A DNA stretch of 64,000 nucleotides from an uncultured Rickettsiales bacterium (GTDB lineage: Bacteria; Pseudomonadota; Alphaproteobacteria; Rickettsiales; UBA1997), in assembly GCA_944392135.1 (NCBI GenBank), contig CALXVQ010000001.1, positions 5,359-69,358 on the forward strand, in the 5' to 3' direction. The translations under genes were made by a program, and so were the position numbers. The number at the start of each line of letters is the position of its first letter. Positions within the stretch are counted from its first letter, which is position 1. This document shows, in pieces, positions 1 to 64,000 of the stretch. The notes below the pieces were generated by a model. That model saw only the letters and a list, made by a program, of their open reading frames with translations. It did no database searches and was not told where the DNA came from.

Positions 1-1178
1 TTGAGTTCAGAAGTTTTTATGTATTTATTCCAATCTTTATAAACATCTAAACAGGCATCAACTAATTTGTCTATGTTTTTGCTATATAAGGCTGATATTG
101 GAATAATAGGGCAACCTTTTATTTGTGAGGCTTTTTGTTCTATTAAATTTATACAATTATTCATAAACTTATGTTTGTCTTTTTCTGCTACTGTATCCCA
201 TTTATTTAAAGCAAAAACAATACCTCTTCCTTCTTGAATTACTTTGTTTGCAATAACGATATCTTGTACATCAAATGGTGAAGTTGAATCAATCATCATA
301 ACAACAATTTGTGCGAATCTAATTGCTCTAAAACTATCTTCAACAGCAAACTTTTCTAAATCAGTATCAATGTTATGTTTTTTTCTAATTCCTGCTGTAT
401 CTATTAATTTTATGTCTCTGTCTTTGTATTTCCATTTGATAGCAATAGCATCTCTTGTGATGCCGGCTTCTGGACCTGTGATAACTCTTTCATCTTTTAA
501 TAAAGTATTTATTAAAGTTGATTTTCCAGCATTAGGCCTGCCAACAATTGCTATTGTAATTTCTCTGTCTTCTTTGTTATTTTTATCTAATTTTTCGGTA
601 TTTGATTTTTCTTCTTCTATATCAATTTCAATCTTGTTTTCAATATCATTTAGCTCTTTGTATTTTTCTTGGTATTTATCATAAAATGGTTCTATTGCAT
701 CATATAACATATTAAAACCATTATTATGTTCTGCTGATAAAGGTATAGGTTCACCAAAACCAAGTTTATAATATTCACTATCAAAAATGTGGTCGTGATT
801 TTTTAAAGAATCGCATTTGTTTGCAATTAAAATTGTGGGAATATTTTTTTCTCTAAGCCATTTAGCAAAATATTTATCAGCTGGCTGTATGCCAACTTTG
901 CTATCAACCATAAATAAACATAGATCAGCATTAAAAACGGCAACTTCTGTTTGTTTTATCATTCTGCTTTCTAATTGCTTATCTGTTAAATTATATTCTA
1001 AACCCGCTGTGTCAACAACATCAAAAGACAAAGGGCCTAAATTGCCTTTTTCTATTTTTCTGTCTCTTGTAACACCAGCAAAATCATTAACGATTGCTAT
1101 TTTTCTACCGACTAATTTATTAAATAAACTGGATTTTCCAACATTAGGTCTTCCAATTATTGCTATTGTAAATGGCAT
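1..1178 (-). CDS. der: GTPase Der/EngA (N-terminal ~392 codons; C-terminal end runs off the left edge)
   Basis: Own reverse-strand translation from the ATG at 1178 gives MPFTIAIIGRPNVGKSSLFNKLVGRKIAIVNDFAGVTRD...DTAGLE. A second G domain follows: EITIAIVGRPNAGKSTLINTLL...DTAGIRKK...LNKWD. Two tandem P-loop GTPase domains are the Der hallmark. It is absent from the ORF track because no stop lies inside the window. Confidence 0.85.
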   Translation of the reverse strand, partial: MPFTIAIIGRPNVGKSSLFNKLVGRKIAIVNDFAGVTRDRKIEKGNLGPLSFDVVDTAGLEYNLTDKQLESRMIKQTEVAVFNADLCLFMVDSKVGIQPADKYFAKWLREKNIPTILIANKCDSLKNHDHIFDSEYYKLGFGEPIPLSAEHNNGFNMLYDAIEPFYDKYQEKYKELNDIENKIEIDIEEEKSNTEKLDKNNKEDREITIAIVGRPNAGKSTLINTLLKDERVITGPEAGITRDAIAIKWKYKDRDIKLIDTAGIRKKHNIDTDLEKFAVEDSFRAIRFAQIVVMMIDSTSPFDVQDIVIANKVIQEGRGIVFALNKWDTVAEKDKHKFMNNCINLIEQKASQIKGCPIIPISALYSKNIDKLVDACLDVYKDWNKYIKTSEL

Positions 1179-1253
1179 AATACTTTTTTTATTAATTAAT
1201 AGAATATTAAAAAAACAATTAATTAATTCAAGATAATTAATTAATTTTATTTC

Positions 1254-1281
1254 TTGACTTAAAAAATATAATATTTATATT
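1254..1281 (+). promoter_or_regulatory. candidate sigma70-type promoter upstream of rpsU
   Basis: TTGACT (1254-1259), 16-nt spacer, TATATT (1276-1281), about 45 nt upstream of the rpsU start. AT-rich context makes the -10 weakly informative. Confidence 0.35.
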
Positions 1282-1327
1282 ATTGTGAATATGTTATTAA
1301 TAAAGTATTTAAAGGTGGTAAGTTAGT

Positions 1328-1519
1328 TTGGTAAGTGTAGTTGTTCCTGATAAAAACAAGTTAGAATTTGCTATTAGATTATTCAGAAAAAAAACACAAA
1401 AAGAAGGAATAGTTAGAGAAGCAAGAAGAAGAAAAGAATACGAAAAACCTTGTGAAAAAAGAAAGAGAAAAATTCAAGAAAGCAAGGCTAGAACAAAAAG
1501 AAAAAAGAAAAATTTTTAA
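1328..1519 (+). CDS. rpsU: 30S ribosomal protein S21
   Basis: 63 aa, TTG start. The pattern FAIRLFRKKTQKEGIVREARRRKEYEKPCEKRKRK matches the S21 signature (..RRF.R...K.G......R...YEKPS..RKRK). Confidence 0.85.
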   Translation: MVSVVVPDKNKLEFAIRLFRKKTQKEGIVREARRRKEYEKPCEKRKRKIQESKARTKRKKKNF

Positions 1520-1524
1520 TTTAT

Positions 1525-1560
1525 TAGCTCTATTTGAAAAAATAGAGCTATATGTTATTT
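1525..1560 (+). terminator. rho-independent terminator after rpsU
   Basis: Hairpin TAGCTCTATTT / AAATAGAGCTA (1525-1535 / 1540-1550) followed by a T-rich tail. Confidence 0.6.
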
Positions 1561-1575
1561 AACTATAAATAGTAT

Positions 1576-3465
1576 ATGTATTTAAGAAGAAATAATCTCA
1601 TAAGAAAAAAAATGGAAAGAAGAAGAATGTGGTTAGCTATTCTAATAACTTCATTTTTAATCTTTTTAATATTTTATATAGTAAACACTATAAAACAAAG
1701 TAAATATCAAAAATTCATTGATGGTAGTGTTTTAAATGAAATTGCCAATAATGAATCAAAATCCATTTTTAATATTAAAGAATTAAATATTAAAGAATTA
1801 AAAGATAGAATAATTTTATTAAATGTTTATAATATTCAAGATTTTTCTTACATCTTTTCACTCAATTTAGCTAATAAAATTGAACAAAAATATCATAACA
1901 AAGTGGTTGTAATTGATATAATTGCTGATAATTTTAATCTAGAAAAAAATACAATAATAAACTATATTATTAAGAATAATATAGAACGACCAGTTATTAA
2001 TATTGAAAATTTTGATTTAGGAAGTGATACAAGAAATTATGATAAATACTTTGTGTTAGTTGATAAAAATGGAATGATAAAAAATATTTTTCCATATGAT
2101 AACAGTGTAGAACAAACGATATATACAGAAATTGACAAAATTTTATCAAAAAAGCCAGATTTGAATATAAATGAATTGTCAAGTATTGATTTAGAAAAAA
2201 ATAATCAACCAGAATCATTTATAAAATCTTTAAGTCATATTTTATATCTTAGAAATATACAAGACACAAACGAAGGACCATATTTCATAATTGCCGATTC
2301 AAAAGGTAGAAAAATATTTTTAATAAAAGTTAATGGTGATATTGTGAATCAAATTGGTAGTGGCAGAAATGGTAAAGAAGACAAAAATGGTATAAATGCT
2401 AGTTTTTGTTATCCTTCTGGTATAACAATACAAGATAATAGATATTTGTATGTTGCTGACACTTGCAATGATTCTATTAGAAAAGTTGATTTAAAGACTA
2501 TGGAAGTTTCCACATTAATCAAAGATAACAAATATTTAAAAGATCCACTAAATGTAATTTTACTTAATGATTCGTTAATTATTTCAACAGCTTCACAAGA
2601 TACTTTATTAAAGTATGATTTATCAAGAGAAGAACTTACACCAATAGAATGTCAAGAATGTGATAAATATATTATTAAATTAGATAAATTTTTAGACAAA
2701 GTATATTTTATAAATACAAAAAATTATGGTTTATATAGTATAGATACAGATGATGTAATTACAAAAGAAATAGATTTCAATGAATTAAACGAAGCAAATG
2801 ATATTAAAATAACAGGTAATCATAATTTTCATATAGATGAAACCGGCCTATATTTTGTTGATAAATTTAAAAACAGAATTTTAAAAGTAAAAGACAACAA
2901 AACAGAAGAATATAGCACAAACGAAAATGAAAAATTATATAATTTACCAAATGACATTATTGATTTTAGAGATAAATTAGTATTTACAAATGATGGCGAT
3001 AAAAAAATAATTCAATTGGATAGAAATACTAAGAAATCAAAAATTATTAATATTAGTTTTGGCCCAGAATACAATACTTTAAGATTGCAAGAAGATGAAT
3101 TTTTAAATATTAACGATATCAACAACATATATATTAAAAATGGCATTGATAATAAAATTGAACTCAATTTAGATCCTAATTATTCATTTGAAAAAATGGC
3201 ACCACAAACTTTATCTTTATACAAAGAAGATTTAGAAAATAAATCTGCAATATTAATTAAAACATACAGCAAAGGCGAAATTTTAGATAATAAAGTTCTA
3301 CAACTTCCTGAATTAGAAGATAACACTAACTATTATTTAAAAGGTAGATTTTTTTATTGTAATTACAACAAAAAGACACCTTGTTTAGTAAACAAATATA
3401 GCAAAAAAATTATTTCTACTTCTTCAAGTGAAAATAATATAATTAAAATAGACTTTCTTTATTAA
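1576..3465 (+). CDS. membrane-anchored protein with thioredoxin-fold-like region (no CxxC) and NHL-type beta-propeller repeats
   Basis: N-terminal TM helix (WLAILITSFLIFLIFYIV). NHL-like repeat signatures are present: YPSGITIQDNRYLYVADTCNDSIRKVD, GLYFVDKFKNRILKV, LVFTNDGDKKIIQLD. The true start may be an internal Met. Confidence 0.55.
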   Translation: MYLRRNNLIRKKMERRRMWLAILITSFLIFLIFYIVNTIKQSKYQKFIDGSVLNEIANNESKSIFNIKELNIKELKDRIILLNVYNIQDFSYIFSLNLANKIEQKYHNKVVVIDIIADNFNLEKNTIINYIIKNNIERPVINIENFDLGSDTRNYDKYFVLVDKNGMIKNIFPYDNSVEQTIYTEIDKILSKKPDLNINELSSIDLEKNNQPESFIKSLSHILYLRNIQDTNEGPYFIIADSKGRKIFLIKVNGDIVNQIGSGRNGKEDKNGINASFCYPSGITIQDNRYLYVADTCNDSIRKVDLKTMEVSTLIKDNKYLKDPLNVILLNDSLIISTASQDTLLKYDLSREELTPIECQECDKYIIKLDKFLDKVYFINTKNYGLYSIDTDDVITKEIDFNELNEANDIKITGNHNFHIDETGLYFVDKFKNRILKVKDNKTEEYSTNENEKLYNLPNDIIDFRDKLVFTNDGDKKIIQLDRNTKKSKIINISFGPEYNTLRLQEDEFLNINDINNIYIKNGIDNKIELNLDPNYSFEKMAPQTLSLYKEDLENKSAILIKTYSKGEILDNKVLQLPELEDNTNYYLKGRFFYCNYNKKTPCLVNKYSKKIISTSSSENNIIKIDFLY

Positions 3466-3481
3466 ATATTAGGGGGTTGTT

Positions 3482-4072
3482 ATGTGGTTTATAATTAGAC
3501 ATGCTCAAACACTTGAAAATAGTTTAGGTATTCAACAAGGGCAAATGGATAGTTTATTAAGCTTAAAAGGAATTATCCAAGCTCAATCTATTGCTTATAG
3601 AATTTTAGATTTTAAAGAAGAAAATTTTGAAGAATATGAATTTATTACAAGCCCACTGACAAGAACTAGACATACTTTACAAATAATTATGGAAATATTA
3701 AATATTAAAGATAAAAAGCCAATTATAGAACCATTATTATCTAGTAGAAATAAAGGTATTTTTCAAGGATTAGAAAAAGATAAAATTAAAGATATATACC
3801 CAGAAGAATATGCAAAAATGCAAAAAGATATGTGGAATTATATTCCACCACAAGCCACAGAATCAAAAAATGACACTTACAATAGAATTAAAGATTTTAT
3901 TGAAAAATATAAAGATCATAAGAATGTTATTCTTATTACACACGGTAGCATTACAAAAATGATTAAACAAGAATTATTAAATATGAAAGGCGATGAAACT
4001 TCTAATAATAATTTTACAAAAAACCAAAATTATTTCTATTGTTGGAATGGTGATACTATGGAAAAAATATAA
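3482..4072 (+). CDS. histidine phosphatase (phosphoglycerate-mutase-like) family protein
   Basis: N-terminal IIRHAQTLEN (RHG/RHA catalytic motif) and C-terminal LITHGSI second-His motif. Strong SD (AGGGGG) 6 nt upstream. Confidence 0.7.
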   Translation: MWFIIRHAQTLENSLGIQQGQMDSLLSLKGIIQAQSIAYRILDFKEENFEEYEFITSPLTRTRHTLQIIMEILNIKDKKPIIEPLLSSRNKGIFQGLEKDKIKDIYPEEYAKMQKDMWNYIPPQATESKNDTYNRIKDFIEKYKDHKNVILITHGSITKMIKQELLNMKGDETSNNNFTKNQNYFYCWNGDTMEKI

Positions 4073-4075
4073 AGC

Positions 4076-4103
4076 TTGACTTTTATTTTATTTTTTTTAC
4101 AAT
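4076..4103 (+). promoter_or_regulatory. candidate sigma70-type promoter for the 775-aa pilin-like gene
   Basis: TTGACT (4076-4081), 16-nt spacer, TACAAT (4098-4103). Confidence 0.4.
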
Positions 4104-4136
4104 TAAGGTACTATATTGCAATTATTTTTTTAAAAA

Positions 4137-6464
4137 ATGAGAAATATTTCCAAGAAGTATAGTAAGAATATTGCATATTCCAATAACTTTGCATACATTG
4201 TTAATCTTACAAATAATAAAATTAAAAATAAAAAATTATCAAACAACATATATGGCTACAATCTTATTACTTTAAGTATGGTTGTACTTATTATGGGTGT
4301 TATAATGACAGCTCTTATAGGTTATTATGATGCTTTAAACATCAACAGAAGAACAACCATGACAGAGGATAAATTTAAAATAATCAACACATCATTAGTA
4401 GCATATCTTGCAAAGAATGGTAAGTTTCCTTGTCCGGCTCCATTAGATTGTGATTTACAAGGTTGTAATAATGACAGTGTTTTCACAGAGAAAGTTTTAG
4501 GAATAGAATTTAGACAAGACAGAGACATTGACAATGACTGTATTGCAGATAATTCTGGTGTTTTTGAATCAAAAAACGAAAAAGGAGAAAAAATTCTTTA
4601 TGGAAATGTTCCAGCTTTATCGTTAGGTTTAGATAATAATTATTTAATAGATAGTTGGCAAAATAAAATTGTTTATATTATTCCAGACATACTTACAAAA
4701 GACAATTCATTAAAAAATATATTATTAAACAAAGATGCAAGAGATCCAACTATTTCAGATGAATATGTAAAAGATGGTGAAATATTTTTATTATTATCAA
4801 ATAATGTTAACACTTCCGGTGCTTTCCCATACGAAAACAGAGAAAGCAACGATTTTTCTAGCCTTATTAGTTCATCGCATAACGAAGATAAATATAATCT
4901 TCCACAAAAAGATTTTACCATTGATTTAGAAAATGCAAAACAACTAAAATTTCATACCAATATAGATAATTTACATGATGCAATTAGAAAAAATTTTATA
5001 GATGAAAGTGATATTGGAGCCCCAGATTGTGCTGAGACAACAGAAACAGTATTACTTATCGATGATACTGGCAATAGTTCCGAGCCTGATTCTATACCAT
5101 ATGTTGATAAATATAATGATGTTCATAAAACTCAATGGAAAGACGATTCTACAGCGGTTAAAAATTATAAAGCAATACCATTTAAAATTCCAGATGATGT
5201 AACAGAAGTTTTTATTGAATTATGGGGGGCACAAGGTGGTGGGCAAGATTGTGCTGGAGAAGGTGATATGGGTATGTTAGGTGGCAAAGGTGGTTATACC
5301 TATGGATTTTTAGACACTACAGATGAAAATTTAGAAAAAATTGGTGTTAAAGATAGAACTATATATTTTTTTATTGGCGGATATGGAAAAAATGTTGCTA
5401 GCAATAAAGGTGGTGGTGGTGGTTGGAATGGTGGCGGTGGAGCTGCTACAGGTACCATATCATCGAAAAAAGAAGGTGCTGGTGGTGGAGCAACTGATGT
5501 TAGAACATCTGCGAATTTATCTAATCTCGCAGATTGGAAAAGTACTTTGAGTAGTAGATTAATGGTAGCTGGTGGTGGTGGTGGAAGTTCTGTTGGTGGT
5601 TTAACATATGATCAAGAAAAAGGTGGTGCAGGTGGTGGTGGAAATAATAATGGTTCAAATAGTGGCTCACATGGTGGTGCAACACCTGGACGTGGTGGAT
5701 GTGCCATAGGTGATAGTGATGGTAGTTGTTGCAAAATAAATCCAGCTAATATTGGCAATAATGGTGGTGGAGGAGGCTATTATGCCGGTGGAGGAGGTGG
5801 TTTATCAAATGGATGTTCAGCAACATCTGGTGGTAATTATGCCGGTGGAGGTGGTGGTTCTGGTTATATAAATAATAGTATAATATCGGACAGGAAAACA
5901 CCATGTAGTGTTAAAGAGGCTTGTACAGATACTAAAAAAGGTGGAAAAGATAATAGTTATGGTCGTAATGATAAATGCAGTAAAAGAGGTGATGGAATAG
6001 CAGGAACTGCAAAGAATGGCCAAGCATCAATTATTTTTATAGGTGTTAAAAATGATAAAAAGGAAGAGCCATTTACATATTATTATACATTTACATTTAA
6101 ACAAGCAAAGGCTGGTGAAGTTAGATTTGCCGATGAAGTTTGTCCATCTAATGTGTCAGATCCTGTACAAAAAAGTGATTTTTATACAGTATCTACACAT
6201 AATTCAGCTTCTAAGCCAGCAAAAAAATGTGGTGATAATCAACAATGGGAACAAAATTTTGAATATACTTGTAAAGTATTGCCAAAATGTGAAAACCCTG
6301 TTAAAAAATTTTCAGGTGTTGATTGGGGTGATATAAATTATGATATTGTAAATACTGGAATCATTACAGGCACAGATAATACTACTAATACTATTGTAAA
6401 ATATAAATGTATAGTAGAATTAGATGAAACTGGAAATTATACAGCATCTTATATAAGATTATAA
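4137..6464 (+). CDS. type IV pilin/pseudopilin-like N-terminus fused to a large glycine-rich domain and a Cys-containing C-terminal domain
   Basis: Pilin-like hydrophobic helix GYNLITLSMVVLIMGVIMTALIG, with T instead of the usual E5. Pilin-core-like LVAYLAKNGKFPCPAP and DSWQNKIVYI. Then a glycine-rich domain signature: FKIPDDVTEVFIELWGAQGGG...GGKGGYTYGFL...IYFFIGGYGKN...GGGGGWNGGGG...GAGGGATDVR...RLMVAGGGGGS. Confidence 0.6.
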   Translation: MRNISKKYSKNIAYSNNFAYIVNLTNNKIKNKKLSNNIYGYNLITLSMVVLIMGVIMTALIGYYDALNINRRTTMTEDKFKIINTSLVAYLAKNGKFPCPAPLDCDLQGCNNDSVFTEKVLGIEFRQDRDIDNDCIADNSGVFESKNEKGEKILYGNVPALSLGLDNNYLIDSWQNKIVYIIPDILTKDNSLKNILLNKDARDPTISDEYVKDGEIFLLLSNNVNTSGAFPYENRESNDFSSLISSSHNEDKYNLPQKDFTIDLENAKQLKFHTNIDNLHDAIRKNFIDESDIGAPDCAETTETVLLIDDTGNSSEPDSIPYVDKYNDVHKTQWKDDSTAVKNYKAIPFKIPDDVTEVFIELWGAQGGGQDCAGEGDMGMLGGKGGYTYGFLDTTDENLEKIGVKDRTIYFFIGGYGKNVASNKGGGGGWNGGGGAATGTISSKKEGAGGGATDVRTSANLSNLADWKSTLSSRLMVAGGGGGSSVGGLTYDQEKGGAGGGGNNNGSNSGSHGGATPGRGGCAIGDSDGSCCKINPANIGNNGGGGGYYAGGGGGLSNGCSATSGGNYAGGGGGSGYINNSIISDRKTPCSVKEACTDTKKGGKDNSYGRNDKCSKRGDGIAGTAKNGQASIIFIGVKNDKKEEPFTYYYTFTFKQAKAGEVRFADEVCPSNVSDPVQKSDFYTVSTHNSASKPAKKCGDNQQWEQNFEYTCKVLPKCENPVKKFSGVDWGDINYDIVNTGIITGTDNTTNTIVKYKCIVELDETGNYTASYIRL

Positions 6465-6493
6465 CCATAAAAAATCATCAGTTTAATATTATT

Positions 6494-7765
6494 GTGGTGT
6501 GAGGTCTCTAACCCCACACCTGATGTTTACAGATGATAGAGTTTTATAAAATCAATTTGCGAAGTTAATTTTTTTCTGTGGTGTGAAGTCTCCCGACCCC
6601 ATACCAAAAGAGACTACCATAGTATCCCATCCCAAGATTGCCACGGCTTTTTCAAAGCCTCGCAATGACGCTTCTTTTTTTCGTCATTGCGAGCGAAGCG
6701 AAGCAATCCATAAACCACCAATAGCTAATATAAAAATAGAAAAGAAAAGAATTCCATGAATGAATAATTATGTCTCATACCGAGATTGCCACGGCTTTTG
6801 CAAAGCCTCGCAATGACAGGCCAAGAATAAACGAGATTGCCACGAGTTGCAAGCAACTCTCGCAATGACGATGTGGGAGTACTGTCATTGCGAGGAGTGA
6901 AACGACGAAGCAATCCACAAACCACTGATATTTCATTTATTCACAGAAAAAATAAAAAATTTCACCAATAGAATAATTAATTATATAATTATAATAATTA
7001 ATACAAAAACAAAAAGAAAAAGAAGCTATTATTATTTATCAAGTCCAAGAATTAATTTCAAATGAAATATTAATTTTCAATTTTCAATTTCTTATAGATT
7101 ATCATAAAATTTTGTTTGACTATTATAATGTTCTATCCCGAGATTGCCACAGCTTTTTCAAAGCCTCGCAATGACAGGCTAAGAATAAACGAGATTGCCA
7201 CAGGCCTTCGGCCTTCGCAATGACGAGTTTGTGTATACTGTCATTACGAGCGAAGCGAAGCAATCCACAAACCACAAACTACCACCCCTTTGTCATTGCG
7301 AGCAAAGCGAAGCAATCCATAAACCACCAATAGCTAATATAAAAATAGAAAATAAAAAGAATTCCATGAATAAATAATTATGTCTCATCCCGAGATTGCC
7401 ACGGCTTTTTCAAAGCCTCGCAATGACGAGTTTGTGTATACTGTCATTGCGAGCAAAGCGAAGCAATCCACAAACCATCAATAACCTATTCATTCACAGA
7501 AAACCAAAAAAATTCACTACCACTCATCCCCTTCGTCATTGCGAGGAGTGAAACGACGAAGCAATCCATAAACCACTGATAGCTAATACAAAAATAGAAA
7601 AGAAAAGAATTCACTACTCTCGTCCCCTTTCGTCATTGCGAGAACCGAAGGTTCGTGGCAATCCATCAACCACCATTATTTTATTCATTCATAGAAAAAT
7701 AAAAGAATTCATCACCCTTTGCCCCCTTCGTCATTGCGAAGGCCAAAGGCCTGTGGCAATCCACA
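6494..7765. repeat. intergenic array 1 of hairpin modules (GTCATTGCGAG-[variable stem-loop]-GTGGCAATC and relatives)
   Basis: About 14 modules in both orientations, for example 6835-6869, 7193-7224 and 7631-7664. They are interleaved with AT-rich linkers (AAAATAGAAAAGAAAAGAATTC..) and GGTGTG..CACACC hairpins at 6494-6520 and 6578-6603. Confidence 0.9.
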
Positions 7766-8212
7766 ACCACTGTCATTTATAAATAAAATATAATAAACTA
7801 ATTTATTTATTAGTTTACCAGATTATAAAATAAGTCATCCCAGTTCTTATTATTTTCTTCTATTAATTCTATTTTTTTACTTCTAGAACCAGCTTTTAAT
7901 TGTTTTTCTCTTGAAATTGCATTATACATATCATCATAAACTTCATAATAAACCAATTTATCTACATTATATTTCATTGTAAATCCTTCTATTTTCTTGG
8001 ATTTGTGTTCCGATACTCGTCTTAATAAATCATTTGTGACACCAATATATAATGTACCATGTTTTTTATTTGCTAATATATATACATATGAAGTTTTATT
8101 CATTAATGAAGTATCTTTTTTTAAGAAAAATATAACAATTATTATTAAAATAAAGAGTTTTTTATTTTAATAAATTAATGGATTGCCACGAACCTTCGGT
8201 TCTCGCAATGAC
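7730..8212 (-). mobile_element. 483-bp unit: GIY-YIG gene bounded by inverted hairpin modules (copy 1)
   Basis: Ends are GTCATTGCGAAGGCCAAAGGCCTGTGGCAATCC (7730-7762) and GGATTGCCACGAACCTTCGGTTCTCGCAATGAC (8180-8212), in inverted orientation. The whole unit is near-identical to 59620-60102 on the other strand. Mobility is a hypothesis. Confidence 0.45.
7810..8103 (-). CDS. small GIY-YIG nuclease family protein (YhbQ/COG2827-like), copy 1
   Basis: 97 aa. The sequence SYVYILANKKHGTLYIGVTNDLLRRVSEHKS...KLVYYEVY...AISREKQLK carries the GIY...YIG motifs plus conserved R and E. Identical protein to 59729..60022. Confidence 0.85.
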   Translation of the reverse strand: MNKTSYVYILANKKHGTLYIGVTNDLLRRVSEHKSKKIEGFTMKYNVDKLVYYEVYDDMYNAISREKQLKAGSRSKKIELIEENNKNWDDLFYNLVN

Positions 8213-8875
8213 GGTGTGTGGATGTCGGTTCTCGCAGTGACGAGTTGGTGGGTAATTATCATAATGATGAGTTGGCATGTAGATCGTCACCATTCCGAGA
8301 TTGCCACAGCTTTTGCAAAGCCTCGCAATGACAGGCCAAGAATAAACAAGATTGCCACAGGCCTTCGGTCTTCACAATGACGAGTTTTGGTTGGGTATGG
8401 TAGTCGCCATATCAAGCTTGCCACGAGTTGCAAGCAACTCTCGCAATGACGAGTTGGTGTATACTGTCATTGCGAGCGAAGCGAAGCAATCCATAAATTT
8501 ATTGTAGTGTAGTTGTGAAGTTGGTTTTTGTTAGTCTTGGGTGTTGGATAGGGATATCTAACGCCACAAAGGGGTGCAAAAAAATGGTAAACTCAACCCC
8601 CCACTGACTTCGTCAGCACCCCCCTTACAAAGGGAGGCAAGCCCCACAAACCAATACTCACCACCCTTCGTCATTGCGAAGGCCAAAGGCCTGTGGCAAT
8701 CCATAAACCACAAAACCACCACAAAAAAACAGAAAAAAAAGAAATCACTATTATTTATCAAGTTAAAGAACTAATTTTTAATGAAATATTAATTTTCAAT
8801 TTTCAATTTTCAATTTCTCTCTCAATCCCCTTGTTGCTTTGCAACTTCCCCTCTTACAAATGGAGTCACTTGTCT
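8180..8875. repeat. intergenic array 2 of hairpin modules plus C-rich box and TTTTCAA heptamer tract
   Basis: Modules at about 8180, 8296, 8350, 8416, 8466 and 8668. C-rich box at 8594-8645, with a degenerate copy at about 8821-8870. (TTTTCAA)x3 at about 8795-8818. Confidence 0.9.
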
Positions 8876-9061
8876 TTGGCATTTGATGAGACATCAAACA
8901 CCACAAAAAAGCAAAAATTTATAAAAAAGTAGAAAATTCAAATTTTTTTATTAAAAATTTAAACATAGTATTTTCATACTCTCAAAGACATAAAAAATCA
9001 AAAAGTTAAAATAATTTTTAATTTTTTATTAAGCTATATATAAAAAGTAATATAAAAATAC

Positions 9062-9089
9062 TTGACAAGTGGAATAAATGTACTATATT
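9062..9089 (+). promoter_or_regulatory. candidate sigma70-type promoter for the RM-like operon
   Basis: TTGACA (9062-9067), 16-nt spacer, TATATT (9084-9089), about 150 nt upstream of 9241. Confidence 0.4.
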
Positions 9090-9240
9090 ATATTTATATA
9101 AATAAAAACAATAAAAGTGATTGTTTATAATATGGCAAAATATTTTTTACTCGCAGTATACAAGATATACTAAAAGTTAAAAAATATTAGTCAAGATATG
9201 GGGGCATCTTTAATAATTTTATTAATGAAGTATAAATTAT

Positions 9241-10908
9241 ATGAGTAATGATTTTTATAAATTAAGAATTTTTCTTTTTAAAGATGATGTTGAGAATTTA
9301 AATGAATGTTTTAATATAGATAAAATAAAAGATAAACAAAATTATAAAGAATTAAAATTTGAAAATGATATTGAAGCAAAAGGATATATTTGGAATAATA
9401 TATCTGCTGATGATAATAAACCAAAATGGTTTAATATTATAGATTTTTTTGATGATGATAATTCAAATCAAATTAATACTTTAAAAAATACAATACATTC
9501 AATTTTTGTATTAAAAGTTCAAAATAGAATATTTGGATTTAATTTTGGACAAGGATATTGGGCTTTTAATGATGAAAAAATAGAAACTGATTTTGGTTTA
9601 AGGATTCTTTTAAATATTGTTGATAAATTTAATCATCTATCATCTCTATCTATAGATGAAAATATAATAAATAAAAAAATAGATGCAAATAAATCAAATG
9701 AACTTAATGTTTTTACACCAAATAAAGATATGGATATAGTAAAGTCATTTATTGGAACAGTTAAGGAAGAATATAAAAATATTTTTTCAGAAAAAATTAG
9801 TGCAACTATAAATTCAATATTAATTAATTATAATATTGAAAATGCCAAAGATGATTTAATAAAATTATGTTTAAATTTAATAAAAATTAATTCTATAAAA
9901 GATTATGAAAAAAATATAAAATATCAATGGATTATTAATAAAAGATTAGAAAAAGATCAAGTTATATTAAATAATATAAATCAAATAATTATTGACGATT
10001 TAAAGAATAAAAATGATAACTTACAATTAAATTTATTTGATTTATCTTTTGAAAATTCATCAACATCTTATTTTAAGTATGCATTAAACGATCATACTAA
10101 ACATAAAAATTTAAAAGAATTTAATGATTTATCTATAAATGATTATTATGCTGAAATTTCAAAAAGAGGTGTTACTATTAATAATTTAGAAGATTTAAAA
10201 CATCATTTCATTTTGGATCAAAACAATGAAATACTTGCTAGTATTTATAATTCTTTGATTGCAGAAGTCAATTTTAAAAATTCAATTTATATATTATATC
10301 AAGGCAAGATTTTTAAAATATCTACTGATTATAAAAATGAAATAGATAATTTTTTTCAAACTTTGATTAATGACTCTCAAGATATAAAACTACCAGATTA
10401 TAATTCACAAAATGAACATGAATATAATGAAATTATAAGTAATAATTATGGTTATGTATGTTTAGATGCAAAGAATGTTACAATAAGAGATAGTGATAAA
10501 TTTGAAATTTGTGATGTTTTATCAAATAAAAAAGAATTTTTTTGTATTAAACATAAAAATTATTCATCAACATTAAGTCATCTTTTTAACCAAGCTCTAA
10601 ATTCTATAAAAATATTAAGAAATGATAAAAAGATAAGAGAAAAAGCAAATGATCAAATAAAAAAAGAACTGAATAAAAAATCAAAATATTTTAATATAAA
10701 TGAAGATTTTTCTGATTATCAAATTACTGATGATTCTTTAAAAGATTCTACTATTGTATTTGCTGTAATAGATAAAGAAACCAATAAAAGAAAATTACCA
10801 TTTTTTAGTGTAATTTCCTTAAAACAAGCAGTTGATTTATTATATGAAAAGGGATATAAAGTAAAATTTTGTTGGATTAATAATAATAGTTTAAAAAATG
10901 AAAAATAA
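9241..10908 (+). CDS. TIGR04141/DUF6119-like protein with a putative PD-(D/E)xK-type nuclease motif
   Basis: Family-like landmarks recalled from memory: N-terminal YKLRIFLFKDD, KPKWFNIIDFF, FGFNFGQGYWAFNDEKIETDFGLRILLN, and C-terminal LDAKNV...FEICDVLSNKKEFFCIKHK..STLSHLFNQALNS...LPFFSVISL. Overlaps hsdS by 11 nt. Confidence 0.5.
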   Translation: MSNDFYKLRIFLFKDDVENLNECFNIDKIKDKQNYKELKFENDIEAKGYIWNNISADDNKPKWFNIIDFFDDDNSNQINTLKNTIHSIFVLKVQNRIFGFNFGQGYWAFNDEKIETDFGLRILLNIVDKFNHLSSLSIDENIINKKIDANKSNELNVFTPNKDMDIVKSFIGTVKEEYKNIFSEKISATINSILINYNIENAKDDLIKLCLNLIKINSIKDYEKNIKYQWIINKRLEKDQVILNNINQIIIDDLKNKNDNLQLNLFDLSFENSSTSYFKYALNDHTKHKNLKEFNDLSINDYYAEISKRGVTINNLEDLKHHFILDQNNEILASIYNSLIAEVNFKNSIYILYQGKIFKISTDYKNEIDNFFQTLINDSQDIKLPDYNSQNEHEYNEIISNNYGYVCLDAKNVTIRDSDKFEICDVLSNKKEFFCIKHKNYSSTLSHLFNQALNSIKILRNDKKIREKANDQIKKELNKKSKYFNINEDFSDYQITDDSLKDSTIVFAVIDKETNKRKLPFFSVISLKQAVDLLYEKGYKVKFCWINNNSLKNEK

Positions 10909-12025
10909 TTGGGAAATAAAAAAACTTAAAGAATTAGGAGCTATTTTTTTAGGTGGGACACCAAATACATCTAAAAAAGAGTATTGGAATGGTGATATTA
11001 ATTGGCTTACACCATCTGAAGTTTCAAAATTAAAAAGTAAGTTTATTTTTTCTACAGAAAAAACAATTACAGAGTTAGGACTAAAAAATAGTTCTGCAAA
11101 AATTTTGCCAAAAAATTCTTTAATTGTTTGTACAAGGGCAACTATTGGGGATCTGTGTATAAATAAAATAGACATGTGTACCAATCAAGGTTTTAAAAGT
11201 ATAATTGTAAATAAAAATAATAATGTAATTTTTCTTTATTTTTTGCTTTTATTTAATAGAAGAAAAATTATAGAAAAAGCTAGTGGTAGTACATTTTTAG
11301 AAATATCAAAATTTGATTTTGAAAATTTGTCTTTTCCCATCCCCCCACTGGAAGAGCAAGAGAAAATTGTATCAATTCTTTCAAAGCAAGATGAGGTGAT
11401 TGAGAAGCTTGAGAAGTTGATTGAGTTGAAGGTTAGGCAGAAGAAGGGCTTGATGCAACGACTTTTAAGTGGTAAGTTAAGGCTAAAAGGTTTTAGTGGT
11501 GATTGGAAGGAAAATATTATGCAAAGTATAATATTGATTTTTAAAAAAACAAAACATAATTCTTCTGATGGCAAAAACAATGGAAAATATCCGTTTTTTA
11601 TAAATAATTCTGAAAGTTTCTTAAAATTTTTAGATGAATTTGATTATGATGCTGAATGTATAATAGCTAATACAGGTGGAAATGCTTTTTTTGATTATTA
11701 TAATGGTAAATTTTCTGCTAGTAGTGATTGTTTTATATTTTCATCTAAAATTAATACATTATTTTTATATTATTTTTTAAAATCAATTGAAAAAACTGTA
11801 AATATAGTAGGTTTTGCTGGTTCTGGAATAAAACATTTAAATAAAAAATGGTTTTATAAATTAAAAATACTAATCCCACCAACAATAGAAGAGCAATCGG
11901 CTATTGCTTCAATTCTTTCGAAGTGTGATGAGGAAATTGAGTTGTTGAAGAAGAAGTTGGGGTTGTATAGGGGGCAAAAAAAGTGGCTTATGGAAAAGCT
12001 GTTGAGTGGTGAAATAAGGGTTTAG
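10898..12025 (+). CDS. hsdS: type I restriction-modification specificity subunit HsdS
   Basis: Two target-recognition domains, each followed by the conserved coiled arm. The arms are PPLEEQEKIVSILSKQDEVIEKLEKLIELKVRQKKGLMQRLLSGKLRL and PPTIEEQSAIASILSKCDEEIELLKKKLGLYRGQKKWLMEKLLSGEIRV. N-terminal GGTPNTSKKEYWNGDINWLTPSEV. Confidence 0.88.
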   Translation: MKNNWEIKKLKELGAIFLGGTPNTSKKEYWNGDINWLTPSEVSKLKSKFIFSTEKTITELGLKNSSAKILPKNSLIVCTRATIGDLCINKIDMCTNQGFKSIIVNKNNNVIFLYFLLLFNRRKIIEKASGSTFLEISKFDFENLSFPIPPLEEQEKIVSILSKQDEVIEKLEKLIELKVRQKKGLMQRLLSGKLRLKGFSGDWKENIMQSIILIFKKTKHNSSDGKNNGKYPFFINNSESFLKFLDEFDYDAECIIANTGGNAFFDYYNGKFSASSDCFIFSSKINTLFLYYFLKSIEKTVNIVGFAGSGIKHLNKKWFYKLKILIPPTIEEQSAIASILSKCDEEIELLKKKLGLYRGQKKWLMEKLLSGEIRV

Positions 12026-12028
12026 GCA

Positions 12029-12973
12029 ATGGAAACTAATGTTTATTTTTGTAAGAAAAATGGTATACTTTTGATGGCATATCAAAATGGTAAAAATCAA
12101 AATATATTTTTGCGAGTTAGTCGTGCTGATTATGCTCCATTTATAGAAACTTGTTTAATATGTGATAATAGTTATGATATTGAAAAAGTTATTACAAATT
12201 GTTATGAATATCCTATAATGGAAAAAAAATATATGAAAATTGGTGTTAAATATAAACATATTTGGAAACCTTTTATAATTAATAATGTCGAAAATGAACT
12301 TGAATTTACAATTTCTGAAGCATATCGTGCAAAAAGGGATTTGCAGATTCTTATAGAGAAAATGCAGGAGTTGCTTTTGTTTGTTGAACCAAGTAATGAA
12401 GGTTTAAAATCTTATAGTCATAAAGCAAGGGAATTATTGTTTTTGGCTTGTTCTGATTTTGAATCGATGTTAAAAAAATATAATTTTGGTAAAAATGAAA
12501 GAATGAATGATTATATTGAAATAATGAAATATATTGATTTGTCTAAATTTAAAATACAGCTTGTTGGTTATAGTAAATCGTATAAATGTTCTCCTTTTGA
12601 AAATTGGAATGTGAAAGATCCATCTAAATCATTATCTTGGTATTATGCTTATAATCAATTAAAACATAATATAGATAAAAATTTTCATTTGGCAACATTG
12701 GAAAATTGTATTAATGCAATAAGTGCAAATATAATATTATTTACAATTAGATATTCTACGAATTATATATATGCAAAAGATGATACTTGTTCAAGTTTGA
12801 TTAGGGGTTCATTTGATTATAGAATAGAAAATTCTATGGATTTTTATATACCTATTTTTGAAGGTGAAAGAAGTTATAGTGGGGCATTTGGGAATAGCTA
12901 TAAATTTTATAATGGTGAAGTGGTATCAAATATTTATGATATTGTAAAACCATTGTCATTTGTGGAAATATAA
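12029..12973 (+). CDS. hypothetical protein inserted between hsdS and hsdR
   Basis: 314-aa ORF, 3 nt after hsdS and 16 nt before hsdR. Predicted helical C-terminal half with SWYYAYNQLKHNIDKNFHLATLENCINAISANIILF. No family recognised with confidence. The true start may be the internal MAYQNG. Confidence 0.5.
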   Translation: METNVYFCKKNGILLMAYQNGKNQNIFLRVSRADYAPFIETCLICDNSYDIEKVITNCYEYPIMEKKYMKIGVKYKHIWKPFIINNVENELEFTISEAYRAKRDLQILIEKMQELLLFVEPSNEGLKSYSHKARELLFLACSDFESMLKKYNFGKNERMNDYIEIMKYIDLSKFKIQLVGYSKSYKCSPFENWNVKDPSKSLSWYYAYNQLKHNIDKNFHLATLENCINAISANIILFTIRYSTNYIYAKDDTCSSLIRGSFDYRIENSMDFYIPIFEGERSYSGAFGNSYKFYNGEVVSNIYDIVKPLSFVEI

Positions 12974-12989
12974 ACAATTAAGGTAAAAT

Positions 12990-15900
12990 ATGGTGAAATA
13001 TAGTGATTTTATTGAAAAAATTTCTTCTCAACAACCGGCGATTAAGTTGTTGGAAAATATGGGGTATAAGTATATGTCTCCGTTTGAGGCTTTTGAGCAA
13101 AGGGGGGATTATAGAAATGTTGTTTTGAAGGATGATTTGAGGGAATTTTTGCAAAGGCAAAGGTTTGAGTATGATGGTAAGGAAAGTGCTTTTTCGCAGG
13201 CTAATATAAATAATGCTATTAAGGATGTGGATGTGTCGTTGAATAATGGGTTGGCACAGGCATCGCAGGATGTTTATGATATGTTGTTGTATGGTAAAAG
13301 CTATAATGAAATATTGGCTGATGGTTCTATAAAATCGTTTAATTTGAAATATGTGGATTGGGAGAATATAAATAATAATATTTTTAGGGTTGTTGATGAA
13401 TTTACTGTTTCTAATATTGATACAAGAGAAAATAAAAGGCCGGATATTGTTGTTTTTGTGAATGGTTTGCCTTGGGTTGTTATTGAATGTAAAAGATCAT
13501 CTGTTGATGTTGGTATGGGGGTTAGACAAAATTATGAAAATTTTTCTGTGATTCCGCAGTTGTTTAAGCTTGCACAAATAGTTTTGGCTTTGAATCCTAA
13601 TGAGGTTAAGTATGGAACTTGTGGAACTGGTAGGGAGTATTTTGTTAATTGGAAGGAAGAGTTTGATGGTTGGCTTGAAGAAAAATGTAAAGAGTATGTA
13701 GTTGATAGGAGTGTTAGGGAACAAGATAGGGTTTTGATTTCTTTGCTGTCAAAGGAAAGATTGTTTTTAATTGTGAAAAATTATATTTTGTATGATTATG
13801 GAATAAAGAAAATAGCAAGATATCAGCAGTTTTTTGCATGTGAAAAAACAATAAAAAAAGTTAAAAGTGGAAAGGGTGGATTTATATGGCATACACAGGG
13901 TAGTGGTAAGTCTTTAACTATGGTTATGCTTGTAAAAAGGATTAAAGAAGAATCTATTAAAAATGATTGTTTTTTTAAGAATCCAAGGTTTTTGATGGTT
14001 TGTGATAGGCTTGAATTGGATGAGCAATTGATGAATAATTTTGCTAAAACAGGTATGCGACCTAATAGGGCTACGACTGGAAATAATTTAGTAAGTTTGA
14101 TAAAAGATGAAGGTAAAACTATTATTACTACTGTTATTCATAAATTTGAAACGGCACAAAGTAAATTGCAACCTATAAATGGTAAAAATATATTTATATT
14201 TGTTGATGAATGTCATAGGACTCAGTCAGGAAATTTTCATAATTATATGAGAGATATATTGCCTAATGCTATTAAGATAGGTTTTACAGGAACTCCAATT
14301 TTTAAAAAGGAAAAGAAACAAACACATAGAATTTTTGGTGATCTTATTGATTCTTATACAATTCTTGAAGCAGAAAAGGATAAAGTTATTGTTCCATTAA
14401 ATTATGAAGGAAGGATAATTCCACAAAAAATAGCTGATGATAATACTATTAATAAATGTTTTGAACAAATATGTTTTAATGTGAGTGATGAAGAAAAGGA
14501 GAAGTTAAAAACAAAATGGAGTAGTTTGACAAAAATAATGCAAGTGGATTCAAGATTGCAAATAATAGCTTTTGCTATTGCTAAACATTTTGCTAGTTTT
14601 AAAAATGAGATGGTGAAAGCTATGGTTACTGAAAGTTCAAGAGTTAATGCTATTAAGTTGCATAGATTTTTAAGAGATAATGGTATAAGAAGTAAAGTTG
14701 TTATTTCACCGAATACACTTAAAGCAGAAGGAATTGAAGAAGCTAGTGATTATGATTTAAAATATATTGAAGATTTTTTTAAGGAAGAAGTGGAAAGGGA
14801 TTTTGGAAAGAATTATGAAAAATATGAAAGATATGTTAGAAGTAATTTTATTGATTCAGAAGGTTGTGTTGATGTAATTGTAGCAAAAGATAAATTATTG
14901 ACAGGTTTTGATGCTCCAATAGCAAAAATATTATATATAGATAAACCTTTAAGGGATCATAATTTATTGCAAGCAATAGCAAGGGTGAATAGAATTTATA
15001 CTGGAAAAGAGTATGGGCAAATTATTGATTTTTATGGTGTTTTTGGGAATTTAAAGTCGGCCATTGATATTTATTCTAATGCAGAATATGGACTTGGTAA
15101 GTTTGATGAAAATGATATAAAAGGAACATTATTAATAAAAGATGATTTAATTAGAGAATTAAGACTTAATTATGAAAATTTAATATCTATTTTTAGTGAT
15201 TTTGATATTCATGATAAAAATGTAGATATAGAAGTTTTAGAGGATTATTTAAAAGATTCTAGTGAAGATAAAGAAATTGGAAAAATATCGGATAAAAGAA
15301 AAGATTTTTATGATAAACTAAATAAATTTTCATTATCTTTGGAATGTGTATTAAGAAATTATGAAGCTTATAAGTCTCTTGAAGAAGAAGAGATTAAAAA
15401 GTATAAAGAAGATTTAAAATTTTTTCAAGCATTAAAAAGTTCTATAAAAATTAGATATGGTGATGATTCAAAAATTGATTTTTCACTAGAAGATAAACAA
15501 ATAAAAAGATTATTAAATTCATATCTTAGTTCTGAAATGGATAAAATTATTGTTAATAATTTTAAAATTACAGATAAAGAAGCTATGGAAAGAGAATTGG
15601 CAAAAATGTCGGGAAATAAAAGTAAAGCTGATGCAATAGCTACTCGTATGGATGCACTAATTAAGGAAGAATTTTTTAAAGATCCATTGTTGTATAAAAA
15701 TTTTACTGATAAAATTAAAGAAACTATTGAAGAATATGAAAATGAAAGAAGAGATGAAGATTATTTTCTTGCTATGCAAAAAATAGCAGAAGATTATAGG
15801 GAAGGTTTTACAGGAAATAAATATCCAGAAAATATAGAAAATGATGCAAATTCAAAATCATTCTATGGTTGTTTGAAAATATCTATAGATGAAAAAAGGA

Positions 15901-16157
15901 ATATTATAGAAAATAGTGAGTTTGATTTAGAACTTGGTAATTTATCAATTAAAATAAAAGAATTGTATAAAGATAAAATTAAACCAAATTGGGAGAATAA
16001 TATGGTAATAAGGCAAAGTATTAATAGAGAAATTGATAAATTTTTATTTAAATTAATGGATGATTTCCATATTGATTTAAGTGATGATGATTTAGATAAA
16101 ATTGAAGAAAATATTTTTAAAACAGCTGTAAAAAGATATGAATACAAACTTATTTGA
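12990..16157 (+). CDS. hsdR: type I restriction endonuclease subunit HsdR
   Basis: HSDR_N nuclease motif RPDIVVFVNGLPWVVIECKRS. Helicase motif I HTQGSGKSLTM and DEAH-type motif II FVDECHRTQ. Later motifs FTGTP and LLTGFDAP...QAIARVNR. 1055 aa. Confidence 0.92.
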   Translation: MVKYSDFIEKISSQQPAIKLLENMGYKYMSPFEAFEQRGDYRNVVLKDDLREFLQRQRFEYDGKESAFSQANINNAIKDVDVSLNNGLAQASQDVYDMLLYGKSYNEILADGSIKSFNLKYVDWENINNNIFRVVDEFTVSNIDTRENKRPDIVVFVNGLPWVVIECKRSSVDVGMGVRQNYENFSVIPQLFKLAQIVLALNPNEVKYGTCGTGREYFVNWKEEFDGWLEEKCKEYVVDRSVREQDRVLISLLSKERLFLIVKNYILYDYGIKKIARYQQFFACEKTIKKVKSGKGGFIWHTQGSGKSLTMVMLVKRIKEESIKNDCFFKNPRFLMVCDRLELDEQLMNNFAKTGMRPNRATTGNNLVSLIKDEGKTIITTVIHKFETAQSKLQPINGKNIFIFVDECHRTQSGNFHNYMRDILPNAIKIGFTGTPIFKKEKKQTHRIFGDLIDSYTILEAEKDKVIVPLNYEGRIIPQKIADDNTINKCFEQICFNVSDEEKEKLKTKWSSLTKIMQVDSRLQIIAFAIAKHFASFKNEMVKAMVTESSRVNAIKLHRFLRDNGIRSKVVISPNTLKAEGIEEASDYDLKYIEDFFKEEVERDFGKNYEKYERYVRSNFIDSEGCVDVIVAKDKLLTGFDAPIAKILYIDKPLRDHNLLQAIARVNRIYTGKEYGQIIDFYGVFGNLKSAIDIYSNAEYGLGKFDENDIKGTLLIKDDLIRELRLNYENLISIFSDFDIHDKNVDIEVLEDYLKDSSEDKEIGKISDKRKDFYDKLNKFSLSLECVLRNYEAYKSLEEEEIKKYKEDLKFFQALKSSIKIRYGDDSKIDFSLEDKQIKRLLNSYLSSEMDKIIVNNFKITDKEAMERELAKMSGNKSKADAIATRMDALIKEEFFKDPLLYKNFTDKIKETIEEYENERRDEDYFLAMQKIAEDYREGFTGNKYPENIENDANSKSFYGCLKISIDEKRNIIENSEFDLELGNLSIKIKELYKDKIKPNWENNMVIRQSINREIDKFLFKLMDDFHIDLSDDDLDKIEENIFKTAVKRYEYKLI

Positions 16158-16836
16158 AAAATATAATATAATACTTATTAGAAAAGATATAAAAAATTTT
16201 ATTTTAAGAATAAAAAATAATCTTGAAATATCTTTATCTGTTCCATTATCGGCAACAGATGAAGATATTGATAAATTTTTAAGTAATAAAGAATATTGGA
16301 TTCAAAAAGAAATAAATAAATTCAATTCTGTAAGACAATATGATAAAATAAATTTATTTTGTGAAGGTGGAGAAGTTAGAATTTTAGGAAGGCAATATAG
16401 AATTTCTGTAAAAATAAGTGAAAAAAATAATATTTTTATTTATGACAATCAATTAATTATAGAAACAAATGATATAGATAATATTAAAAAGCAATACGAA
16501 AATTATTACAAAAAAGAAGCAATAAAATGTTTTAATGAGAGACTGAATCATCAATATAATATTGTAGGAAAATATGGTATTGAAAAACCAAATATAAAAA
16601 TTAAAAAAATGAAAAATATTTGGGGGTCATATACAAAAAGAACAAATACAATTTTATTAAATTACTATTTATATACTGCACCAATATATTGTATTGATTA
16701 TGTAATTTTACATGAATTAACACATACAAAATATTATAATCATAGTGAAGATTTTTATTTATTTTTAACTTTTTATATGCCTGATTGGAAAGTTAGAAAA
16801 AAAGAATTGGATTATAATTATTCTAGGTATTTATAA
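16138..16836 (+). CDS. DUF45/YgjP-like (M48-type) zinc metallopeptidase
   Basis: HELTHTKYYNHSEDFY (HExxH followed by NHS..F). Start overlaps the hsdR stop by 20 nt. This family is commonly linked to hsdR genes. Confidence 0.78.
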   Translation: MNTNLFEKYNIILIRKDIKNFILRIKNNLEISLSVPLSATDEDIDKFLSNKEYWIQKEINKFNSVRQYDKINLFCEGGEVRILGRQYRISVKISEKNNIFIYDNQLIIETNDIDNIKKQYENYYKKEAIKCFNERLNHQYNIVGKYGIEKPNIKIKKMKNIWGSYTKRTNTILLNYYLYTAPIYCIDYVILHELTHTKYYNHSEDFYLFLTFYMPDWKVRKKELDYNYSRYL

Positions 16837-16914
16837 GATAACATCATAAAGTAATAAATAAATTATCTATTAATAAAATTAGAAAATTTTAATATATAAT
16901 AATAAATAATTCAC

Positions 16915-17637
16915 CTACTGATGAAACTTGCTTAAAAAGTTTTTGATTCTAGGGTTGGCTGTTGGGCCAAAAAATTGGTCGGGGGTACCTTGTTCTATTA
17001 TTTTTCCTTGTTCCATAAAAATTATGTTGGTGGCAACATTTTTCACAAATTCCATTTCGTGGCTTACAATAACACTAGTGATTTGTTTGCTTATATCTTT
17101 AATAACATCTAGAACATCGCCAACCATTTCTGGATCAAGTGCTGATGTGGGTTCGTCAAATAGCATATAAGATGGATTTATTGCTAATGCTCTTGCTATT
17201 GCTATTCTTTGTTTTTGTCCGCCAGATAATTGATATGGTTTGTTATTTGCTTTGTCTTTTAAGCCGAAATTATCAAGTAATTTTAGGGCTTTTGTAATAC
17301 ATTCTTCTTTATTCTTTTTTTGTATTTTTTGTGGTGCTAAAATTATATTTTCTAAAACTGTTAAATTGTTGAATAAATTAAAATTTTGAAATACCATTCC
17401 AACTTTTTGTCTTAAAGTACTTAATGAAGTGGAATCGTTAGTAATTTCTTTTCCATCTATAAATATTTGACCACTTGTTGGTGCATCTAACATGTTAATA
17501 CTTCTTAATAAAGTAGATTTTCCAGAACCAGATGGGCCAATAATGGCAGTTATATCATTTTTGTGAATATTAAGATTAATATTATCTAATACTTTATTTG
17601 TTCCATAAAATTTTGATACATTAACAATTTTTAGCAT
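16915..17637 (-). CDS. polar amino-acid ABC transporter ATP-binding protein (GlnQ/ArtP-like)
   Basis: Walker A GPSGSGKST, signature LSGGQKQRIAIARAL, Walker B MLFDEPTSALD. 240 aa. Confidence 0.9.
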   Translation of the reverse strand: MLKIVNVSKFYGTNKVLDNINLNIHKNDITAIIGPSGSGKSTLLRSINMLDAPTSGQIFIDGKEITNDSTSLSTLRQKVGMVFQNFNLFNNLTVLENIILAPQKIQKKNKEECITKALKLLDNFGLKDKANNKPYQLSGGQKQRIAIARALAINPSYMLFDEPTSALDPEMVGDVLDVIKDISKQITSVIVSHEMEFVKNVATNIIFMEQGKIIEQGTPDQFFGPTANPRIKNFLSKFHQ

Positions 17638-18335
17638 AATTTATCCTCATCAACTTTAAGTTTTTTTGCTACCTTTTTCATAACCATTGTGAAAAATGTG
17701 GTTAATATTAAATATAATGATGCTACGAACATTAAAGGATAAACAGCATTTCCTGTATTTGCTATAATAATATCTCCGGATCTCATTAAATCTATACCAC
17801 CTATAACACAAAGAATTGATGTTTCTTTAATAAGAGATACAAATTCATTAATAAAGGATGGTAAAACATTTTTAAAAGCTTGTGGCAAGATAATATATCT
17901 AAATGTTTGTGAATGATTTAAACCAAGTGATAAGCCAGCTTCCATTTGTCCTTTATCTATTGATCTAATACCACTTTTCATAATTTCCGCCATGTAAGCA
18001 GCACTATTTAAACCAAAAGCTATGCCACCAACTATAATTTTTGAAATAAGTATATCGTCAAAAATAACTATCCAAATAAAAGTTAATTGAACCATTACAG
18101 GGGTTCCTCTAATGAATTCTATATAAAATTTTGAAAAACCATTAAGTATTTTTTGTAAAAATTTTAGTTTTTTAGGTAATACAATTAATTGCATTAAAAC
18201 TAAAATAATCCCCAATAAGAAACCTATTATTAAAGCAATGGTAGTTACAACTAATGTTGTAGCTACCCCTTGTAACATTAATAAATAATATTGTTTTTCA
18301 ATAAAATTTTTTAAAAATATTTCAAACACTTCCAA
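17631..18335 (-). CDS. polar amino-acid ABC transporter permease
   Basis: His/Glu/Gln/Arg-type permease features: IEFIRGTPVMVQL and an EAA-like loop (KGQMEAGLSLGLNHSQTFRYIILPQA). Overlaps the ATPase gene start. Confidence 0.85.
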   Translation of the reverse strand: MEVFEIFLKNFIEKQYYLLMLQGVATTLVVTTIALIIGFLLGIILVLMQLIVLPKKLKFLQKILNGFSKFYIEFIRGTPVMVQLTFIWIVIFDDILISKIIVGGIAFGLNSAAYMAEIMKSGIRSIDKGQMEAGLSLGLNHSQTFRYIILPQAFKNVLPSFINEFVSLIKETSILCVIGGIDLMRSGDIIIANTGNAVYPLMFVASLYLILTTFFTMVMKKVAKKLKVDEDKLC

Positions 18336-18340
18336 ACTAA

Positions 18341-19246
18341 TTATTTATTATCTGTTGTATTCTCAACTTTTACTGTTTGAGCTGTTGTTTCTTCTGTTTC
18401 ATCAGCTTCTTCTGTTTCTTCTGTTCCTTCTACTGTATCAGTATTTTCAGCTTCATCTGTTGTTGCTGTATCTGTTGTTTCAACAGCTTTTTCTGTTGAG
18501 AAATATTTAGCAATAAGTTCTTGTAATTTTCCTGTTTCTTTTAATTCTTTAATTACACCATTTATTTGTTTTAATAATTCTGGGTTGTTTTTATTAACAA
18601 CAATACCAGTTTCAGAAGAAACTAATTTAACACCTTCTAAAATTTGGCAACCATCATTTGTTAATAAAACTTGTTGTGCAACTGGTTTATCTAAAATAAC
18701 AGCATCAACTTTTCCAGCTTTTAAATTCATAACTGCAACAGCACCACTGTTGTATTTTACATTTGTTATAGAATTTAATGAATCTGCATATGTATCTGCT
18801 GTTGTACCAAGTTCTGTACCAACTTTTTTGCCTTGTAAATCTTCAACAGCAGTAATGGTTGTATCGCCTTCTTTTACAACTAAGGATAATTCATTATTGT
18901 AATAGCCATCACTGAAATTAAAAGTTTTCTTTCTTTCTTCTGTAATATCTACACCAGAAATAATTACATCAATTTTATTTGTTGATAAAGCAGCAAATAA
19001 TGTATTAAATTCCATTTCTTCGAGAATAACTTTTTTATTTAATTTTTCACCAATTATATTAGCAAGTTCTACATCTAAACCAGCAGGCTTTCCATTTTCA
19101 TAATATTCAAAAGGCGGAAAATCAACATTAATACCAACTTTTAATGTTTCTGGTTCTTTTTGTTTGTCTTTACATGAAACAAGTGCGAGACAACAAAGCA
19201 CAATAGTGAATAAAGTATATATTTTTTTTAACATAATTCTTACCAT
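18341..19246 (-). CDS. amino-acid ABC transporter substrate-binding lipoprotein with acidic Thr/Glu-rich C-terminal tail
   Basis: Lipobox LALVSC. SBP_bac_3-like core: LKVGINVDFPPFEY...GLDVELANIIG...FNFSDGYY. The last ~50 aa are T/E/D-rich low complexity. The true start is probably the internal MLKKIY. Confidence 0.85.
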   Translation of the reverse strand: MVRIMLKKIYTLFTIVLCCLALVSCKDKQKEPETLKVGINVDFPPFEYYENGKPAGLDVELANIIGEKLNKKVILEEMEFNTLFAALSTNKIDVIISGVDITEERKKTFNFSDGYYNNELSLVVKEGDTTITAVEDLQGKKVGTELGTTADTYADSLNSITNVKYNSGAVAVMNLKAGKVDAVILDKPVAQQVLLTNDGCQILEGVKLVSSETGIVVNKNNPELLKQINGVIKELKETGKLQELIAKYFSTEKAVETTDTATTDEAENTDTVEGTEETEEADETEETTAQTVKVENTTDNK

Positions 19247-19611
19247 TTTTATTAAACATAATAAATATTATTTATTATCTATAAAAAGTCAATAATTTTT
19301 ATTAATAAAAACATATTACAAAATTATAAAAATAATTAATTTTTTATAAAATATAAAAATATATTAATAAATATGAATAATAAATAGTATTTTATCTTAC
19401 AATAAAATATAAAATATATATTATTTTATTCTGTATAATGTTGTAATTACTATTATAAAAATCATTATAGTATTTTTATAAAAATATTTAAGGTAAAATA
19501 TAAATAATTATAAATAAAAAGCTTGACTAATAATATATTTAAAATAATATACATTTACAGTTATATACAAGTTGTATTTGTATATATTTTTAATAAAACT
19601 AGGAGTAAAAA

Positions 19612-20784
19612 ATGAAAAATAAATTTAAAATGCTTTGTTTAGCTGGTTTATTGTCTACAATGTATAGCAATAATCTTCAAGCTGCAACATCATATGATGC
19701 AAAATTACAAGATTTGCAAAAACAAATTAATGAATTAAAGAAAGTAAATAATTCATCTGCTTTATCTTTACTTGATGGTTTAGATATTGGTGGTAGAATT
19801 CATGTTAATGGTACATGGTATGAAGATGGTGGTAGCGATTTATCAGTAAACAGAGCTAGATTAACAGTTAATAAAGTTATGAATAACTGGGAACTTCAAT
19901 TACAAGCTGATTTTGCTAGCAATGGTGTATATTTAGAAGAAAACTATTTAGCTTATCACTTTAATGATAATTCTTCTATAAAAATTGGACAAAGTTTAAT
20001 TCCTGGCTTTTTAGAAAGAGAAAAAACAACTGACGATATGTCAGCAATTTTATGGAATTCAGAAGAAAGATTAGGTTGGATTCCTTCATACTTAATTGGT
20101 GTAAATTATGCTTATAGAAGTGATGATTTAGGTGTTTCCCTTGGTGTTTATGGAAATGGTGTAGATAACGAAGGAAAAGTTGATAATTATGTTAATTACA
20201 ATACAGCAGGTAGAGTTTGGTATTCTCCTATAAATACAGACGAAGCTGTTGTTATGCTTGGTTTAAATAGTATGTATCAATCAATGAAAGGCGAATCATC
20301 AACAGGTGAATATTCATATAGTCAATATGCAGTTAGCAAACAATTCAATTTTGGTATTGAATTATTTTTACAATACAATAGTGTTTATTTAGCTAGTGAA
20401 TATTTAAATGCATCATTTGAATTTGATAATGCACCATCTTCAAGTTATAAAACAACAGATACATTCTCAACAGAGTTTGTATGGAATATTACAGGTGAAA
20501 AAACATATTATGATGGTTGGTATGGTGTTTATGGTGGTGTAGATGTTGCTAACCCTGTTTCAAAAGGCGGACTTGGTGCATTCCAATTCGTTGCTAGATA
20601 TTCATTTGCTGATGGCAAAGATAACTACTTATTAGGAACAGAAGATTATACACTTGGTATTAACTGGTTGCCAGAAAGCAATGTTAAATTCTTATTAGGT
20701 TATTCAAAGATTAAAGACACAGATTATGCTGGCAACGAAGATAAATATGATCTTTATCAAGTTGAAGCAAGATATGCTTTCTAA
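19612..20784 (+). CDS. OprO/OprP-like (phosphate-selective) porin family outer membrane protein
   Basis: Signal peptide ending LQA-A, N-terminal coiled segment, GGRIHVNG...VNRARLTVNKVMNNWELQLQADFA pattern, beta-barrel C-terminal ...VEARYAF. Confidence 0.65.
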   Translation: MKNKFKMLCLAGLLSTMYSNNLQAATSYDAKLQDLQKQINELKKVNNSSALSLLDGLDIGGRIHVNGTWYEDGGSDLSVNRARLTVNKVMNNWELQLQADFASNGVYLEENYLAYHFNDNSSIKIGQSLIPGFLEREKTTDDMSAILWNSEERLGWIPSYLIGVNYAYRSDDLGVSLGVYGNGVDNEGKVDNYVNYNTAGRVWYSPINTDEAVVMLGLNSMYQSMKGESSTGEYSYSQYAVSKQFNFGIELFLQYNSVYLASEYLNASFEFDNAPSSSYKTTDTFSTEFVWNITGEKTYYDGWYGVYGGVDVANPVSKGGLGAFQFVARYSFADGKDNYLLGTEDYTLGINWLPESNVKFLLGYSKIKDTDYAGNEDKYDLYQVEARYAF

Positions 20785-20805
20785 TCAATTGGTCTAGATT
20801 TATAT

Positions 20806-20836
20806 AATGGGTCGTACTATACGACCCATTTCTATA
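20806..20836 (+). terminator. rho-independent terminator after the porin gene
   Basis: AATGGGTCGTA (20806-20816) / TACGACCCATT (20820-20830) 11-bp stem followed by a T-rich tail. Confidence 0.6.
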
Positions 20837-20944
20837 TATAAATTATATTAGTATTTTAATATCTATATTTTTATTTATTATATATTTTTTAGTAATTATT
20901 ATTATAAATTGTTATGCGTTGTAAATAAGTCCTTCAATGATGAG

Positions 20945-21930
20945 TCAAGAATAAACGAGATTGCCATGGCTTTTTCAAAGCCTCGCAATGACGAGTTTGT
21001 GAATATCACCCTTTGCCCCTTCGTCATTGCGAGACTTCGTAGAAGTCGTGGCAATCCATAAACCACTAATAGTCAATACAAAAATAGAAAAGAAAAAGAA
21101 TTCACTATTATTTAATAAACCAAAGAATTAATTTTCAATTTTCAATTTTCAATTTTTAATTTCTTTCTCAACCCCCCTGTTGCTTCGCAACATCCCCCCT
21201 TACAAAGGGAGGCAAGCCCCCATAAATCACCACTCACTGCTCTTCGTCATTGCGAGGAGTGAAACGACGAAGCAATCTACAAACAACCAATAATAAACAC
21301 AAAAACAAAAAAGAAAAAGAAATCACTATTATTTATTAAATTAAAGAATTAATTTTCAATTTTCAATTTTCAATTTCTTATGGATTGCCACGAGTTCTAC
21401 AAACTCTCGCAATGACGGTGTGGGTTGAGTGTGATTGTTGCCATACTGAGATTGCCACGGCTTTTTCAAAGCCTCGCAATGACGGTTCTTTTTTTCGTCA
21501 TTGCGAGCGAAGCGAAGCAATCCATAAATCACAAAAAGTTAATACAAAAACAGAAAAGAAAAAAAGCATTCGCTATTTTTAATCAAGTCAAAGAACTAAT
21601 TTTAAATAAAATATTAATTTTCAATTTTCAATTTTCAATTTTCAATTTCTCTCTCAACCCCCCTGTTGCTTCGCAACTTCCCCCCTTACAAAGGGAGGCA
21701 AGCCCCATAAGCCACCAATAACAAACACAAAAACAGAAAAGAAAAAGAATTCCATGAATGAATAATTATACCCCATACTGAGATTGCCACGAGTTGCAAG
21801 CAACTCTCGCAATGACGAGTTTGTGAATACCACCTCTTGCCCCCTTCGTCATTGCGAGGAGTAAAACGACGAAGCAATCTACAAACAACCAATAATAAAC
21901 ACAAAAACAAAAAAGAAAAAGAATTCACCA
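20945..21930. repeat. intergenic array 3 of hairpin modules, C-rich boxes and heptamer tracts
   Basis: Modules at about 20956, 21023-21057, 21245, 21383-21416, 21438, 21495, 21779 and 21846. C-rich boxes at 21169-21221 and 21655-21706. Confidence 0.9.
21618..21645. repeat. (TTTTCAA)x4 heptamer microsatellite
   Basis: Four perfect tandem TTTTCAA units directly abutting a C-rich box. The same tract occurs with 2-4 units at about 7073, 8795, 21133 and 21349, and inverted at 27892 and 28479. Confidence 0.9.
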
Positions 21931-21997
21931 TAAAAAATAATAATAGTAAATATAAAAATAAAAAATAAAAAGATAAATAATATATAATAAATAAAAT

Positions 21998-22026
21998 TTG
22001 ACAAAAGTAAATAATATTATATATTT
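21998..22026 (+). promoter_or_regulatory. candidate promoter, part of a ~118-bp block duplicated at 23773..23890
   Basis: TTGACA (21998-22003), then 17 nt, then ATATTT. The block is conserved almost base-for-base with the copy upstream of 23840. Confidence 0.4.
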
Positions 22027-22047
22027 ATAAAAAAATTCTATTATAAA

Positions 22048-22740
22048 ATGAAAAAATTATTTATTCTATTTTTATTAGTATCTTTTAATTGTTTTGCAAG
22101 TGATAATATAAATTTCAAAAATTATCTATTGAAAGGTAATTTTAAAAAAGAAATATTTAGGGAGAATTATTTTTGGAGTTGGGATTTTAGAATTTTTGAT
22201 AATAAAATTTTTTTAAATTTCGAAGGAGATATGGGTGATACAGAAGCCCCAGAAGAATTTCCAAATGGTGAATATGAATTACTTACAGAAAATAATTCAA
22301 AAATAAAAGTAAATGTTAAAAATGGAAAAATACAAGAATTTATATTATTAAGTAATGAAGAAAATTTTAAAAAATATGAAGAAAATATTTCAAATGATTA
22401 TTGTAAGATAGCTATATTTTATTCTAATTATGATATTGTATATAGTGATAAAGAACATAAATATTATTATGTTATACCAGAAAATGGTGTAGTTGATTTA
22501 ATGGGATATAAGGAAAAAATAATTTCTTGCATATTTGATTATCATTCTTGTATTGCTATAAATGGAGAGCATAGCTATATTGTTGTAGATGATATAGAAG
22601 GTAATTCAAAAAATTTTACCACGACAGAAAATAATGATAAAATATTAAAAGAAGTAGCTAGTGATTCAAATATTGCACCGGATATTATAATTAATAATTG
22701 TCAAATTACTTATTATAATAAAAAATACTTCCAATTCTAG
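22048..22740 (+). CDS. secreted hypothetical protein (variable cassette A)
   Basis: The signal peptide MKKLFILFLLVSFNCFA is identical to that of 23840..24346. The mature part is unrelated. Confidence 0.6.
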   Translation: MKKLFILFLLVSFNCFASDNINFKNYLLKGNFKKEIFRENYFWSWDFRIFDNKIFLNFEGDMGDTEAPEEFPNGEYELLTENNSKIKVNVKNGKIQEFILLSNEENFKKYEENISNDYCKIAIFYSNYDIVYSDKEHKYYYVIPENGVVDLMGYKEKIISCIFDYHSCIAINGEHSYIVVDDIEGNSKNFTTTENNDKILKEVASDSNIAPDIIINNCQITYYNKKYFQF

Positions 22741-22786
22741 AATATAAATAAAAAATATAAGCAATTAATATTTATATTGTACTTAA

Positions 22787-23467
22787 ATGGTAAAATTTTC
22801 AAAACCCTTAAATCATGAAGATATGAGAATTACTACGGATTTTCATGATCCAAAAAGGCCTAGCCATTCTGGAATAGATTTTGGTAATAATTCGGATGGC
22901 AAGCCAATTTATGCTGTTGCTAATGGTTATGTTATATATTCAAATATAAGTGGTGGGTATGGAAATACTATTGTAATTAAACATAATGATGGCACATCAA
23001 CACTATATGTCCATATGAAAAATATATCTAATTATAAAGTTGGTGATTATGTTAAACAAAGTAGTATAATTGGCTATGTAGGTAATACTGGAAATAGTAG
23101 GGGTTCTCATTTACATTTTGAAAGAATTGATAAAGAAGGAACCGAATCAATAGAAAAATATTCAGATAATGGCAAACTTGGTTTATTTCCTAAGCAAAAC
23201 AGAATAAACCCACATACAATAATTGACAACAAAACTGGCTACTTTATATGGAGAAGTGAAAAAGATAATAATGTATGTAAAGAATGTACTAGTAGAGATG
23301 GAAAAATATTTGAATATGGTAAAGATATAGAACCACCTTTACACCATAATTGTAGATGTTATATTGAAGATATAGATAAGTCATCATATGATTATAATTA
23401 TATATCTACATCAAAGCATTTTGACAAAGCATTAATTGAATTAAAACAAATACTAAATAATAATTAA
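22787..23467 (+). CDS. M23 family metallopeptidase domain fused to a phage MuF/SPP1-gp7-like C-terminal Cys/His motif; no signal peptide
   Basis: M23 motifs HSGIDFG, GYGNTIVIKH, GNTGNSRGSHLHFE. C-terminal VCKECTSRDGKIFEYGKDIEPPLHHNCRCY resembles the D..C..C...G....PP.H.NCRC motif of the Phage_Mu_F family. Confidence 0.72.
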   Translation: MVKFSKPLNHEDMRITTDFHDPKRPSHSGIDFGNNSDGKPIYAVANGYVIYSNISGGYGNTIVIKHNDGTSTLYVHMKNISNYKVGDYVKQSSIIGYVGNTGNSRGSHLHFERIDKEGTESIEKYSDNGKLGLFPKQNRINPHTIIDNKTGYFIWRSEKDNNVCKECTSRDGKIFEYGKDIEPPLHHNCRCYIEDIDKSSYDYNYISTSKHFDKALIELKQILNNN

Positions 23468-23523
23468 AATTTATAATAATATAAAATTATCATTCTACAA
23501 TAATTAAATAATAATTATGATAT

Positions 23524-23712
23524 ATGATATATTATATTTATATGAAAAATAATATTAAAATTACAAAATCTTTTAAAGAATATTTATATCAAAATAATTT
23601 AGGATTTTCAGTAATTGAATTAGCGATGGTATTAATTATTATAAGTTTAATTATAGGTGTGATTATGGATGGGGTAAAACTTGTTGAGAGTGCAAAAATC
23701 ATAAAAGGATAA
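23524..23712 (+). CDS. truncated type IV pilin-like protein (N-terminal helix only)
   Basis: Prepilin-type motif LGFSVIELAMVLIIISLIIGVI. The ORF ends about 35 aa after the cleavage motif. Confidence 0.45.
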   Translation: MIYYIYMKNNIKITKSFKEYLYQNNLGFSVIELAMVLIIISLIIGVIMDGVKLVESAKIIKG

Positions 23713-23789
23713 TATTATAAATATAAAAATAACTTAATACTATTAATAAAAATAATAATAAGATAAAAATTCTATATAATAAATAAAAT

Positions 23790-23818
23790 TTGACAAAAGT
23801 AAATAATATTATACATTT
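23790..23818 (+). promoter_or_regulatory. candidate promoter (second copy of the duplicated block)
   Basis: TTGACA (23790-23795) in the same conserved block as 21998. Confidence 0.4.
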
Positions 23819-23839
23819 ATAAAAAAATTCTATTATAAA

Positions 23840-24346
23840 ATGAAAAAATTGTTTATTCTATTTTTATTAGTATCTTTTAATTGTTTTGCTGATGATGTAA
23901 GGTCTGATTTTTTAGATATAAAAGAAAAAGATAATCTTAATTGTTATGATGTTAAATTCAATTTTGATAATAAAGAATATGAAGATGTGAGAAATAAGAT
24001 TATTAAAATTGAAAATTTAACAGAATATGAAGATAAAAATTATGTTGGTATTGCTTATTATGATCTAAATTCTGATGGTAAAGATGAAATACTTGCAAAA
24101 GTTTGCAATATTATTATGTATGGTTTTAGTGGATGTGTAATTACAGTATATGAAGATTATAATGATAATTATGAACCAATTGGTATAGATGGTAATTTTG
24201 ATTTATGTATTTCTAATAAAAAAACTAATGGTTATTATGATTTATATACAACTGTTAAAAATACTAGCATGGGAGAAAAGAAAAAATATCCAGATGATTT
24301 TTTGAATATTAGATTATTTAAGTATACAGATGGTAAATATATATAA
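23840..24346 (+). CDS. secreted hypothetical protein (variable cassette B)
   Basis: Identical 17-aa signal peptide to cassette A. The mature part contains DLNSDGKDEI (FG-GAP/Ca-binding-like loop). Confidence 0.6.
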   Translation: MKKLFILFLLVSFNCFADDVRSDFLDIKEKDNLNCYDVKFNFDNKEYEDVRNKIIKIENLTEYEDKNYVGIAYYDLNSDGKDEILAKVCNIIMYGFSGCVITVYEDYNDNYEPIGIDGNFDLCISNKKTNGYYDLYTTVKNTSMGEKKKYPDDFLNIRLFKYTDGKYI

Positions 24347-24440
24347 TTTCATACTTCCATAATAAAAATAATATAAGAATATAACAAATATTTAAATATT
24401 ATTTATATATGAAAAGTTATGAACAATTTCTTGATAAATA

Positions 24441-24605
24441 TTTGAATATGGCAAAGATATAGAACCACCTTTACACCATAATTGTAGATGCTATATTGAA
24501 GATATAAATAAGTCATCATATGATTATAATTATATATCTACATCAAAGCATTTTGACAAAGCATTAATTGAATTAAAACAAATATTAGATAATAATATTA
24601 AATAA
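24441..24605 (+). pseudogene. orphan 3' fragment of the M23-MuF gene
   Basis: Encodes FEYGKDIEPPLHHNCRCYIEDINKSSYDYNYISTSKHFDKALIELKQILDNNIK*, about 95% identical at nucleotide level to 23309..23467. An in-frame TAA lies immediately upstream and there is no start codon. Confidence 0.75.
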
Positions 24606-24636
24606 TAAAATTAAAGAAAAACTAAATAAAAAATAA

Positions 24637-24662
24637 AAAAGGCATCAATTTTAATGCCTTTT
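24637..24662. terminator. bidirectional hairpin terminator
   Basis: AAAAGGCAT / ATGCCTTTT stem flanked by an A-run and a T-run, between convergent genes. Confidence 0.6.
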
Positions 24663-24691
24663 TGAACCCATAATTTTTGTATAAGAATATT

Positions 24692-25048
24692 TTATTTCAT
24701 GGTTAATAGAGCTTTTTTTGCACAAAATGCTTTGCAAATATCATCTAATAAAGCTTGCATACCATGTGTAAGTTCTTCTTTTTCGCTAAGTGATTTTACT
24801 GTATCAATAATATCAAGTACTGATTTGGATAAATCGCTATTGATATAAGCAGGATTTAATAAATTATTTGATAATTCGGCTTTTTTATTTAAACCCATAA
24901 AATACATTTCACCAATACAATCTACAAGTTCGTCAATATCTTCTTGCAATCTATCAAATAAAAGATGTTGAGAATAACTTGTAGTTGTCCAGTGATTTAA
25001 TTTACAAGAATATTTAAAGGCCACCAATTTTTGCATTAATTCAAACAT
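24692..25048 (-). CDS. short Dps/ferritin-like four-helix-bundle protein (tentative)
   Basis: KLNHWTTTSYSQHLLFDRLQEDIDELVDCIGE resembles the Dps pattern HW.v.G..F..lH..fee....e.iD.iaE. Only 118 aa. Confidence 0.4.
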   Translation of the reverse strand: MFELMQKLVAFKYSCKLNHWTTTSYSQHLLFDRLQEDIDELVDCIGEMYFMGLNKKAELSNNLLNPAYINSDLSKSVLDIIDTVKSLSEKEELTHGMQALLDDICKAFCAKKALLTMK

Positions 25049-25146
25049 ATGAACTCCTTGTTTTTATTTATAATTAATAATTAAATAACTTATTTTTTTG
25101 CAAATGTCAACTAAATTTTATAATATTTACAATTTATTGAAAAATA

Positions 25147-25797
25147 TTATTTTACTAAATTAATTGTTGCATTAATTGCTTTATAAGCCTCGTCATATAT
25201 CTGTTTTATATTATCAGCAAGCATATAGAATGGTGTTGTAACAATTTTATTTTTTTCATCTATACAAATATCTCCGGTATTTGTATTTTTAAAAGTATTA
25301 CCTAAACCTTGAACTATTTTTGCAATACCTTCATCATTTCCAAGTGTAATTGTGATTCCTTGAAATACTTTTGCTAAAATCATAGGAGCTATACATGTAG
25401 CACAAATTGGTTTATTAGAATTTTTGAATTCTATTAATTTATTTTGTAAATCTGCTTCAACTGTATAATTATTGCTATTTAAACCAAATGTAGAAAGATT
25501 TAATGCTGCACCATAACCGCCAGGCAAAACTATACCATCAAAATCATTTGTATTTATATTTTTTACTTCGTCAATATCACCCCTTGCAATTCTAGCTGAT
25601 TCTACAAGTACATTTCTTTTTTCATTCATTTTTTGCCCAGTAATAAAATTAGCAACAAAAGTTTGATCTTTATTTATTGAAAAACATTGATAATCAGCAC
25701 CTAGCTGTTTAATTGATAATAATAACATTGTAGCTTCATGAATTTCACTTCCATCTTGTGAGCCACAACCACTTAAAATTACTGCAAATTTTTTCAT
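25147..25797 (-). CDS. elbB: ElbB-type DJ-1/PfpI family glyoxalase
   Basis: MKKFAVILSGCGSQDGSEIHEATMLLLSI...LPGGYGAA...ATCIAP is the typical ElbB N-terminus and nucleophile-elbow Cys. Confidence 0.78.
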   Translation of the reverse strand: MKKFAVILSGCGSQDGSEIHEATMLLLSIKQLGADYQCFSINKDQTFVANFITGQKMNEKRNVLVESARIARGDIDEVKNINTNDFDGIVLPGGYGAALNLSTFGLNSNNYTVEADLQNKLIEFKNSNKPICATCIAPMILAKVFQGITITLGNDEGIAKIVQGLGNTFKNTNTGDICIDEKNKIVTTPFYMLADNIKQIYDEAYKAINATINLVK

Positions 25798-25889
25798 AGA
25801 TTACCTTTATTATTAAATTAGTGTGATAATAACAAATTATTTTATATTTTTACAATATTAATTTTAAAATATTTTTTTATATTTATTTC

Positions 25890-25918
25890 TTGCATTTTAA
25901 AAAAAATGTTTTTATAAT
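25890..25918 (+). promoter_or_regulatory. promoter of tRNA-Gly
   Basis: TTGCAT (25890-25895), 17-nt spacer, perfect TATAAT (25913-25918), 9 nt before the tRNA 5' end. Confidence 0.55.
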
Positions 25919-25927
25919 AGACACTAT

Positions 25928-26002
25928 GCGGGTATAGCTCAGTGGTAGAGCACAACCTTGCCAAGGTTGGGGTCGCGAGTTCAAGCCTCGTTGCCCGCTC
26001 CA
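25928..26002 (+). tRNA. tRNA-Gly (anticodon GCC)
   Basis: Hand-folded cloverleaf. Acceptor GCGGGTA/TGCCCGC, D arm GCTC-AGTGGTA-GAGC, anticodon arm CAACC-TTGCCAA-GGTTG, T arm GCGAG-TTCAAGC-CTCGT, encoded CCA. Confidence 0.92.
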
Positions 26003-26125
26003 TTTAAATCAATCGTTAATTTTATTTTTTATTTAGCTAATTTAAGGCTTATGTCTAAATTGTGTCTATAACAATAAAAAAAGAGTAAGAAAATCTTACC
26101 CTTTATGATTATAAATAAAATATTT

Positions 26126-27649
26126 TTATTCTTCTTCATCAAAATTTAGCATTATTTGTTTTTTTGTCTTACTTTTATCAGCAATACTTATTATGCTATT
26201 AGCAGTAGATAAAATATTTCCTTTTCCTGTTGAAATGTATTTACTTGCTTCTTCATAAGAAGTTTGAGCTGTTTTTAAGCTATTACCAATTTTTCCCATA
26301 TATTCTGTAAATTTTTCAATTTTGCCATACATTCTTTTTGATAAATCAATAATATTAGCAATATATTTATTTTGATTTTCCATATTCCATAAATGCTCAA
26401 TCATTCTCAAAACCGGCATAAATGAAGAGCTTGTGACTAATGCTACTTTATTATCGGATGCAAACTTAAATAAACTATTATCAAATTTTATAGCATCAAT
26501 ATAAGCACCTTCAATTGCTACAAACATGAAAACAAAATCAGGTGTATCTTTTGCAAATTTTTTATTATATTCTTTATATACATTTTGATATTCTTTGCTT
26601 CCTAAAATTTTAATATGTTTTTTAATATCTTCACAATATAAAGCTAAATACTTTCTCTTTTCTTCTTGTGTGTTAGCGGATATATATTTATCATAATTTA
26701 CCATAGAAACTTTTGAGTCAGCAATTAAAATTCTGTCCTCTGGTAATTTTATTAAAAAATCTATATAAAAATTATCACCATTGTCATTTTTAATATTATA
26801 TTGTTTAAAAAAACTAATTCCTTCTTCTAAACCTGACATTTCAAAAAGATTTTGTAATTGCAACTCTCCCCAATTTCCTTGTGCTTTTTTATCACCCTTT
26901 AATGCAGTGGCTAGATTATCAGCTTTCTTTCCAATATCATTAGTAGTATTGAGAAGATTTTTAATATTTTCTTCAATTTTGACAGTATTTGTGTTATTAG
27001 TGTCTTGTACTTGTTGTATTTTATCTTTAAATTCTTTTATATCTTTATTTAATGGAGCTAATAAATGATCTAAACTTTCATTTTGTTCTTTGCTAAATGT
27101 TTCTTTTTGTTCTTTAATAATTTCATTAGAAATTATTTTAAATTCATTTTTTATTTGTTTTTCTAATTCTATTAAATCTGCAATTTTTTTCTTTTCGCCT
27201 TCTAATTTAATAGAATTTTCTTTATTTTCTATTTCAACCTTTTTTAATTTTTCTTCAAGTTCTATTTTTATTTTATTTTCTTCTTTTAATCTTTCATTTT
27301 CGCCATTTAAAAAACTATTTTTACTTTTTAATTCAGTTATAGCATCATCTTTATTCTTAATTATACCTTCTAAATCATTATTTCTTTCATTTATTTCTTT
27401 TAATTTATTTAATAATGTCTTATGTTCACCTTGTAATGTAGCATATTGTATTTGACAATCTAACAATTCTTTTTCTTTAATTTTATATTCATCAGATAAT
27501 TCTGGGTTTTGTGTATTATTTTGCTTATATATTAAAATACAAGTAATACTTAAAATAGAACATAAAATACTTAAAATTACAATAGCAAAGGTCATATTAA
27601 TTAATTTAGTTGTTTTAATAAAAATTAATATATTTATTTTTAATTGCAA
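26126..27649 (-). CDS. rmuC: DNA recombination protein RmuC
   Basis: N-terminal TM, long coiled-coil, C-terminal RmuC nuclease-like domain (GNWGELQLQNLFE...DFLIKLPEDRILIADSK...FVFMFV). A likelier start is the ATG at 27595 (MTFAIVIL). Confidence 0.8.
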   Translation of the reverse strand: MQLKINILIFIKTTKLINMTFAIVILSILCSILSITCILIYKQNNTQNPELSDEYKIKEKELLDCQIQYATLQGEHKTLLNKLKEINERNNDLEGIIKNKDDAITELKSKNSFLNGENERLKEENKIKIELEEKLKKVEIENKENSIKLEGEKKKIADLIELEKQIKNEFKIISNEIIKEQKETFSKEQNESLDHLLAPLNKDIKEFKDKIQQVQDTNNTNTVKIEENIKNLLNTTNDIGKKADNLATALKGDKKAQGNWGELQLQNLFEMSGLEEGISFFKQYNIKNDNGDNFYIDFLIKLPEDRILIADSKVSMVNYDKYISANTQEEKRKYLALYCEDIKKHIKILGSKEYQNVYKEYNKKFAKDTPDFVFMFVAIEGAYIDAIKFDNSLFKFASDNKVALVTSSSFMPVLRMIEHLWNMENQNKYIANIIDLSKRMYGKIEKFTEYMGKIGNSLKTAQTSYEEASKYISTGKGNILSTANSIISIADKSKTKKQIMLNFDEEE

Positions 27650-27734
27650 TAAAAATACAACATAATTATTTATTAAATTGTATTTATTTTATTAATTTTA
27701 ATAATATTTTTATTTTATTGCAAATAATGATAAA

Positions 27735-28925
27735 TAGAGTAGGGCAAATTCTTTTGTTTTTTTGTTTTTGTTTTTTTATTGGTAGTGAATTCTTTTGTTT
27801 TTCTGTTTTTATATTGACTTTTTGCGGATTAGGGGCTTACCTCCCTTTGTAAGGGGGGAAGTTGCGAAGCAACAGGGGGGTTGAGAAAAAATTGAAAATT
27901 GAAAATTGAAAATTGAAAATTAATACATAAGAAATTGAAAATTGAAGCACAAAGTGGGAAAATGATAATACTTGCATAATCATTTTAGCTTGTTGTCCCA
28001 CGAAGTGCGAAACGAACGAAGTGAGGATTAAAATTAAAAATTAATACTTCATTTGAAATTAATTCTTTGGTTTATTAAATAATAGTGAATTCTTTTATTT
28101 TCTATTTTTATATTAACTATTAGTGGTTTGTGGTTTGCTTCGTTATTTTACTTCGGATAATAATGAATAGGGCGAATGGTGGTGATTTCTTTTTCTTTTC
28201 TGTGAATGAATAAAATAATAGTCGTTTGTGGATTGCCACAGGCCTTCGGCCTTCGCAATGACGAAAAGTGGTGAGTAGTGGTTTATGGTGGCTTACCTCC
28301 CTTTGTAAGGGGGGAAGTTGCGAAGCAACAGGGGGGTGAGAGAGAAATTAAAAATTAAAAATTGAAAATTAATACATAAGAAATTAAAAATTGAAGCACA
28401 AAGTGGAAAAATGATATGCTTGCATAATCATTTTAGCTTGTCGTCCCACGAAGTGCGAAACAAACGAAGCATAAGAAATTGAAAATTGAAAATTGAAAAT
28501 TGAAAAATAGTTCTTTGACTTGATAAATAATAGTGAATTCTTTTATTTTCTGTTTTTGTATTTATTATTAGTGGTTGTGGATTGCCACAGGCCTTCGGCC
28601 TTCGCAATGACGAAGGGGGTAAAGGGTGATTAATCCTTTTGTTTTTCTGTGAATAAATAAAAGACTAGTGGTTATGGATTGCTTTGTCGTTTCACTCCTT
28701 GCAATGACAAAGGGGGATGGTTGTGGATTGCTTCGCTCCGCTCGCAATGATGAAGGGGTAAAGGGTAGTATTCATAAACTCGTCATTGCGAGAGTTCGTA
28801 GAACTCGTGGCAATCTCGTTATTCTTGGCTTGTCATTGCGAGAACCGAAGGTTCGTGGCAATCTCGTTATGGCAACAGCCACACCCAACCCGCACTGTCA
28901 TTGCGATGGCTTGAAAAGCCTGTGA
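27735..28925. repeat. intergenic array 4 of hairpin modules, inverted C-rich boxes, heptamer tracts and a duplicated ~100-nt unit
   Basis: C-rich boxes (reverse orientation) at 27832-27893 and about 28290-28345. Modules at about 28229, 28578, 28676, 28724, 28781, 28832 and 28896. The ~100-nt unit is at 27921-28020 and 28370-28470. Confidence 0.9.
27892..27919. repeat. (TTGAAAA)x4 heptamer microsatellite (reverse orientation of TTTTCAA)
   Basis: Four perfect tandem units. A further four-unit tract lies at 28479-28506. Confidence 0.9.
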
Positions 28926-29009
28926 TAATCTATAAAAAAGTAAAAAGTATCATTATTGAAAAAATTAAAAATGTAACACTATCACATTATTATTACAAAA
29001 TATAATGTA

Positions 29010-29041
29010 ATTTAATAAAAACCCACCAGTAATTGGTGGGT
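29010..29041 (-). terminator. rho-independent terminator after tkt
   Basis: ACCCACCA / TGGTGGGT 8-bp stem (29021-29028 / 29033-29040). On the minus strand it is followed by TTTTTATT. Confidence 0.65.
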
Positions 29042-29074
29042 TGTTATATTTTGCATTATAACATATATAAGTTA

Positions 29075-31066
29075 TTATTTACCTAACTTTTTGAAAATCT
29101 TTTCAGCAATTTTTTCGGAAGTTAAGCCATAATAATCATAGATTTGATTAGCAGGTGCTGACATACCAAAACTATTTTCAGGTGTACCGAAGAATAAACC
29201 ATTGTTGCCAATGTATTTACACCAACCCATTGAAGAACCAGCTTCAATAGCAACTTTTAAAGTTGTGTCATCACCTAAAACTGATTTTTTATAGTTTTCA
29301 TCTTGTTTTTCAAATAATTCCCAACAAGGAGCAGAAACAACTTTTACTTTTAGATTTTTGATTTCTAAAACAGCTTTTGTTTCCATAGCTAAATCAACTT
29401 CTGTACCTGTTGCGATAATTATTACATCAGCTTTACCATCACATTCATCAAATACATACATACCTTTCTTTGATTGATTTTCTGCACTTTCTTTTGAATA
29501 GAATTTTACATTTTGTCTTGAAAGTACCATAGCACTTGGAGTTTTATTTTCTTCTAATGCTAATTCGTAACATTCTATTGTTTCTTGAATGTTGCATGGT
29601 CTAAACACATTTAAGTTAGGTGTAGCTCTTAAAGATGCTAAATGTTCTATTGGTTGATGTGTAGGACCATCTTCACCTAAACCTATTGAATCATGTGTTA
29701 AAACATAAATTACTGGCAATTTCATTAAGGCAGATAATCTAATAGCTGGTTTTTCATAATCAGCAAAGCAGAAGAATGTTCCACCATATGGAATAAAACC
29801 CCCATGTAAATACATACCATTCATTATAGCGCCCATAGCATGCTCTCTAACACCATAATTTATATATCTTCCATTAAAATTATCTTTTTTAATAGATTCT
29901 TTTGTAGATGATGTTTGAGTTAAAACAGAACCTGTTAAGTCGGCACTTCCACCTATTAAACTAGGTATTGCTTCTGTTAAAACTTCCAATACTCTATTGG
30001 ATGATTTTCTTGTAGCTTCACTTGGTTTTTCTTTAAACATATCAGCTTTGAATTTAGCCAATTTTTCTTTCCAACCATTAGGCAATTTGCCATTTATTAA
30101 GTCTAAAAATTCATTTTTCTTTGAAGATGTAGCAACTCTATTATTCCATTCTGCTTCTTCACCAATATATTCAACACCAGCTTGATTCCACATTTCTAAT
30201 ATATTGCTAGGAACTTCAAAAGGTGGTAAAGCCCAACCTAAATTTTTCTTTAATTCTTCAAGATCTTCACCTTTGATTGGGGAGCCATGAACTTTATTTG
30301 TACCTTGTTTTGTAGAACCATAACCAATTATAGTTTTAAAATCTATAAATACAGGTTGTGTTGAATTTTTTGCATTATCAAATGCACTTCTAATTGATTC
30401 ATAATCGTGGCCATCAGCTTGAATATATTTAAAGCCATTGCTTTCCATTCTCATTTTCATATTTTCTGTTCTAGCTACATCAGTAGAACCATCAATTGTT
30501 ATGGAGTTGTTGTCCCACATAACAATTAAATTATCAAGATTTAAGTGACCGGCAATATTTAATGCTTCATAACTTATGCCTTCCATTAAACAGCCATCAC
30601 CAACCATACAATATATTTTATGATTAACTAAATCATCACCATATCTAGCATTCATCATTTTTTCAGCAATAGCCATACCAACAGCATTTGCAACACCTTG
30701 TCCTAATGGGCCGGTTGTTGTTTCAATGCCTTGTAAATAACCATATTCAGGGTGTCCTGCTGTTTTTGACTTAAATTGTCTAAAATTTTTAATGTCTTCT
30801 ATATTTATATCATTATAACCTGTTAAATATAATAAAGAATAAAGTAAAGCAGAACCATGGCCAGCTGACAATATAAATCTATCTCTATCAAACCATTTAG
30901 GACTTTTTGCATTATATTTTAAAACTTCACTAAATAGAACGGTAGCAACATCAGCAAAACCAAGTGGTAAACCAGGGTGTCCTGAATTAGCTTTTGCAAC
31001 CATATCTACGGATAAAACTCTAACAGCAGTAGCCATTTGTTTCAATTCTTCTAGACTTTTTTTCAT
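29075..31066 (-). CDS. tkt: transketolase
   Basis: 663 aa. Contains SGHPGLPLGFADVATVLF, GDGCLMEGISYEA and THDSIGLGEDGPTHQPIEHLASLRA. Confidence 0.95.
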   Translation of the reverse strand: MKKSLEELKQMATAVRVLSVDMVAKANSGHPGLPLGFADVATVLFSEVLKYNAKSPKWFDRDRFILSAGHGSALLYSLLYLTGYNDINIEDIKNFRQFKSKTAGHPEYGYLQGIETTTGPLGQGVANAVGMAIAEKMMNARYGDDLVNHKIYCMVGDGCLMEGISYEALNIAGHLNLDNLIVMWDNNSITIDGSTDVARTENMKMRMESNGFKYIQADGHDYESIRSAFDNAKNSTQPVFIDFKTIIGYGSTKQGTNKVHGSPIKGEDLEELKKNLGWALPPFEVPSNILEMWNQAGVEYIGEEAEWNNRVATSSKKNEFLDLINGKLPNGWKEKLAKFKADMFKEKPSEATRKSSNRVLEVLTEAIPSLIGGSADLTGSVLTQTSSTKESIKKDNFNGRYINYGVREHAMGAIMNGMYLHGGFIPYGGTFFCFADYEKPAIRLSALMKLPVIYVLTHDSIGLGEDGPTHQPIEHLASLRATPNLNVFRPCNIQETIECYELALEENKTPSAMVLSRQNVKFYSKESAENQSKKGMYVFDECDGKADVIIIATGTEVDLAMETKAVLEIKNLKVKVVSAPCWELFEKQDENYKKSVLGDDTTLKVAIEAGSSMGWCKYIGNNGLFFGTPENSFGMSAPANQIYDYYGLTSEKIAEKIFKKLGK

Positions 31067-31152
31067 AAGAATTTATTAATAGTTAAACTGCTTATAGATT
31101 ATAATTATTGTTTTGAATTATCAAGAATTTTCTATTTAAAATAAAAAGACAA

Positions 31153-31749
31153 TTAAAATTCTTTTTTGTTTTTGAAAGCTATGTCTAATGTACTTTCATC
31201 TAAATAATTAAATTCACTACCAAGTGGTATGCCATATGCAGGTTTTGTAATTTTTAAATTAAAATCTTTTAAAACATCAGCAATATAAAAAGCTGTTGTT
31301 TGTCCTTCAATTGTTGGGTTGGTAGCAATAATAACTTCTTTTATATTTTGAGCATTTCTAATTTTATTTAGTAGACCTTCAACATTTATATCATTAGGCC
31401 CTCTTCCTTCTGTTGCAGATAGTGTACCACCAAGAATATGATATTGTCCTTTATATATCATTGTATTTTCAATAGCCCATAAATCAGCAACATTTTCAAC
31501 AACACAAATAATTTCTTTATTTCTTGTTTCGTCAGCACAAATATCACAAATTTCATCAGTAGTTAAGTTGCCGCAAATAGGACAATGTTTAATTTTTGTA
31601 TAGCCTTCATCCATAGCATTTAGCAATGGAGCCATTATATTTTCTTTATTATTTAATAGATATAAGACGACTCTTCTTGCAGATCTAGGACCCAAAGAAG
31701 GTAATTTTGAAAAAAGTTTTACTAAGTCGTCTAATATCTTATTTTGCAT
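31153..31749 (-). CDS. recR: recombination protein RecR
   Basis: LPSLGPRSARRVVLYLL, C4 zinc finger CPICGNL...CDIC, Toprim domain. Confidence 0.92.
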   Translation of the reverse strand: MQNKILDDLVKLFSKLPSLGPRSARRVVLYLLNNKENIMAPLLNAMDEGYTKIKHCPICGNLTTDEICDICADETRNKEIICVVENVADLWAIENTMIYKGQYHILGGTLSATEGRGPNDINVEGLLNKIRNAQNIKEVIIATNPTIEGQTTAFYIADVLKDFNLKITKPAYGIPLGSEFNYLDESTLDIAFKNKKEF

Positions 31750-31761
31750 TAATGATGAAAA

Positions 31762-32853
31762 TTATTTTTTATTTCCAATGTATTCATTTCCAACATAAAT
31801 ACCTAATGATTTAGCTGTTTTTAATAAGAAATCATCTTCTAAAACTGGCCTATTACCACTTTTTACAGCATCATACAAATCTATATCGGTTATTTTTCCA
31901 TCCTTTAAGATAACTATTCTTTGATTTTTGCCTTCTAATAAAATATCAATAGCATGTACACCAAACTCAGAAGCAATAATTCTGTCATAAGCTGTTGGAG
32001 TACCACCTCTTTGTACATGTCCTAAAATGGTTGTTCTATTTAAATATCCTTTCTTTTCTAATTCAGCAGAAATATAATTTCCAAAGCCTGTATAACAAGA
32101 AACACCACATTTATCAACAACAGCATTTTTTCCATCAACCATTTTACAACCTTCGGAAACAACTATTAAAGCATAATCAATGCCACTCTTTTTTGTTTCA
32201 TCTATTTTTTTACAAACACTATCTATATCATATGACATTTCAGGAATTAGACAAACACAAGCCTCACCGGCAATGGCTGTATCTAATGCTAAATGTCCAG
32301 CATCTCTTCCCATAACTTCCATAATCATTGTTCTATTATGACTGTAAGCTGTTGTTTGTAATCTATCCATAGCTTCCATTGTAACATTTCTGGCTGTATC
32401 AAAACCAACAGAATATTCCGTAACAGGTGTATCATTATCAATAGTTTTTGGAATACAAATAACATTAATATCTGTACCTTCAATCAATTCAGAAACAATC
32501 ATTGCACTTCCATCACCACCAATAACTACTAATGAATCAAGCCCTAATTCTTCAATACCTTTTTTGAAAGAATCTTTATTTTTTTGAGCAACTTTTGTCA
32601 TACCACCATCTCTATTTTTACTTCTAAGAATGGTACCACCAGTTCTCATACAAGAAAAATTGTTTTGTAAGTCTTTTAATTCAAGTTTTGTATATTTTAA
32701 ATCAGGGTAAAATAAACCATCTGTACCATTATAAATACCATAAACTTCAATGCCTTTTTCAGCACAAGCTCTAACAACAGAATTTATAATAGCATTTAAA
32801 CCAGAACAATCACCACCTGATGTAAGTACACCAATTCTTTTAATCTTTTTCAT
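31762..32853 (-). CDS. pfkA: ATP-dependent 6-phosphofructokinase
   Basis: IGVLTSGGDCSGLNAIINSVV, VIGGDGS, PKTIDND, MGRDAGHLAL, LGHVQRGG. Confidence 0.9.
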   Translation of the reverse strand: MKKIKRIGVLTSGGDCSGLNAIINSVVRACAEKGIEVYGIYNGTDGLFYPDLKYTKLELKDLQNNFSCMRTGGTILRSKNRDGGMTKVAQKNKDSFKKGIEELGLDSLVVIGGDGSAMIVSELIEGTDINVICIPKTIDNDTPVTEYSVGFDTARNVTMEAMDRLQTTAYSHNRTMIMEVMGRDAGHLALDTAIAGEACVCLIPEMSYDIDSVCKKIDETKKSGIDYALIVVSEGCKMVDGKNAVVDKCGVSCYTGFGNYISAELEKKGYLNRTTILGHVQRGGTPTAYDRIIASEFGVHAIDILLEGKNQRIVILKDGKITDIDLYDAVKSGNRPVLEDDFLLKTAKSLGIYVGNEYIGNKK

Positions 32854-33006
32854 ATTTTTGTAAAAATAATTATTTTTATAACAAACAATATATTATATAT
32901 TTTACAAAAAAGTCAATAATTTATTTTATTTTCTTAAAGACTTTTTATCCTTGAAAAATAAATAATATTTTATATTATTATTGTATTAATAATACTTTTA
33001 TTTGTT

Positions 33007-34350
33007 ATGAAAAACTTTTTAGTTCTTATAATTTTCTTTTTAATTTCTCATAATGTTTTTGCTAATATTATTATTACTAATTATGATGAAAAAGTTGCAT
33101 TTACTAATTATGGAAGAGAAGTTGAAACCAGGGTTAAGATTAAAGTTCAATTTGATGATGTTAATAAATATTTTAAAGAATGGAAATATATTTTTGATGA
33201 AAGTTTAGATGTTGAAGTAATAGATTCAAAAGTTATAGGAAAAAAATATACCACAAATTTTAATAAAAATAACAATGAGCTATCTTTTAAATTTGATAAT
33301 GCTGTAAATGGAAATTTATTAGAATTTATATTTAAATATAAAATAGAAAATAAAACTCAATTACAATATATTAGAAGTGAGTTTGTATCTATACCTTCAT
33401 TTGCAAAAGGTGCTAATGGAACATTGACTGTTATGATACCTAGAAATCTTGCAGTATATTCTTTAAATAGAAAATTTATACAAAATGGAAATATTTATAC
33501 ATGGAAAGGTATTGTTCCACAAGGTGGCTTTACTGATTTCTTTTATCTTACATTAAAAAAGGCAAAATGGCAAGTAGAATTATTAAGTGAAATAGTTGCA
33601 AATGACAATATATCAAATCTTGATATGATAATTCCATTATATTTTAAAAATGGTAATAATAATATAGATTATTACAAGGTTGAAACTAATTATCCAGAAA
33701 CTTATGTTTCAATCAAAGAAAATAATGATTCTATTGAAGCTTCATTTAATAATATTAATAATAGATTTTTTCAATTAAAGGTTAATGCAATCTTAAATAA
33801 TGATTATGACAATAGAGTATGGATAAAACTACGACCACAAGATTATTTAAGTATAGATAGAAACTTAGCATATAAATTAAAAAATTTAGCATATCAAATA
33901 ATTTCAAATTCAAAACAAGATGAATTATTTTATGTTCTATTAGCTCAATGGGTACATGAAAATATAGAGTATGATTTGAATTATCTTGGTAAAGACATGA
34001 CAACGGAAGAGATTTTACAAACAAAAAGAGGAGTTTGTATTCATTATGCACAATTATATAATGATTTATTAAGAAGTTATGGTATACCATCTGTTGTTGT
34101 TTCTGGTATTAGTTATAATATTGATGAAAATAAATTTGAAAATCATGCTTGGAATTTAGTATATACAAATGGCGATTGGAGAGCAATAGATTCTACTTGG
34201 GGAATTTATTCAGGAGTGTTGCCAGTATCTCATATTTTCTTATATTTCGAAAATAGGCCAGCCATCAAATATAGTTTATATGGTAAACCTACACTAAACC
34301 TACAAAGTAATATTCAAAAGAATGTAAAATTTATTAATGAGTCTTATTAG
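33007..34350 (+). CDS. secreted transglutaminase-like cysteine protease domain protein
   Basis: Signal peptide. Cys-His-Asp core: KRGVCIHYAQLYNDLLRSYGIP...NHAWNLVY...WRAIDSTW. Confidence 0.7.
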   Translation: MKNFLVLIIFFLISHNVFANIIITNYDEKVAFTNYGREVETRVKIKVQFDDVNKYFKEWKYIFDESLDVEVIDSKVIGKKYTTNFNKNNNELSFKFDNAVNGNLLEFIFKYKIENKTQLQYIRSEFVSIPSFAKGANGTLTVMIPRNLAVYSLNRKFIQNGNIYTWKGIVPQGGFTDFFYLTLKKAKWQVELLSEIVANDNISNLDMIIPLYFKNGNNNIDYYKVETNYPETYVSIKENNDSIEASFNNINNRFFQLKVNAILNNDYDNRVWIKLRPQDYLSIDRNLAYKLKNLAYQIISNSKQDELFYVLLAQWVHENIEYDLNYLGKDMTTEEILQTKRGVCIHYAQLYNDLLRSYGIPSVVVSGISYNIDENKFENHAWNLVYTNGDWRAIDSTWGIYSGVLPVSHIFLYFENRPAIKYSLYGKPTLNLQSNIQKNVKFINESY

Positions 34351-35797
34351 TTAAAATAAAATCAACTATTATACCATTTAGCAAAACTAATATTGCAAAT
34401 ACAATAACTAATGTAAATTGAATTTTATGACTAAGTGATGTCTTACCATCTTTAAGTTTTTCAATTATGCTTGCTACTGTATTTTTATCAAGAGTCTTTT
34501 TTCTTAAAATAATAATAATATGTGTAAAATATAAAGCCAATAAAATAAATAATTCAATTAAATTAAATAAATACAAGATATTAAAATTATTAAAATCTAG
34601 TGTTAAAAAAGAAAAGAAATTTACAAATACAGGCAAAAAAGATGCTATCATATAAGCATTAATTTTTGCTTTTGAATATTTATATACTGTTCCTGTACTT
34701 GTTGTATTTAATCTTAATAATTCAAATAATATTTCAGCATAAGAAAGAATACTAATGGTAATTGCAAATATCATTAATAAAAAATTTACAAATAATCTAA
34801 TGATTTCATATTCAGTATTTAAAAATAAAAATTGAGAGAAAAATACCACAAAATTTATAAAACCAAATAATAATACAAATTTCACACCATTTTTTAAATA
34901 TTTTAAATTTAAAAATAGTAATAGGAAGAAGATTAATAATAAAAAATAACCAGTATAATAAAAATATAAACCAACATTACTTATTGTATTGTAAAACACA
35001 TAATATAAAATTTTAGTAAATAAAAAGGTATTAAAAACTACAAAAGGAAATACCAAAATAACTAACATTGGTAATAAATCTTCATAATAAAATTTTTCTT
35101 TAAAGATAAAATACAATGGACCAGATATATTTAGTAAAATTAATAAGAATAATACAATTAATAACCAAGATAAATTAATATCCTTTAATTTATCTATATT
35201 TTGAAATGTAAATAGATTGTCGCCATTATATATAAAATAAAATCCCATTATACACAAAAACAAAATATTTGAAACGAAACTTATTGTTAATGTAATAGAA
35301 TAATCTTTTCTAAAATCTTTTAAATCTGGATTAGTAATCAAAAAGTAAGAATAAATTAATATTAATGTATATAATAAAATACTTACAACAATATTATGTG
35401 AGAAAGCCAATAAAATATATATTACATATAAACAAGCTATTTGTTGGTTATATAAAACATATTTATCAGGTAATTTTAATAACTCAAAAGAGCTTTGAAA
35501 AATGCAATTCAAATAAAAAATCATAATAGATATAAATAAAGCAAAAGATAAATTAAATGGATCTGATGAAAATATAATTGGGACTTGTCGTGATAAAGAG
35601 AATAATTCTAAATAATTCACACCATTAATTAAATAGTAAAGTGATAGCCAAGTAATTAATAAAATTAATGAAAAAAATACAAAATTATTAATTTGTTTTT
35701 GTATAAAAAATTTGTTATTATTTATTAAGGCATTTAATAAGCCCAAAAATGGAAAACTTAAAACTAAAATAAACAAAAAATTATAAAAAAATTGCAT
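34334..35797 (-). CDS. polytopic membrane protein, degenerate NuoL/M/N-MrpA/D (proton antiporter) family (tentative)
   Basis: About 14 predicted TM helices. The segment SHNIVVSILLYTLILIYSYFLI...ITLTISFVSNILFLCIMGFYFIY aligns by eye to the antiporter-subunit core, but the usual Glu is not evident. Confidence 0.4.
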   Translation of the reverse strand: MQFFYNFLFILVLSFPFLGLLNALINNNKFFIQKQINNFVFFSLILLITWLSLYYLINGVNYLELFSLSRQVPIIFSSDPFNLSFALFISIMIFYLNCIFQSSFELLKLPDKYVLYNQQIACLYVIYILLAFSHNIVVSILLYTLILIYSYFLITNPDLKDFRKDYSITLTISFVSNILFLCIMGFYFIYNGDNLFTFQNIDKLKDINLSWLLIVLFLLILLNISGPLYFIFKEKFYYEDLLPMLVILVFPFVVFNTFLFTKILYYVFYNTISNVGLYFYYTGYFLLLIFFLLLFLNLKYLKNGVKFVLLFGFINFVVFFSQFLFLNTEYEIIRLFVNFLLMIFAITISILSYAEILFELLRLNTTSTGTVYKYSKAKINAYMIASFLPVFVNFFSFLTLDFNNFNILYLFNLIELFILLALYFTHIIIILRKKTLDKNTVASIIEKLKDGKTSLSHKIQFTLVIVFAILVLLNGIIVDFILTNKTH

Positions 35798-35802
35798 ATA
35801 AA

Positions 35803-37263
35803 TTACCTTAAATTAAAAAAATTAAATAAAATATTACTAATACTTCCTTCAAAAAATGAAATTAAAATTATTAAACCAAAAATCAACATTATAGCTAACA
35901 TATAGTTAGTTTTTATTGAAATTCTATTATCTAGAATTAAATATGGATGATTAGTATTACTACTTTCTTTATAAAAGATAAAATAATATCTGTTAAATAA
36001 TAAAATTAAACATATTTTTTCAACAAAAAATGGAATAAATAATAAATAATTTTTACTGATAATAACTGCTAATATATAATTCCAAGTTGAATTAAAACCA
36101 AAAGCAATAGGGAAACCAAGTTTTGATAGTAAAATAATATACATTATATATCTATATTTATAAAAAGAATACAGAATTGGTGTATCAGATCTTTTAAAAA
36201 TATATATTAATAGTGCTACAATTACATAAAACAAAAAATCAACTAATACATGATTAATTAAAAGTGAAAATATAGCAACAAAACTATATTCGTTATTCAT
36301 GCCAATCAAAATTAAAATATAACCAATCATTATTAGTGAAAAACTATAAATTGTTGGTAATAAATTTTTTCTATAAAATAATTTATAAGAATTATAAATG
36401 ATTAAACAAGAACCAAATAGAAACAATATAACATCAAAATAGTATCTTTCAAATATTATATATATATCAAATAATGAAAACAAAAATTTATATAATAAAT
36501 ATATACCTATGATAATATCAGAAAAAAGAATATTTATAAATAATAAATTAGCTACTTGTGAAGCCTTTGAAATACTATTGAAATAAAAATTAAATGAGAA
36601 AAATTTAAAAAATAATGCAATTATAAAAATAATTAGTGATAAATTATAGACATAATTATCTCTAATAATATCTAAATTATTAGCTATATAATCTATATTC
36701 GGTGTACCAAATGTAAAAAATACTATAAAAGTAAAGAACATAAAAAATATAGAGCCTAAAACCCCACTATTATAGTATTTATATGCTATTTTTGTAGAAT
36801 TGAGTTGTTTATAATCCGACATTAAATTATATAAACTAAAAGAATATAATTCTGTATAAATATATATATTAAAAATATTATTACTAGTTAATATACCACA
36901 AATAGCAAAATAATTTATTAAATATATAGCATAGAAAAAATTTAGTTTTTTAGTGTTAATTAAATTATCATCAAAAAACATAAATAAAATTAATTTTGTA
37001 AAAAATATTAATATTATAAATGATAAATTTGACAAATTAAGTCTATATTCGCCCATTAAAAATAATATATTATTATCAACTTCATTTTTAATGACATAAT
37101 TAGGTAATACTTCTGGTAATAAAAACAATGATAAACCTAATATGAATGATACTACACTAATGCCGATTATCATATTTGTAGATTTATGATTTTGCAATAT
37201 ATTAAGGCCGGAAAAAAATAACGGTATAAATAAAAAACAATAAGGTAAATTAATTATATCCAT
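35803..37263 (-). CDS. NuoN/ND2-MrpD-like antiporter-type membrane subunit (tentative)
   Basis: NIFNIYIYTELYSFSLYNLMSDYKQLNSTKIAYKYYNSGVLGSIFFMF matches the ND2/NuoN pattern (..lELqSL.lY.L.a....s.eA.lKYf.lG.l.S). LLSKLGFPIAFGFNSTW matches the conserved G.PP..GF..K region loosely. Confidence 0.5.
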   Translation of the reverse strand: MDIINLPYCFLFIPLFFSGLNILQNHKSTNMIIGISVVSFILGLSLFLLPEVLPNYVIKNEVDNNILFLMGEYRLNLSNLSFIILIFFTKLILFMFFDDNLINTKKLNFFYAIYLINYFAICGILTSNNIFNIYIYTELYSFSLYNLMSDYKQLNSTKIAYKYYNSGVLGSIFFMFFTFIVFFTFGTPNIDYIANNLDIIRDNYVYNLSLIIFIIALFFKFFSFNFYFNSISKASQVANLLFINILFSDIIIGIYLLYKFLFSLFDIYIIFERYYFDVILFLFGSCLIIYNSYKLFYRKNLLPTIYSFSLIMIGYILILIGMNNEYSFVAIFSLLINHVLVDFLFYVIVALLIYIFKRSDTPILYSFYKYRYIMYIILLSKLGFPIAFGFNSTWNYILAVIISKNYLLFIPFFVEKICLILLFNRYYFIFYKESSNTNHPYLILDNRISIKTNYMLAIMLIFGLIILISFFEGSISNILFNFFNLR

Positions 37264-37264
37264 A

Positions 37265-38113
37265 CTATTCTCCTTCCTCGTTATTATTATTTAATTTTTG
37301 TTGTTTAATTAATTCTATAATATCATTTATTTTTAATTTTTTATCTGTAAATATATCATCTTTTTTATTATTATTTTTATCAACATTTATATTTTTAGTA
37401 TCATTATTTATATTTACATGAATATCTTTATTTGTATTATCATTAAGATTATTATTTTTAAATTCTTCATTTTCTTCATTTTTAATATCTAAGCCTTTAA
37501 CCATTTTTTCAAAATCAAAAGTTTCATCACTTTCTATATCATTAGAAGAATTATTATTTGTATTAGAAAAAATATTAGCACTTATATTTTTGGCTTCTTC
37601 TTTTATATTTCTGCTATTATTGCTTAAATCATCAGTATCATTTAGTAAATCATTTATTGCAAAATCATCATTAATTTCTATATTTTTTATATTGGTATCA
37701 TTAGCATCTTCTTGTAATTCTAAATCACTAATATTTTGTAAATGTTTTAATACATCGTCATCGTCGTCATCTTTTATATCAAAAGTATCATAATCATAAC
37801 CCCAATCACTAACTTGTTCTTGTTTTATTTCTTCTTCTTTGTGTTGAGCTAATAAGTTATTTACTATACTTATACCTGTAATTAATGTTAATAAAAAATT
37901 AATAAAAATTATTATAAAAATTGGAAATAATACAGATTCAAAATTTTTAATAACTAATATATATGTGATAAAAATTATTAATAAGAGATACACAAAAGAT
38001 AAATCCATTAATTTTCTAATAGGCTTTTCTCTTAAAAAAAATACCAATATTGATATGCTGATTACAGCAAGAATACATATTAAAATAATTATTCTAAAAT
38101 TAAAAATATTCAT
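37265..38113 (-). CDS. membrane protein with three N-terminal TM helices and a long Asn/Asp/Glu-rich low-complexity tail
   Basis: TM helices within the first ~95 aa, then about 185 aa of D/E/N-rich sequence (DIKDDDDDDVLKHL..., NNNLNDNTNKD...). Start and stop are coupled to neighbours. Confidence 0.5.
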   Translation of the reverse strand: MNIFNFRIIILICILAVISISILVFFLREKPIRKLMDLSFVYLLLIIFITYILVIKNFESVLFPIFIIIFINFLLTLITGISIVNNLLAQHKEEEIKQEQVSDWGYDYDTFDIKDDDDDDVLKHLQNISDLELQEDANDTNIKNIEINDDFAINDLLNDTDDLSNNSRNIKEEAKNISANIFSNTNNNSSNDIESDETFDFEKMVKGLDIKNEENEEFKNNNLNDNTNKDIHVNINNDTKNINVDKNNNKKDDIFTDKKLKINDIIELIKQQKLNNNNEEGE

Positions 38114-38403
38114 AAAGTATTAAAACTATATAAATTTAATAAAACTAATAAAACATATAATAAGAAAAACATAAAAATACACAATAATGTTTTACCTATA
38201 AAAATAAAAATAATTAAATTTTTTGGAGTTATAGCTTTATGTCTTAAAAACGAAATAATATATACAAGTAAAAAATATAGCAAAGATACAGCAAAGCTAT
38301 AAAAGCCTATAATTTTATAGTTTGTTATTGAATAAAAACCAAATAATAGCAAAAATGGGATAAAAAATGACATCATCATTCTTAAAATTAAATCACCCTT
38401 CAT
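38110..38403 (-). CDS. small three-TM membrane protein
   Basis: 97 aa, three hydrophobic helices. Overlaps both neighbours by 4 and 11 nt. Sits in the NuoK/MnhB-C position of the operon, but no diagnostic residues were recognised. Confidence 0.45.
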   Translation of the reverse strand: MKGDLILRMMMSFFIPFLLLFGFYSITNYKIIGFYSFAVSLLYFLLVYIISFLRHKAITPKNLIIFIFIGKTLLCIFMFFLLYVLLVLLNLYSFNTL

Positions 38404-39004
38404 CTTTTTCCTCCTCGTCTTCTTCTTTATTTTCTTTTTTATTATAAAAATATAAAATTGTTACTATACACACATATAACATTATTATATGTGTTAATTT
38501 TTGAAATACTTTATTTTGATTTAATATTGAAATATTTTCATTATATTCCATATCTTCATTTTGTTTATTGGATCTAAAATGTCTAATATTAATGTTATGA
38601 GATGTTTGTATATTCCTAACAATATATTCACTATGTGTTGTTGAAATATGATAAAAATTCAAAGCAATCAATATAAAAGATATTAAGAAAAATAAAATAG
38701 CAAGATTTAATTTTAAGTTAATTTTGTTTCTTTCAGCAACATGGCTATCATTATAATCGTTATGTAAGTTAAAAATAAAGAATATAATAGCAAATAAAAA
38801 GAAAATACTAATAATTATAAATTCGGCTAAATATGATTGTTGTACTAAAATTGTAGATGCAATAAAAATAACCAATAAAATGCTAATAAATAGACTTAAA
38901 AAGATGTTATAAATGTTTCTAATAAAAAGTAATGAAGATAATACTAATATTATTAGTACACAGATTAATGGTATATCAAAAATTGCAAATAAAAACTCAA
39001 ACAT
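38393..39004 (-). CDS. polytopic membrane protein, possibly NuoJ/ND6-like, with acidic C-terminal tail
   Basis: SSLLFIRNIYNIFLSLFISILLVIFIASTILVQQSYLAEFIIISIFFLFAIIFF resembles the NuoJ N-terminal pattern (..rN...s.l.l......a......a.flA....vy.gai.vLflFv). Ends in KEEDEEEKDEG. Confidence 0.4.
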   Translation of the reverse strand: MFEFLFAIFDIPLICVLIILVLSSLLFIRNIYNIFLSLFISILLVIFIASTILVQQSYLAEFIIISIFFLFAIIFFIFNLHNDYNDSHVAERNKINLKLNLAILFFLISFILIALNFYHISTTHSEYIVRNIQTSHNINIRHFRSNKQNEDMEYNENISILNQNKVFQKLTHIIMLYVCIVTILYFYNKKENKEEDEEEKDEG

Positions 39005-39123
39005 TTATAAAATATAAAACACATAAACATAATTATATTACAACAAATATTTTTAAACATCAAATGATTTTTAAAATATTTTTATATTTTAGTTATAAAT
39101 AAAATATTATAGAATAAATACAA

Positions 39124-39564
39124 TTATAAATCGCCACTTTTTTCTTTATCGCTTATATAAAATTTATATTGTTTAGGTGTAAATTTAATAATACAATAAT
39201 TTTTATCATCTTTTCCAGAATAACCAAAATTTTTCCAAGAATCGTTCCAAAATTTTGATTTTTCTTCTTGTGAAACAATTATTTCAGCTATACCAAAAAG
39301 TGTCATAGAATGTCTTGTTTCTGGATTAAAATAATAAATACATACATTATTATTGTTTTTTATTTGAGAAATCTTATTTGAATTAATATTTGTTATAAAA
39401 AATAATATAAAATCATTTATATTATTTTTGTCTTTATTTATCATATTAGCAACCATTCTAGTTTCCGGATATGTATTTAAAGCAAAAGTACAAAATTGTG
39501 CTGTTTCACAAGTTGTAATTACATTTAAAATATTTTTCTTTATATCTTCCATTATTATTACCAA
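39124..39564 (-). CDS. pyridoxamine 5'-phosphate oxidase-family FMN-binding protein (general stress protein 26-like)
   Basis: By eye the pattern (..AQFCTFALNTYPETRMV...FFITNINSNKISQIKNNNNVCIYYF......MTLFGIAEIIVSQEEKSKFWND) is consistent with the PNPOx-like split-barrel family. Confidence 0.55.
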   Translation of the reverse strand: MVIIMEDIKKNILNVITTCETAQFCTFALNTYPETRMVANMINKDKNNINDFILFFITNINSNKISQIKNNNNVCIYYFNPETRHSMTLFGIAEIIVSQEEKSKFWNDSWKNFGYSGKDDKNYCIIKFTPKQYKFYISDKEKSGDL

Positions 39565-39696
39565 TAGTAGTATTTATTATAATAATTTATATTGTAAATT
39601 GTTTTTATAAAAAGTAAACTTTTATTTTATATTTTACTTGAATATTCATTTATTTGTTATATTTTTATTCTAGTGATATGTAATAATAAAGCAAGA

Positions 39697-40320
39697 ATGA
39701 TAGGAAAACTTAAAGGTATTGTAGATTCTATTTATGAAGAATATTTAATTCTTGATATCAATGGAGTAGGGTATAGAGTCTTTTGTTCTAATAAAATTTT
39801 ATCTAGTATAGAAATTGGCTCTTCTTTATCTTTAATGATTCAAACTATTGTTCGTGAAGATGCAATTATGCTTTTCGGTTTCTTAAATGATTATGAAAAA
39901 GCTTGGTTTGAGACACTATGTAAAGTTAATGGTATTGGCAATAAAATGGCACTTAAAATTATGGGGGCACTAACCATTGATGAAATTTTAATTGCCATAG
40001 ATAGTCAAGATTCAAAAATGTTTTGTAGAGCTCCTGGTGTAGGACAAAAAATTGCATCAAGAATTATTACAGAGTTAAAAGATATTAGAAAGACATTAGG
40101 TGTTTTTGATAATATTGAAATTAATATAGATACAAACAATAATATTTCAAATAATTTAGATAATGATACTAGACTTAAAGATGCTTTATCTGCACTTGAA
40201 AATTTAGGATATCAAAAAAATGTTGCTTATAATATTATTGTAAGTATTCTTAAAGAAAGGGAAGATATTGTGATTGAGAGTTTAATCACAGAAGCTTTAA
40301 AAAGAATTAATAATTTTTAG
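39697..40320 (+). CDS. ruvA: Holliday junction DNA helicase subunit RuvA
   Basis: MIGKLKGIVDSIYEEYLILDINGVGYRV is the canonical RuvA N-terminus. HhH motifs GIGNKMALKI and GVGQKIASRI. I prefer the ATG at 39697 over the track's GTG at 39673. Confidence 0.9.
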   Translation: MIGKLKGIVDSIYEEYLILDINGVGYRVFCSNKILSSIEIGSSLSLMIQTIVREDAIMLFGFLNDYEKAWFETLCKVNGIGNKMALKIMGALTIDEILIAIDSQDSKMFCRAPGVGQKIASRIITELKDIRKTLGVFDNIEINIDTNNNISNNLDNDTRLKDALSALENLGYQKNVAYNIIVSILKEREDIVIESLITEALKRINNF

Positions 40321-40328
40321 GTAAAATT

Positions 40329-40703
40329 ATGATAAGTGAAAAACAACTTACAAATTTTATGTCATCAATAAATGAACAAAATAAAAATAGTGATAGCAAA
40401 ATCATTGATTTAAGAGATGTTACTATTTTTAATATTAGAAAAAATGCAACTGGATTATATTTTGATATAAAAATTAATAACGAACAAGAAAAAGAAATTA
40501 ATAATTTATGTATTCCAGCACGATTTTATAAAACAAATAAAAATGTTAATACTACAAATAGATCCACAATTAATAAATATACAATTTTTGAATATTTTGT
40601 TCTTTATCCATCAGCCATGGTAAGTCTTGCTATAATATTTGCTGCAATTTTTAAATATGTACCTATTATACAAAGGTTTTTTGATTTTTCTATGCTTTAT
40701 TAA
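40329..40703 (+). CDS. hypothetical small protein with C-terminal TM helix, inserted between ruvA and ruvB
   Basis: 124-aa ORF tightly packed between ruvA (8-nt gap) and ruvB (9-nt gap). Hydrophobic VLYPSAMVSLAIIFAAIF near the C-terminus. Confidence 0.4.
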   Translation: MISEKQLTNFMSSINEQNKNSDSKIIDLRDVTIFNIRKNATGLYFDIKINNEQEKEINNLCIPARFYKTNKNVNTTNRSTINKYTIFEYFVLYPSAMVSLAIIFAAIFKYVPIIQRFFDFSMLY

Positions 40704-40712
40704 GGAGCAAAA

Positions 40713-41726
40713 ATGAACGAAATAATAAAAAATAAAGAAAAAACAGAAAATGATTCTATTGAAAATACACTTAGACCATTATTTTTAAGTGATTTTATAG
40801 GACAACATAAAATTAAAGAAAATTTAAAAGTTTTTATAGAATCTGCAAAAATTAGAAAAGAAACTCTTGATCATACTTTATTTTATGGCCCTCCGGGTTT
40901 AGGTAAAACAACATTATCTCAAATAATAGCACATGAAATGGGAGTTGGTTTTAAAGGTACATCAGGCCCTATTATATCAAAAGCTGGTGATTTAGCTGCT
41001 ATTTTAACTAATTTGCAACCTAATGATATTTTATTTATAGATGAGATTCACAGATTACATACTTCTGTTGAAGAAGTTTTATATTCTGCAATGGAAGATT
41101 ATAAGCTTGATATTATTATTGGTGAAGGACCTGCTGCCAGAACTATAAAAATAGATCTTCCTAAATTTACATTAGTTGGAGCTACAACAAGATTGGGTTT
41201 ATTATCTAACCCTCTTAGAGATAGGTTTGGTATTCCATTAAAATTAAATTTTTACACACCAGAAGAATTACAAAAAATTGTTGAAAGAGATTGTGAAATA
41301 TTAAATGTTTCTATTTCTAGTGAAGCAAGTTATGAAGTCGCAAAAAGATCGAGAGGTACTCCTAGAATTGCAATTAGATTATTAAAAAGAGTTAGAGATT
41401 TTGCAATAGTTGCAAAGAAAAATGAAATTGATTTAGAAATTGTTAAATTAGCATTAGAAAGATTGAATGTTGATGAAATTGGGTTAGATAGTTCAGATAT
41501 TAAATATTTAAAATTTATCATAGAAAATTATGGTGGTGGACCTGTTGGTATAGATACAATATCGGCTGGTTTATCAGAAGAAAGAGATTCTATTGAAGAC
41601 ACTATTGAACCATATTTAATACAACAAGGTTTTATTAATAAAACACCAAGGGGTAGGGTAGCTACTCAAAATGCTTATAAACATTTAAAAATAGATTATA
41701 AAATATCAAACGATAGTTTAATATAA
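40713..41726 (+). CDS. ruvB: Holliday junction DNA helicase RuvB
   Basis: [12 protein letters not shown], Walker [10 protein letters not shown], Walker [10 protein letters not shown], sensor GATTR, RGTPRIA. Confidence 0.95.
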
Positions 41727-41763
41727 TTGTTGACTTTAATAAAACATAGAATATTATGTCTTT

Positions 41764-41810
41764 TGGAGATGGAGTTCTCCTTTAACCGCAACTAGCTGAT
41801 AACTCCTACT
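41764..41810 (+). promoter_or_regulatory. fluoride riboswitch (crcB RNA motif) candidate
   Basis: UGGAGAUGGAGUUCUCCUUUAACCGCAACUAGCUGAUAACUCCUAC matches the remembered consensus GGnGAUGGnnUUCnCC...AACCGC...GCUGAU.A(nnn)CCUAC. The pseudoknot pair is GGAGU / ACUCC. Located 27 nt upstream of the ATG of a cation/H+ antiporter gene. Confidence 0.68.
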
Positions 41811-41836
41811 TTTAAAAACAATATAAGGAGTTTTGT

Positions 41837-43039
41837 ATGCTTTTTCAAATATTTAGTCTTGTATTTTTAGGTTTAATTATAGATTGGCTTTTTAGAAAAA
41901 TTAAATTACCATCACTTACTGGATGGTTGATTTTTGGTATTATAATTAGTCCTAATACTTATAATTTATTTGGTAGTGAAGTTCTTAGTGTTTCACAAGA
42001 ATTTAAAAATTTAGCATTAATTGTTATTTTATTAAGGGCAGGACTTGAAATAGATTTACAATCACTAAAAAAAATTGGCATTAGAGCTATATTAATGTCA
42101 TTTATCCCTTGTGTTATTGAAATGGTTTTTGTAGCTTTTTCAGCTAATAAATTGTTGGACTTGACATTACTTGAATCATTTATGTTGGGAAGTATTTTAT
42201 CTGCTGTATCACCTGCAATTATTGTTCCTTCTATGATTGATGCAATCAAAGCAAAAAGAGGTATCAAAAAAGGTATCCCTACATTAGTTTTAGCTGGTTC
42301 AAGTTGTGATGATGCTGTGGCTATGGTATTTTGTGCTTCGTTTGTTTCAATGTATATTGGTAGTAATGTAAGTTTAGTTCAAAATTTAGTTGATATTCCA
42401 ATTTCAATTATTGTTGGCATTATAGTTGGTATAGCAATAGCTATAATATTAAATAAAGTGTTTGATAAATTTAACCCACGAGCTACAAAAAGGATTTTAA
42501 TTTTATTATTTATAGCAACGGCACTTTTAAAAATTGAAGAGATTTTGACTATAATTCCATTTTCTGCAATAATTACAATTATGACAATAGGTGTAGTTAT
42601 TTTAAGTAAAAATGAAGTTTATGCCAATGAATTATCTTTAAGATATGGAAAATTATGGATATTTTTACAAATACTATTATTTACATTAGTTGGTATGCAA
42701 ATTGATATAAAAATAGTTTTATCAACTGGTTTGTTAGGGTTTTTAATTATTTTTATTGGACTTTTAGGAAGAAGCATTGGTGTAATTTTATGTTTATTAA
42801 AAAGCGACTTAAATTTCAAAGAAAGATTATTTGTAGTTATTGCATATATTCCAAAAGCAACAGTTCAAGCTGCCATCGGCAGTATGCCACTCAATGCAAT
42901 GCTTACAAACAACTTGCCATCTTTGCCAGGACAAATAATTTTATCAATTGCTGTTTTATCAATTTTAATCACCGCTCCCCTTGGTTCATTTTTAATACAT
43001 TATAGTAGAGATAGATTATTGACAAGGGATATTAAGTAA
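41837..43039 (+). CDS. cation/H+ exchanger (Na_H_Exchanger, CPA family) membrane protein
   Basis: 400 aa, about 11-12 TM helices. LPSLTGWLIFGIIISP...LALIVILLRAGLEIDL...FMLGSILSAVSPAIIV is typical of CPA1/CPA2 antiporters. Confidence 0.78.
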   Translation: MLFQIFSLVFLGLIIDWLFRKIKLPSLTGWLIFGIIISPNTYNLFGSEVLSVSQEFKNLALIVILLRAGLEIDLQSLKKIGIRAILMSFIPCVIEMVFVAFSANKLLDLTLLESFMLGSILSAVSPAIIVPSMIDAIKAKRGIKKGIPTLVLAGSSCDDAVAMVFCASFVSMYIGSNVSLVQNLVDIPISIIVGIIVGIAIAIILNKVFDKFNPRATKRILILLFIATALLKIEEILTIIPFSAIITIMTIGVVILSKNEVYANELSLRYGKLWIFLQILLFTLVGMQIDIKIVLSTGLLGFLIIFIGLLGRSIGVILCLLKSDLNFKERLFVVIAYIPKATVQAAIGSMPLNAMLTNNLPSLPGQIILSIAVLSILITAPLGSFLIHYSRDRLLTRDIK

Positions 43040-43082
43040 TTGTAAATATATTGACTTTATTAGTATTATAGTACTAATAACA

Positions 43083-43188
43083 AGTCTAGCTGGCATTAAA
43101 ATTGAAAATAATGCCAATAAGCTATTTAGCTGGCATTGCAATGCCAACAAAAAGTCTAGTTGGCATTAAAATTAAAAATAATGCTTGC
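43083..43188. repeat. three copies of a TGGCATT...AATGCCA hairpin upstream of fic
   Basis: TGGCATTA-N10-TAATGCCA (43091-43116). A perfect 16-nt palindrome TGGCATTGCAATGCCA (43131-43146). A degenerate third copy (43161-43186). Confidence 0.85.
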
Positions 43189-43244
43189 AAAATATTTAAT
43201 AAAAAATACAATTTTTAGAAGATAATATTAAATAAAAATAAAGA

Positions 43245-44345
43245 ATGAAAGCATTTTTGCCAGAAAAATTACCAATTAAAAATCTTGATTTTGGAAAATT
43301 AATAAATCTTGTTGGTGAAGCTAATAGGATGCTATCATTATATAATGGAACATTAAGGGTAATGATTAACCCACATATACTTTTAGCACCATTAAAAACA
43401 AAAGAAGCTATTTTATCTTCAAGAATTGAAGGTACACAAATATCTTTGACAGAACTAATGCAATATGAAGCTGGTGAAAAATATGATGATAAAAAAAATG
43501 ATGAAGCATTAGAAGTTTTAAATTATAAAAATGCTATGATGGAAGCAGAAGAAATGTTTAGTAATCTTCCTAATATACATTTGAATATGATAAGAAAATT
43601 GCATTCAACTTTGTTAAATAATGTTAGAGGAAATAATAAAGCAAGAGGAGAATTTAGAAAAATACAGGTATATATTGCCAATCCAGGTGATTCTATTGAA
43701 AAAGCTAAATTTATACCACCGGAAGCACAAAATGTTTTACCAGCACTTGATAATTGGGAAAAATATATAAATAATAATGAACAAGAACCGCTAATTCAAT
43801 GTTCTATAATGCATGCACAGTTTGAAATTATACATCCTTTTCTTGATGGAAACGGGCGATTAGGAAGAATGCTAATCCCTTTATTTTTATATCAAAAAAA
43901 TTGTATATCAAAACCTGTATTTTATTTAAGTGAATATTTTGAAAATAACAGAGAAGAATATTATTCAAAATTAAATAATATTACCACAAAAAATGATTGG
44001 AATGAATGGGTTGAATTTTTTCTAAAAGCAATAATAGAACAATCTAAAAAAAATATGAAGAAAGCAGAGGAAATTTTAAAATTATATGAGAATAAAAAAC
44101 AAGATTTTATAAATGCTACACATTCAGAATTTGCATTAAATATTTTAGACAATTTATTTAAAAAACCAATTATTTCAGGTAATGAATTACAAAAATTATC
44201 AGGTATAGCATCTGTAAGAACTGCAAATAGTATATTTAAAAAATTAATTAATAAAAATTTAATGCAAATTAATACTATTGGAAAAGGTACAAAATCAACA
44301 GTATATGCTTTTAATGATTTAATATCTTTAAGTGAAAGTAATTAA
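43245..44345 (+). CDS. Fic/DOC family protein (AMPylase-type), with N-terminal inhibitory-helix-like motif and C-terminal wHTH-like region
   Basis: Catalytic motif HPFLDGNGRLGRML (HxFx[D/E]GNGRxxR). Upstream SSRIEGT resembles the (S/T)xxxE(G/N) alpha-inh motif. Confidence 0.88.
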   Translation: MKAFLPEKLPIKNLDFGKLINLVGEANRMLSLYNGTLRVMINPHILLAPLKTKEAILSSRIEGTQISLTELMQYEAGEKYDDKKNDEALEVLNYKNAMMEAEEMFSNLPNIHLNMIRKLHSTLLNNVRGNNKARGEFRKIQVYIANPGDSIEKAKFIPPEAQNVLPALDNWEKYINNNEQEPLIQCSIMHAQFEIIHPFLDGNGRLGRMLIPLFLYQKNCISKPVFYLSEYFENNREEYYSKLNNITTKNDWNEWVEFFLKAIIEQSKKNMKKAEEILKLYENKKQDFINATHSEFALNILDNLFKKPIISGNELQKLSGIASVRTANSIFKKLINKNLMQINTIGKGTKSTVYAFNDLISLSESN

Positions 44346-44360
44346 TTTTTTAAAAAGTTT

Positions 44361-44390
44361 GCTGGCATTAAAATTGAAAATAATGCCAAC
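44361..44390. repeat. fourth copy of the fic-flanking hairpin, immediately downstream of fic
   Basis: GCTGGCATTAAAATTGAAAATAATGCCAAC is identical in its core to 43089-43118. Confidence 0.85.
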
Positions 44391-44471
44391 AGTACAAAAT
44401 ATAAAATTTCTATATTGACAAATACAACTATAAGTAGTATAATGTTGTTTGTTGAATAAATATTATATTAT

Positions 44472-44609
44472 ATGAAAAAAATATTTATATTATTAATGAT
44501 AATATTTGCAATGGTTAGTTCTATTTCTGTAAGCTATGCTCATAGTGGAAGAACTAATAGTGAAGGTTGTCATCATGACAGAAAAAATGGTGGTTATCAT
44601 TGTCATTAA
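44472..44609 (+). CDS. small secreted YHYH-motif protein (below ORF-track size cut-off)
   Basis: Own translation: MKKIFILLMIIFAMVSSISVSYAHSGRTNSEGCHHDRKNGGYHCH*. A signal peptide is followed by the HSGRT..GCH.D...G.YHCH pattern of the YHYH family. A terminator hairpin follows. Confidence 0.6.
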   Translation: MKKIFILLMIIFAMVSSISVSYAHSGRTNSEGCHHDRKNGGYHCH

Positions 44610-44624
44610 TTTTAATCAAACAAA

Positions 44625-44655
44625 AAGGACACTTTTTAGTGTCCTTAAATTTTTC
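44625..44655. terminator. bidirectional hairpin terminator between the YHYH ORF and gpmI
   Basis: AAGGACACT / AGTGTCCTT 9-bp stem with TTTT loop, flanked by A-rich and T-rich runs. Confidence 0.7.
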
Positions 44656-44671
44656 TAAAATAATCATTAAA

Positions 44672-46201
44672 TTACTTTATTAAACTCTTGCCAGTCATTT
44701 CTTTTGGTTGTGGAAGGTCCATAACTTTGAGAATTGTTGGGGCGATGTCGCAAAGACTGCCGTTGTCAAGTTTGATGTCTTTGACATTGTTGCCGATCAT
44801 TATGAATGGGACGAGGTTTGTTGTGTGGGCTGTGAATGGTTGGTTGGTTGTTTCGTCGAACATTTTTTCGGCATTGCCATGGTCGGCTGTGATGAATATG
44901 ATGCCATCTTTTTCTTTTACTTTTTGGACGATTTCACCAACACATTTGTCAACTGCTTCGCAAGCTTTGATTGCTGCATCCATAATGCCTGTGTGGCCTA
45001 CCATGTCAGGGTTGGCAAAATTGATTACAATTAAGTCAAACTTGTTTGAATTGATTGCATTGATTACACCATCTTTTACAGCTTCGGCTGACATTTCAGG
45101 TTGTAAGTCGTATGTGGCAACTTTTGGTGAGTTGATTAAAACTCTTTCTTCGCCTTTGAATACTGTTTCTTTTCCGCCATTGAAGAAGAATGTAACATGG
45201 GCATATTTTTCTGTTTCGGCAATTCTTAATTGATTTAAGTCGGCATTTGATACAACTTCGCCGAGTGAATTTATGATTTCTTCTGGTGTGTAAACTGTTG
45301 ATAAATATTTTGCATGGTCTTCAGAATATTCTGTTAATTCTCCCATAACTGTAAAGCTAACAATCTTCTTTCTGCTAAAACCATCAAAATCTTTATTTCC
45401 TAATGCCATGGTTAACTCCCTAGCTCTGTCTGCTCTAAAATTGCAGAATAAAAAGCCATCACCATCTTGCATGCCCTTGTAATCACCAATTACAGAAGGA
45501 ACTATAAATTCATCTGTAATATCTTTTTGATATGAAGCATTAATTGCTTCTTCTGCTGTTGTGAATTTTTCATCGCTTTCAGCTAAAACTATTGTGTTGT
45601 AAGCTTTTTCAATTCTATCCCATCTTTTATCTCTATCCATTCCATAATATCTACCACCAATAGTAGCTATTTTGACATTAGAATAAGATGATAATTCTTT
45701 GTTTAAAGTGTCTACATAAGTTAATGCAGATTTTTGTGCTGTATCTCTACCATCAGCTATGAAATGCAACATAACATTTATTTTTGCATCAGCGAAAGAT
45801 TTTGTAATACTTATAATATGATTAATGTGTGAATGAACACCACCATCAGAAACTAAACCAATTAAATGCATTGTTTTGTTTGTGTTTTGCATTTTTGAAA
45901 TAAAATCTTTGATAACTGGTCTATCTTTTAAAGTATTATTTGCAACATCTTTATTAATCATAGGTAAAGTTTGTAAAACAACTCTTCCGGCACCAATATT
46001 TGTGTGTCCAACTTCGGAATTTCCCATTTGTCCTTCTGGAAGTCCAACATATTCACCGCTTGCATGAAGTGTGGAATTAGGATATTCTTTTAAATAACTA
46101 TCATAGTTTGGAGTATTTGCTTTTGCAATAGCAGAATATTTATCATTTTCTGGTATGCCCCAACCATCCATAATACATAATACAACAGGTTTATTTTTCA
46201 T
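44672..46201 (-). CDS. gpmI: 2,3-bisphosphoglycerate-independent phosphoglycerate mutase
   Basis: 509 aa. Contains VLCIMDGWG, NSEVGHTNIGAGR, ADGRD, NFANPDMVGHTG and TADHGNAE. Confidence 0.95.
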   Translation of the reverse strand: MKNKPVVLCIMDGWGIPENDKYSAIAKANTPNYDSYLKEYPNSTLHASGEYVGLPEGQMGNSEVGHTNIGAGRVVLQTLPMINKDVANNTLKDRPVIKDFISKMQNTNKTMHLIGLVSDGGVHSHINHIISITKSFADAKINVMLHFIADGRDTAQKSALTYVDTLNKELSSYSNVKIATIGGRYYGMDRDKRWDRIEKAYNTIVLAESDEKFTTAEEAINASYQKDITDEFIVPSVIGDYKGMQDGDGFLFCNFRADRARELTMALGNKDFDGFSRKKIVSFTVMGELTEYSEDHAKYLSTVYTPEEIINSLGEVVSNADLNQLRIAETEKYAHVTFFFNGGKETVFKGEERVLINSPKVATYDLQPEMSAEAVKDGVINAINSNKFDLIVINFANPDMVGHTGIMDAAIKACEAVDKCVGEIVQKVKEKDGIIFITADHGNAEKMFDETTNQPFTAHTTNLVPFIMIGNNVKDIKLDNGSLCDIAPTILKVMDLPQPKEMTGKSLIK

Positions 46202-46264
46202 ATTAATTTTTCATTATTACTAGTACTTATATATATACAAAAACAATATTAAATATCAAGAATT

Positions 46265-47254
46265 TTATTTATTATCTTTCGCTAATGGGTGTAGAGTATT
46301 TACTATGTTTTTTAATTTATCATCTACTATATGTGTATATATTTGAGTGGTTGAAATATCACTATGTCCTAATAATTCTTGCAAAATTCTTAAATCAGCA
46401 CCCCTATTTAATAAATGTGTTGCAAATGAATGTCTTATAATATGTGGTGAAATTTTATTAGTATCAATATTACATTCTATTGCTAATTCTTTTAAATTTA
46501 ATGCAAATATTTGTCTTGTAATATGATTATCTTTTTGTTTGTATTTTATTTTTGTATCTTTTTTATTTTTAGAAAAATTTACAAGTGTAGTCCATAACCA
46601 TTGTGAATGTTGATTTTGTAGTAAATTATCTCTTAAATTAAGATATTTTATTAAAATATTTTTTGCTTGTTGATTTATAGGTACAAGTCTTTCTTTATTT
46701 CCTTTTCCTTTAATTATTAAAAAATCATCTATTGTATATAAACCATCTTTTCTATATTTTTTTTGTATATCACTAATTTTTAATTCAACCAATTCAGAAA
46801 CTCTCATTCCTGTGGCATATAATAGTTCAAGCATGCAATAAAATTGTATTCCATAATTACTAGTATCTTCTTTTGCTTTTGATAAAAGTTTATCAACTTC
46901 TTCTTCTGTTAAAAAAGTTGGCAATTTTTCTTGTTTTTTAGGTAATTCTAATAATTCTGCTGGATTTTCTGTAATAATATTTTCTAATTGTAAAAAAATA
47001 AAAAATTGTCTTAAAGTTGATATATTTCTTGATAATGTAGATATAGAAAAGCCTTGTTTATATAAATTTTCTATATATTTTTTTAGATCATTTAATGTAA
47101 TATTGTTTATATTGTCTTTTTTTATAAACTCAAAAAAATTATTTAAATCATTTTTATATGATTCAATAGTATTAATGGAATAACCTTTTTCAGCAATTAA
47201 ATTATTTAAAAAATTATTAATATATTTCTCAATCATAGTATATTTATAAATCAT
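46265..47254 (-). CDS. XerC/XerD-family tyrosine recombinase
   Basis: N-terminal SAM-like domain (YSINTIESYKNDLNNFFEF). Catalytic region ATGMRVSELVEL...HIIRHSFATHLLNRGADLRILQELLGHSDISTTQIYTH. The start is probably the internal MIEKYI. Confidence 0.8.
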   Translation of the reverse strand: MIYKYTMIEKYINNFLNNLIAEKGYSINTIESYKNDLNNFFEFIKKDNINNITLNDLKKYIENLYKQGFSISTLSRNISTLRQFFIFLQLENIITENPAELLELPKKQEKLPTFLTEEEVDKLLSKAKEDTSNYGIQFYCMLELLYATGMRVSELVELKISDIQKKYRKDGLYTIDDFLIIKGKGNKERLVPINQQAKNILIKYLNLRDNLLQNQHSQWLWTTLVNFSKNKKDTKIKYKQKDNHITRQIFALNLKELAIECNIDTNKISPHIIRHSFATHLLNRGADLRILQELLGHSDISTTQIYTHIVDDKLKNIVNTLHPLAKDNK

Positions 47255-47348
47255 ATATAAATAATATTATAATTATAATTAATTATTGCAAAATAATTTT
47301 TTATTTATTAAACTCATATTGTAAAATATTAATTTATAAAGGAAAATT

Positions 47349-48053
47349 ATGATAAATACTAATAAAAAAGGTTTCTCTTTGATAGAATTATCTATCGTTT
47401 TAATTATTATTGGTCTTTTAGTTGCTGGTATCACTGGTGGTGCTAGTTTAATTAAAAGTGCTGAATTAAGAGCTGTTATGACAGATATTAGAAATTACCA
47501 AACCGCTGTTAATGCTTATTACACATCCAGAGGTGAACTTCCTGGTACAAGTGGTTCTTCCGAAATGACTTTTGATAATTCTTGTTTAGCTTGGGCACAA
47601 ATGGTTAATGAAGGTATAGTTGATGCTAACTTAACTTCATTCAGTCTAATTAGTGGTACAAAACAATATACATGTGATCCAATTACATCAGTTACTGCAA
47701 ACAACTCTGTTGGTTCAAAAATGAAAGGTGGTTTCTATGCATTAGGTTATAATGATGAAATGTTATCCAATGTTATTTTCTTAGTTGGTAGTGAAGAAAC
47801 AGTAAGTAATATGAAAAATGCAGAAACAGGTAGTGGTACAGCAAAATTAAGCAAAACAGTTGTTTCTAGAAAAGATGCTAAATTCTTAGATGACAAAATG
47901 GATAATGGTATTTCTGATTCTGGAAAGATATATGGTTTTACAGGAGAAGCTGTTAGTACTGCACCAGAAGGTTGTGTTTATAACAATTCATCTACAACTC
48001 TTGCAAATGAAACAGTTAGAGATTGTGGTGTAGCAGTATCTATTGGTTTATAG
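47349..48053 (+). CDS. type IV pilin-like protein
   Basis: Canonical prepilin N-terminus KKGFSLIELSIVLIIIGLLVAGITGG with G-1, F+1, E+5. Confidence 0.72.
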   Translation: MINTNKKGFSLIELSIVLIIIGLLVAGITGGASLIKSAELRAVMTDIRNYQTAVNAYYTSRGELPGTSGSSEMTFDNSCLAWAQMVNEGIVDANLTSFSLISGTKQYTCDPITSVTANNSVGSKMKGGFYALGYNDEMLSNVIFLVGSEETVSNMKNAETGSGTAKLSKTVVSRKDAKFLDDKMDNGISDSGKIYGFTGEAVSTAPEGCVYNNSSTTLANETVRDCGVAVSIGL

Positions 48054-48067
48054 TTTTATAAATTAAA

Positions 48068-48110
48068 ATATCCTACTTTTATATTTTGAAAGTAGGGTAT
48101 TTTGTGTTTT
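48068..48110 (+). terminator. rho-independent terminator after the pilin gene
   Basis: ATATCCTACTTTT / GAAAGTAGGGTAT stem followed by TTTGTGTTTT. Confidence 0.7.
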
Positions 48111-48128
48111 TAATTTTAAGGTTTTTTT

Positions 48129-48476
48129 ATGCAATCATTAGAAAGTTTTTTGTTTATATTTCAAATAATTTTATCAATTTTAATAATATTTTTTGTTTTA
48201 TTACAACAAAGTGATGAAGATTCTTTAAGTGGTATTGGAGCTGGGGCTGCAAATGCTAAAATGCTATCAAAAAGAACATTGGAAAGCCCAATATCAAAAA
48301 TGACTATGATTATTTTTATTATTTTTATGTGTAATTCTTTGTTATTAGCTACATTATCAGCTAGAACACATAAAAGTGATATTTTGGGTCTTGAAAATTT
48401 TATAGAAGAAAAAGTTAATACAAATAATAATAGCAACAATAATAACAACAGTAATAATATAGAAAATCAAAAATAA
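48129..48476 (+). CDS. secG: preprotein translocase subunit SecG (with Asn-rich tail)
   Basis: FQIILSILIIFFVLLQQSDEDSLSGIGAGAAN is the typical SecG TM1-LLQ motif with a Gly-rich loop, followed by a second TM. Confidence 0.72.
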   Translation: MQSLESFLFIFQIILSILIIFFVLLQQSDEDSLSGIGAGAANAKMLSKRTLESPISKMTMIIFIIFMCNSLLLATLSARTHKSDILGLENFIEEKVNTNNNSNNNNNSNNIENQK

Positions 48477-48723
48477 TAAATTATGTTTATGAATTAGAAA
48501 ATAAGCCTATTTTTGATAATGGGTTTATTTTTATATTAAAATATGCTTATATGTTTTTAACATATATATTAATTTTTAAAGTGTTATAAATATTACATGT
48601 AATAATTGTTTTGGAAATTATAATTAATTAAAACAACAAAACAAAATTAATAAATATGTAAGAATAACAATAAAAAGGCCATCAAAACGATAGCCTTTTT
48701 ATTAATTAATTCATAGTAATAAA

Positions 48724-49485
48724 TTAACCGATTGCATGATAACCACAATCAACATGTAAAATTTCACCTGTAATAGCAGATGACATATCACTTAGTAAGA
48801 ATACAGCACTGTTTCCAACTTCTTGAATTGTGCATGTTCTACCAAGTGGTGCTCTTTCTTCAAAAGCTTTTAATAATGAGTTAAATTCTGCAACACCAGA
48901 AGCAGCTAATGTTTTGATAGGAGCAGAAGAAATAGCATTTACTCTAATGTTCTTAGGTCCTAAATCAGCTGATAATTCTCTAACAGCAGAATCTAATGCA
49001 GCTTTACATGTTCCCATTAATTTATAATTTTTGATAACTTTTTCACCACCATAATATGTTAATGTAACAACAGAACCACCATTTTTCATTAAAGGTGCTA
49101 AATCTGATGTAAATTTAATGAGAGAATAAGCACTAATATTCATAGCTAAATCAAAGCCTTCTTGTGAAATTTTATTGTATTCACCATGTAAATCTTCTTT
49201 TGGAGCAAAAGCCATAGAATGAACGATAAAATCTAATTCGCCCCATTGTTCTTTGATTGTTTTTGATAAGTTAGCAACTTCTTCTTTGTTTGAAAAATCA
49301 CATTGTACTGTAAATTTACAGCCAACTTCTTCGGCTAATGGTAAAGCTCTTTTCTTCATAGCTTCATTTTGATACATTATGCAAAGTTCAGCACCATTTT
49401 CAGCACATTTTTGTGTAATACCCCAAGCAATACCCATATTGTTAGATAAGCCGATAATTAAACCTTTTTTTCCTTTTAATAACAT
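48724..49485 (-). CDS. fabI: enoyl-[acyl-carrier-protein] reductase (NADH) FabI
   Basis: GLIIGLSNNMGIAWGI, and a Y-x6-K region YKLMGTCKAALDS. SDR fold, 253 aa. Confidence 0.88.
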   Translation of the reverse strand: MLLKGKKGLIIGLSNNMGIAWGITQKCAENGAELCIMYQNEAMKKRALPLAEEVGCKFTVQCDFSNKEEVANLSKTIKEQWGELDFIVHSMAFAPKEDLHGEYNKISQEGFDLAMNISAYSLIKFTSDLAPLMKNGGSVVTLTYYGGEKVIKNYKLMGTCKAALDSAVRELSADLGPKNIRVNAISSAPIKTLAASGVAEFNSLLKAFEERAPLGRTCTIQEVGNSAVFLLSDMSSAITGEILHVDCGYHAIG

Positions 49486-49623
49486 AGCATTTTTATTGTT
49501 AATAAATCTTACATAATATTAATTGTTTAAAAATCATTTTGTCAAGCATTTTCTTAATAGTGGAAAAAAGTATATATTTCCCTTATATATATTATAAGGG
49601 AAAATTAAAGTTATGATAAATAA

Positions 49624-50811
49624 TTATTTTTCTCTGGCTTTCATTTGATCCCATAATGGACTCATATTTCTCAAATATGCAACTTCTTCTGTTAATCTTT
49701 TTGCATAATATAAAACTTCATCCATTTTTGTAAATCTTCCAAAACCAATTCTTAAAGATGAGTGAGCTAATTCTGGATCACCACCTAATGCTTCTATAAC
49801 ATAAGAAGGTCTTAAATCATCAGAAGTACAAGCTGAACCAGAAGAAACACCAACTTCCTTAACTCTAATCATCATAGATTCACCTTCAATTCCTGCAAAA
49901 CTATAATTAGCACAGCCCCACCATCTATGTTCTTTACTTCCATTAAGATAACATTTTTCAATTTTCATCATTTCATTATAAAATGCATCAAATAATTCTT
50001 TTGCATGTTTTGCATCTTTTTCCATTTCTTTTTTTGCAATTTTTGATGCTTCGCCCAAACCAACTATTAATGGTACAGGAAGGGTGCCTGATCTTAATCT
50101 TTTTTCTTGTCCGCCACCACTAAATAATGGTTGAACTTTAATTTTATCTCTAATATATAAAGCACCAACACCCTTAGGACCATATATCTTATGTCCAGAA
50201 ATACTCATTAAATCTATATCCATTTCTTCAACATCAAGTGGTATTTTTCCAAAAGCTTGTGCACAATCTGTATGAAAAATAACCCCTTTTTCTTTACATA
50301 TTTTTCCAATTTCTTTTAGTGGTTGAATAACACCAATTTCATTATTTACACCCATTACAGAAACCATAATTGTTTTTTCTGTAATAGCATTTTTTAAATC
50401 ATCTAGTGAAATTAAACCTTCGTGATTTACTGGTAGTAATGTAATTTCAAAACCTTCTTTTCTAAGACTTTTTACACTTTCTAAAACACATTTATGTTCA
50501 GTACAAACAGAAATAACATGATTTTTATTTTCTTTTTTATTAGCTCTTGCGACACCTTTAATTGCTAAATTATTAGATTCAGTGGCACCAGAAGTAAAAA
50601 TTATATTATCAGCCTTTGCATTAATAAGATCCGCAACTTGTTTTCTAGCTTTTTCAACTGCATCATGAGCTTTCCAACCAAAACAATGGCTATTAGAATG
50701 TGCATTTCCATAATCTTCTAGAAAATATGGATACATTGCATCAAGGACTCTTTTATCCATAGGCGTAGTTGCTTGAAAATCTAAATATATAGGCAATTTG
50801 CATTGTGTCAT
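49624..50811 (-). CDS. iscS: cysteine desulfurase (IscS/NifS class I)
   Basis: [22 protein letters not shown]-Lys motif [17 protein letters not shown], catalytic loop SSGSACTS. Confidence 0.88.
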
Positions 50812-50984
50812 TTTCTTTTTTTTAATTTAACATAATTAATAATTTATAACTATAAAAATTAAAATCAAGATACATTTTTAAATTTATTTAAATGTTTAAT
50901 AAAATATCATTATATAAAATTAAATATTTATCCATTGAATTTAACGAAAAATTATTCTTATTCTTTTAGAAAAGTTAGTTTTTC

Positions 50985-51013
50985 TTGACAAAATATTTTT
51001 ATTTTTTTATATT
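50985..51013 (+). promoter_or_regulatory. candidate sigma70-type promoter for the OMP gene
   Basis: TTGACA (50985-50990), 17-nt spacer, TATATT (51008-51013). Confidence 0.4.
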
Positions 51014-51081
51014 TAGTATGTTGTATATATGTATATACTAATAAATATAATATTTATTACTAATTTTAAAAGGAGAAGGCC

Positions 51082-52023
51082 ATGAAAAGTAAAGTATTAT
51101 CAACCGCTCTCATTCTTGGTTCACTTTATGGAACAGCAAATGCATCTGTTTCTCTTACAAGCCCGCTTTATCAAGCATCAAAAGGAGAATTAAAAACCGA
51201 AGTTTCACTTGGTTATACAAAAAATATGTGGGATAAAGTTAGTGGTTTGCCTGGTATGCCTATTAGTACATTAGAAAATAAAGGCGGTAATGTAAATTTA
51301 GAAGGTCAATATGGTTTAACAGATCATCTTGCATTAAATTATGGTGTTTCATATAATCTTACACAACGCGGTAATATATATACACTTGCTAAATATAAAG
51401 CATCACCAGAATTTAAAAATTATTATTTGGGTTTAACTGGTAAATTGTATGATTGTGGTAAACAAAAAGCTTATCTTACTTTAAATGTTGGACAAAATGA
51501 TAATTATATGCCTAATGATTTTGGTGTATCTACAGTACCAAATACATATTTTGATTTATCTTTAAAATATGGTTTAGATTTAAACAATTATAATGTTGCT
51601 TTAAGTGTAGGCGGTATATATGATATGTCTTACACAAAAGATGTATCAATTGCAGGAGAAGCAATAAGCAATAAAGCAAAATCTACACAAGCATTATATA
51701 CAAAGTTAGAAAATGAAGTAAAGTTAGGAAAAGTTAATCTTGGTTTAGATTTATATTATTTATTACAAGGCAGTAAATATAATATAGTATATATGCCAGG
51801 AGAGGACCCATTATTATCCAATACAAATTCATATAATGAATATGGTGTATCTTTAAGTGTTGACTATGCTTTAAATGATACTATGTATTTAGGAATTTAT
51901 GGTTCTTTATATAAAAACGATAAAGAAGAACTTATACTTGATACTGGAAAAGGTACAGGTGATATTGGTGGTAAAAAAGAATATGGCTATACATATGGTG
52001 TAAAATTAACTAAATCATTCTAG
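51082..52023 (+). CDS. outer membrane beta-barrel protein (family not recognised)
   Basis: Signal peptide ...GTANA-S, alternating amphipathic beta-strand pattern, C-terminal YGVKLTKSF with terminal aromatic. Confidence 0.6.
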   Translation: MKSKVLSTALILGSLYGTANASVSLTSPLYQASKGELKTEVSLGYTKNMWDKVSGLPGMPISTLENKGGNVNLEGQYGLTDHLALNYGVSYNLTQRGNIYTLAKYKASPEFKNYYLGLTGKLYDCGKQKAYLTLNVGQNDNYMPNDFGVSTVPNTYFDLSLKYGLDLNNYNVALSVGGIYDMSYTKDVSIAGEAISNKAKSTQALYTKLENEVKLGKVNLGLDLYYLLQGSKYNIVYMPGEDPLLSNTNSYNEYGVSLSVDYALNDTMYLGIYGSLYKNDKEELILDTGKGTGDIGGKKEYGYTYGVKLTKSF

Positions 52024-52047
52024 TTAATAATTACATGTAAAAATATT

Positions 52048-52075
52048 AGCTCCATCAAATGATGGAGCTTTTTGG
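52048..52075 (+). terminator. rho-independent terminator after the OMP gene
   Basis: AGCTCCATC-AAAT-GATGGAGCT followed by TTTT. Confidence 0.75.
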
Positions 52076-52270
52076 TATTTATATTAAAGTAAATTTAGTA
52101 ATTTTATTATTAATAATTTAATGATTTTATAATAATTAATTTTTTAAAAAACTTTAATAAAATAAAATAAAAATTCTTGATATTAAAATTATATAAATTA
52201 AAATGGATGTTGGAAATATAATATTTTATATATTATATAGAATTTTTTAAAAATAATTGAGGTAAAAAAT

Positions 52271-52546
52271 ATGTTTAAGCAAGACTTAGTTAATGCAATA
52301 GCTACAAAAACAGGTAATACAAAAGTAGCATGCGAAATGATGTTAAATGCTTTTGTTGAAACAATTGAAGAATCACTTAAAAAAGGTGAAGATGTTTCTT
52401 TAATTGGTTTTGGTAGCTTTAAAGTTGTTGATACAAAGGCTAAAATGGGAAGAAATCCTAAAACAGGAAAAGAAATCAAAATACCAGCTGGTAAAAAAGT
52501 TAAATTTACAATTGGTAAAGTTTTAAAAGATTCTGTTAAAAAATAA
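52271..52546 (+). CDS. hup: HU family DNA-binding protein
   Basis: 91 aa. FKQDLVNAIA...GFGSFKVVDTKAKMGRNPKTGKEIKIPAGKKVKF is the HU/IHF signature. Confidence 0.92.
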   Translation: MFKQDLVNAIATKTGNTKVACEMMLNAFVETIEESLKKGEDVSLIGFGSFKVVDTKAKMGRNPKTGKEIKIPAGKKVKFTIGKVLKDSVKK

Positions 52547-52574
52547 TTTTTTAAATTATTTTTTATTTTTCAAG

Positions 52575-52607
52575 TCGCTATATTAAATTTAATATAGCGA
52601 TTTTTTT
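52575..52607 (+). terminator. rho-independent terminator after hup
   Basis: 13-bp perfect stem TCGCTATATTAAA/TTTAATATAGCGA followed by T7. Confidence 0.8.
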
Positions 52608-52611
52608 GTTA

Positions 52612-53465
52612 TATTGGTTTTTTTGTAGTTTATGGATTGCTTTGCTTCGCTCGCAATGACGAAGGGGGGCTTATGGATTGCTTTTTCGTTTACAATGACA
52701 GTACATACAAACTCGTCATTGCGAAGGCCGAAGGCCTGTGGCAATCTTGGTATGAGACATAATTATTCATTCATAGAATTCTTTTTCTTTGCTGTTTTTG
52801 TATTAACTTTTTGTGGTTTATGGATTGCTTCGTCGTTTCACTCCTCGCAATGACAGTACCCTTGTATCGTCATTGCGAGGCTTTGAAAAAGCCGTGGCAA
52901 TCTCGTTTATTCTAGGCTCGTCATTGCGAGGCTTTGAAAAAGCCGTGGCAATCTCAGTATGGCAACCACTGCACACAACCCAAGCTTGTCATTGCGAAGG
53001 CCGAAGGCCTGTGGCAATCCATAAGAAATTAAAAATTAATATTTCATTTGAAATCAATTCTTTAACTTGATAAATAATAATAATTTCTTTTTCTTTTCTG
53101 TTTTTGTATTTGCTGTTGATAGTGAATTCTTTTGTTTTTTTGTGAATGAATAGACTATCGGTGGTTTGTGGATTGCTTCACTTTGCTCGCAATGACAGGG
53201 GGGCAAAAAGTGGTGAATTCTTTTTCTTTTCTGTTTTTGTATTAACTTTTAGTGGTTTGTGGATTGCTTCGTCGTTTCACTCCTCGCAATGACAGTACCC
53301 TCGCATCGTCATTGCGAGACTTTGAAAAAGCCGTGGCAATCTCGTTTATTTTAGGCTCGTCATTGCGAGAGTTGCTTTGCAACTCGTGGCAATCTCAGTA
53401 TGACAACCGCTACACACAACCCAAACTTGTCATTGCGAAGGCCGAAGGCCTGTGGCAATCTTGAT
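52612..53465. repeat. intergenic array 5 of hairpin modules, including two copies of a ~208-nt four-module super-unit
   Basis: About 12 modules. Super-units at 52813-53020 and 53252-53460. Confidence 0.9.
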
Positions 53466-53492
53466 GTAAGATATAATCATTCATTTGTAGAA

Positions 53493-56144
53493 TTATTTAT
53501 TCTTATGTAATTTATTTCTAATAAATTTTTCCATTTCTATTACAACAATAATCATTAATGATAAAGGAAGTATAATAGCTAATTCTTCCCAACCTAATGG
53601 ATCAATTTTTAAAAATTTATCAAATACAGAATTGTATGATGCGACAATATGAACTAATGTAACTATTGCAATAGATACAAATAAGAATGGGTTTTTGAAG
53701 AAACTAATCTTGAATAATGATTGAGTTTCTGATCTTGCATTGAATATTTGCATGTTTTGAAATAATATTAATAAAAATATTGTAGCACTTCTTGCAATTT
53801 TAACATCCATTGTTGTTTCATAAAAATATTTAAATACAAAGAAACAACCAAAAATCATTATAATAGAACTAACAATAATTCTGCTAACCATTATTTTGTT
53901 AAATATAGACTCCTTAGGGTCTCGTGGTGGTTGTTTCATTTCATTTCCTTCTGGACTTTCTAATGCTATTGCTATACCTTGTATGCCTTCTGTAATTAAA
54001 TTTATCCATAATAGTTGTATAGCTGTAAATGGCAATGGTAGTCCCATTATCATTGCTAAAATAAATATACCAATTTCAGCAAAAGCAGTTGATAAGAAAA
54101 AGAAAATTAATTTTCTAATATTTGAATATGTGAGTCTTCCTTGCTCTACACCATTTACAATAGATGCAAAATTATCATCTGTTAAAATAATATTTGCACT
54201 TTCTCTTGCTATATCAGTTCCCTTTTTACCCATAGCAATACCAACATTTGCATTTTTTAATGCAGGGGCATCATTTACACCATCACCTGTAACGGCAACG
54301 AAATTTCCATTTCTAATTAATGATTGTACTATATCAAGTTTTTGTGTAGGTTCAACTCTGGCATAAACTTTTGCATTTTGTGTAATTTTGTCTACTGCTT
54401 CGGTTCCAATATCCATAGCTTTCTTTAATTCAAGTCCTGTAATAACTTCTTTTTGATTTTTTACAAAGCCTAATTCGCTAGAAATTGCAAAAGCAGTTTT
54501 AGGGTTATCACCTGTAATCATAACAACATTTATACCTGCATCTTGACATGCTTTTACAGCTTTTTTAGCTTCTGGTCTAAGTGGATCAAGCATGGCAACT
54601 AATGATAAAAATTCTAAATTTTTTAATTCTTTTTTCAGTTTTTCTTCATTATCAGTTAAATTTTTACTCACTTTTCCACAAGCAACACTCAAAACTCTTA
54701 AACCCTTTTTAGTCAAATCATCTAATTTAGCTTTAATTTTGTTATTTGTTTCTTCATCAATATTGCACATAGATATAAGTACTTCCGGGGCACCTTTTAC
54801 AAAAGCATAATCTTCTTTTCCATCAACAGAATTAAAACTTGCAGAAAATTTTGCTTCCGAAGTGTAAGGTAATAATTGAAGCCTTGGGTATTTTTTATGT
54901 ATATTTTTTATTTTATAACCTTTATCTGTTGTTGCTTTTAAGAATGCAATATCAACTGGATCTCCATAGAATTTTCCTTCATTTTCACTAGCTTCATTGG
55001 ATAATACAAAAGTCATAAGAATTTTTTTCTCTAATGACATTTTTTCAAAATTTTCTTCTTTTTCAATAGGTTTAAAATCTTCGGGTTTTTCAATTAAAGA
55101 TATTGTGTTATTTTTAGGTGTTATAATTTCAACAACTTTTAATTCATTAATAGTTAATGTTCCTGTTTTATCAGAGGCTATTGTAGTACAAGAACCTAAT
55201 GATTCAACGGCAACTAAATTTTTTACAATAACATTCTTTTTAGCCATTCTATTCATTCCTATTGCAAGACATACTGTTATGGCAATAGGTAAACCTTCTG
55301 GTATTGCTGCAACACCTAAACCACTGGCAAGCATTAAAGTATCTTTTAAATTAAGTCCCATATTATAGGCAATGCTTGAAATTAATATAATAAAAAAGCC
55401 CATAACTATTGTTAATCTAGTGGTAAATTGTTCCATTCTGTGTACTAATGGGGATTTAGCCTCTGACTTTTGAGTAATTTTGTCAGCAATTTTTCCAATT
55501 TCTGTATTTAAAGCAATAGCTTTTACGATTCCTTTTGCTTGTCCTTTTACCACAATAGTTCCTGCAAAAACTTCATTTAATTTATCTTGAATACTTGAAT
55601 CCTTAACTGGTACGAAATTGCAATCTTTATTTACTGGTACAGATTCACCTGTGAGCATAGATTCGTCAACTTTAAAATTTTTACTTTCTATTAAAATAAT
55701 GTCAGCTGGTACTTTATCACCTTCTTTTAAAATAACTATATCACCAACAACAATATTTTTAGATGGTATTTGTATTTCATTTCCATCTCTCAATACAAAA
55801 CTTTTTACTTCAACAATTTTTTTTAATGAAGATGCTGATTTATTTGCAGAATATTCTTGTACTGTTCCTATGATAGCATTAAATGAAACTACAACTAAAA
55901 TAAAATAACTATCAATACCTTCACCAACAAAAAATGACACAACAGCTGCTAATAATAAAATATAAATTAATGGATCAGCAAATTGTTTTAAAAATATAAA
56001 AAATAAGGATGGTATTTTTTCTTCTGGTAATTCATTTTTTCCATATTTTAAAAGTCTTTGTTTAGCTTCTTTTAAACTTAAACCATTTTGTGTTGTATTA
56101 TATAAAGAATAAAGATTAGTGATATTGTTAGTATCTTTTTTCAT
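53493..56144 (-). CDS. cation-transporting P-type ATPase (type II, Ca2+/Mg2+-like)
   Basis: N-terminal LSLKEAKQRLLKYGKNELPEE, TGES, phosphorylation site DKTGTLT, MITGDN, TGDGVNDAPALKNANVGIAMG. 883 aa with 10 TM helices. Confidence 0.9.
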   Translation of the reverse strand: MKKDTNNITNLYSLYNTTQNGLSLKEAKQRLLKYGKNELPEEKIPSLFFIFLKQFADPLIYILLLAAVVSFFVGEGIDSYFILVVVSFNAIIGTVQEYSANKSASSLKKIVEVKSFVLRDGNEIQIPSKNIVVGDIVILKEGDKVPADIILIESKNFKVDESMLTGESVPVNKDCNFVPVKDSSIQDKLNEVFAGTIVVKGQAKGIVKAIALNTEIGKIADKITQKSEAKSPLVHRMEQFTTRLTIVMGFFIILISSIAYNMGLNLKDTLMLASGLGVAAIPEGLPIAITVCLAIGMNRMAKKNVIVKNLVAVESLGSCTTIASDKTGTLTINELKVVEIITPKNNTISLIEKPEDFKPIEKEENFEKMSLEKKILMTFVLSNEASENEGKFYGDPVDIAFLKATTDKGYKIKNIHKKYPRLQLLPYTSEAKFSASFNSVDGKEDYAFVKGAPEVLISMCNIDEETNNKIKAKLDDLTKKGLRVLSVACGKVSKNLTDNEEKLKKELKNLEFLSLVAMLDPLRPEAKKAVKACQDAGINVVMITGDNPKTAFAISSELGFVKNQKEVITGLELKKAMDIGTEAVDKITQNAKVYARVEPTQKLDIVQSLIRNGNFVAVTGDGVNDAPALKNANVGIAMGKKGTDIARESANIILTDDNFASIVNGVEQGRLTYSNIRKLIFFFLSTAFAEIGIFILAMIMGLPLPFTAIQLLWINLITEGIQGIAIALESPEGNEMKQPPRDPKESIFNKIMVSRIIVSSIIMIFGCFFVFKYFYETTMDVKIARSATIFLLILFQNMQIFNARSETQSLFKISFFKNPFLFVSIAIVTLVHIVASYNSVFDKFLKIDPLGWEELAIILPLSLMIIVVIEMEKFIRNKLHKNK

Positions 56145-56271
56145 AGTTTTATTTTTTGTTATGTGTTAATAATGATAATATAAAAACTCATTTACAAAAT
56201 AGCAATAATTTATTGTATATTTATTTATTTTGTTTTAATTTTTATATATAAATTTCATAAAAAGTAAAAAA

Positions 56272-57405
56272 ATGAGAAATTTTTTAAAACATGTTTATAG
56301 ATTAGGACTTAAAGAAGTAAAAAGTTTTTTAAATGATAAAGTATTTTTTATATTTGTAATATGGTCTTTTACATTAAATATTATTGTAGTGTCTAATGCT
56401 GGAAATATGGATGTTAAAAATGCTTCAATAGCAGTTGTTAATGAAGATAATTCGCAATTATCTAGAAATATTATACAAGGACTTAGGGAACCATTTTTTA
56501 AAACTCCTGCAAATATTACTTTTAGTGAAATTGATAAAAATATGGATTTAGGAAATTACACCTTTGTTGTAGTTATTCCAGAACATTTTGAAGCTGACTT
56601 ATTATCTAATAAGTTAGCAGAAATTCAATTAAATATTGATGCAACTGTTATTAGTCAAGCTTATATTGGGTCTGGTTATATTAAGCAAATAATTAATAAG
56701 GAAGTAAATGATTATATTAATGCAGGACAAAAAAATACTGACTTTAAATCATTTGATAATATAATAAGAGTAAAATATAATCCTAATTCTATTTCTGAAT
56801 GGTTTATGTCAATAGCACAAGTTATTACTATGGGAACAATGCTTTCAATGATGTTGCCTGCTGTTGCATTGGTTAGAGAAAAAGAATCTGGTACAATAGA
56901 ACATTTATTAGTTATGCCAATTACACCACAAGAAATTATGTTATCAAAAATATGGTCAAATGCATTAATTATATTATTGTTTACAATGTTATCTATACAA
57001 TTAGTTATAAAAGGTTATTTTGGAGTCAAAATTGAAGGTTCTATATTATTATTTTTTATGGGATTTATAATATTTCAGTTTAGTGTCACATCATTAGGTA
57101 TTTTATTAGCGACTTTTGCTAATAACACAGCTCAATTAGCTTTATTGATTATTTTAGTTATGATGCCTATGGTATTTTTATCTGGTATGTATACACCTAT
57201 GGAATCAATGGCACCGATTATACAAGATATAATGTTTCTTTCACCACTTAAACATTGCATGGATTTTGCTTTTGCAGTAATATTTAGAGGAACAACAATT
57301 TTAGAAATTTGGAAACCAATTTTGTGGATGTTAGGTATGGGAGTTTCTTTATTTATTATTTCTTCTTTAAGATTCAATAGATGGTTTAATAGTAGTAATA
57401 GATAG
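56272..57405 (+). CDS. ABC-2 type transporter permease (YhhJ/YbhR-like), no adjacent ATPase gene
   Basis: N-terminal TM, large extracytoplasmic loop, five C-terminal TM helices. EKESGTIEHLLVMPITPQEIMLSKIW is typical of ABC2_membrane_3. Confidence 0.7.
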   Translation: MRNFLKHVYRLGLKEVKSFLNDKVFFIFVIWSFTLNIIVVSNAGNMDVKNASIAVVNEDNSQLSRNIIQGLREPFFKTPANITFSEIDKNMDLGNYTFVVVIPEHFEADLLSNKLAEIQLNIDATVISQAYIGSGYIKQIINKEVNDYINAGQKNTDFKSFDNIIRVKYNPNSISEWFMSIAQVITMGTMLSMMLPAVALVREKESGTIEHLLVMPITPQEIMLSKIWSNALIILLFTMLSIQLVIKGYFGVKIEGSILLFFMGFIIFQFSVTSLGILLATFANNTAQLALLIILVMMPMVFLSGMYTPMESMAPIIQDIMFLSPLKHCMDFAFAVIFRGTTILEIWKPILWMLGMGVSLFIISSLRFNRWFNSSNR

Positions 57406-57477
57406 TAAATTTTATTTTTAATAAAATCTTGAAAAATTAAAATCACAATATAACATAAAGAAAAACCAATTTTAAAA

Positions 57478-59109
57478 ATGCAAAAATTTATTTTTATTAC
57501 AGGTGGTGTTGTTTCTTCATTAGGAAAAGGAATAGCATCAGCTACCATTGGTGCTTTATTACAAGCACGAGACTTTAAAGTTAATTTAAAAAAATTAGAT
57601 CCTTATTTAAATGTTGATCCTGGTACAATGAGCCCTACTCAACATGGTGAAGTTTTTGTTACCGATGATGGTTATGAAGCTGATTTGGATTTAGGACATT
57701 ATGAAAGATTTACAGGTATAGACACTAGTAAAAATAGTAATATTACCACAGGTCAAGTTTATTCAAAAATTATTGAAAAAGAGAGAAAAGGTGAATATCT
57801 TGGCAAAACTGTTCAGGTTATACCGCATGTTACAAATATCATAAAAGAATTTATTTTAGATAATCCAAAAGATATTGATTTTGTTTTATGTGAAATTGGT
57901 GGAACAGTTGGTGATATTGAAGGTTTACCATTTTATGAAGCTATTAGACAATTAGGTTTTGAATTAGGTAGAGAAAATGTATGTTTTATACACTTGACAT
58001 ATTTGCCATACATTAAAATGGCCGAAGAATTAAAAACAAAACCTACTCAACACTCTGTTAAAGCTTTACAATCATTAGGAATTCAACCAGATATTTTATT
58101 ATGTAGAGCTGATATAGAAATTCCAGAGAATGAATTAAATAAAATTTCTCAATTTTGTAATGTAAAAAGAGAAAATGTTATACCTGCATTAAATGCTAGC
58201 GATATTTATGAAATTCCTTTGATTTATCACAGTGTACATTTAGATGATAGAGTTGTGGAACATTTTAAATTAGAAAATAAAGAGCCTAATTTAAAAAGTT
58301 GGTTAGATATTGTTAATAATGTACAACATCCAAAAACACATATTAAAATAGCAGTGGTTGGAAAATATACGAGTCTTAAAGAATCTTATAAATCATTAAT
58401 TGAAGCTATTAAACATGGCGGTATTGCAAATAGTGCAAAAGTTGAAATAGTATGGGTTGAGTCTAGATTTATTAATAACAAAGAAGATTTAAAAGTTTTA
58501 GAAGATGTTGATGGTATTTTAGTTCCAGGTGGTTTTGGAAAAGATGGAACAGAAGGAAAAATTTTAGCTATTCAATATGCCAGAGAACATAAAATCCCTT
58601 ATTTAGGTATTTGTTTAGGTATGCAAATGGCTGTTGTTGAATTTTGCAGAAATGTTTTAAATATTAAAAATGCTAACTCCACAGAATTAGATGAAAAATG
58701 TGAACCAATTATTTATTTAATTGAAGAAATAGAAAAAGATGGTAAAAAAGAAAAAAGAACAAAAGATTCTAATTTAGGTGGAACAATGCGACTTGGTGCC
58801 TATGTTGCAAAATTAAAAGACAAATCTTTATTAAAAGAAATTTACAAAAAAGACGAAATAAAAGAAAGACATAGACATAGATATGAAGTTAACAAAAAAT
58901 ATAAAGATGATATTGAAAAAAATGGTTTAATTTTTTCAGGAACTTCGCCAGATGGTGAATTTATGGAATGTGTTGAATTAAAAGATCATCCATTCTTTGT
59001 TGCAGTACAATTCCACCCAGAATTAAAATCTAGACCATTTGCACCTGCACCTTTATTTGTTAATTTCATAAAAGCATCAATTAAAAATAAAGAAACAAAA
59101 GAAAAGTAA
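57478..59109 (+). CDS. pyrG: CTP synthase
   Basis: [51 protein letters not shown], glutaminase domain GICLGMQ...HRHRYE. Confidence 0.95.
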
Positions 59110-59127
59110 TAATATTACATATAAATT

Positions 59128-59652
59128 TTGTGGTGTTGGGTATCTTGCCCAACACCAAGGCTATCAAAAACCAACTTCACAACTACATCACAATAAATTT
59201 ATGGATTGCTTCGCTTCGCTCGCAATGACGAAAGGGGTGAATGGTAGTGAATTTTTTTGGTTTTCTGTGAATGAATATATTGTTGATGGTTTGTGGATTG
59301 CTTCGTCGTTTCACTCCTCGCAATGACGAAAAAAAGAACTGTCATTGCGAGGCTTTGAAAAAGCCGTGGCAATCTCGTTATGGCAACCACCACACTCAAC
59401 CCACACCGTCATTGCGAAGGCTGAAGGCCTGTGGCAATCTTGGGATGGAACACTATGGCAATTAATCAAAACTTGTCATTGCGAGAACCTACCCTACACA
59501 TTGTCATTGCGAGAACCGAAGGTTCGTGGCAATCTCGTTTATTCTTGGCCTGTCATTGCGAGGCTTTGAAAAAGCCGTGGCAATCTCGATATGATGACCA
59601 CCATACCAAATCAAAACTCATCATTGCGAGAACCGAAGGTTCGTGGCAATCC
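59128..59652. repeat. intergenic array 6 of hairpin modules
   Basis: About 8 modules. Its outer end (59128-59230) is homologous, in inverse orientation, to the outer end of array 2 (8466-8570). Confidence 0.9.
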
Positions 59653-60102
59653 ATTAATTTATTAAAATAAAAAACTCTTTATTTTAATAATAATTGTTAT
59701 ATTTTTCTTAAAAAAAGATACTTCATTAATGAATAAAACTTCATATGTATATATATTAGCAAATAAAAAACATGGTACATTATATATTGGTGTCACAAAT
59801 GATTTATTAAGACGAGTATCGGAACACAAATCCAAGAAAATAGAAGGATTTACAATGAAATATAATGTAGATAAATTGGTTTATTATGAAGTTTATGATG
59901 ATATGTATAATGCAATTTCAAGAGAAAAACAATTAAAAGCTGGTTCTAGAAGTAAAAAAATAGAATTAATAGAAGAAAATAATAAGAACTGGGATGACTT
60001 ATTTTATAATCTGGTAAACTAATAAATAAATTAGTTTATTGTATTTTATTTATAAATGACAGTGGTTATGGATTGCCACAGGCCTTCGGCCTTCGCAATG
60101 AC
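59620..60102 (+). mobile_element. 483-bp unit: GIY-YIG gene bounded by inverted hairpin modules (copy 2)
   Basis: Ends are TCATTGCGAGAACCGAAGGTTCGTGGCAATCC (59621-59652) and GGATTGCCACAGGCCTTCGGCCTTCGCAATGAC (60070-60102). It is the reverse complement of 7730-8212 with only a handful of mismatches outside the ORF. Confidence 0.45.
59729..60022 (+). CDS. small GIY-YIG nuclease family protein (YhbQ/COG2827-like), copy 2
   Basis: Protein identical (97/97) to 7810..8103. The nucleotide sequence also appears identical where checked by eye. Confidence 0.85.
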   Translation: MNKTSYVYILANKKHGTLYIGVTNDLLRRVSEHKSKKIEGFTMKYNVDKLVYYEVYDDMYNAISREKQLKAGSRSKKIELIEENNKNWDDLFYNLVN

Positions 60103-60480
60103 AAAAAGGGACGAGAGTAGTGAATTCTTTTCTTTTCTATTTTTATATTAGCTATTGGTGGTTTATGGATTGCCACGACTTCTACGAAGTCTCGCAATGA
60201 CAAAAGGGGACGAGAGTAGTGAATTCTTTTCTTTTCTATTTTTATATTAGCTATTGGTGGTTTATGGATTGCTTCGCTTCGCTCGCAATGACGAAGGGGG
60301 TGAGTGGTAGTGAATTTTTTTGGTTTTCTGTGAATGAATGAAATATCAGTGGTTTATGGATTGCTTCGCTTCGCTCGCAATGACAAAAAAACCGTCATTG
60401 CGAGAGTTGCTTGCAACTCGTGGCAATCTCGTTATTCTTGTCTCGTCATTACAAAGGCCGAAGATTTGTGGAAATGACAA
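60058..60480. repeat. intergenic array 7 of hairpin modules
   Basis: Modules at about 60070, 60165, 60268, 60358 and 60394, plus a degenerate one at about 60446. Tandem ~100-nt periodicity at 60103-60300. Confidence 0.9.
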
Positions 60481-60492
60481 TATTAAAAACAA

Positions 60493-60527
60493 AAACCACC
60501 AGATAATCTGGTGGGTATTTTTTTAAT
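60493..60527. terminator. bidirectional hairpin terminator (serves the CarD-family gene on the minus strand)
   Basis: CCACCAG-ATAAT-CTGGTGG stem-loop, with an A-run upstream and T7 downstream. Confidence 0.65.
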
Positions 60528-60587
60528 TTATTCTTTTAATTTATTTATATAATAATATAGATATATTATTAAAATCGTATTATTTTA

Positions 60588-61127
60588 TTAAGCTTCTAAA
60601 ATTTCACAATTTGAAATATCTGTAAATTTCACTCTTTGTTTTGAAACTTCAATAATCTTTTTTGTAGCTTCTTCTAAACTAATATTCATTAAAATAGCGT
60701 ATTCGGATGCTAATCTGTAAACTGCTGTTTCATAAATCATTCTTTCACTAAATGATCTGTCAGCTTCTTCAACATCTCTTGTTAAATCTCTAATTACTTC
60801 TGCAATTAAATGAATATCGCCAGAATTAATTTTTTCTTCATATTCTTTTGCTCTTCTACTCCACATTCCTTTAATTTTTTTAATACCATTAGCTAAAATA
60901 GCAAATACTTCATCCATTTCAGCCTTTGAAGAGATTTTTCTAATTTCCATATTTTCAATTTGACTTTCTGGAACAGTTATGGTGAGTTTTTCTTTTTCAA
61001 AGTAGAGAACTAAACATCTACTTTTAAAATCTTTTAGCTCAATAGTTTGAATATCTTTTATTTGAGCTACACCATGTGTTTTATAAACACAATATTCACC
61101 AACTTTAAATTCTACATTCTTTTTCAT
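60588..61127 (-). CDS. CarD/CdnL-family RNA polymerase-binding transcription regulator
   Basis: FKVGEYCVYKTHGVAQIKDI (Tudor-like RNAP-interacting domain) and ...MWSRRAKEYEEKINSGDI..IAEVIRDL. Confidence 0.85.
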   Translation of the reverse strand: MKKNVEFKVGEYCVYKTHGVAQIKDIQTIELKDFKSRCLVLYFEKEKLTITVPESQIENMEIRKISSKAEMDEVFAILANGIKKIKGMWSRRAKEYEEKINSGDIHLIAEVIRDLTRDVEEADRSFSERMIYETAVYRLASEYAILMNISLEEATKKIIEVSKQRVKFTDISNCEILEA

Positions 61128-61261
61128 ATTATAAAATTTTCTTGAATTAATAAAATATCTATATATTATAAAATTATTATTGTAATATATGATATAAAAA
61201 CCTTTACATTTAAATATTATACCATATAAAATAATTTATGCAAGAAAATTTATAAAAAAAA

Positions 61262-62692
61262 ATGAAAATTTTAAATAAGTTATATAATTTTTTTACAAAA
61301 GATAATTTGGTTCTTGGCTTTTCAAGAACTAGGAAAATCACAGATTTTGATAATGCAGATTTTCGAGATGATCAATTTAAAAAAAATATTCTGTTTGCAA
61401 CAATATTTTTATTTTTAATTGTTCTATTTATATTACTATATATTTTTTTCAAAAATACTTTAATTGAAAAAGAAAATAACACAATTAATACATTACCTCC
61501 GCTTAAAATTGTTATTCCATATCCTAATAATTCTATAAATATTGATGATTACGAAATATTAAAATATAATATCAAAGAAGGTGATAATCTTATAACTATA
61601 TTAACAAAAGAAGTTGGCATTTCTAATTCTGATGCATATAGTATTCTAACTGCACTAAAAAATGTTTATAATATTTCACAATTGCAAGTAGGACAACCAA
61701 TAGAAATTAAATACAGAGTTATGATAAATCAAAATGATTCTGGTGAAATTGAAGAAAAGATTTTATTAGAAGAATTAAAAATAGAATTAGATAATAAAGA
61801 AAGAGAAGTTGTTGTATATTTAAATTCTGATAATATTTATCAAGCTCGAGAAAATAAAATTGCTCTAAATAAACACTATTTAAAATATAAAGTAAAAGTA
61901 AAAGATAGTCTCTATAATGATGGTATTGCAGCTGGTATTCCTGCTAATATAATGGTAAATTTTATTAAATTTTTTAGCTTTGATATAGACTTTCAAAGAG
62001 ATTTAAGAGTAGGGGATGAATTTGAAATCTTATTTGAAATATATTCAACAGATGATGGCAAAAAGGTTAAGGATGGTGATATTTTATATGCTCATCTTGA
62101 TAATCAAGGAAGAGTATTTGATATATATAAGTATAATGTAAATGGAAATACTTACTATTTTAATAAAAATGGACAAAGTGCTCAAAAATCTTTATTAAAA
62201 ACACCTATAAATGGAGCTAGAATATCATCAAATTATGGTTATAGAAAACATCCAATCTTAGGTTATAATAAATTGCATAATGGTAAAGATTTTGCTGCAC
62301 CAACTGGAACTCCTATTTTTGCTGCTGGTAGTGGTACTGTTGTAAAAGCACAATTTTGGAGTACATGGGGAAATTATGTTAGAATTAAACATGTTGGTGG
62401 TTATGATACAGAGTATGCTCATGCTAGTAAGATTGCACCAGGTATAAAACCAGGTGTAAAAGTAAAACAAGGACAGGTTATAGCATATGTTGGTACAACT
62501 GGAAGATCGACAGGTCCACATCTACATTTTGGTGTATTATATAATAATAAAAGAATTAATCCAGATAGGGTAAAATCTTTACCAAGTATTAAATTGGTTG
62601 GAAAAGATTTAATTAATTATAAGAATGAAGTAAAAAGAATTGATTTATATAGATCTAATATACCAAATCAAAATTTAGTATTAAAAAAATGA
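61262..62692 (+). CDS. M23 family metallopeptidase with N-terminal TM and OapA/LysM-like region
   Basis: HNGKDFAAPTGTPIFAAGSGTV, YVRIKHVGGYDTEYAH, GTTGRSTGPHLHFGV. Confidence 0.85.
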   Translation: MKILNKLYNFFTKDNLVLGFSRTRKITDFDNADFRDDQFKKNILFATIFLFLIVLFILLYIFFKNTLIEKENNTINTLPPLKIVIPYPNNSINIDDYEILKYNIKEGDNLITILTKEVGISNSDAYSILTALKNVYNISQLQVGQPIEIKYRVMINQNDSGEIEEKILLEELKIELDNKEREVVVYLNSDNIYQARENKIALNKHYLKYKVKVKDSLYNDGIAAGIPANIMVNFIKFFSFDIDFQRDLRVGDEFEILFEIYSTDDGKKVKDGDILYAHLDNQGRVFDIYKYNVNGNTYYFNKNGQSAQKSLLKTPINGARISSNYGYRKHPILGYNKLHNGKDFAAPTGTPIFAAGSGTVVKAQFWSTWGNYVRIKHVGGYDTEYAHASKIAPGIKPGVKVKQGQVIAYVGTTGRSTGPHLHFGVLYNNKRINPDRVKSLPSIKLVGKDLINYKNEVKRIDLYRSNIPNQNLVLKK

Positions 62693-63390
62693 AAAATAAT
62701 AAAGGCTTAACATTAATAGAAATTTCTTTTATAGTAATTGTTATTTCTATAATGCTAAGTTTTTTTATAACTATTGTGGTTAATAGAGATAAAAATAATA
62801 TTAAATCATTAGCAAAAGATTTATACCAATATAATTTAGCTATAAAAAATTTTCAAATAAAATATGGTTTTTTGCCAGGTGATTTAAAAAAAACTGATAT
62901 TTTATTTTTATCTGTAAATAATACTGATGGTAATGAAAATAATTTAATAGACGATAAAAACCAACAAAATAATATATTTGATAAAAATATAAAAATGGAT
63001 GGTGAGTTAGTAAATTTTTGGCTACATTTATATAATGCAAAAATGCTAAATAATGATGCAAAAGTTTTGCCATATGTTAAATTTGCTAGATCTAGTATTA
63101 TTGTATTTAATAATATAGAAAAAAATTATTATCATTTAAGTGTAAAAGCTGTTATGCCATCTGGTGAAATTGAAACTTTTAATAATTTTACACCATATCA
63201 AGCATATTTATTAGATAGAAAAATAGATGATAGTTTAGCTAATAGTGGAAAAATAATTGCTAGTGGTGGTAATAGAATTAATATTAATTCAAAAAATGAA
63301 GTACATAAAAAATGTGCTGTTGATGATGAATATTTAACAGCACATAAAAAGAAATTATGTCAATTAATTTATGAAATAAATATTAATTAA
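62689..63390 (+). CDS. type IV pilin-like protein
   Basis: Prepilin motif NKGLTLIEISFIVIVISIMLSF (G-1, E+5). The ATG overlaps the M23 stop (ATGA). Confidence 0.6.
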   Translation: MKNNKGLTLIEISFIVIVISIMLSFFITIVVNRDKNNIKSLAKDLYQYNLAIKNFQIKYGFLPGDLKKTDILFLSVNNTDGNENNLIDDKNQQNNIFDKNIKMDGELVNFWLHLYNAKMLNNDAKVLPYVKFARSSIIVFNNIEKNYYHLSVKAVMPSGEIETFNNFTPYQAYLLDRKIDDSLANSGKIIASGGNRININSKNEVHKKCAVDDEYLTAHKKKLCQLIYEININ

Positions 63391-63857
63391 TATTCAATTT
63401 TATCATTTTTTTTACTCCATTCTTCAAAAGCTTTAATAGCTTCTTCTCTGTCAACTTGTTCCATAGGGATACTTCTTTCACTCATAGGTAATGGAATTTC
63501 TTTATAAATAAAGTCGTCATCAAAGTTGATATCTGCTGCATCTTTTCTGGTGTTTCCATAATATATTTTTTTGATACCAGCCCAATAAGATGCTGATAAA
63601 CACATAGGGCAAGGTTCACAAGATGTATACAATTCACAACCTGTTAAATCAAATGTACCTAACTTTTTACAAGCTTCTCTAATAACCGTAACTTCTGCAT
63701 GAGCTGTTGGATCGTTAGTACTTGTAACTTTGTTCCAGCCTTTTGCAATAATTTCGCCATCCTTTGCAATAACTGCACCAAAAGGGCCACCAGCATTACT
63801 ATTCATGCCTTCTAATGAACATTTAATAGCTTCTTGCATTAATTCTTTTTTATTCAT
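63387..63857 (-). CDS. CDA-fold nucleoside/guanine deaminase (GuaD-like)
   Basis: GGPFGAVIAKDGEIIAKGWN, zinc motifs HAEVTVIREA and CEPCPMC. 156 aa. Confidence 0.8.
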   Translation of the reverse strand: MNKKELMQEAIKCSLEGMNSNAGGPFGAVIAKDGEIIAKGWNKVTSTNDPTAHAEVTVIREACKKLGTFDLTGCELYTSCEPCPMCLSASYWAGIKKIYYGNTRKDAADINFDDDFIYKEIPLPMSERSIPMEQVDREEAIKAFEEWSKKNDKIEY

Positions 63858-64000
63858 ATTTTATAATCAAAATTAAACCAAAATCTACTTTTACAACATA
63901 ATATGAAAAAGTAAATAGTTTTTAATAAAATATTTAAATATTTTAGTTGTAAGGATAACTAGTTTTATAGACACGATAGTTATTAGTCATTGAAAAATAT

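Follow-up and report, generated by a model that had tools for sequence, protein, structure and literature searches.

Intergenic hairpin arrays in a Rickettsiales bacterium are very probably DNA motifs related to an Ssn-family GIY-YIG protein encoded among them

The window analyzed here is a 64,000-nucleotide stretch of DNA from an uncultured Rickettsiales bacterium, and it holds seven arrays of short, GC-rich hairpins. What are such hairpins for, and do they act as RNA or as DNA? A sequence-only reading had described some 55 to 60 hairpin modules filling about 10% of the window, had taken seven different stems on one scaffold as covariation and as a sign of selection on structure rather than sequence, and had by implication treated the modules as structured RNA. 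We depart from it mainly on the last point. The modules are, with high probability, Ssn-related motifs (SRMs; they are NTS-like, or "CGTC-tagged REPs") that work as DNA and not as RNA. The arrays are listed below; ssn is the gene described further on.

6494-7765, array 1: 14 modules and AT-rich spacer repeats; lies 3' of ssn copy 1
8180-8875, array 2: 6 modules, two copies of a C-rich hairpin/CTTACAAAGGGAGG repeat, and a (TTTTCAA)n tract
20945-21930, array 3: 8 modules, without ssn
27735-28925, array 4: 7 modules at 28231-28930, the left part consisting of other repeat families
52612-53465, array 5: 12 modules; coincides with one breakpoint of a strain-specific rearrangement
59128-59652, array 6: 7 modules, upstream of ssn copy 2
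60058-60480, array 7: 5 modules, downstream of ssn copy 2

A head-to-tail regular expression run on the window returned 55 modules under strict matching and 58 under relaxed matching. A covariance model built from the copies gave 59 matches, all 59 within the seven arrays and none in genes. The sequence GTCATTGCGAG, with at most one mismatch allowed, occurred 59 times in the window versus 0.09 expected. The earlier count by hand therefore stands, and the array coordinates were right to within a few bases; in array 4 the location was correct, but the modules occupy only 28231-28930 and the remainder is other repeats. Summed, the arrays cover 5,947 nt, or 9.3% of the window, and all are intergenic. 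The modules alone (24 to 36 nt each) make up 1,824 nt (2.9%), and together with conserved AT-rich spacers of about 65 to 76 nt they form NIME/BIME-like mosaic arrays. The GC fraction is 0.517 in the modules versus 0.261 in the whole window, and 29 modules are in the plus and 29 in the minus orientation, often mixed inside one array. The reported GC richness and use of both orientations were thus borne out, and the peptides LLRRFTPRND, DCFASLAMT, and VIAKAEGLWQS, attributed to spurious open reading frames (ORFs), are present. The low GC content had prompted us to consider mitochondrial GC clusters; these were rejected because the gene content is bacterial, with dense table 11 ORFs, a fluoride riboswitch, a porin, and a type I R-M system.

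Several features accompany the arrays. Palindromes separate from the modules lie straight after the stop codons of a 775-aa ORF (6496-6522) and of PyrG (59133-59160), and another palindrome followed by a T-run (60495-60525) lies at the end of the CarD gene. In an all-against-all BLAST comparison the arrays were too mosaic for systematic mapping of recombination junctions.

Each module is oriented and follows the scheme YGTC-ATTGC-GA-(variable stem)-GWR-GCAAT-CC. As had been proposed, the ATTGC/GCAAT arms pair around a conserved internal mismatch: the 5-bp basal stem is 98.9% paired, and above it a purine-rich 2x3 internal loop (GA opposite GTG or GAA) is conserved between modules. The distal helix, 5 to 7 bp long and capped mostly by 3-nt loops, differs among sub-families. 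Classes A, C, E, F, G, and H were predicted to fold as DNA into this two-tier hairpin, with energies of -6 to -8.5 kcal/mol. Classes B and D, which are short (21 copies), folded weakly under nearest-neighbor DNA parameters. The sequence on both sides of the palindrome is well kept. GTC is retained on its 5' side in 56 of 58 modules, and a C directly on its 3' side (after GCAAT) in 58 of 58. The stem begins with ATT in all 58, ATT/AAT being invariant. The base at position -1 is C in 36 modules and T in the other 22, and AATC is followed by C (31) or T (27) and then by A (33). Head-to-head dimers are common; most are heterodimers.

All seven stems on which the claim of covariation was based were found in the window, and the compensatory changes are real: six of the seven pairs in the distal helix are changed on both sides, 95.5% of the cells are paired, and none of 500 shuffles equaled this. 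However, the changes come from about six founder stems, each amplified, and not from many independent ones. Nor is the distal stem always self-complementary, because 6 of 37 distal stems contain a single uncompensated mismatch. The covariation is not confined to the background expected from duplicating founders. Compensated pairs separate sub-family G from H (one pair) and E from F (three pairs). Selection on structure is limited to the distal stem; the stem base and the flanks are conserved in sequence. We conclude that the distal-stem covariation reflects the geometry of a DNA hairpin, not of an RNA.

Overlooked by the sequence-only reading was a 97-aa GIY-YIG gene, ssn, situated between arrays 1 and 2 and again between arrays 6 and 7. 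The gene copies and the units that modules form around them, or without them, are as follows.

7810-8103, minus strand: ssn copy 1, encoding a putative 97-aa single-domain GIY-YIG nuclease, between arrays 1 and 2
59729-60022, plus strand: ssn copy 2, protein 100% identical to that of copy 1, between arrays 6 and 7
7730-8212, minus strand: module-ssn-module unit of copy 1, consisting of module F (8212-8181), 77 nt, ssn, about 48 nt, and inverted module E (7761-7730)
59620-60102, plus strand: module-ssn-module unit of copy 2, consisting of module F, 77 nt, ssn, about 48 nt, and inverted module E, as in copy 1
6680-6817: an example of a tail-to-tail unit without a gene (B>, 75 nt, A<), bounded by module heads; a second copy at 7289-7427 is 95% identical

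The two identical gene copies lie within 52 kb, and in both units the GTC heads of the two modules point outward. The locus of copy 2 was also found in independent metagenome contigs. The protein matched Pfam PF01541 over residues 5 to 77 (E = 3.6e-17) and had no second domain; the NCBIfam and PADLOC libraries gave no significant family for it, and its closest PDB sequence was UPF0213 protein BH0048 (1zg2; E = 1e-4). By BLASTP it was 53% identical over 90 aa (E = 3e-38) to a 94-aa Neisseria gonorrhoeae ORF (L061) flanked by ATTCCCGC..GCGGGAAT hairpins, which from its length, genus, and flanks we infer to be the SsnA orthologue. Ssn-family members (GIY-YIG cd10448) have one domain and about 94 to 100 aa, and published membership is defined by homology to N. 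meningitidis SsnA at E < 1e-10, a level that the window protein reaches against the N. gonorrhoeae ORF. The catalytic and cofactor residues of SsnA, Y6, Y17, and E64 (Nm numbering), correspond to Y8, Y19, and E66 here, and these columns are invariant across 16 diverse homologues. Residues and homology alike indicate that the product is probably an Ssn-family GIY-YIG nuclease.

In Neisseria, SsnA binds NTS/SRM hairpins, dRS3 included, only as single-stranded DNA (ssDNA) and cuts just upstream of them (Chenal et al. 2025, PMC11893778). It is active on one strand only, neither cuts nor binds RNA, and depends critically on the GTC 5' and the C 3' of the palindrome for both cleavage and binding (PMC11893778). 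Binding and cleavage specific to ssDNA were found for Neisseria and Wolbachia homologues, the site-specific, ssDNA-only activity upstream of the hairpin being reported for the Nm, Ne, Nw, and Wolbachia proteins (PMC11893778). The window modules keep the same GTC and C flanks and bracket ssn; therefore, what selection maintains is most likely a hairpin of single-stranded DNA that a protein recognizes.

A mechanism can be proposed on this basis. Wherever the DNA becomes single stranded, as it may at replication forks or when DNA is taken up or transferred, each module would fold into a hairpin, and Ssn made from 7810-8103 or 59729-60022 would bind the hairpin base in one orientation. Recognition would probably rely on the YGTC head on the 5' side, the basal ATTGC/GCAAT stem together with the GA/GWR internal loop, and the C tail on the 3' side. 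Ssn would nick the single-stranded DNA a few nucleotides upstream (5') of the GTC. Since the distal stem would need only to pair, it could drift freely by compensatory changes and so give rise to the amplified sub-families. That the window protein binds and cuts at ATTGC-type modules is suggested by their adjacency and by the co-variation described below; among the Ssn proteins examined biochemically in PMC11893778, the one paper found on the family, no ATTGC-linked ("KAGSR"-type) one is reported. Cleavage and recombination at modules may drive array growth, cassette exchange, and rearrangements, and by analogy with Neisseria the physiological role might be, for instance, to limit recombination of incoming ssDNA.

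If the hairpins instead acted as RNA, as terminators, mRNA stabilizers, or small RNAs, the covariation would record selection on RNA structure. The compensatory changes in the distal helix are what such a role would leave, every array adjoins at least one gene 3' end, and in some species REP-type elements reportedly work as RNA hairpins (PMC3733652). We consider this reading very unlikely, because both strands carry modules equally, no Rfam family matches, NTS-type flanks are kept, and two ssn copies are bracketed. With Rfam at gathering thresholds, no family was found in the arrays anywhere in the window, and at E <= 1 there was no match in the region 6400-8950. The conserved flanks are asymmetric and single stranded, as are the determinants by which a protein recognizes the NTS, and SsnA leaves RNA unbound (PMC11893778). 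Most module loops read G-N-A (GAA, GTA, GCA), and the separate palindromes at gene ends could themselves be the terminators. A further proposal, that these are classical REP/BIME or REPIN elements mobilized by a RAYT (an IS200/IS605-type tyrosine transposase), would account for the short GC-rich palindromes, the head-to-head heterodimers 9 to 15 nt apart, the mosaic arrays, and the intergenic location. We find it scarcely credible: the head is YGTC and not GTAG, the gene bracketed by modules encodes a GIY-YIG nuclease and not a Y1 transposase, and no transposase was found to accompany CGTC-type repeats (Di Nocera et al., PMC3733652).

The reading of the modules as ssDNA hairpins read by Ssn agrees with how gene and hairpin are associated across bacteria. 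Among 77 usable loci of ssn homologues from many phyla, oriented GTC-hairpin-C modules lay upstream of the gene in 52 loci and downstream of it in 58; 44 loci had them on both sides, compared with only 5 in the opposite orientation. The covariance model from the window found ATTGC-class modules beside ssn at about 24 of 80 loci, again in many phyla. The published SRM search string, HGTCWYN(0-2)YYVSBRHN(0-5)WNVSBRGN(0-2)RNCYNB, gave 0 matches in the window, and the NTS consensus used as a control did match. ATTGC modules cannot match this string because ATTGC after GTC fails the YY positions. In PMC11893778, 29% of the homologues had no SRM detected. They do have the form that defines an SRM-type element, an oriented hairpin of 20 to 50 nt with GTC 5' and C 3'. 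Beside the closest ssn homologues, the ATTGC class and the class found by the string were about equally frequent (24 versus 23 of 80 loci). That a two-tier ATTGC hairpin class lies outside the published string yet flanks 24 of 80 homologues may be a new point.

The proteins differ along with the hairpins. Residue 72 of Ssn is G in 19 of 19 ATTGC-linked proteins versus W in 33 of 33 ATTCC-linked ones, and residue 76 is K in 17 of 19 versus W in 31 of 33. By sub-type the window protein is "KAGSRxKK" and Neisseria SsnA "KKWNRxWK." Residues 72 and 76 (G/K versus W/W) track hairpin class, which may also be new, but this co-variation could come from the shared ancestry of two clades instead of from direct contact.

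The arrays are not static. Related strains that are about 97% identical differ in module number, in the presence of ssn, and in gene order at the arrays, differences that may likewise be a new point. The gene is missing from the same intergenic region in two strains, and in L087 the module pair E>...F< holds 401 nt of other repeats in its place. Relative to CarD, the block 53491-59440 is inverted in strains L086, L089, and L091. We rejected a simple inversion between arrays 5 and 6/7 as the explanation because in L095 the far side runs into a gene of 905 aa that the window does not have, which makes the rearrangement a more complex one.

It can also be proposed that the module-ssn-module unit is selfish and active, an IS-like or homing-like element, with the gene-less units and the arrays as its non-autonomous, MITE/REPIN-like derivatives. 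Ssn would nick module heads, and host recombination would copy the cassettes from one module pair to another. This proposal addresses origin and dynamics, and so it extends the DNA-hairpin explanation and does not exclude it; we regard it as possible but doubtful. The two ssn units are about 99.6% identical over 483 bp, and the identity stops at the outer GTC of both modules, beyond which the flanks are only about 70 to 85% alike, but gene conversion between arrays, instead of transposition, could have made the copies identical. Orthologous ssn genes are only 95.2% identical between strains whose flanking genes are 97 to 99% identical, and the absences just described, with other repeats in place of the gene in L087, fit an element that comes and goes. 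However, ssn occupies the same CarD-PyrG locus in the relative L084, where CarD nucleotide identity is only 92%, which points to long vertical residence with occasional loss. The gene-less tail-to-tail unit is duplicated with module heads as its boundaries, and many homologues come from very short contigs, which is what assembly-breaking repeats would produce. No target-site duplication and no clean empty site were found; at ssn locus 1, the contigs searched either equal the window or break within arrays. The authors of PMC11893778 raised the IS analogy as a hypothesis only, and strand-transfer chemistry is not known for any GIY-YIG hydrolase.

A bolder version, which we think unlikely, holds two things at once. 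The ATTGC unit would be a currently active mobile or homing cassette of a new mechanism, a bare GIY-YIG ssDNA nickase moved via host recombination, with the arrays as non-autonomous progeny that reshape gene order; and Ssn residues 71 to 76 (AGSRxK versus KWNRxW) would be a swappable specificity module reading the hairpin base. If this were true, Ssn enzymes would be re-targetable.

Taking the modules as Ssn-related DNA hairpins explains why about 9% of an AT-rich window is GC-rich hairpin DNA and where the spurious ORFs come from, which is useful for the annotation and assembly of such metagenome-assembled genomes. It ties the repeats to an enzyme family characterized only in 2025. A major class of hairpin, with an ATTGC base, an internal loop, and a distal stem free to vary, escapes the published search string. 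The co-variation of G72/K76 versus W/W nominates specificity residues in a family of biotechnological interest for ssDNA tools. The data from natural populations show, within a species, turnover of both the arrays and the ssn cassette, which also mark the breakpoints of rearrangements; this bears on the question of present or past mobility of the NTS-ssnA-NTS unit.

A literature search with GTCATTGCGAG returned only irrelevant primer matches, and one pairing GIY-YIG with extragenic palindromic found nothing; four known systems nevertheless bear comparison. GIY-YIG homing endonucleases such as I-TevI have the catalytic domain in common with Ssn, and a possible likeness is the spread of a gene into its cognate sites via recombination repair. 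Homing enzymes have separate DNA-binding domains and cut double-stranded DNA at a single long target, whereas Ssn is a bare 97-aa domain predicted to act on ssDNA at multicopy hairpins; the NCBIfam intron-endonuclease model scored it at 19.8 bits versus a cut-off of 56. The REPIN-RAYT system of gammaproteobacteria follows a common logic, a small nuclease gene between inverted hairpins recognized as ssDNA, and REP/BIME elements are, as in the window, amplified hairpin doublets in strain-variable mosaic arrays. The RAYT enzyme, however, is an HUH Y1 transposase and its repeats have a GTAG head; the window has a GIY-YIG hydrolase and repeats with a CGTC head. RAYT forms a covalent intermediate; no such intermediate is known from GIY-YIG enzymes.

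Closer still are the "CGTC-tagged REPs," as these repeats were termed in a 2013 catalogue (Di Nocera et al., BMC Genomics, PMC3733652). They include Neisseria dRS3/NIME and Rickettsia conorii RPE-4 and RPE-6, predominate in Alphaproteobacteria, and were given no dedicated enzyme in that survey (PMC3733652). The window modules share with them the CGTC/TGTC head, the A-T-starting stem, a tail that is often CCA, the head-to-head (hetero)dimers, and the large mosaic clusters interleaved with other repeat families. The modules fall outside CGTC-1 to CGTC-4, which have stems of 8 to 9 bp and loops of 4 to 5 nt, unlike the interrupted stem and mostly 3-nt loops found here; bulged elements, according to the authors of the survey, may have escaped their search (PMC3733652).

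The nearest match is the Ssn/SRM system itself (Neisseria NTS, which contains dRS3; Chenal et al., Nat Commun 2025, PMC11893778). The NTS stem is one continuous helix of 8 bp, whereas the window module is two-tiered (5-bp base, 2x3 loop, 5- to 7-bp distal stem), the two proteins are of different sub-types, and the window, unlike the reference system, carries ssn as two identical copies. Both systems have a single-domain GIY-YIG protein of about 95 aa with the catalytic Tyr/Tyr/Glu kept, and in both the gene is bracketed by inverted hairpin repeats built on a common plan of a GTC head, an A-T-starting stem, and a C straight after the palindrome. In both, the repeats occur in many copies in intergenic mosaics, with 58 to 59 modules in this 64-kb window versus hundreds per Neisseria genome. 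Enrichment of the system in Rickettsia and Wolbachia was noted in PMC11893778, and the host of the window is, like them, a symbiont-type alphaproteobacterium.

Repeats built around an oriented hairpin, YGTC-ATTGC-GA-(variable stem)-GWR-GCAAT-CC, are clustered in seven intergenic arrays of the window (6494-7765, 8180-8875, 20945-21930, 27735-28925, 52612-53465, 59128-59652, and 60058-60480; arrays 1 to 7). We call each repeat a module, its GTC side the head and its C side the tail. The 11-mer GTCATTGCGAG occurred 59 times in the window with ≤1 mismatch versus 0.09 expected, and pairing heads with tails (GTCATTGCGA...GCAATC) gave 55 strict or 58 relaxed modules of 24 to 36 nt each. A covariance model made from the copies found 59 matches, all within the seven arrays and none within genes. 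The sequence-only reading had placed 55 to 60 such modules in these arrays, filling about 10% of the window; its estimates held, as the arrays total 5,947 nt (9.3%). The modules are, as it had said, GC rich (0.517 versus ∼26% for the window) and present in both orientations (29 plus, 29 minus). The window otherwise has densely packed ORFs, one tRNA, one fluoride riboswitch, and bacterial gene content. The modules fall into about eight sub-families, six of them two-tier hairpins and two short.

Module sub-families
Class A, two-tier: distal stem GGCTTT/AAAGCC
Class C, two-tier: distal stem GAGTTGC/GCAACTC
Class E, two-tier: distal stem AGGCC/GGCCT
Class F, two-tier: distal stem GAACC/GGTTC
Class G, two-tier: distal stem GACTTC/GAAGTC
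Class H, two-tier: distal stem GAGTTC/GAACTC
Class B, short: GCGAGCGAAGCGAAGC
Class D, short: GCGAGGAGTGAAACGACGAAGC

Aligning the 18 distinct two-tier sequences shows a nearly invariant basal helix, ATTGC/GCAAT (98.9% pairing). In the distal helix, both partners vary at 6 of 7 pairs; 95.5% of cells are paired, a value matched by 0 of 500 shuffles, and slid controls gave 23 to 55%. This variation is at the founder level: one compensated pair separates G from H, and three separate E from F. Thus, the inner-stem covariation proposed earlier stands between founders but not within sub-families, where mutations are uncompensated, and the distal stem is not always self-complementary, since 6 of 37 have one mismatch. 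Folded as DNA, the two-tier classes reach −6 to −8.5 kcal/mol, and B and D are weak. All 58 modules keep the 3′ C, and 56 of them keep the GTC; the base at position −1 is C or T, and a CCA tail is frequent.

Overlooked in the first reading was a 97-amino-acid (aa) ORF inside the repeat region, between arrays 1 and 2, which has an identical second copy. It encodes a small GIY-YIG single-strand nuclease (Ssn).

Copies of ssn
7810-8103, minus strand: GIY-YIG nuclease (PF01541, E = 3.6e-17)
59729-60022, plus strand: identical copy, between arrays 6 and 7

The hairpin-flanked, single-domain protein is 53% identical (E = 3e-38) to its Neisseria ortholog, SsnA, and its Y8, Y19, and E66 correspond to catalytic residues mutated in SsnA; judged by sequence, it fits the Ssn family. 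Both genes are bracketed by inverted modules with GTC heads facing out, in the order module F, 77 nt, ssn, ∼48 nt, inverted module E. Sequence is near-identical between the two units (59620-60102 and 8212-7730) up to the outer GTCs, outside of which lie mosaic arrays differing by whole-module insertions and deletions. Because independent metagenome contigs carry both loci, the two-locus arrangement is no assembly artifact.

Module spacings fall into classes of 9 to 17, 30 to 34, 65 to 66, and 75 to 76 nt. Head-to-tail series repeat a ∼100-nt composite in which a module is joined to a conserved spacer, CAYAAACCAC...GAATTCACTAC...CCCCTTY. Head-to-head dimers 9 to 15 nt apart (e.g., 6636-6708, 6835-6915, 52823-52902, and 59296-59374) join a short (B/D) to a long (A/C/E) module in 11 of 11 cases, with no homodimers among them; their tails are GAAGCAATC in the short class and GTGGCAATC in the long class, and their spacers are of few sequence types, e.g., GAGTTTGTGTATACT. 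Tail-to-tail units enclose either ssn or 75 to 259 nt of AT-rich DNA, and one gene-less unit is duplicated (6680-6817 and 7289-7427) with boundaries at the heads.

Two further repeat families, a C-rich hairpin family and (TTTTCAA)n tracts, are interleaved in the arrays. The former consists of a C-run, a short variable hairpin (CTGAC-TTC-GTCAG or GTTGC-TT(T/C)-GCAAC), another C-run, and CTTACAAAGGGAGG, with 6 clear copies versus 0.17 expected. The heptamer, in 2 to 4 repeats, gave 20 overlapping matches versus 0.18 expected, in arrays only and mostly within a ∼100-nt AT-rich unit (..TATTTATCAAGT..AATTAATTTCAAATGAAATATTAA..). Palindromes at array edges, e.g., GGTGTTGGG-TATCTTG-CCCAACACC, could be terminators or another repeat family; two lie directly 3′ of stop codons, those of a 775-aa ORF and PyrG, and the PyrG copy is conserved in a related strain, L087.

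Other array features
8598-8645, 8827-8866, 21170-21211, 21655-21697, 27841-27880, 28297-28340 (approximate): C-rich family
7074-7091, 8793-8817, 21132-21163, 21353-21377, 21618-21649, 27888-27948, 28344-28368, 28475-28506: TTTTCAA tracts
6496-6522, 6578-6606, 8537-8573, 59133-59160: edge palindromes

The 775-aa protein (4137-6464) has a glycine-rich domain matching Pfam ALK_LTK_GRD (PF12810, E = 1e-19) and, by eye, an N-terminal hydrophobic stretch resembling a membrane span. Directly beside array 2, 9241-16157 looks like a small defense island. It encodes a 555-aa DUF6119 protein, followed by the specificity subunit of a type I R-M system, a 314-aa protein of unknown function, and HsdR, a type I restriction enzyme. 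Outside the arrays, direct repeats of 88 to 92% identity (21933-22111/23725-23900 and 23301-23486/24433-24615) in a run of small ORFs (22048-24346) suggest tandem paralogous genes adjoining array 3. The fluoride riboswitch (RF01734, 55.7 bits, 41756-41815) is just 5′ of a 400-aa ORF (41837-43039).

Homologs of Ssn number at least 7,960, and proteins from Bradyrhizobium and Thermodesulfobacteriota are still 60 to 70% identical to that of the window. Scanning a single genome from each species, we retained 80 ssn loci, which represent nearly all bacterial phyla. Nearly everywhere, the upstream flank has GTCATT-stem-loop-AATCC ending ∼10 to 20 nt 5′ of the start codon, and the downstream flank has an inverted copy; the stem sequence depends on lineage. 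A generic detector requiring GTC, ≥5 perfect outer pairs, and a following C found an oriented module upstream in 52, downstream in 58, and on both sides in 44 of 77 usable loci; in the opposite-orientation control, both sides were positive in only 5 of 77. Stems covary across taxa at 7 of 8 pairs, although the first five are paired by detector design and inform only through the diversity of their pair types. The repeats on either side of the N. gonorrhoeae locus, ATTCCCGC..GCGGGAAT, are dRS3. The ATTGC two-tier class is no local oddity: it adjoins ssn in 24 of 80 loci, in Campylobacteraceae, Rickettsiales, cyanobacteria, Dehalococcoidia, Bacillota, Saccharibacteria, Woesebacteria, Ignavibacteria, Hymenobacter, and others. 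The string published for SRM, an Ssn-related hairpin motif, matches at 23 of 80 loci, and a single locus has both.

Protein type follows hairpin class. At residue 72, all 19 ATTGC-linked proteins have G and all 33 ATTCC-linked ones have W; at residue 76, 17 of the former have K and 31 of the latter have W (motifs KAGSRxKK versus KKWNRxWK). Mean Ssn identity is higher within than between hairpin classes (permutation P ∼ 0). Residues 71 to 76, encoded at 7876-7893 (minus) and 59939-59956 (plus), may be contact or specificity determinants, or merely markers of two clades. Neisseria SsnA is of the W/W type, and no G/K-type enzyme is mentioned among those tested by Chenal et al. 2025 (PMC11893778).

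We compared strains using contigs whose CarD protein is identical to that of the window and whose flanking genes have 96 to 100% nt identity. The CarD-PyrG intergenic region differs sharply among them.

CarD-PyrG region by strain
Window and L085: 12 modules, ssn present
L088, L092, and L093: 7 modules, ssn present (95.2% nt identity to that of the window)
L087: 9 modules, ssn absent
L090: 12 modules, ssn absent

L087 has the same E>...F< pair, with 401 nt of other repeats between its modules in place of ssn; the C-rich family is found there. In three strains of the same species (L086, L089, and L091), the ATPase-ABC2-PyrG block (ATPase, ABC transporter, and CTP synthase; window 53491-59440) is flipped with respect to CarD. 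The breakpoints fall in arrays 5 and 6/7, but the far side is no simple inversion; in L095, the far side runs into a 905-aa gene that has no Pfam match and is absent from the window. The arrays are thus neither identical nor static: strains vary in modules, ssn, and block orientation. Identical, static arrays across related genomes were what the sequence-only reading had named as contrary to its proposal. In a more distant relative (L084, CarD 92% nt identity), ssn is also at the CarD locus, and adjacent modules differ. The most economical reading is that ssn is a long-term resident of the CarD locus, that some strains lost it, and that recent copying or conversion produced the second locus in the strain of the window.

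Very probably, the modules are hairpins that the Ssn nickase encoded alongside them recognizes as single-stranded DNA (ssDNA). In each module, base and flanks would be read by sequence, and the distal stem would be required as a stem alone, which would account for conserved arms combined with compensatory inner-stem changes. The module-ssn-module unit, with identity ending at its outer GTCs, may also be an active selfish cassette, a reading we hold only tentatively; for the published NTS-ssnA-NTS, where NTS is the hairpin bound by SsnA, an insertion sequence-like origin is hypothesis only (PMC11893778). It is quite unlikely that the hairpins act as RNA; SsnA binds its NTS hairpin, CGTCATTCCCGCGMAVGCGGGAATCYRG, solely as ssDNA and on one strand solely (PMC11893778). 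Assignment of the modules to REP/RAYT fails.

This is a system of an already known kind, described by Chenal et al. 2025 (PMC11893778). Their SsnA, a single-domain GIY-YIG protein of 94 aa (cd10448), cleaves a few nt upstream of the NTS hairpin; cleavage is governed by three nt 5′ of the palindrome and binding by the C directly after it. The NTS-ssnA-NTS architecture is widespread, and in N. meningitidis the system reduces transformation by NTS-bearing DNA. Our literature search found no later papers on Ssn. The same repeats were cataloged by Di Nocera et al. 2013 (PMC3733652) as "CGTC-tagged REPs," with a CGTC/TGTC head, A-T pairs at the stem start, a CCA tail, a tendency to form head-to-head dimers, and, in Neisseria and Wolbachia, clusters of large size; Rickettsia RPE-4 and RPE-6 were included, and the authors concluded that there is no dedicated transposase. 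The host is an uncultured alphaproteobacterium whose closest named CTP synthases (≤80% identity) are labeled Rickettsiales MAGs, in line with the symbiont enrichment reported for such repeats. What is new is an undescribed variant of hairpin and enzyme, with informative population data. The window modules have the GTC and 3′ C of the functional Ssn/SRM definition, but the degenerate SRM string, which cannot accept ATTGC, has 0 matches in the window, and the continuous 8- to 9-bp stem of CGTC-1 to -4 is inapplicable to them. The interleaving of other repeat families resembles Neisseria NIME, and the short-plus-long head-to-head pairs recall the heterodimers of 2013.

Follow-up and report, generated by a model that had tools for sequence, protein, structure and literature searches.

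Two copies of one small gene, each lying between inverted hairpin repeats that recur in dense intergenic arrays, raise the question whether the encoded enzyme is the dedicated nuclease of these repeats. An initial annotation of the window (the whole 64-kb stretch analysed here) had proposed exactly this, and had likened the layout to that of REP elements and their RAYT transposases. According to our analysis, the loci very probably constitute an Ssn/SRM system, that is, a site-specific ssDNA nuclease together with Ssn-related hairpin motifs, in an uncultured, AT-rich member of the Rickettsiales, with the two gene cassettes as old inverted duplicates.

The gene, here called ssn, was located by ORF calling at 7810..8103 on the minus strand (copy A) and at 59729..60022 on the plus strand (copy B). 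Comparison of both copies confirmed the two identical ORFs reported before: none of the 294 nucleotides differs, and each copy specifies the same 97-aa protein. A GIY-YIG domain (PF01541, E=3.6e-17) is the sole Pfam domain above the cut-off apart from the related family T5orf172, whose overlapping match is marginal, and the AlphaFold model (pLDDT 93.5) shows a confident GIY-YIG fold. In the NCBIfam search only a sub-threshold match to a group I intron endonuclease was obtained, the PADLOC defence models gave marginal partial matches alone (E above 8e-4), and a comparison with the PDB found no solved Ssn structure. The protein is 53% identical over 90 residues (E=3e-38) to the SsnA orthologue of N. 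gonorrhoeae. Its residues Y8, Y19 and E66, invariant among 25 aligned Ssn homologues, align with the catalytic residues Y6, Y17 and E64 of N. meningitidis SsnA, the mutation of which abolishes cleavage (PMC11893778). From this close homology to the Neisseria protein we infer membership in the Ssn family (clade of the CDD domain cd10448, GIY-YIG_unchar_3), and, by analogy to the homologues, the enzyme would cut ssDNA and would play its role in this organism by that activity. The earlier classification as a GIY-YIG protein of the YhbQ type was imprecise in its second part, as the clade is cd10448/Ssn (PMC11893778) and the solved UPF0213 proteins are merely distant relatives (profile E=1e-7).

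Each copy is embedded in a 483-bp unit, located at 7730-8212 (minus strand, reverse complement) and at 59620-60102 (plus strand). These bracketed units are real, only the coordinates previously given for copy B were one base off. The units mismatch at four positions (unit positions 1, 422, 449 and 468), and the identical positions 2-421 run from the upstream module through the 5′ leader and the ORF to 18 nt past the stop codon. Both units end in one module per strand, the GTCATT end facing outward in each case. For copy A, the upstream module (8181..8212, minus strand), for which folding predicts a bipartite ssDNA hairpin, and the downstream module (7730..7761, plus strand) have heads facing away from the gene. 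For copy B, the upstream module (59620..59651, plus strand) has the head ATCATT, with one mismatch, and the downstream module (60071..60102, minus strand) forms the unit boundary. The ends, initially described as inverted copies of the module, are inverted members of one family but not exact copies: the two arms of one unit have 25 of 32 positions in common and differ in their distal hairpins, and a single inner end among the four has CCAC in place of CCAT. Direct repeats or target-site duplications were not found at the flanks of either cassette.

The modules follow the plan GTCATTGCGAG, a variable hairpin, and GGCAATC. Their claimed abundance was borne out, since 61 occurrences of the head motif GTCATTGCGA (at most one mismatch) were counted in the window, compared with an expectation of 1.27 and a maximum of 6 in shuffled sequences. 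Of these occurrences, 57 represent full modules (about 0.9 per kb), which lie in five arrays, all of them intergenic. Array 1 (6636..8701), in which 19 modules run in both orientations and ssn copy A is located, has a GC content of 0.365 compared with 0.261 for the window, and contains tandem units of 97-98 bp at 7498-7772. Array 5 (59204..60428, 12 modules), between pyrG and carD, carries copy B and contains tandem units of 92-99 bp at 60093-60388. The arrays without an ssn gene are Array 2 (20959..21879, 8 modules) downstream of a porin gene, Array 3 (28231..28863, 6 modules) between rmuC and a transketolase gene, and Array 4 (52635..53460, 12 modules), which adjoins a cation ATPase gene. 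Within single intergenic regions the modules run in both orientations, and several form head-to-head pairs with spacers of 9-30 nt. The arrays are clustered and BIME-like.

Position -1 of the module head is C in 36 and T in 21 of the 57 modules. The stem begins with ATT, and the tail is CCA in about half of the modules and CTC or CTT in the remainder. The basal stem (ATTGC/GCAAT) is invariant. In the distal stem, compensatory changes were observed at all six pairs, with 93% of cells paired compared with 25-56% in slid controls. Six distal-stem variants are predicted to fold into the same bipartite ssDNA hairpin, and for two abundant module types, with the distal parts GAGTGAAACGACGAA and CGAAGCGAA, the predicted folding was no better than that of shuffled sequences. 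Within tandem spacers that are 98% identical, the distal stems are unrelated; between strains, the distal stem of one orthologous module varies and whole modules are gained or lost in the arrays.

A system of this kind was described by Chenal et al. (2025, Nat Commun 16:2388; PMC11893778), who demonstrated for SsnA, a GIY-YIG protein with a single domain, that it binds the hairpin repeats on either side of its own gene. The Neisseria and Wolbachia homologues bind the hairpin as ssDNA only and cut a few nucleotides upstream, and they are inactive on dsDNA and RNA, with no binding of the RNA form by the Neisseria enzyme. The same study described the repeat-ssnA-repeat (NTS-ssnA-NTS) layout across bacteria, drew the analogy to REP, BIME and IS200 elements explicitly, found that repeat-bearing DNA lowers natural transformation in Neisseria, and named the Rickettsiales among the groups rich in Ssn-related repeats. 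These experiments on homologues, together with the 53% identity to the N. gonorrhoeae orthologue and the retained catalytic residues, support the proposal of a REP/RAYT-like layout in which the hairpin repeats have the small GIY-YIG protein as their cognate nuclease. The idea was essentially correct but had been published already in 2025, and the accompanying statement that the biological role is unknown, with its implied novelty, is out of date. However, the role that the system has in Neisseria, where it controls natural transformation, may not apply to a member of the Rickettsiales.

The association of gene and repeat, suggested earlier as a cross-genome check, was positive. The window protein has homologues of 50-66% identity across most bacterial phyla. 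Among 80 loci of such homologues, which come from many phyla, 67 have a heads-out GTC-hairpin-C module within 200 nt, 47 of them on both sides. In total, 133 modules were counted near these 80 loci, compared with 4.8 in shuffled flanks. The published SRM motif HGTCWYN(0-2)YYVSBRHN(0-5)WNVSBRGN(0-2)RNCYNB, which finds five NTS copies in the Neisseria locus from which the SsnA orthologue was taken, has no match on either strand of the window, because it requires two pyrimidines where the window class has GC. The assignment of the modules thus rests on shared architecture and gene linkage rather than on the published pattern. The motif also misses all 19 homologue loci that carry the window module class. 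The fault lies with the pattern; the class still has the head, a stem that starts with A/T pairs, and the 3′ C. The window thus reveals ATTGCGAG...GCAAT as a second major class of repeats, which stands beside Ssn genes in many phyla and escapes the published motif, so that the homologues linked to repeats have probably been undercounted in the literature.

Two residues of the protein follow the repeat class. Residue 72 is G in all 22 loci of the window module class and W in all 35 loci whose modules are of the ATTCC(C/G)G class, and residue 76 is K in 20 of the 22 and W in 32 of the 35 loci of these classes, the latter being that of Neisseria. This correlation points to residues 72 and 76, just after the catalytic Glu helix, as candidate specificity residues. 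It is relevant to the use of Ssn enzymes as programmable single-stranded DNA cutters, for which they have been proposed. The natural covariation within the hairpin, in turn, separates the part that would be read by sequence from the part that would be read by structure.

In the Ssn/SRM reading, the enzyme would recognise modules extruded as single-stranded DNA hairpins. The parts read by sequence would most likely be the 5′ (C/T)GTC head, the basal stem ATTGC/GCAAT and the 3′ C, and the distal stem-loop would be read as structure alone. Ssn would then cut a few nucleotides 5′ of the head, on the strand that carries the module, so that all 57 modules of the window would be its genomic target sites. 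The position of the ssn gene between two outward-facing modules is typical of the family. The ssDNA that is cut could be incoming or could arise from replication or recombination, and cutting would be expected to shape recombination at the arrays.

The nucleotide identity of the two copies had been ascribed to recent duplication or gene conversion. The copy B locus is conserved in related strains, as is, by flank similarity, that of copy A, which indicates vertical inheritance of both. At the orthologous loci of relatives, compared on contigs from different metagenome samples and possibly different strains, the two ORFs differ by 19-20 nt, as opposed to none in the window. This argues for gene conversion and against a recent duplication. 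The cassettes look like old inverted duplicates with a 420-bp core recently homogenised by gene conversion, and these homogenised copies are additional evidence contributed by the window. A comparison with empty sites was attempted via relatives with a PyrG 88%, 83% and 80% identical, but the synteny around pyrG is not conserved there, so that no comparable site was obtained, and no modules are present at these loci.

A further, tentative reading, which we hold to be possible but rather doubtful as a whole, combines these observations: cassettes and arrays would homogenise themselves through Ssn cuts, and the specificity for the hairpin class would be set largely by G72/K76 as opposed to W72/W76. 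Here, Ssn would cut 5′ of a module in exposed ssDNA and the break would be repaired from another array, whereby the cassette core would be copied and distal hairpins shuffled among modules. This would explain why the identical 420-bp core begins one base inside the upstream module head, why distal stems are unrelated within 98% identical spacers, and why a distal stem varies between strains. If true, the specificity would be switchable by design.

Among the rivals of the Ssn/SRM reading, the one that survives best, unlikely as we consider it, is that the module-ssn-module cassette is an autonomous IS-like or homing element, in which Ssn moves the cassette and seeds modules. RAYT transposases are thought to mobilise and seed REPINs likewise. 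Precisely at the outer edge of the upstream module the two cassettes become near-identical, and they remain so, with three mismatches, as far as the outer edge of the downstream module. In a relative, a 78% identical Ssn gene adjoins a transketolase gene, in a neighbourhood unlike that of either window copy. Many ssn homologues are found on very short contigs, as is the case for multi-copy sequences, and the wide distribution of Ssn among phyla and the gain and loss of whole modules between strains would also fit. However, GIY-YIG nucleases hydrolyse DNA without a covalent intermediate, which excludes strand transfer by Ssn alone. Moreover, the cuts predicted for the two ends would fall on opposite strands, in contrast to IS200/IS605, target-site duplications are absent at both cassettes, and three of the five arrays carry no gene. 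That related strains share the locus of copy B and, to judge from similar flanks, that of copy A speaks against mobility as well. A search of 50,697 phage records (E<=1e-10) found no Ssn homologue, and homologues occurred in 32 of 72,556 plasmid records, mostly replicons of at least 0.6 Mb including Neisseria records of about 2 Mb, with 31 of the 32 typed as non-mobilizable. An insertion sequence proper is ruled out by the lack of a transposase, the lack of target-site direct repeats and the conserved loci. The idea of a selfish mobile element was also raised for Ssn cassettes in the Neisseria study (PMC11893778).

It is highly improbable that the modules act at the RNA level, for instance as terminators, as stabilisers of mRNA or as a small structured RNA, and that the GIY-YIG gene lies next to them incidentally or in a merely regulatory relation. 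All modules are intergenic and hairpin-forming with a covarying distal stem, and many REPs have been suggested to act as RNA elements (PMC3733652). On the other hand, no Rfam family matches the modules of Array 1, neither at the gathering score nor at E up to 5, a scan for intrinsic terminators in a 600-bp region around copy B revealed no T-run terminator-like site, and both module orientations occur inside one intergenic region. The covariation of module class and Ssn residues across phyla and the failure of the Neisseria enzyme to bind the RNA form (PMC11893778) also contradict this view.

Scarcely credible is that the modules are classical REPs served by a RAYT or other transposase elsewhere in the genome, with the GIY-YIG gene as a trapped passenger: the arrays are clustered and BIME-like with head-to-head dimers and the window covers only 64 kb of the genome, but the head is (C/T)GTC and not GTAG, CGTC-type REPs are linked to no transposase (PMC3733652), no transposase domain (Y1/HUH or other; Pfam) was found in the 50 window ORFs over 120 aa (36 scanned here and 14 with precomputed domain calls, among them every non-nested one), and a passenger would not be expected to lie between modules again and again, as the gene does in 47 or more of the 80 loci from different phyla. 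Membership in the REP/RAYT (REPIN) class is ruled out, as the flanked gene encodes a GIY-YIG protein, Y1_Tnp is missing from the ORFs scanned and the head is CGTC/TGTC. The assertion that no transposase or integrase is associated with the arrays holds for their vicinity, but a gene for a XerC/D-like tyrosine recombinase is present in the window at 46265..47254, more than 5 kb from any array.

Among known systems, the UPF0213 proteins (BH0048, PDB 1ZG2; EF2693, PDB 1YWL) have the size and the GIY-YIG fold in common with the window protein, while the kinship is remote (31% identity in a structural alignment). E. coli YhbQ is presumably a UPF0213 member, and we know of no linkage of UPF0213 proteins to these repeats. 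GIY-YIG homing endonucleases such as I-TevI share the catalytic domain, and the putative conversion from cassette to cassette is reminiscent of homing. However, Ssn has no separate DNA-binding domain, is found outside introns and phages, and belongs to a family cutting ssDNA, not dsDNA. The REP/REPIN-RAYT and IS200/IS605 systems likewise have an enzyme gene bracketed by inverted dispersed hairpin repeats, mosaic arrays and recognition of ssDNA hairpins. Unlike RAYT, an HUH/Y1 transposase with GTAG-headed repeats, Ssn is a hydrolytic GIY-YIG nuclease with CGTC/TGTC heads, and unlike in IS200/IS605 the predicted cuts at the two cassette ends are on opposite strands. Mobilisation of the repeats by Ssn, which the initial annotation also proposed, is conjectural.

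The repeats themselves were foreshadowed by Di Nocera et al. (2013; PMC3733652), who described four families of CGTC-tagged REPs, including Neisseria dRS3 and Rickettsia RPE-4 and RPE-6, with stems of 8-9 bp and loops of 4-5 nt. As judged by head, stem start, tail and dimers, the window repeats are CGTC-tagged REPs at the superfamily level: they have the (C/T)GTC head, the A/T-started stem, the CCA tail and mostly head-to-head dimers and clusters, with no linked transposase, and such REPs are common in Alphaproteobacteria including Rickettsia and Wolbachia. They differ in that a basal stem of 5 bp is followed by an internal loop and a variable distal stem of 5-6 bp. The enzyme partner of these transposase-less REPs was a long-standing puzzle, answered in 2025, to which the raw sequence alone had led independently here. 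A literature search with the repeat sequence itself returned unrelated primer matches and nothing else.

The closest relative is the SsnA/NTS system of Neisseria. The window stem is ATTGCGAG...GCAAT, whereas that of NTS is ATTCCCGC...GCGGGAAT. In the window, moreover, the hairpin is made bipartite by an internal loop, and its distal stem is hypervariable and covaries. The window protein belongs to the KAGSRxKK and not to the KKWNRxWK subgroup, and the cassette is present twice in the window. In both cases, however, a gene flanked on both sides by repeats encodes a GIY-YIG protein that has a single domain, a length of about 95 aa and the conserved catalytic residues Tyr, Tyr and Glu. The repeats follow the plan GTCATT, stem, AATC in both and are present in many clustered intergenic copies, and the host comes from a symbiont-rich group named as repeat-rich in the Neisseria study (PMC11893778).

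The two small GIY-YIG genes of the window, ssn copy A (7810..8103, minus strand) and ssn copy B (59729..60022, plus strand), encode the same 97-aa protein and, as the initial annotation had stated, their ORFs do not differ at any of 294 nt. Each is embedded in a unit of 483 bp (unit A, 7730-8212, read as reverse complement; unit B, 59620-60102). Only four sites differ between the units (unit positions 1, 422, 449 and 468), and the identical stretch at positions 2-421 runs from the upstream module through the 5' leader and the ORF (positions 110-403) to 18 nt past the stop codon. Modules are the hairpin repeat units of this region, and in both units one module per strand lies at the ends with its GTCATT head pointing outward. 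The arms had been described as inverted copies; they are inverted, but within a unit they share a common frame with different distal hairpins and match at only 25 of 32 positions. By Pfam, the protein contains the GIY-YIG catalytic domain (PF01541, E=3.6e-17) and no further domain above the cut-off, save a marginal overlapping hit to the related family T5orf172. Structure prediction gives a GIY-YIG fold with high confidence (pLDDT 93.5), for which the nearest solved structures are UPF0213 proteins (distant), Slx1 and the UvrC N-terminal domain; the known structures include none of an Ssn protein. The protein is 53% identical over 90 residues to the N. gonorrhoeae orthologue (E=3e-38), and its catalytic positions Y8, Y19 and E66 are invariant across the homologue alignment.

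In N. meningitidis, SsnA, a 94-aa single-domain GIY-YIG protein of CDD family cd10448, binds the hairpin repeat NTS (CGTCATTCCCGCGMAVGCGGGAATCYRG) exclusively as single-stranded DNA, cuts a few nucleotides upstream of it and is inactive on double-stranded DNA, RNA and the reverse strand (Chenal et al. 2025, Nat Commun 16:2388, PMC11893778). Cutting depends most on the three nucleotides 5' of the NTS palindrome and binding on the C 3' of it, while the mutants Y6A, Y17A and E64A keep binding and lose cutting; deletion of ssnA leads to about five-fold more transformation by repeat-bearing DNA (PMC11893778). A repeat was reported near 71% of the Ssn homologues and on both sides of 42%, and symbionts, including Rickettsia and Wolbachia, are enriched among repeat-rich genomes (PMC11893778). 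Such repeats were classified earlier as 'CGTC-tagged REPs', a class including Neisseria dRS3 and Rickettsia RPE-4 and RPE-6 (Di Nocera et al. 2013, PMC3733652). The window modules have in common with the experimentally critical NTS positions the GTC before the stem, a stem started by ATT and the C after the stem. Since these positions are kept, the locus is, judged from its sequence, a member of the Ssn/SRM system (SRM, Ssn-related motif). The initial annotation had proposed the GIY-YIG protein as the cognate nuclease of the hairpin repeats, a reading which is supported by the Ssn homology and by the kept repeat positions. This interpretation is already in print since 2025; the window adds a repeat class and a protein subgroup to it.

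The head GTCATTGCGA, with at most one mismatch, occurs 61 times in the window versus 1.27 times expected, with a maximum of 6 in shuffles. Full modules number 57 and are clustered in five arrays, all intergenic: array 1 (6636-8701, 19 modules) with ssn copy A, array 5 (59204-60428, 12 modules) with copy B, and arrays 2 (20959-21879, 8 modules), 3 (28231-28863, 6 modules) and 4 (52635-53460, 12 modules) without an ssn gene. The five arrays occupy 8.9% of the window in total and have a GC content of 0.36-0.41 versus 0.26 in the window. The module consensus is (C/T)GTC-ATTGC-GA(G)-[distal stem-loop]-(C)GTG-GCAAT-C-CA, where position -1 is C in 36 and T in 21 modules and the tail CCA is found in about half. 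Head-to-head pairs with spacers of 9-30 nt are frequent. Beside both ssn copies, tandem units of 92-99 bp consist of a module and an AT-rich spacer (60093-60388 and 7498-7772). The tandem spacers of array 5 are 98% identical, yet the distal stems of successive modules (AGGCC, ACTTC, CGAAGCG) are unrelated, so that distal hairpins look as if they had been swapped independently of their surroundings.

Folded as single-stranded DNA, six distal-stem variants are all predicted to form a bipartite hairpin of a 5-bp basal stem, a small internal loop, a distal stem of 5-6 bp and a loop of 3-4 nt, often GAA or GTA. Across 17 aligned long modules, all distinct, the basal helix hardly varies, whereas all six distal pairs are changed on both sides with 93% of the distal cells paired. 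Taken over the entire structure, pairing holds in 95.7% of cells versus 25-56% with slid partners, and none of 500 shuffles reached the observed covariation score. With nearest-neighbour parameters, two short module types with the distal parts CGAAGCGAA and GAGTGAAACGACGAA folded no better than shuffles. Presumably these hold GNA mini-hairpins, GCGAAGC-like and GTGAAAC-like; such mini-hairpins are unusually stable in DNA and underrated by the energy model.

More than 7,900 Ssn homologues were scored, and even those of very distant phyla share 50-66% identity. We examined 80 homologue loci, all from reference genomes, among them Actinomycetota, Campylobacteraceae, Cyanobacteria, Dehalococcoidia, Bacillota, Bacteroidota, Planctomycetes, Omnitrophota, candidate-phyla lineages such as Saccharibacteria and Woesebacteria, and Neisseria gonorrhoeae. 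A heads-out GTC-hairpin-C module within 200 nt of the gene was present on at least one side at 67 and on both sides at 47 of these loci, which bears out the expected association of this clade with the repeat across genomes. In total the flanks contain 133 modules versus 4.8 in shuffled flanks, and the density per kb per strand is 4.0 near the gene versus 0.31 at more than 800 nt. Wrongly oriented modules were found upstream at 18 loci and downstream at 17.

Two repeat classes dominate: ATTCC(C/G)G...GGAAT, as in Neisseria and Bradyrhizobium, and the ATTGCGAG...GCAAT class of the window, found at 19 of the 80 loci in many phyla. Proteins near the ATTGCGAG class have G at position 72 (22/22) and K at position 76 (20/22; motif KAGSRxKK), and those near the other class have W at both (35/35 and 32/35; motif KKWNRxWK). 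Residue 72 follows the repeat class with zero exceptions in 57 classified loci, although these counts are not independent events, since the G-type and W-type groups are probably clades. Both groups extend over many phyla, and the pairing of residue and repeat has thus persisted for a long time. At unclassified loci, four of six G-type proteins are accompanied by variants of the ATTGCGAG class or by copies of it at a greater distance. In the structural model, residues 72 and 76 (residues 71-76 are encoded at 7876-7893, minus, and 59939-59956, plus) are placed at the turn between the catalytic-Glu helix (59-71) and helix 74-84, and we regard them as candidate specificity determinants.

Beyond the 483-bp units, the sequences flanking A and B retain about 90-93% similarity; the duplicated segment is thus larger and older than the identical core. 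Both loci are present in related strains. One related contig (L092) runs on into carD and the genes downstream and corresponds to copy B, as does a 593-bp contig free of flanking genes (L098) by flank similarity (downstream 91.5% to B versus 83.2% to A); the downstream flank of a third (L097) is 91.8% identical to copy A versus 83.9% to copy B. In these relatives A-type and B-type ORFs are 19-20 nt apart, versus 0 in the window, whose ORF differs by 14 nt from the A-type and by 20-21 nt from the B-type. The simplest explanation is a recent gene conversion in the lineage of the window, with A as the probable donor and B as the recipient, though the comparison is suggestive rather than conclusive, since the contigs come from different samples. 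The converted tract begins at the upstream module's head. Of 'recent duplication or gene conversion', as first proposed, the latter is thus favoured, and the duplication itself is older. Arrays differ between strains by whole-module insertions and deletions. In the upstream module of copy B (L092:45-200 versus window 59576-59730), the distal stem is GGCCGAAGACC in L092 and AACCGAAGGTT in the window, with otherwise conserved flanks and whole-module insertions and deletions downstream. No modules were found in 13.6 kb around pyrG of two relatives with 88% identical PyrG (L085, L086), where intergenic regions are tight and gene order is unlike the window; it therefore seems that only the window's lineage underwent repeat expansion and rearrangement. 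A more distant relative (L093:2957-3253; Ssn 78% identical) has ssn about 900 bp upstream of a transketolase gene, in a neighbourhood unlike that of either window copy; in the window, the gene-less array 3 lies on the opposite side of transketolase.

The window is otherwise ordinary chromosome (pyrG, carD, ruvAB, recR, rmuC, transketolase, pfk, iPGM, porin) with a type I restriction system, and the named PyrG sequences closest to its own come from MAGs labelled Rickettsiales (63-80% identity); the same sequences are present in several environmental metagenome assemblies. Beside array 1, at 9241-16836, a DUF6119 protein, HsdS, an unannotated 314-aa ORF, HsdR and a YgjP-like metallopeptidase are encoded. 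A fluoride riboswitch (RF01734, 41756-41815, plus, 55.7 bits in Rfam) directly precedes a sodium/hydrogen exchanger-domain gene (41837-43039, plus). The gene of a Fic/DOC family protein (43245-44345) and the single tRNA-Gly(GCC) gene (25928-26002) adjoin no array.

In the best-supported reading, Ssn would recognise extruded single-stranded hairpins and cut 5' of the head, and the heads-out modules would predict two cuts on opposite strands at the outer edges of the cassette. By analogy, Ssn may trim module-bearing single-stranded DNA in this bacterium and so modulate recombination at the arrays. NTS-ssnA-NTS was likened by its own authors to insertion sequences and REP/BIME/IS200 systems (PMC11893778). 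That the module-ssn-module cassette is a selfish element is doubtful and ranks below the Ssn reading: GIY-YIG nucleases are unable to join DNA, the cassettes lack target duplications, the loci are conserved between strains, and phage records lack the gene, which plasmids seldom carry. A role of the modules as RNA elements is unlikely; the modules contain no T-runs, no terminator-like site was found around copy B, and no Rfam match to the modules was obtained even at E up to 5. Also unlikely is a RAYT transposase hidden elsewhere in the genome: CGTC-tagged REPs have no dedicated transposase (PMC3733652), and no transposase domain of any type turned up in the scanned window ORFs, a XerC/D-like tyrosine recombinase (46265..47254) lying more than 5 kb from any array.

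Besides the pairing of repeat class with protein residues, the locus departs from the published Ssn system in two further respects. With the degenerate SRM search motif of the paper, five NTS copies are detected in the Neisseria locus and 21 of the 80 loci have a match within 200 nt of the gene, but none of the 57 window modules and none of the 19 loci with the GTCATTGCGA/ATTGCGAG repeat class is matched. The main text of Chenal et al. 2025 contains no sequence of the ATTGCGAG class (PMC11893778), which, given these missed matches, was probably under-counted there. Furthermore, the window hairpin is built of two parts, a base that does not vary and a distal stem that covaries freely, whereas in the Neisseria NTS an altered stem sequence abolishes activity even when pairing is kept (PMC11893778).

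Follow-up and report, generated by a model that had tools for sequence, protein, structure and literature searches.

How do hsdR and hsdS, the restriction and specificity genes of a type I system, come to stand intact in an operon that has no hsdM? The question is raised by five packed, co-directional plus-strand genes in the window (the whole 64-kb stretch of DNA that was analysed), which encode a DUF6119/TIGR04141 protein, HsdS, a 314-aa protein that we call X, HsdR, and a YgjP-like M48 peptidase. The initial annotation had called R and S without M paradoxical and had offered three ways out: an hsdM elsewhere, decay of the locus, or recruitment of S and R into a different defence module together with the three other proteins.

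Gene content of the operon

All five open reading frames were recovered where they had first been annotated (Table 1), with the 11-nt overlap, 3-nt gap, 16-nt gap, and 20-nt overlap described for their junctions in 5′ to 3′ order, and profile scores backed each of the family calls. The first protein matched the DUF6119 (E 1.7e-91) and TIGR04141 (E 1.2e-86) profiles, both over full length, and the peptidase matched its YgjP-like family at E 5.8e-49 and PF01863 with 167 bits against a gathering cut-off of 26. HsdS contained two Methylase_S stretches (E 1.9e-50), with TRDs encoded at about 10940–11330 and 11513–11860, and was collinear with the HsdS of a complete operon, L089. HsdR matched TIGR00348 (E 1.5e-138) and contained HSDR_N, SWI2_SNF2/ResIII, and T1R_D3 domains; its nuclease residues D152/E166/K168 were retained, as were Walker A (residues 302–308), D406-E407-x-H409, TGTP (433–436, motif III), and QAIARVNR (661–668, motif VI) of the motor. 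HsdS and HsdR are thus as intact as originally described, with every catalytic motif of HsdR in place. The sole solved-structure match of HsdR was the distant EcoR124I HsdR (2w00, E 2e-38, residues 118–695). In the peptidase, H192-E193-x-x-H196 was intact and H202 was conserved, and the protein gave a weak match to projannalysin (4jix).

Table 1. Coordinates of the operon and of its upstream region, as positions in the window.
Feature	Position	Strand	Remarks
Replacement region (expected smallS-hsdM-rhuM site)	6465..9209	.	non-coding, AT-rich, hairpin repeats
GIY-YIG ORF, 97 aa	7810..8103	-	inverted hairpin-repeat copies on both sides
Sigma-70-like promoter match, TTGACA-16-TATATT, 11/12	9062..9091	+	consensus match, in non-homologous replacement DNA
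Retained 3′ part of putative ancestral rhuM-DUF6119 spacer, incl. RBS region	9210..9240	+	blastn and alignment against L089
DUF6119/TIGR04141 protein, 555 aa	9241..10908	+	embedded cargo gene, M-S slot
hsdS, 375 aa	10898..12025	+	two TRDs, central and C-terminal conserved regions
X, 314 aa, uncharacterised	12029..12973	+	hsdS-hsdR slot occupant across operon family
hsdR, 1055 aa	12990..16157	+	nuclease and SF2 motor motifs intact
YgjP-like (DUF45, M48-type) Zn-metallopeptidase, 232 aa	16138..16836	+	usual last gene of operon family

The claim that no HsdM is encoded in the operon or elsewhere in the window was borne out. In tblastn searches of all six frames of the 64-kb window, four family-matched HsdM queries and three RhuM queries found no gene or remnant (best E 0.46 overall), and a profile of HsdM from 31 relatives matched none of the window's open reading frames. 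The HsdM (N6_Mtase and HsdM_N) that a canonical complete type I system encodes was therefore missing from the 64-kb window, and hsdM was present in 29 related loci.

DUF6119/TIGR04141 is a large family for which our literature search turned up no published function; about 1,340 cluster representatives were found at E ≤ 1e-10, uniform in length at 515–565 aa, and the present analysis adds the family to the genes embedded in type I operons. The protein had no match among PDB sequences, and a whole-chain fold search returned nothing significant. Its C-terminal third contains invariant E392, E422, D425, K437, S446-H447, and Q451 and near-invariant D409 and H435, and a local Foldseek search with the C-terminal domain matched CdiA-CT nuclease toxins (probability 0.94 and 0.77, with E values of only 0.02–0.03), making a PD-(D/E)xK-like nuclease possible. 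X had no match in Pfam, NCBIfam, or PADLOC, and DUF6119 and YgjP likewise gave no PADLOC match. A 41-sequence profile of X found no sequence match in the PDB, a fold search of the PDB found none that was significant, and the sole match in BFVD was an uncharacterised siphovirus fragment; the confident AF2 model (pLDDT 93) has no solved structural relative. Phage-borne relatives exist for both proteins. A reading of X as a HEPN RNase was rejected: its conserved motif, Y208-N-x-x-K212-H213, offers no arginine for the defining Rx4-6H, and the best HEPN toxin match, HepT (6m6u), gave E about 2 and TM 0.46.

Relatives with hsdM and the 5′ end of the operon

The gene-neighbourhood check proposed by the initial annotation showed that the S-X-R(-YgjP) core is conserved in relatives, where it occurs with hsdM. 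Wherever the DNA 5′ of an S-X-R core could be read, in 29 related loci, hsdM was encoded in cis, always in the order smallS-M-[0-4 cargo genes]-S-X-R(-YgjP), with M of about 520 aa, S of about 410 aa, and R of about 1038 aa. The M-S slot held RhuM, DUF6119, DUF4238, or unknowns, and the S-R slot held X, X with extra ORFs, or an IS200 transposase; DUF6119 occupied the M-S slot of hsdM-containing operons in L011, L018, L023, and L089. In the window, DUF6119 and X likewise lie on the same strand and between hsd genes, in slots of variable content, as embedded cargo does. Small S, M, cargo, S, X, R, and YgjP make up a type I layout that is widespread yet undescribed, with examples from gut Melainabacteria, Alphaproteobacteria, Elusimicrobia, and others. 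Comparison with these relatives removes most of the paradox. The term 'non-canonical' overstated the partners: published type I systems already include an M48/YgjP peptidase at the end and genes lodged between hsdS and hsdR (PMC12255303; 10.1101/2024.01.29.577857).

The closest relative, L089, has the order smallS-hsdM-rhuM-DUF6119-hsdS-(IS200 transposase)-hsdR-ygjP. L089/L090 proteins were identical to those of the window at 71% (DUF6119), 60% (HsdS, with 85% in TRD1), 69% (HsdR), and 72% (YgjP) of positions; hsdM and rhuM lie directly upstream, and DUF6119 and hsdS overlap by 11 nt as in the window. Of the 27 positions at which the window's HsdR deviates from family-conserved columns, 19 are common to the HsdR of L089. 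At the DNA level, blastn aligned window positions 9210–11464 with L089 positions 9968–12221 at 81.5% identity. Homology thus begins 31 nt 5′ of the DUF6119 ATG, with weaker similarity up to the L089 rhuM stop codon, which places the 5′ breakpoint within 9210..9240 or at most some 35 nt to the 5′ side of that interval. Because homology to L089 starts at the rhuM stop codon, we read the window's operon as a 5′-truncated derivative, an origin that we regard as very likely. The ancestral order would have been the one kept in L089 (small-S-like gene, hsdM, rhuM, DUF6119, hsdS, (X), hsdR, ygjP), and all DNA 5′ of the rhuM-DUF6119 spacer would have been removed or separated in the window's species. 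DUF6119 and X would accordingly be embedded genes of the M-S and S-R slots, such as type I systems commonly carry, and YgjP the normal trailing peptidase, with none of the three a substitute for HsdM. The locus represents a common operon family in truncated form and should not count as a new system, and the claim of a type I-like defence system that dispenses with M mostly fails.

The flanks are those first described, with repeats and a GIY-YIG gene upstream and a convergent operon, of ABC-transporter genes, downstream. The region 6465..9209 is non-homologous to L089 and showed no similarity to the HsdM, RhuM, or small-S proteins of relatives. It contains a hairpin repeat, GTCATTGCGAR...GCAATCC, in about 18 exact cores and more than 25 degenerate copies in both orientations, and copies at 7631–7669 and 8175–8213, 97% complementary, bracket the GIY-YIG ORF, which occupies the same position in a diverged strain, L088. 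In the proposed history, these dispersed repeats and the GIY-YIG gene would now adjoin the spacer, and a new operon promoter would have to lie in the replacement DNA. The best upstream promoter match is the one in Table 1; such sites are no commoner there than in shuffled AT-rich sequence. The window's flanking proteins had no counterpart in any of 72 genome loci, so an empty site or ancestral insertion site could not be reconstructed; L024, considered as syntenic with the window flanks, was rejected on the same comparison.

Divergence between strains and a possible source of a methylase

L088 has the same layout without hsdM and the same flanks as the window, and only 99% and 97% protein variants, of a single species-level lineage, have the form without hsdM. 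In hsdR, the window strain and L088 differ by 17 synonymous and 18 nonsynonymous substitutions, giving a dN/dS of 0.24 (binomial p 5.6e-5), with 0 stop codons against a neutral expectation of about 5.3; this signal comes from two strains and 35 substitutions in hsdR. For DUF6119, dN/dS was 0.18 (p 0.003), and flanking housekeeping genes gave 0.20–0.27 at the same dS. X, with 4 synonymous and 10 nonsynonymous substitutions (p 0.24), had no significant constraint. The comparison of these two strains, neither of which has hsdM in the operon, therefore shows purifying selection on HsdR and DUF6119. Between the same strains hsdS is a sharp mosaic, in which both TRDs are unrelated and the flanks are about 100% identical: a whole hsdS allele was swapped, an event that need not have been selected, since the allele could have hitch-hiked in with DNA from a strain whose system is complete.

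Purifying selection on HsdR and DUF6119, together with exchange of hsdS in the absence of hsdM in cis, argues that R and S most likely still assemble with an HsdM. Our preferred reading is that the locus is a cargo-carrying type I operon that lost its 5′ end, keeping the 3′ five-sevenths, and that the methylase is probably supplied from elsewhere in the genome. R and S would still form a classical R2M2S1 complex, with HsdM from an unlinked small-S/hsdM module; that such an hsdM exists and is used seems somewhat better than an even bet. Of the explanations first offered, an hsdM elsewhere is thus the best remaining, and there is one candidate module. This candidate, L093, encodes smallS-hsdM with 79% nucleotide identity to L089, equal to the divergence of the window's genes from L089, and continues into the window's repeat family rather than into rhuM before the contig ends in a repeat. 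L093 is not assignable to the window's species, as the organism of L089 has this repeat family too. The L093-type hsdM belongs to a cluster, P0117, of 13 members on contigs of up to 159 kb. No hsdM could be traced to the window's organism: the three closest HsdM clusters (93, 88, and 82% identical to the HsdM of L089) came from other samples and short contigs, and a metagenome scan for hsdM found only relatives of ≤58% identity. The proposed split would be an unusual one, since M and S normally travel together, and with differing TRDs a split system implies that the specificity of restriction and methylation would differ between the otherwise near-identical window strain and L088. Thus, the evidence favours the outcome that the initial annotation had set against its own proposal, a split type I system of the ordinary sort that carries passengers, except that X is a conserved, not a random, passenger of the operon family.

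A less probable alternative is that hsdM was lost outright and that the remaining genes have no restriction function, being either young pseudogenes-to-be or kept only for a use of DUF6119 and/or X by themselves, with the other genes co-transcribed. A type I system can be shut down safely by losing hsdM, as HsdR depends on M2S1 to act, and other bacteria survive deletion of hsdM (10.64898/2026.09.26.754597). The lack of hsdM in 64 kb, the failure to trace one in the same samples, and the lack of significant constraint on X between strains fit such a remnant. So would recurrent loss, suggested if L031 is a second, independent derivative without hsdM. HsdR itself, beyond any cargo, is the obstacle: it is constrained and free of stops between strains, every catalytic motif is intact, operon divergence equals that of the flanking housekeeping genes, and a full hsdS allele was replaced between two strains without hsdM in the operon. 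Plain decay does not predict such selection or continuing exchange of hsdS alleles. L031 is an ambiguous case, as its contig stops 1.6 kb upstream of its cargo genes. The locus lends itself, as a natural experiment, to asking why HsdR and HsdS persist, and for how long, once hsdM leaves the operon.

We consider it improbable that the operon is a new module in which HsdS guides defence without methylation and DUF6119 or X bridges S to R instead of HsdM, and a shade less probable still that DUF6119-HsdS-X-HsdR-YgjP alone provides methylation-independent defence with self-DNA spared by other means. With no hsdM in cis, as judged from a 64-kb window of the genome, R, S, and DUF6119 have been kept; X, where present, always lies between S and R and, at 66–71%, exceeds HsdR (48%) in conservation; and DUF6119, overlapping hsdS, may carry a nuclease domain. 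Against such a module, every diverged relative with these genes (the 29 loci) carries hsdM, so that DUF6119, X, and YgjP sit inside hsdM-containing operons and their recruitment with S and R into something new is not supported. Neither DUF6119 nor X is an obligate partner: most S-X-R loci lack DUF6119, and in L089 the IS200 transposase takes the place of X. The confinement of the form without hsdM to a single lineage also argues against a module, and an S-guided nuclease without methylation would attack the host chromosome. Finally, repeat fields break assemblies, and L093 ends in such a repeat, but a mis-joined or dropped hsdM part at the repeat field is the least credible explanation of all, because the same protein set recurs on 12 or more contigs, which come from several independent samples and assemblers, and the junction from upstream genes through the repeat field to DUF6119 is spanned by independent contigs of up to 198 kb and also in L088. 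Contigs with the locus include NODE_94 of sample ERZ24773255 (198 kb, coverage 10.9) and NODE_2565 of ERZ24773280 (coverage 13.0).

Comparison with known type I systems

Membership of a type IC-like family is defined by complementation or cross-hybridisation; in M-S-R order and subunit sizes the relatives are like EcoR124I (type IC), to which the similarity of HsdR is distant, and, unlike this operon family, EcoR124I lacks both embedded genes and a peptidase at the end. In Staphylococcus aureus, the Sau1 system has one hsdR and unlinked hsdMS pairs. Subunits encoded at separate loci and assembled in trans are the arrangement that, by analogy, may apply here, with the difference that Sau1 keeps S beside M and leaves R on its own, whereas here S is with R, and M and the small S-like gene would be alone. 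DUF6119/TIGR04141 is named a 'sporadically distributed protein'; it lies between hsdM and hsdS in four relatives, and other members of the family stand alone.

The nearest described layouts are the EPEC RRDM island, rptR-hsdM-hsdS-darT-darG-hsdR-M48 (PMC12255303), and type I loci with an embedded PrrC (10.1101/2024.01.29.577857). The relatives found here share with them the order M-S-[embedded gene]-R-peptidase, with a last gene of YgjP/M48 type. No RptR-like regulator was seen here, unlike in the EPEC island, and the window lacks the hsdM end of the operon that the island has. The embedded genes also differ, being DarTG or PrrC in the described loci and the uncharacterised X, DUF6119, and RhuM in this family, in which the M-S and S-R gaps serve as variable cargo slots, as they do in other type I operons with embedded genes.

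Operon plan shared with relatives

The initial annotation placed five genes on the forward strand, joined by an 11-nt overlap, a 3-nt gap, a 16-nt gap, and a 20-nt overlap. ORF coordinates bore out these positions and junctions, and profile searches upheld the family assignments. HsdR is intact, as that annotation described, retaining the nuclease triad D152/E166/K168 and helicase motifs I, II, III, and VI, and YgjP retains its HExxH motif. The nearest solved structure to this HsdR is EcoR124I, and the sizes and gene order of the window's relatives are type IC-like, a likeness that does not establish the family membership of the window system. At least 12 contigs, which come from several samples and were built by different assemblers, carry the same proteins in the same order; one of these contigs reaches 198 kb, ruling out an assembly artefact.

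Features of the window
Feature	Position (nt)	Strand	Details
DUF6119/TIGR04141 protein	9241-10908	+	555 aa; full-length profile match
HsdS	10898-12025	+	375 aa; two Methylase_S stretches
X	12029-12973	+	314 aa; no Pfam, NCBIfam or PADLOC match
HsdR	12990-16157	+	1055 aa; TIGR00348, E 1.5e-138
YgjP-like/DUF45 metallopeptidase	16138-16836	+	232 aa; E 5.8e-49
Hairpin-repeat fields	6600-8700, 20980-21860, 28250-28840, 52650-53440, 59220-59560, 60090-60400	both	
GIY-YIG ORF	7810-8103	-	97 aa; inside repeat field
Inverted repeat flanking GIY-YIG ORF	7631-7669 / 8175-8213		39-nt copies, 97% complementary
775-aa ORF	4137-6464	+	ALK/LTK glycine-rich domain, PF12810, E 1e-19; central GC 0.39, far above surrounding 0.22-0.25
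Fluoride riboswitch	41756-41815	+	Rfam RF01734, 55.7 bits; directly 5′ of 400-aa ORF 41837-43039

X, encoded between hsdS and hsdR, has ~100 full-length homologues (45–72% identity). We inspected the neighborhoods of progressively more diverged members and then fetched 72 reference-genome loci, all annotated with profiles built in this analysis. In the X subfamily (at least 45% identity), all 29 loci with readable upstream DNA, from Candidatus Gastranaerophilales/Melainabacteria, gut Alphaproteobacteria, Elusimicrobiaceae, and others, follow one plan: a small HsdS-like gene with a single target recognition domain (TRD; 184–266 aa), hsdM (498–521 aa), zero to four variable genes (RhuM, DUF6119, DUF4238, unknowns), hsdS (~400 aa), X, hsdR (~1040–1060 aa), and, almost always, a YgjP-like peptidase. 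Because these 29 loci keep one plan, the hsdS–hsdR slot of this operon family is characteristically filled by X, and the operon normally ends with YgjP. DUF6119 lies between hsdM and hsdS in L011, L018, and L023; given these positions and the variable content of that slot, it is one of several alternative occupants.

The small HsdS-like gene lies directly 5′ of hsdM and overlaps it in all relatives (L009 5310–5891, L013 2329–2892, L089 6878–7447, L093 2333–2905, and others), giving two specificity genes per operon with the full-length downstream hsdS; Pfam recognizes the small one in some loci and misses it in others. One gut alphaproteobacterial locus (L031 1633–10719) reads DUF4238, a 208-aa ORF, hsdS, a 269-aa ORF, X, hsdR, and ygjP, with ORFs on the opposite strand and no hsdM in the 1.6 kb that separate it from the upstream contig end, and is possibly a second, independent derivative without hsdM in cis (M-less).

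The window locus is a 5′-truncated type I operon

Because the window DUF6119 is only ~25% identical to those of Gastranaerophilales loci, it was used as a direct query. The search returned a 99% strain variant and otherwise a single close relative (71%) in L089/L090, where the order is a 189-aa small-S-like gene, hsdM, rhuM, DUF6119, hsdS, an IS200-type Y1 transposase, hsdR, and ygjP. HsdS, HsdR, and YgjP are 60%, 69%, and 72% identical between the two operons, which have the 11-nt DUF6119/hsdS overlap in common; within HsdS, TRD1 is 85% identical and TRD2 is unrelated. DNA homology to L089 (81%) starts at window position 9210, 31 nt 5′ of the DUF6119 start codon, and weaker similarity extends to the site of the L089 rhuM stop codon, upstream of which window and L089 DNA have no homology. 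Because order and homology end at this stop codon, the window operon derives from smallS-hsdM-rhuM-DUF6119-hsdS-(X)-hsdR-ygjP; it is a 5′-truncated type I operon with embedded passengers, and its first three genes have been lost or separated from it. In L089, the transposase (12885–13382) fills the hsdS–hsdR slot instead of X; thus, the content of this slot can be exchanged, and this HsdR lineage does not depend on X.

Searches of all six frames of the 64-kb window with four HsdM and three RhuM proteins of related operons gave no match (best E 0.46), and an HsdM profile derived from 31 relatives matched none of the window ORFs, confirming the earlier statement that the window carries no HsdM. 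The place of smallS-hsdM-rhuM is taken by 2.7 kb of non-coding DNA dense with a hairpin repeat (core GTCATTGCGAR, partner GCAATCC, and a variable GC-rich stem in between), together with the small GIY-YIG gene. The repeat is dispersed over six intergenic fields (53 exact cores in 64 kb versus 0.03 expected), and its family recurs in L089, in a second M-less strain (L088), and at the end of a smallS-hsdM contig (L093). Being dispersed, these repeats are a plausible substrate for the rearrangement that would have removed the operon's 5′ genes. The GIY-YIG ORF is conserved in L088 (96% nt) and, with its flanking repeats, is possibly a small mobile unit tied to repeat spread.

Accessory proteins X and DUF6119

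X is 66–71% identical to its counterparts in Gastranaerophilales loci (L016–L024), compared with 48–52% for HsdR and 41–43% for YgjP. Its AlphaFold model (pLDDT 93) does not significantly match any solved structure, its profile has no relative among PDB sequences, and its sole BFVD match is an uncharacterized phage fragment. The invariant residues (E120, P121, H131, E135, C141, E145, W204, Y208, K212, and H213, with R134 near-invariant) suggest an enzyme; X lacks the HEPN motif, and assignment to that family was rejected. Distant relatives (30–42%) are mostly solitary genes outside restriction–modification loci, in Psychrobacter, Pseudomonas, Acinetobacter, Bradyrhizobium, and others, as well as in phages (phrog_19461). 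Phage-borne relatives also exist for DUF6119, a large, uniform family of ~1,340 cluster representatives whose invariant residues are concentrated in the C-terminal third (E392, E422, D425, K437, S446, H447, and Q451; D409 and H435 near-invariant). Because the only structural matches of its model (pLDDT 88) are weak, local ones to CdiA-CT nuclease toxins, a PD-(D/E)xK-like nuclease domain in DUF6119 is hypothetical.

Constraint on the M-less operon and the source of HsdM

L088 has the same M-less layout and flanking genes as the window; thus, hsdM loss is older than the strain split. Between the two strains, hsdR carries 17 synonymous and 18 nonsynonymous changes (dN/dS 0.24; binomial p = 5.6e-5 for the nonsynonymous deficit) and no stop codons versus ~5 expected under neutrality. 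DUF6119 is similarly constrained (dN/dS 0.18, p = 0.003), as are flanking ABC-transporter and porin genes (0.20–0.27 at equal dS), and X (4 synonymous, 10 nonsynonymous) shows no significant constraint. Of the 27 window HsdR deviations from family-conserved columns, 19 are common to the HsdR of the complete L089 system. In strains otherwise ~99% identical, hsdS is a sharp mosaic (window 10940–11860, L088 3530–4480) with both TRDs replaced: identity is ~100% to nt ~10930, 30–57% in TRD1, 83–97% in the central conserved region, 40–70% in TRD2, and at least 97% from ~11890. The window TRD1 matches that of L089 (85% aa); for the remaining three TRDs, the fetched loci contain no close relative. This lineage, which lacks hsdM in cis, has therefore exchanged an entire specificity allele. 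Constraint and exchange are marks of a system in use, not a fossil, and speak against the decaying locus that the initial annotation had entertained.

Three clusters are close to this lineage's HsdM (93, 88, and 82% to L089 HsdM), the contigs inspected being from other samples; a metagenome scan for HsdM found only distant relatives. In L093, smallS-hsdM is 79% identical to L089 in nucleotides, the divergence of the window genes from L089 (77–81%), and hsdM is followed by the window's hairpin-repeat family rather than rhuM before the contig breaks. Such matches would be expected if the smallS-hsdM module of the window's lineage had been relocated, a suggestive assignment but not a proven one, because L089's organism has this repeat family as well.

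We lean towards a split system, in which HsdS and HsdR would continue to form a classical R2M2S1 enzyme with HsdM provided in trans. Such a system would resemble the split type I system Sau1 of staphylococci, except that S stays with R in the window. The main rival, a recently orphaned remnant without function, appears less probable but merits weight: because HsdR needs M2S1, loss of hsdM is harmless in type I systems, and hsdM deletions are viable (10.64898/2026.09.26.754597). Recruitment of S and R into a new, M-independent defense module, as also proposed initially, is very improbable because both DUF6119 and X are dispensable in relatives and the M-less form is restricted to one species-level lineage.

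The location of the methylase is a testable question, and the two uncharacterized embedded families, X and DUF6119, are worth noting. A large-scale catalogue of genes embedded in type I, BREX, and DISARM loci comprises 3,231 families (10.1101/2024.01.29.577857). In the EPEC RRDM island, genes are embedded between hsdS and hsdR and followed by an M48 peptidase, and this gap has been termed a recombination hotspot for defense genes (PMC12255303); the window operon likewise has an embedded gene in this gap, X, and a terminal peptidase, YgjP.

Follow-up and report, generated by a model that had tools for sequence, protein, structure and literature searches.

The signal-less amidase and muramidase effectors of type VI secretion systems (T6SS), Tae and Tge, come with Sec-exported immunity proteins, Tai and Tgi, and orphan immunity genes are common among them. 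In phage T4 the gp5 tail lysozyme is countered by a periplasmic inhibitor, Spackle, and in phage T7 gp16 is a hydrolase situated inside the capsid. The bacteria-killing type IV secretion system (T4SS) of Xanthomonas and Stenotrophomonas is described with its own effectors and immunity proteins, X-Tfe and X-Tfi (PMC8740702, PMC6759196). Temperate phages encode MuF polymorphic toxins (Jamet et al. 2017, PMC5576092; Zhang et al. 2012, PMC3482391), in which a full N-terminal MuF domain precedes a C-terminal toxin; the gene follows the portal gene in a prophage, a small immunity ORF lies downstream, and the action is mostly cytoplasmic. One criterion after Jamet et al. (2017) for such a toxin is a complete N-terminal MuF domain (PF04233, PF06152, MuF3 or MuF4).

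The window analysed here is a stretch of 64,000 nucleotides from an uncultured Rickettsiales bacterium. It holds a locus that is, by prediction from its genes, built of two tandem modules, in each of which the gene of an exported protein comes first and that of a signal-less peptidoglycan hydrolase second; the hydrolase carries a piece of MuF, here called mini-MuF. There is about an even chance that the modules are effector-immunity pairs, with putative toxicity, inhibition and export and a putative role for the mini-MuF. The features of the locus are as follows.

21981-22098, + strand: R1a, the constant 5' block of unit 1, with promoter-like site, 5' UTR and the first 17 codons (signal peptide)
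22048-22740, + strand: cassA, a 230-aa Sec-signal protein, candidate partner or immunity protein for the M23 enzyme; cleavage predicted after CFA, no lipobox
22787-23467, + strand: M23-miniMuF, a 226-aa signal-less predicted peptidoglycan endopeptidase, with M23 domain, mini-MuF module and then a helical tail
23301-23486, + strand: R2a, the part of the constant 3' block with a surviving copy in the window strain, 92% identical to 24433-24618
23524-23712, + strand: prepilin-type N-terminal fragment of 62 aa with a G|FSVIEL motif; weak N_methyl match (E 0.003)
23773-23890, + strand: R1b, the constant 5' block of unit 2, a near-identical copy of R1a
23840-24346, + strand: cassB, a 168-aa Sec-signal protein, candidate partner or immunity protein for the lysozyme-like enzyme; orphaned in the window strain
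24409-24605, + strand: pseudogene of the second hydrolase (lysozyme-like domain plus mini-MuF), with start codon and first 8 codons kept (24409-24432)
24636-24663, no strand assigned: palindromic terminator-like hairpin that ends unit 2 and a convergent DUF5856 gene

The first-pass annotation of this DNA had described a 118-bp block that occurs twice and holds a promoter, the 5' UTR and 17 codons, followed by unrelated mature proteins, and both points hold. R1a and R1b are identical at 116 of 118 positions. The promoter-like TTGACA-16-TATATT at 21998-22025 is the best sigma-70-like site of the region and has its copy at 23790-23817, and the first 17 codons (MKKLFILFLLVSFNCFA) are common to the cassA and cassB ORFs. 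Homology between mature cassA (213 aa) and mature cassB (151 aa) was rejected, because profile-profile alignment of the two is restricted to the signal peptide. cassA belongs to no family in Pfam, NCBIfam or PHROG; its AlphaFold2 model, built from a 10-sequence alignment, is poor (pLDDT 51), and this low-confidence model had no Foldseek match in the PDB below E 0.1. The dN/dS is 0.2-0.4 for cassA and 0.3-0.5 for cassB. A purely local duplication with no further copies had been named beforehand as speaking against an effector locus, and the copy number, taken literally, agrees with this: R1 occurs only twice in 1.19 Mb, the next-best matches being AT-rich noise of 70-77% identity. The absence of further copies is not decisive, since sister strains retain the same pair of blocks, and so does a lineage that differs by ~28% at the nucleotide level.

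The 226-aa ORF had been proposed as a fusion of an M23 peptidase with the end of a MuF/SPP1-gp7 protein, and profile searches bear this out. The M23 domain (residues 26-114, nt 22862-23128) matches Pfam Peptidase_M23 at E 1e-27, and both motifs are intact and kept in homologues, HxxxD as HSGID (residues 27-31) and HxH as HLH (108-110). The top Foldseek matches of the model are LytM, lysostaphin and DipM, with rmsd values of 1.2-1.5 A for 3slu, 7qrl and 4qpb. By its motifs and its modelled LytM fold the protein thus qualifies for peptidase family M23, with predicted activity. The whole-protein model has a pLDDT of 64, and its structural matches run through the M23 part only. The Cys/His module (residues 148-192 of 226, nt 23228-23362) corresponds to the last ~45 residues of the MuF/SPP1-gp7 domain only: the Phage_Mu_F match covers profile positions 62-110 of 112 at E 3e-6, with 28.4 bits against a gathering cut-off of 29.6. 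Sister proteins score exactly 29.6 bits, and the TIGR01641 SPP1-gp7 match of the 226-aa ORF (5e-9) reaches 36.6 bits, under the cut-off of 39.65. Across 20 sequences, W155, C164, C167, G172, H186, C189 and C191 are invariant. A profile of the mini-MuF alone matched no solved structure. The M23-miniMuF gene has a dN/dS of 0.06-0.17.

The 3' end of this gene was also said to recur as a start-less stretch at 24441-24605. It does so with 96% protein identity, within a repeat (R2, 23301-23486 and 24433-24618) that is 92% identical across 186 nt. Its interpretation as a displaced orphan 3' module in the polymorphic-toxin sense had to be given up: the fragment is the tail of a second hydrolase gene, from the inside of which 556 bp are gone at the 24432/24433 junction, with a shift of frame. 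The start of this pseudogene is now an 18-codon ORF (24409-24462), and the old frame persists as the start-less fragment. Four sister contigs from metagenome assemblies have the intact gene in this place, coding for a 250-aa protein (P0004) with a phage-tail-lysozyme-like domain and the MuF end, and a 249-aa version is found in L019; the locus therefore consists of two tandem units. Misassembly as the origin of the "orphan" was considered by assembly-level comparison with a sister contig (L011). It was judged unlikely because the left junction lies in unique sequence and the flanks match that contig, window 24347-24432 to 9939-10024 at 86 of 86 positions and window 24433-24640 to 10581-10788 at 206 of 208.

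The lysozyme-like domain occupies residues 4-121 of P0004, N-terminal to the mini-MuF. It has a conserved ESGG motif and matches phrog_27932 ("tail lysozyme") at 9e-13, and at 8e-23 for P0122; P0004 matched no solved structure. Two distinct wall-degrading domains, M23 and lysozyme-like, accordingly carry one constant non-catalytic module, and inspection of the sequences found a signal peptide on neither hydrolase. A third copy of the mini-MuF motif, a remnant of 55-73 nt, is found on a different contig, immediately behind the 5S rRNA. One of the three mini-MuF genes of the window strain is intact and two are broken, and judging by these genes the mini-MuF system is decaying in this genus.

Between the two cassettes lies what had been called a truncated pilin, now confirmed as a prepilin N-terminus only. 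It is probably a truncated copy of the ~230-270-aa pilin-like genes, for which the genome has at least 15 loci; it is missing at the corresponding loci of L015, L017 and L020, and probably stands outside the conserved module. A porin gene, ABC transporter genes, the DUF5856 gene, a DJ-1-like gene and RmuC are the neighbours of the locus. Insertion at the tRNA-Gly gene (25928-26002) was considered and discarded, there being no island boundary or integrase and the same flanks in sister strains. A 1-kb field of genome-wide palindromic repeats adjoins the locus. The window has a second M23 gene (61262-62692), with a pilin-like gene overlapping it, and ordinary membrane-anchored M23 factors of the MepM and EnvC type are encoded elsewhere in the genome.

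A cassA-family gene stands immediately 5' of the M23-miniMuF gene, on the same strand, in six lineages; this order is seen in the window strain with L011 and L019, in L015, in L017/L018, in L074 (E 1e-5) and in L075, a genome of 38% GC (E 2e-13 to 2e-17). For the lysozyme version the gene in front is cassB, both in sister strains of the window lineage and, at E 1e-6, in L076. Gene order and family-specific pairing persist in lineages whose partner proteins have identities down to 25-40%. Exported-protein genes are found with no hydrolase as well: L028, L029 and L032 have cassA next to cassB, and L030 and L031 have cassA alone. No hydrolase-miniMuF gene was seen without an adjacent signal-peptide protein, a rule that rests on ~10 loci in contigs that are mostly short metagenome pieces. 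L015 and L029 agree at 95-97% identity on either side of a ~790-bp segment whose only contents are the hydrolase and the second promoter; presence of the hydrolase varies between strains, and in L029 it is wholly lost.

The pattern extends beyond these loci. In G133, which belongs to another family of the order, a signal-peptide protein followed by an M23 protein with the MuF end occurs as three tandem pairs; the partners have diverged, and two of the three M23-MuF proteins score 39 bits for Phage_Mu_F, above the cut-off. In another lineage the M23 and lysozyme versions (P0129 and P0132) share a C-terminal module of their own, specific to that lineage. Two loci depart from the main pattern of pairing and C-terminal placement and count against the effector-immunity reading. 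L020 has a cassA homologue in a locus with the lysozyme version only, so that the pairing rule needs an assumed loss of the M23 gene there. In G147 the MuF end stands before M23 in the protein and the signal-peptide genes are downstream of the enzyme gene, so that a signal confined to the C-terminus is not universal. An order-wide search found the module in two of three genomes of the genus and in no other member of the family, and a scan of JGI metagenomes gave no contig beyond one already known. The chromosomal surroundings of the module differ in each lineage.

In sister strains the two hydrolase paralogues share ~245 nt at 96-98% identity, in a block that begins at DNKTGYF, near nt 23225. 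At the T/A site in CKEC[T/A]SRDG both paralogues of a strain have that strain's own SNP, and the ASD/ADD variant that follows the signal peptide changes places between units A and B from strain to strain. The constant 5' and 3' ends evolve in concert, homogenised by gene conversion. The constant ends are maintained in two lineages ~28% apart in nucleotide sequence.

Each unit opens with the same promoter and signal peptide and encodes an exported periplasmic protein, cassA or cassB, followed by a hydrolase without export signal. The enzyme is an M23 endopeptidase in unit 1 and a phage-tail-type lysozyme, internally deleted in the window strain, in unit 2. Both end in a module of ~80 residues that has the Cys/His terminus of MuF, a phage head protein, at its core. 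On the effector-immunity reading this module would be the constant handle recognised by a delivery machine. The hydrolase would be the wall-degrading effector, and the exported protein encoded upstream a domain-specific periplasmic inhibitor that shields the producer and its kin. Both 5' ends and both 3' ends are kept nearly identical by gene conversion, and the functional cores differ. Of the original proposal, the effector with periplasmic immunity gains support from the conserved pairing, the orphan exported genes and the strain-variable hydrolase, and the displaced orphan module and the membership in the MuF polymorphic toxins fall away. Further points in favour are the one constant module on two enzyme types, the pairs of G133, the lineage-specific module of P0129 and P0132, the concerted ends, the purifying selection, the patchy distribution and the VirD4 and VirB4 genes. 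Points against, besides the two deviant loci, are the absence of any known delivery signal, the near-universal VirD4 and portal, the poor cassA model, the small number of loci behind the pairing rule and the decay of the system in this genus.

As for delivery, the genome encodes a VirD4 (C6:2824-4620, 425 bits) and two VirB4 proteins (194 and 108 bits), and VirD4 was found in all eight other genomes checked. Co-occurrence with portal or VirD4 was tried as a means of choosing the vehicle and is uninformative, since both are in nearly every genome of the order that was checked, with the module or without it. Of the candidate vehicles, a type IV system with VirD4 and VirB4 is contradicted least. 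The T6SS sheath TssC/VipB (PF05943) has no match in the genome, which is 94.8% complete, and a Pfam scan at E<=1 found M23 and Phage_Mu_F only, with neither an XVIPCD nor a T6SS delivery marker on the proteins.

The hydrolases might instead be self-directed accessories of a phage or gene transfer agent (GTA), acting as head-internal or lysis enzymes of GTA-type particles, for which the bacterium still has the genes, and loaded by contact between mini-MuF and portal, with the exported proteins as Spackle-like inhibitors of a hydrolase borne by an incoming virion. M23, tail lysozyme and MuF are all typical of phages, and an M23 enzyme lies inside the capsid in the pre-ejectosome of cyanophage A4 (PDB 9k2v). 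gp7 of SPP1 enters the procapsid by way of its binding to the portal (PMC6316719), and a canonical 231-aa MuF right after an SPP1-type portal gene in a viral contig (L051) closes with the same CxxC...HxxCRC end. The genome keeps intact, though dispersed, portal, capsid and terminase genes, and purifying selection is reported to act in Rickettsiales on retained GTA head genes whose function is unknown (PMC9254644). However, the only portal here, on another contig (C7:11894-12907) between housekeeping genes, is of the HK97 type (PF04860), whereas the partner of the viral MuF is of the SPP1 type, which the genome lacks. A portal is also present in a member of the genus and in other genera without any mini-MuF gene, and nowhere do the modules have portal, capsid or terminase genes close by. 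IMG/VR and phage GenBank yielded neither a viral contig nor a phage record that combines a hydrolase with mini-MuF: the IMG/VR matches run only via the MuF end of ordinary MuF proteins, and the phage GenBank matches that at first looked like both domains in one turned out to be a membrane-tailed M23 protein and a tape-measure protein, each without the motif. We regard this explanation as unlikely. A slender chance is given to a further form of it, in which the mini-MuF would be a portal-binding handle that loads the wall enzymes into the tail-poor GTA-type particles retained by Rickettsiales and relatives, these particles would deliver protein or breach the wall, and cassA and cassB would be the shields.

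Housekeeping seems more doubtful still: by opening the wall of their own cell the hydrolases would serve division or the assembly of a pilus or type IV machine, with cassA and cassB as periplasmic regulators. This would suit the strong purifying selection on the M23 gene, the numerous pilin-like genes, the fragment of one 3' of the M23 gene and the overlap of another with the second M23 gene of the window. Against it, both hydrolases lack an export signal, anchored M23 factors are already encoded elsewhere, and the modules of other lineages have no pilin fragment. The patchy, strain-variable occurrence, with a deletion in the window strain and complete loss in L029, is also unexpected for core envelope functions. 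That the locus is an inert relic, decaying phage DNA beside unrelated exported-protein genes with repeats that are a functionless local duplication, is highly improbable. The broken state of two mini-MuF genes, the lack of further copies of the 118-bp block and the adjoining field of palindromic repeats would agree with it, but order and family-specific pairing are conserved at the low partner identities given above, all three intact genes have dN/dS values far under 1, and the constant ends are kept across the ~28% divide.

If the effector-immunity reading is true, a Cys/His segment of 50 residues from a phage head protein would be a new constant handle for modular antibacterial effectors. 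Small-genome Rickettsiales-type bacteria would then carry wall-targeting effector-immunity pairs, which are usually linked with free-living competitors. cassA and cassB would represent two candidate families of specific inhibitors, one against an M23 endopeptidase and one against a lysozyme-like enzyme. The GTA-type variant, unlikely as it is, would, if true, give a concrete connection to the puzzle of why the order has retained its GTA head genes. For annotation, the lesson is that an "orphan module" was a deletion pseudogene, and that weak Phage_Mu_F matches outside prophages can mark the hydrolase plus mini-MuF architecture.

Compared with the MuF toxins, the locus likewise has a MuF-family constant part joined to an enzyme in a modular protein, with a candidate protective gene adjacent. 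The first-pass annotation had likened it to polymorphic-toxin loci, and the differences do not allow membership in the MuF family of toxins. Only the last ~45 MuF residues are present and not a complete N-terminal domain, they are usually C-terminal to the enzyme (the reverse only in G147), the catalytic domain being N-terminal, the locus lies outside any prophage and has neither a portal nor a terminase gene beside it, and in place of a downstream immunity ORF the partner is upstream and exported, with the cell wall as predicted target.

The X-Tfe proteins are alike in plan, with a variable N-terminal peptidoglycan hydrolase, a constant C-terminal domain and no signal peptide. A periplasmic partner, here the candidate immunity protein, is encoded alongside, as it is, often upstream, for X-Tfi, and VirD4 is in the genome. 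Membership fails, however: the constant part is the ~50-residue Cys/His end of MuF, against the ~120-residue XVIPCD, to which there is no match. The presence of VirB/VirD4 does not discriminate. Unlike X-Tfi, the partners have no lipobox, and the T4SS here is a type found throughout the order and not known to kill bacteria. With Tae/Tai and Tge/Tgi the locus shares a signal-less wall enzyme, a Sec-exported partner and orphan partner genes, but assignment to the T6SS pairs fails as well, the genome having no sheath gene and the proteins no PAAR, VgrG or MIX-type markers. With T4 gp5 and Spackle it shares the confrontation of a hydrolase, there virion-delivered, with a small signal-peptide protein of the resident cell, and with T7 gp16 and the cyanophage A4 M23 protein the M23 or lysozyme domains, which those phages carry inside their particles. 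The phage proteins are parts of complete phages, whereas the modules here are chromosomal, apart from structural genes, and have two enzyme versions with family-specific partners. Taken together, the paired hydrolase and exported-partner modules look like an undescribed effector-plus-immunity system.

The genome comprises 1.19 Mb in 18 contigs with ~25% GC, and the window is very AT-rich. A region framed by two direct repeats, R1 and R2, contains two tandem units, in which the order is an R1 promoter and signal peptide, the mature exported protein, a peptidoglycan hydrolase devoid of a signal peptide, and a constant C-terminal module. The features are:

21981-22098 and 23773-23890, repeat R1, 116/118 identical
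22048-22740, + strand, cassA, exported protein of unit 1 (230 aa)
22787-23467, + strand, M23-miniMuF (226 aa)
23301-23486 and 24433-24618, repeat R2, 92% identical over 186 nt
23524-23712, ORF of 62 aa
23840-24346, + strand, cassB, exported protein of unit 2 (168 aa)
24441-24605, start-less fragment (orphan)
24692-25048, - strand, DUF5856 gene

R1 contains the region's best sigma-70-like site, copied in the second R1, and the first 17 codons, MKKLFILFLLVSFNCFA, of both cassA and cassB. The first-pass annotation had described this nearly base-identical 118-bp block and the unrelated proteins behind it; both observations stand, since profile-profile comparison of the cassA and cassB families aligns the signal peptide alone. 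It had also suggested a look for further copies in the genome, where none are found beyond these two, the next matches being AT-rich stretches of 70-77% identity. Palindromic repeats resembling RPEs (units …CGTCATTGCGAG…GCAATC…) form a field of ~1 kb between a porin gene and cassA (20900-21930), and these units recur at hundreds of sites on all large contigs.

The predicted fusion of a signal-less M23 peptidase to the end of a phage MuF protein is borne out. The 226-aa ORF matches Peptidase_M23 (E 1e-27, HxxxD and HxH intact) and positions 62-110 of the 112 in Phage_Mu_F (E 3e-6), the latter at 28.4 bits, where the cut-off is 29.6; for TIGR01641 (SPP1 gp7) the values are 5e-9 and 36.6 bits, short of its cut-off of 39.65. 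The M23 core is confident in the AlphaFold2 model (pLDDT 78-89), and Foldseek aligns it with structures of LytM, lysostaphin, DipM and Csd. Among solved structures none includes the mini-MuF module, and the predicted model of cassA is too poor for comparing folds. All intact genes of the locus are under purifying selection, as seen from dN/dS values of 0.06-0.17 for M23-miniMuF, 0.2-0.4 for cassA and 0.3-0.5 for cassB. The 62-aa ORF is a truncated pilin, as annotated, carrying the prepilin N-terminus only. At least 15 pilin-like genes are present in the genome; contig C16 has one together with an EnvC-like M23 gene, and in the 61262-63390 region of the window a second M23 gene (476 aa, MepM-like, membrane-anchored) overlaps a 233-aa prepilin-type gene by 4 nt. 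Elsewhere in the window a fluoride riboswitch (41756-41815; RF01734 in Rfam, 55.7 bits) precedes ORF 41837-43039.

Ordinary phage MuF proteins end in the core of the module, W-x8-C-x2-C-x4-G-x-I-[FY]...P-x-H-x2-C-x-C. A search of 1.84 billion representative proteins gave 203 matches, mostly MuF proteins of 200-400 aa. Viral contig L051 encodes a 231-aa MuF with a module-type end directly 3' of an SPP1-type portal gene. The closest matches are again hydrolase fusions, either to M23 (P0002, P0003, P0124, P0129, P0137) or to lysozyme-like domains (P0122, P0128, P0132). P0129 and P0132 have a lineage-specific tail of their own in common, and thus the pattern of two enzymes with one tail recurs outside the window lineage.

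The second hydrolase is represented by P0004, a 250-aa protein that over its own last 86 residues shares 93% identity with the 226-aa query. Its N-terminal half has a conserved ESGG...GKYQFG motif and gives a 9e-13 match to PHROG 27932, annotated as 'baseplate hub subunit and tail lysozyme'. P0004 is encoded on L011 to L014, four sister contigs from metagenomes, and a 249-aa version on L019, a species-level relative ('uncultured Rickettsiales bacterium') with a 99% identical M23 gene. In all five the position of the gene is exactly that of the orphan, with cassB on one side and the convergent DUF5856 gene on the other. Window and L011 align in two blocks, 24347-24432 with 9939-10024 (86/86) and 24433-24640 with 10581-10788 (206/208); therefore, the window strain has kept the start codon at 24409 together with eight codons and lost 556 bp, leaving the last 55 codons out of frame. 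By this alignment the orphan, previously read as a displaced 3' module, is a deletion pseudogene of the lysozyme-like hydrolase. That the gap is an artefact of repeat collapse is argued against by its unique left junction. In L019 the lysozyme-miniMuF gene (7625-8374) is full length and reads HHNCRYY where others read HHNCRCY; loss of this invariant Cys suggests that the second unit is decaying there as well. A third, shorter mini-MuF remnant, FEYGKDIKPPLHHNCRC*, lies directly behind the 5S rRNA gene on contig C15 of the same genome (L009, 668-744) and is longer in a related strain (P0123). Its 5' similarity limit falls within ~7 nt of the junction 24432/24433. The DUF5856 gene is present in all sister contigs, and its product, presumably Dps-like, corresponds to PHROG 858 ('starvation-inducible regulator'); no link between it and the module is evident.

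In sister strains the constant module begins at DNKTGYF, extends over ~245 nt, and is 96-98% identical between M23 and lysozyme genes. The T/A site in CKEC[T/A]SRDG carries strain-specific substitutions common to both paralogues of a strain, and the residues behind the signal peptide (ASD vs ADD/ADE) are swapped between units among strains. Together these patterns indicate that gene conversion acts at both unit ends.

Gene context is the strongest comparative result. A cassA homologue lies directly 5' of M23-miniMuF on the same strand in the window lineage and in loci L015, L017/L018, L074 (E 1e-5) and L075 (38% GC; E 2e-13 to 2e-17), and a cassB homologue lies 5' of lysozyme-miniMuF in the window lineage and L076 (E 1e-6). 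This pairing rule is based on ~10 loci, mostly short metagenome contigs, and has an exception in L020, where a cassA homologue occurs with the lysozyme enzyme only, so that loss of the M23 gene has to be assumed. Hydrolase-free loci have cassA and cassB adjacent (L028, L029, L032) or cassA alone (L030, L031); L029 is 95-97% identical to L015 apart from a ~790-bp L015 segment that contains only the hydrolase and second promoter. G133, a 1.0-Mb genome of a different family in the order, carries three pairs in tandem, each a signal-peptide protein followed by an M23-MuF end (L047, G133:C23:68000-80000, 5212-10077, minus strand), two of the three ends exceeding the Pfam cut-off for Phage_Mu_F. The MuF end of the middle hydrolase is frameshifted, and relatedness among the three partners is only faint. 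In genome G147 the domain order is reversed, with two signal-peptide paralogues downstream. The L017/L018 pair is flanked by two ABC-exporter genes, and in its hydrolase a long coiled-coil tail terminates in LYLRKGITF; this tail is found also on the L020 lysozyme version and fragment P0125. An order-wide search found the module in 2/3 genus genomes and 0 other genomes of the family; its chromosomal neighbours differ in each lineage and never include phage genes.

An effector-immunity reading was considered because five features co-occur: an enzyme that attacks the cell wall and has no export signal, an exported neighbour specific to the catalytic domain, orphan exported neighbours, loss or decay of the enzyme gene, and tandem diversified pairs. 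Most likely, hydrolase and exported neighbour form an effector-immunity pair, in which the hydrolase would be a toxic, exported effector, cassA or cassB its putative periplasmic inhibitor, and the mini-MuF module might serve as a constant handle for a delivery machine. Candidate vehicles are a T4SS-type apparatus, with VirD4 and two VirB4 genes in the genome, and a GTA head, whose HK97/GTA-type portal, major capsid and large terminase genes (G000:C7:11894-12907, C6:36494-37321, C7:48116-48829) are intact and lie scattered between housekeeping genes. What makes the portal interesting is that SPP1 gp7, a MuF protein, is targeted to the capsid through portal binding (PMC6316719). The portal is conserved in 4/4 genus genomes and several other genera of the family, including relatives without the module, and is HK97-type, whereas the partner of the L051 MuF is SPP1-type. 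GTA heads are kept in Rickettsiales for a function that is not known (PMC9254644). Since VirD4 and portal are both near-universal in the order, co-occurrence favours neither vehicle.

A literature search combining the names Peptidase_M23 and Phage_Mu_F found nothing. A T6SS effector-immunity pair is rejected because the genome has no T6SS, no sheath gene being found. The first-pass annotation had pointed to MuF polymorphic toxins (Jamet et al., PMC5576092), but none of the four defining features tested is seen here. In those toxins MuF is complete and N-terminal and the toxin domain is C-terminal; the gene lies beside a portal gene in a prophage, and the immunity ORF follows it. Membership in the Xanthomonas T4SS effector family X-Tfe/X-Tfi is excluded because the module has no XVIPCD domain. 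In its architecture the module would work most like these effectors, which combine a variable N-terminal wall hydrolase and a constant C-terminal recognition domain with an adjacent periplasmic immunity protein (PMC8740702).
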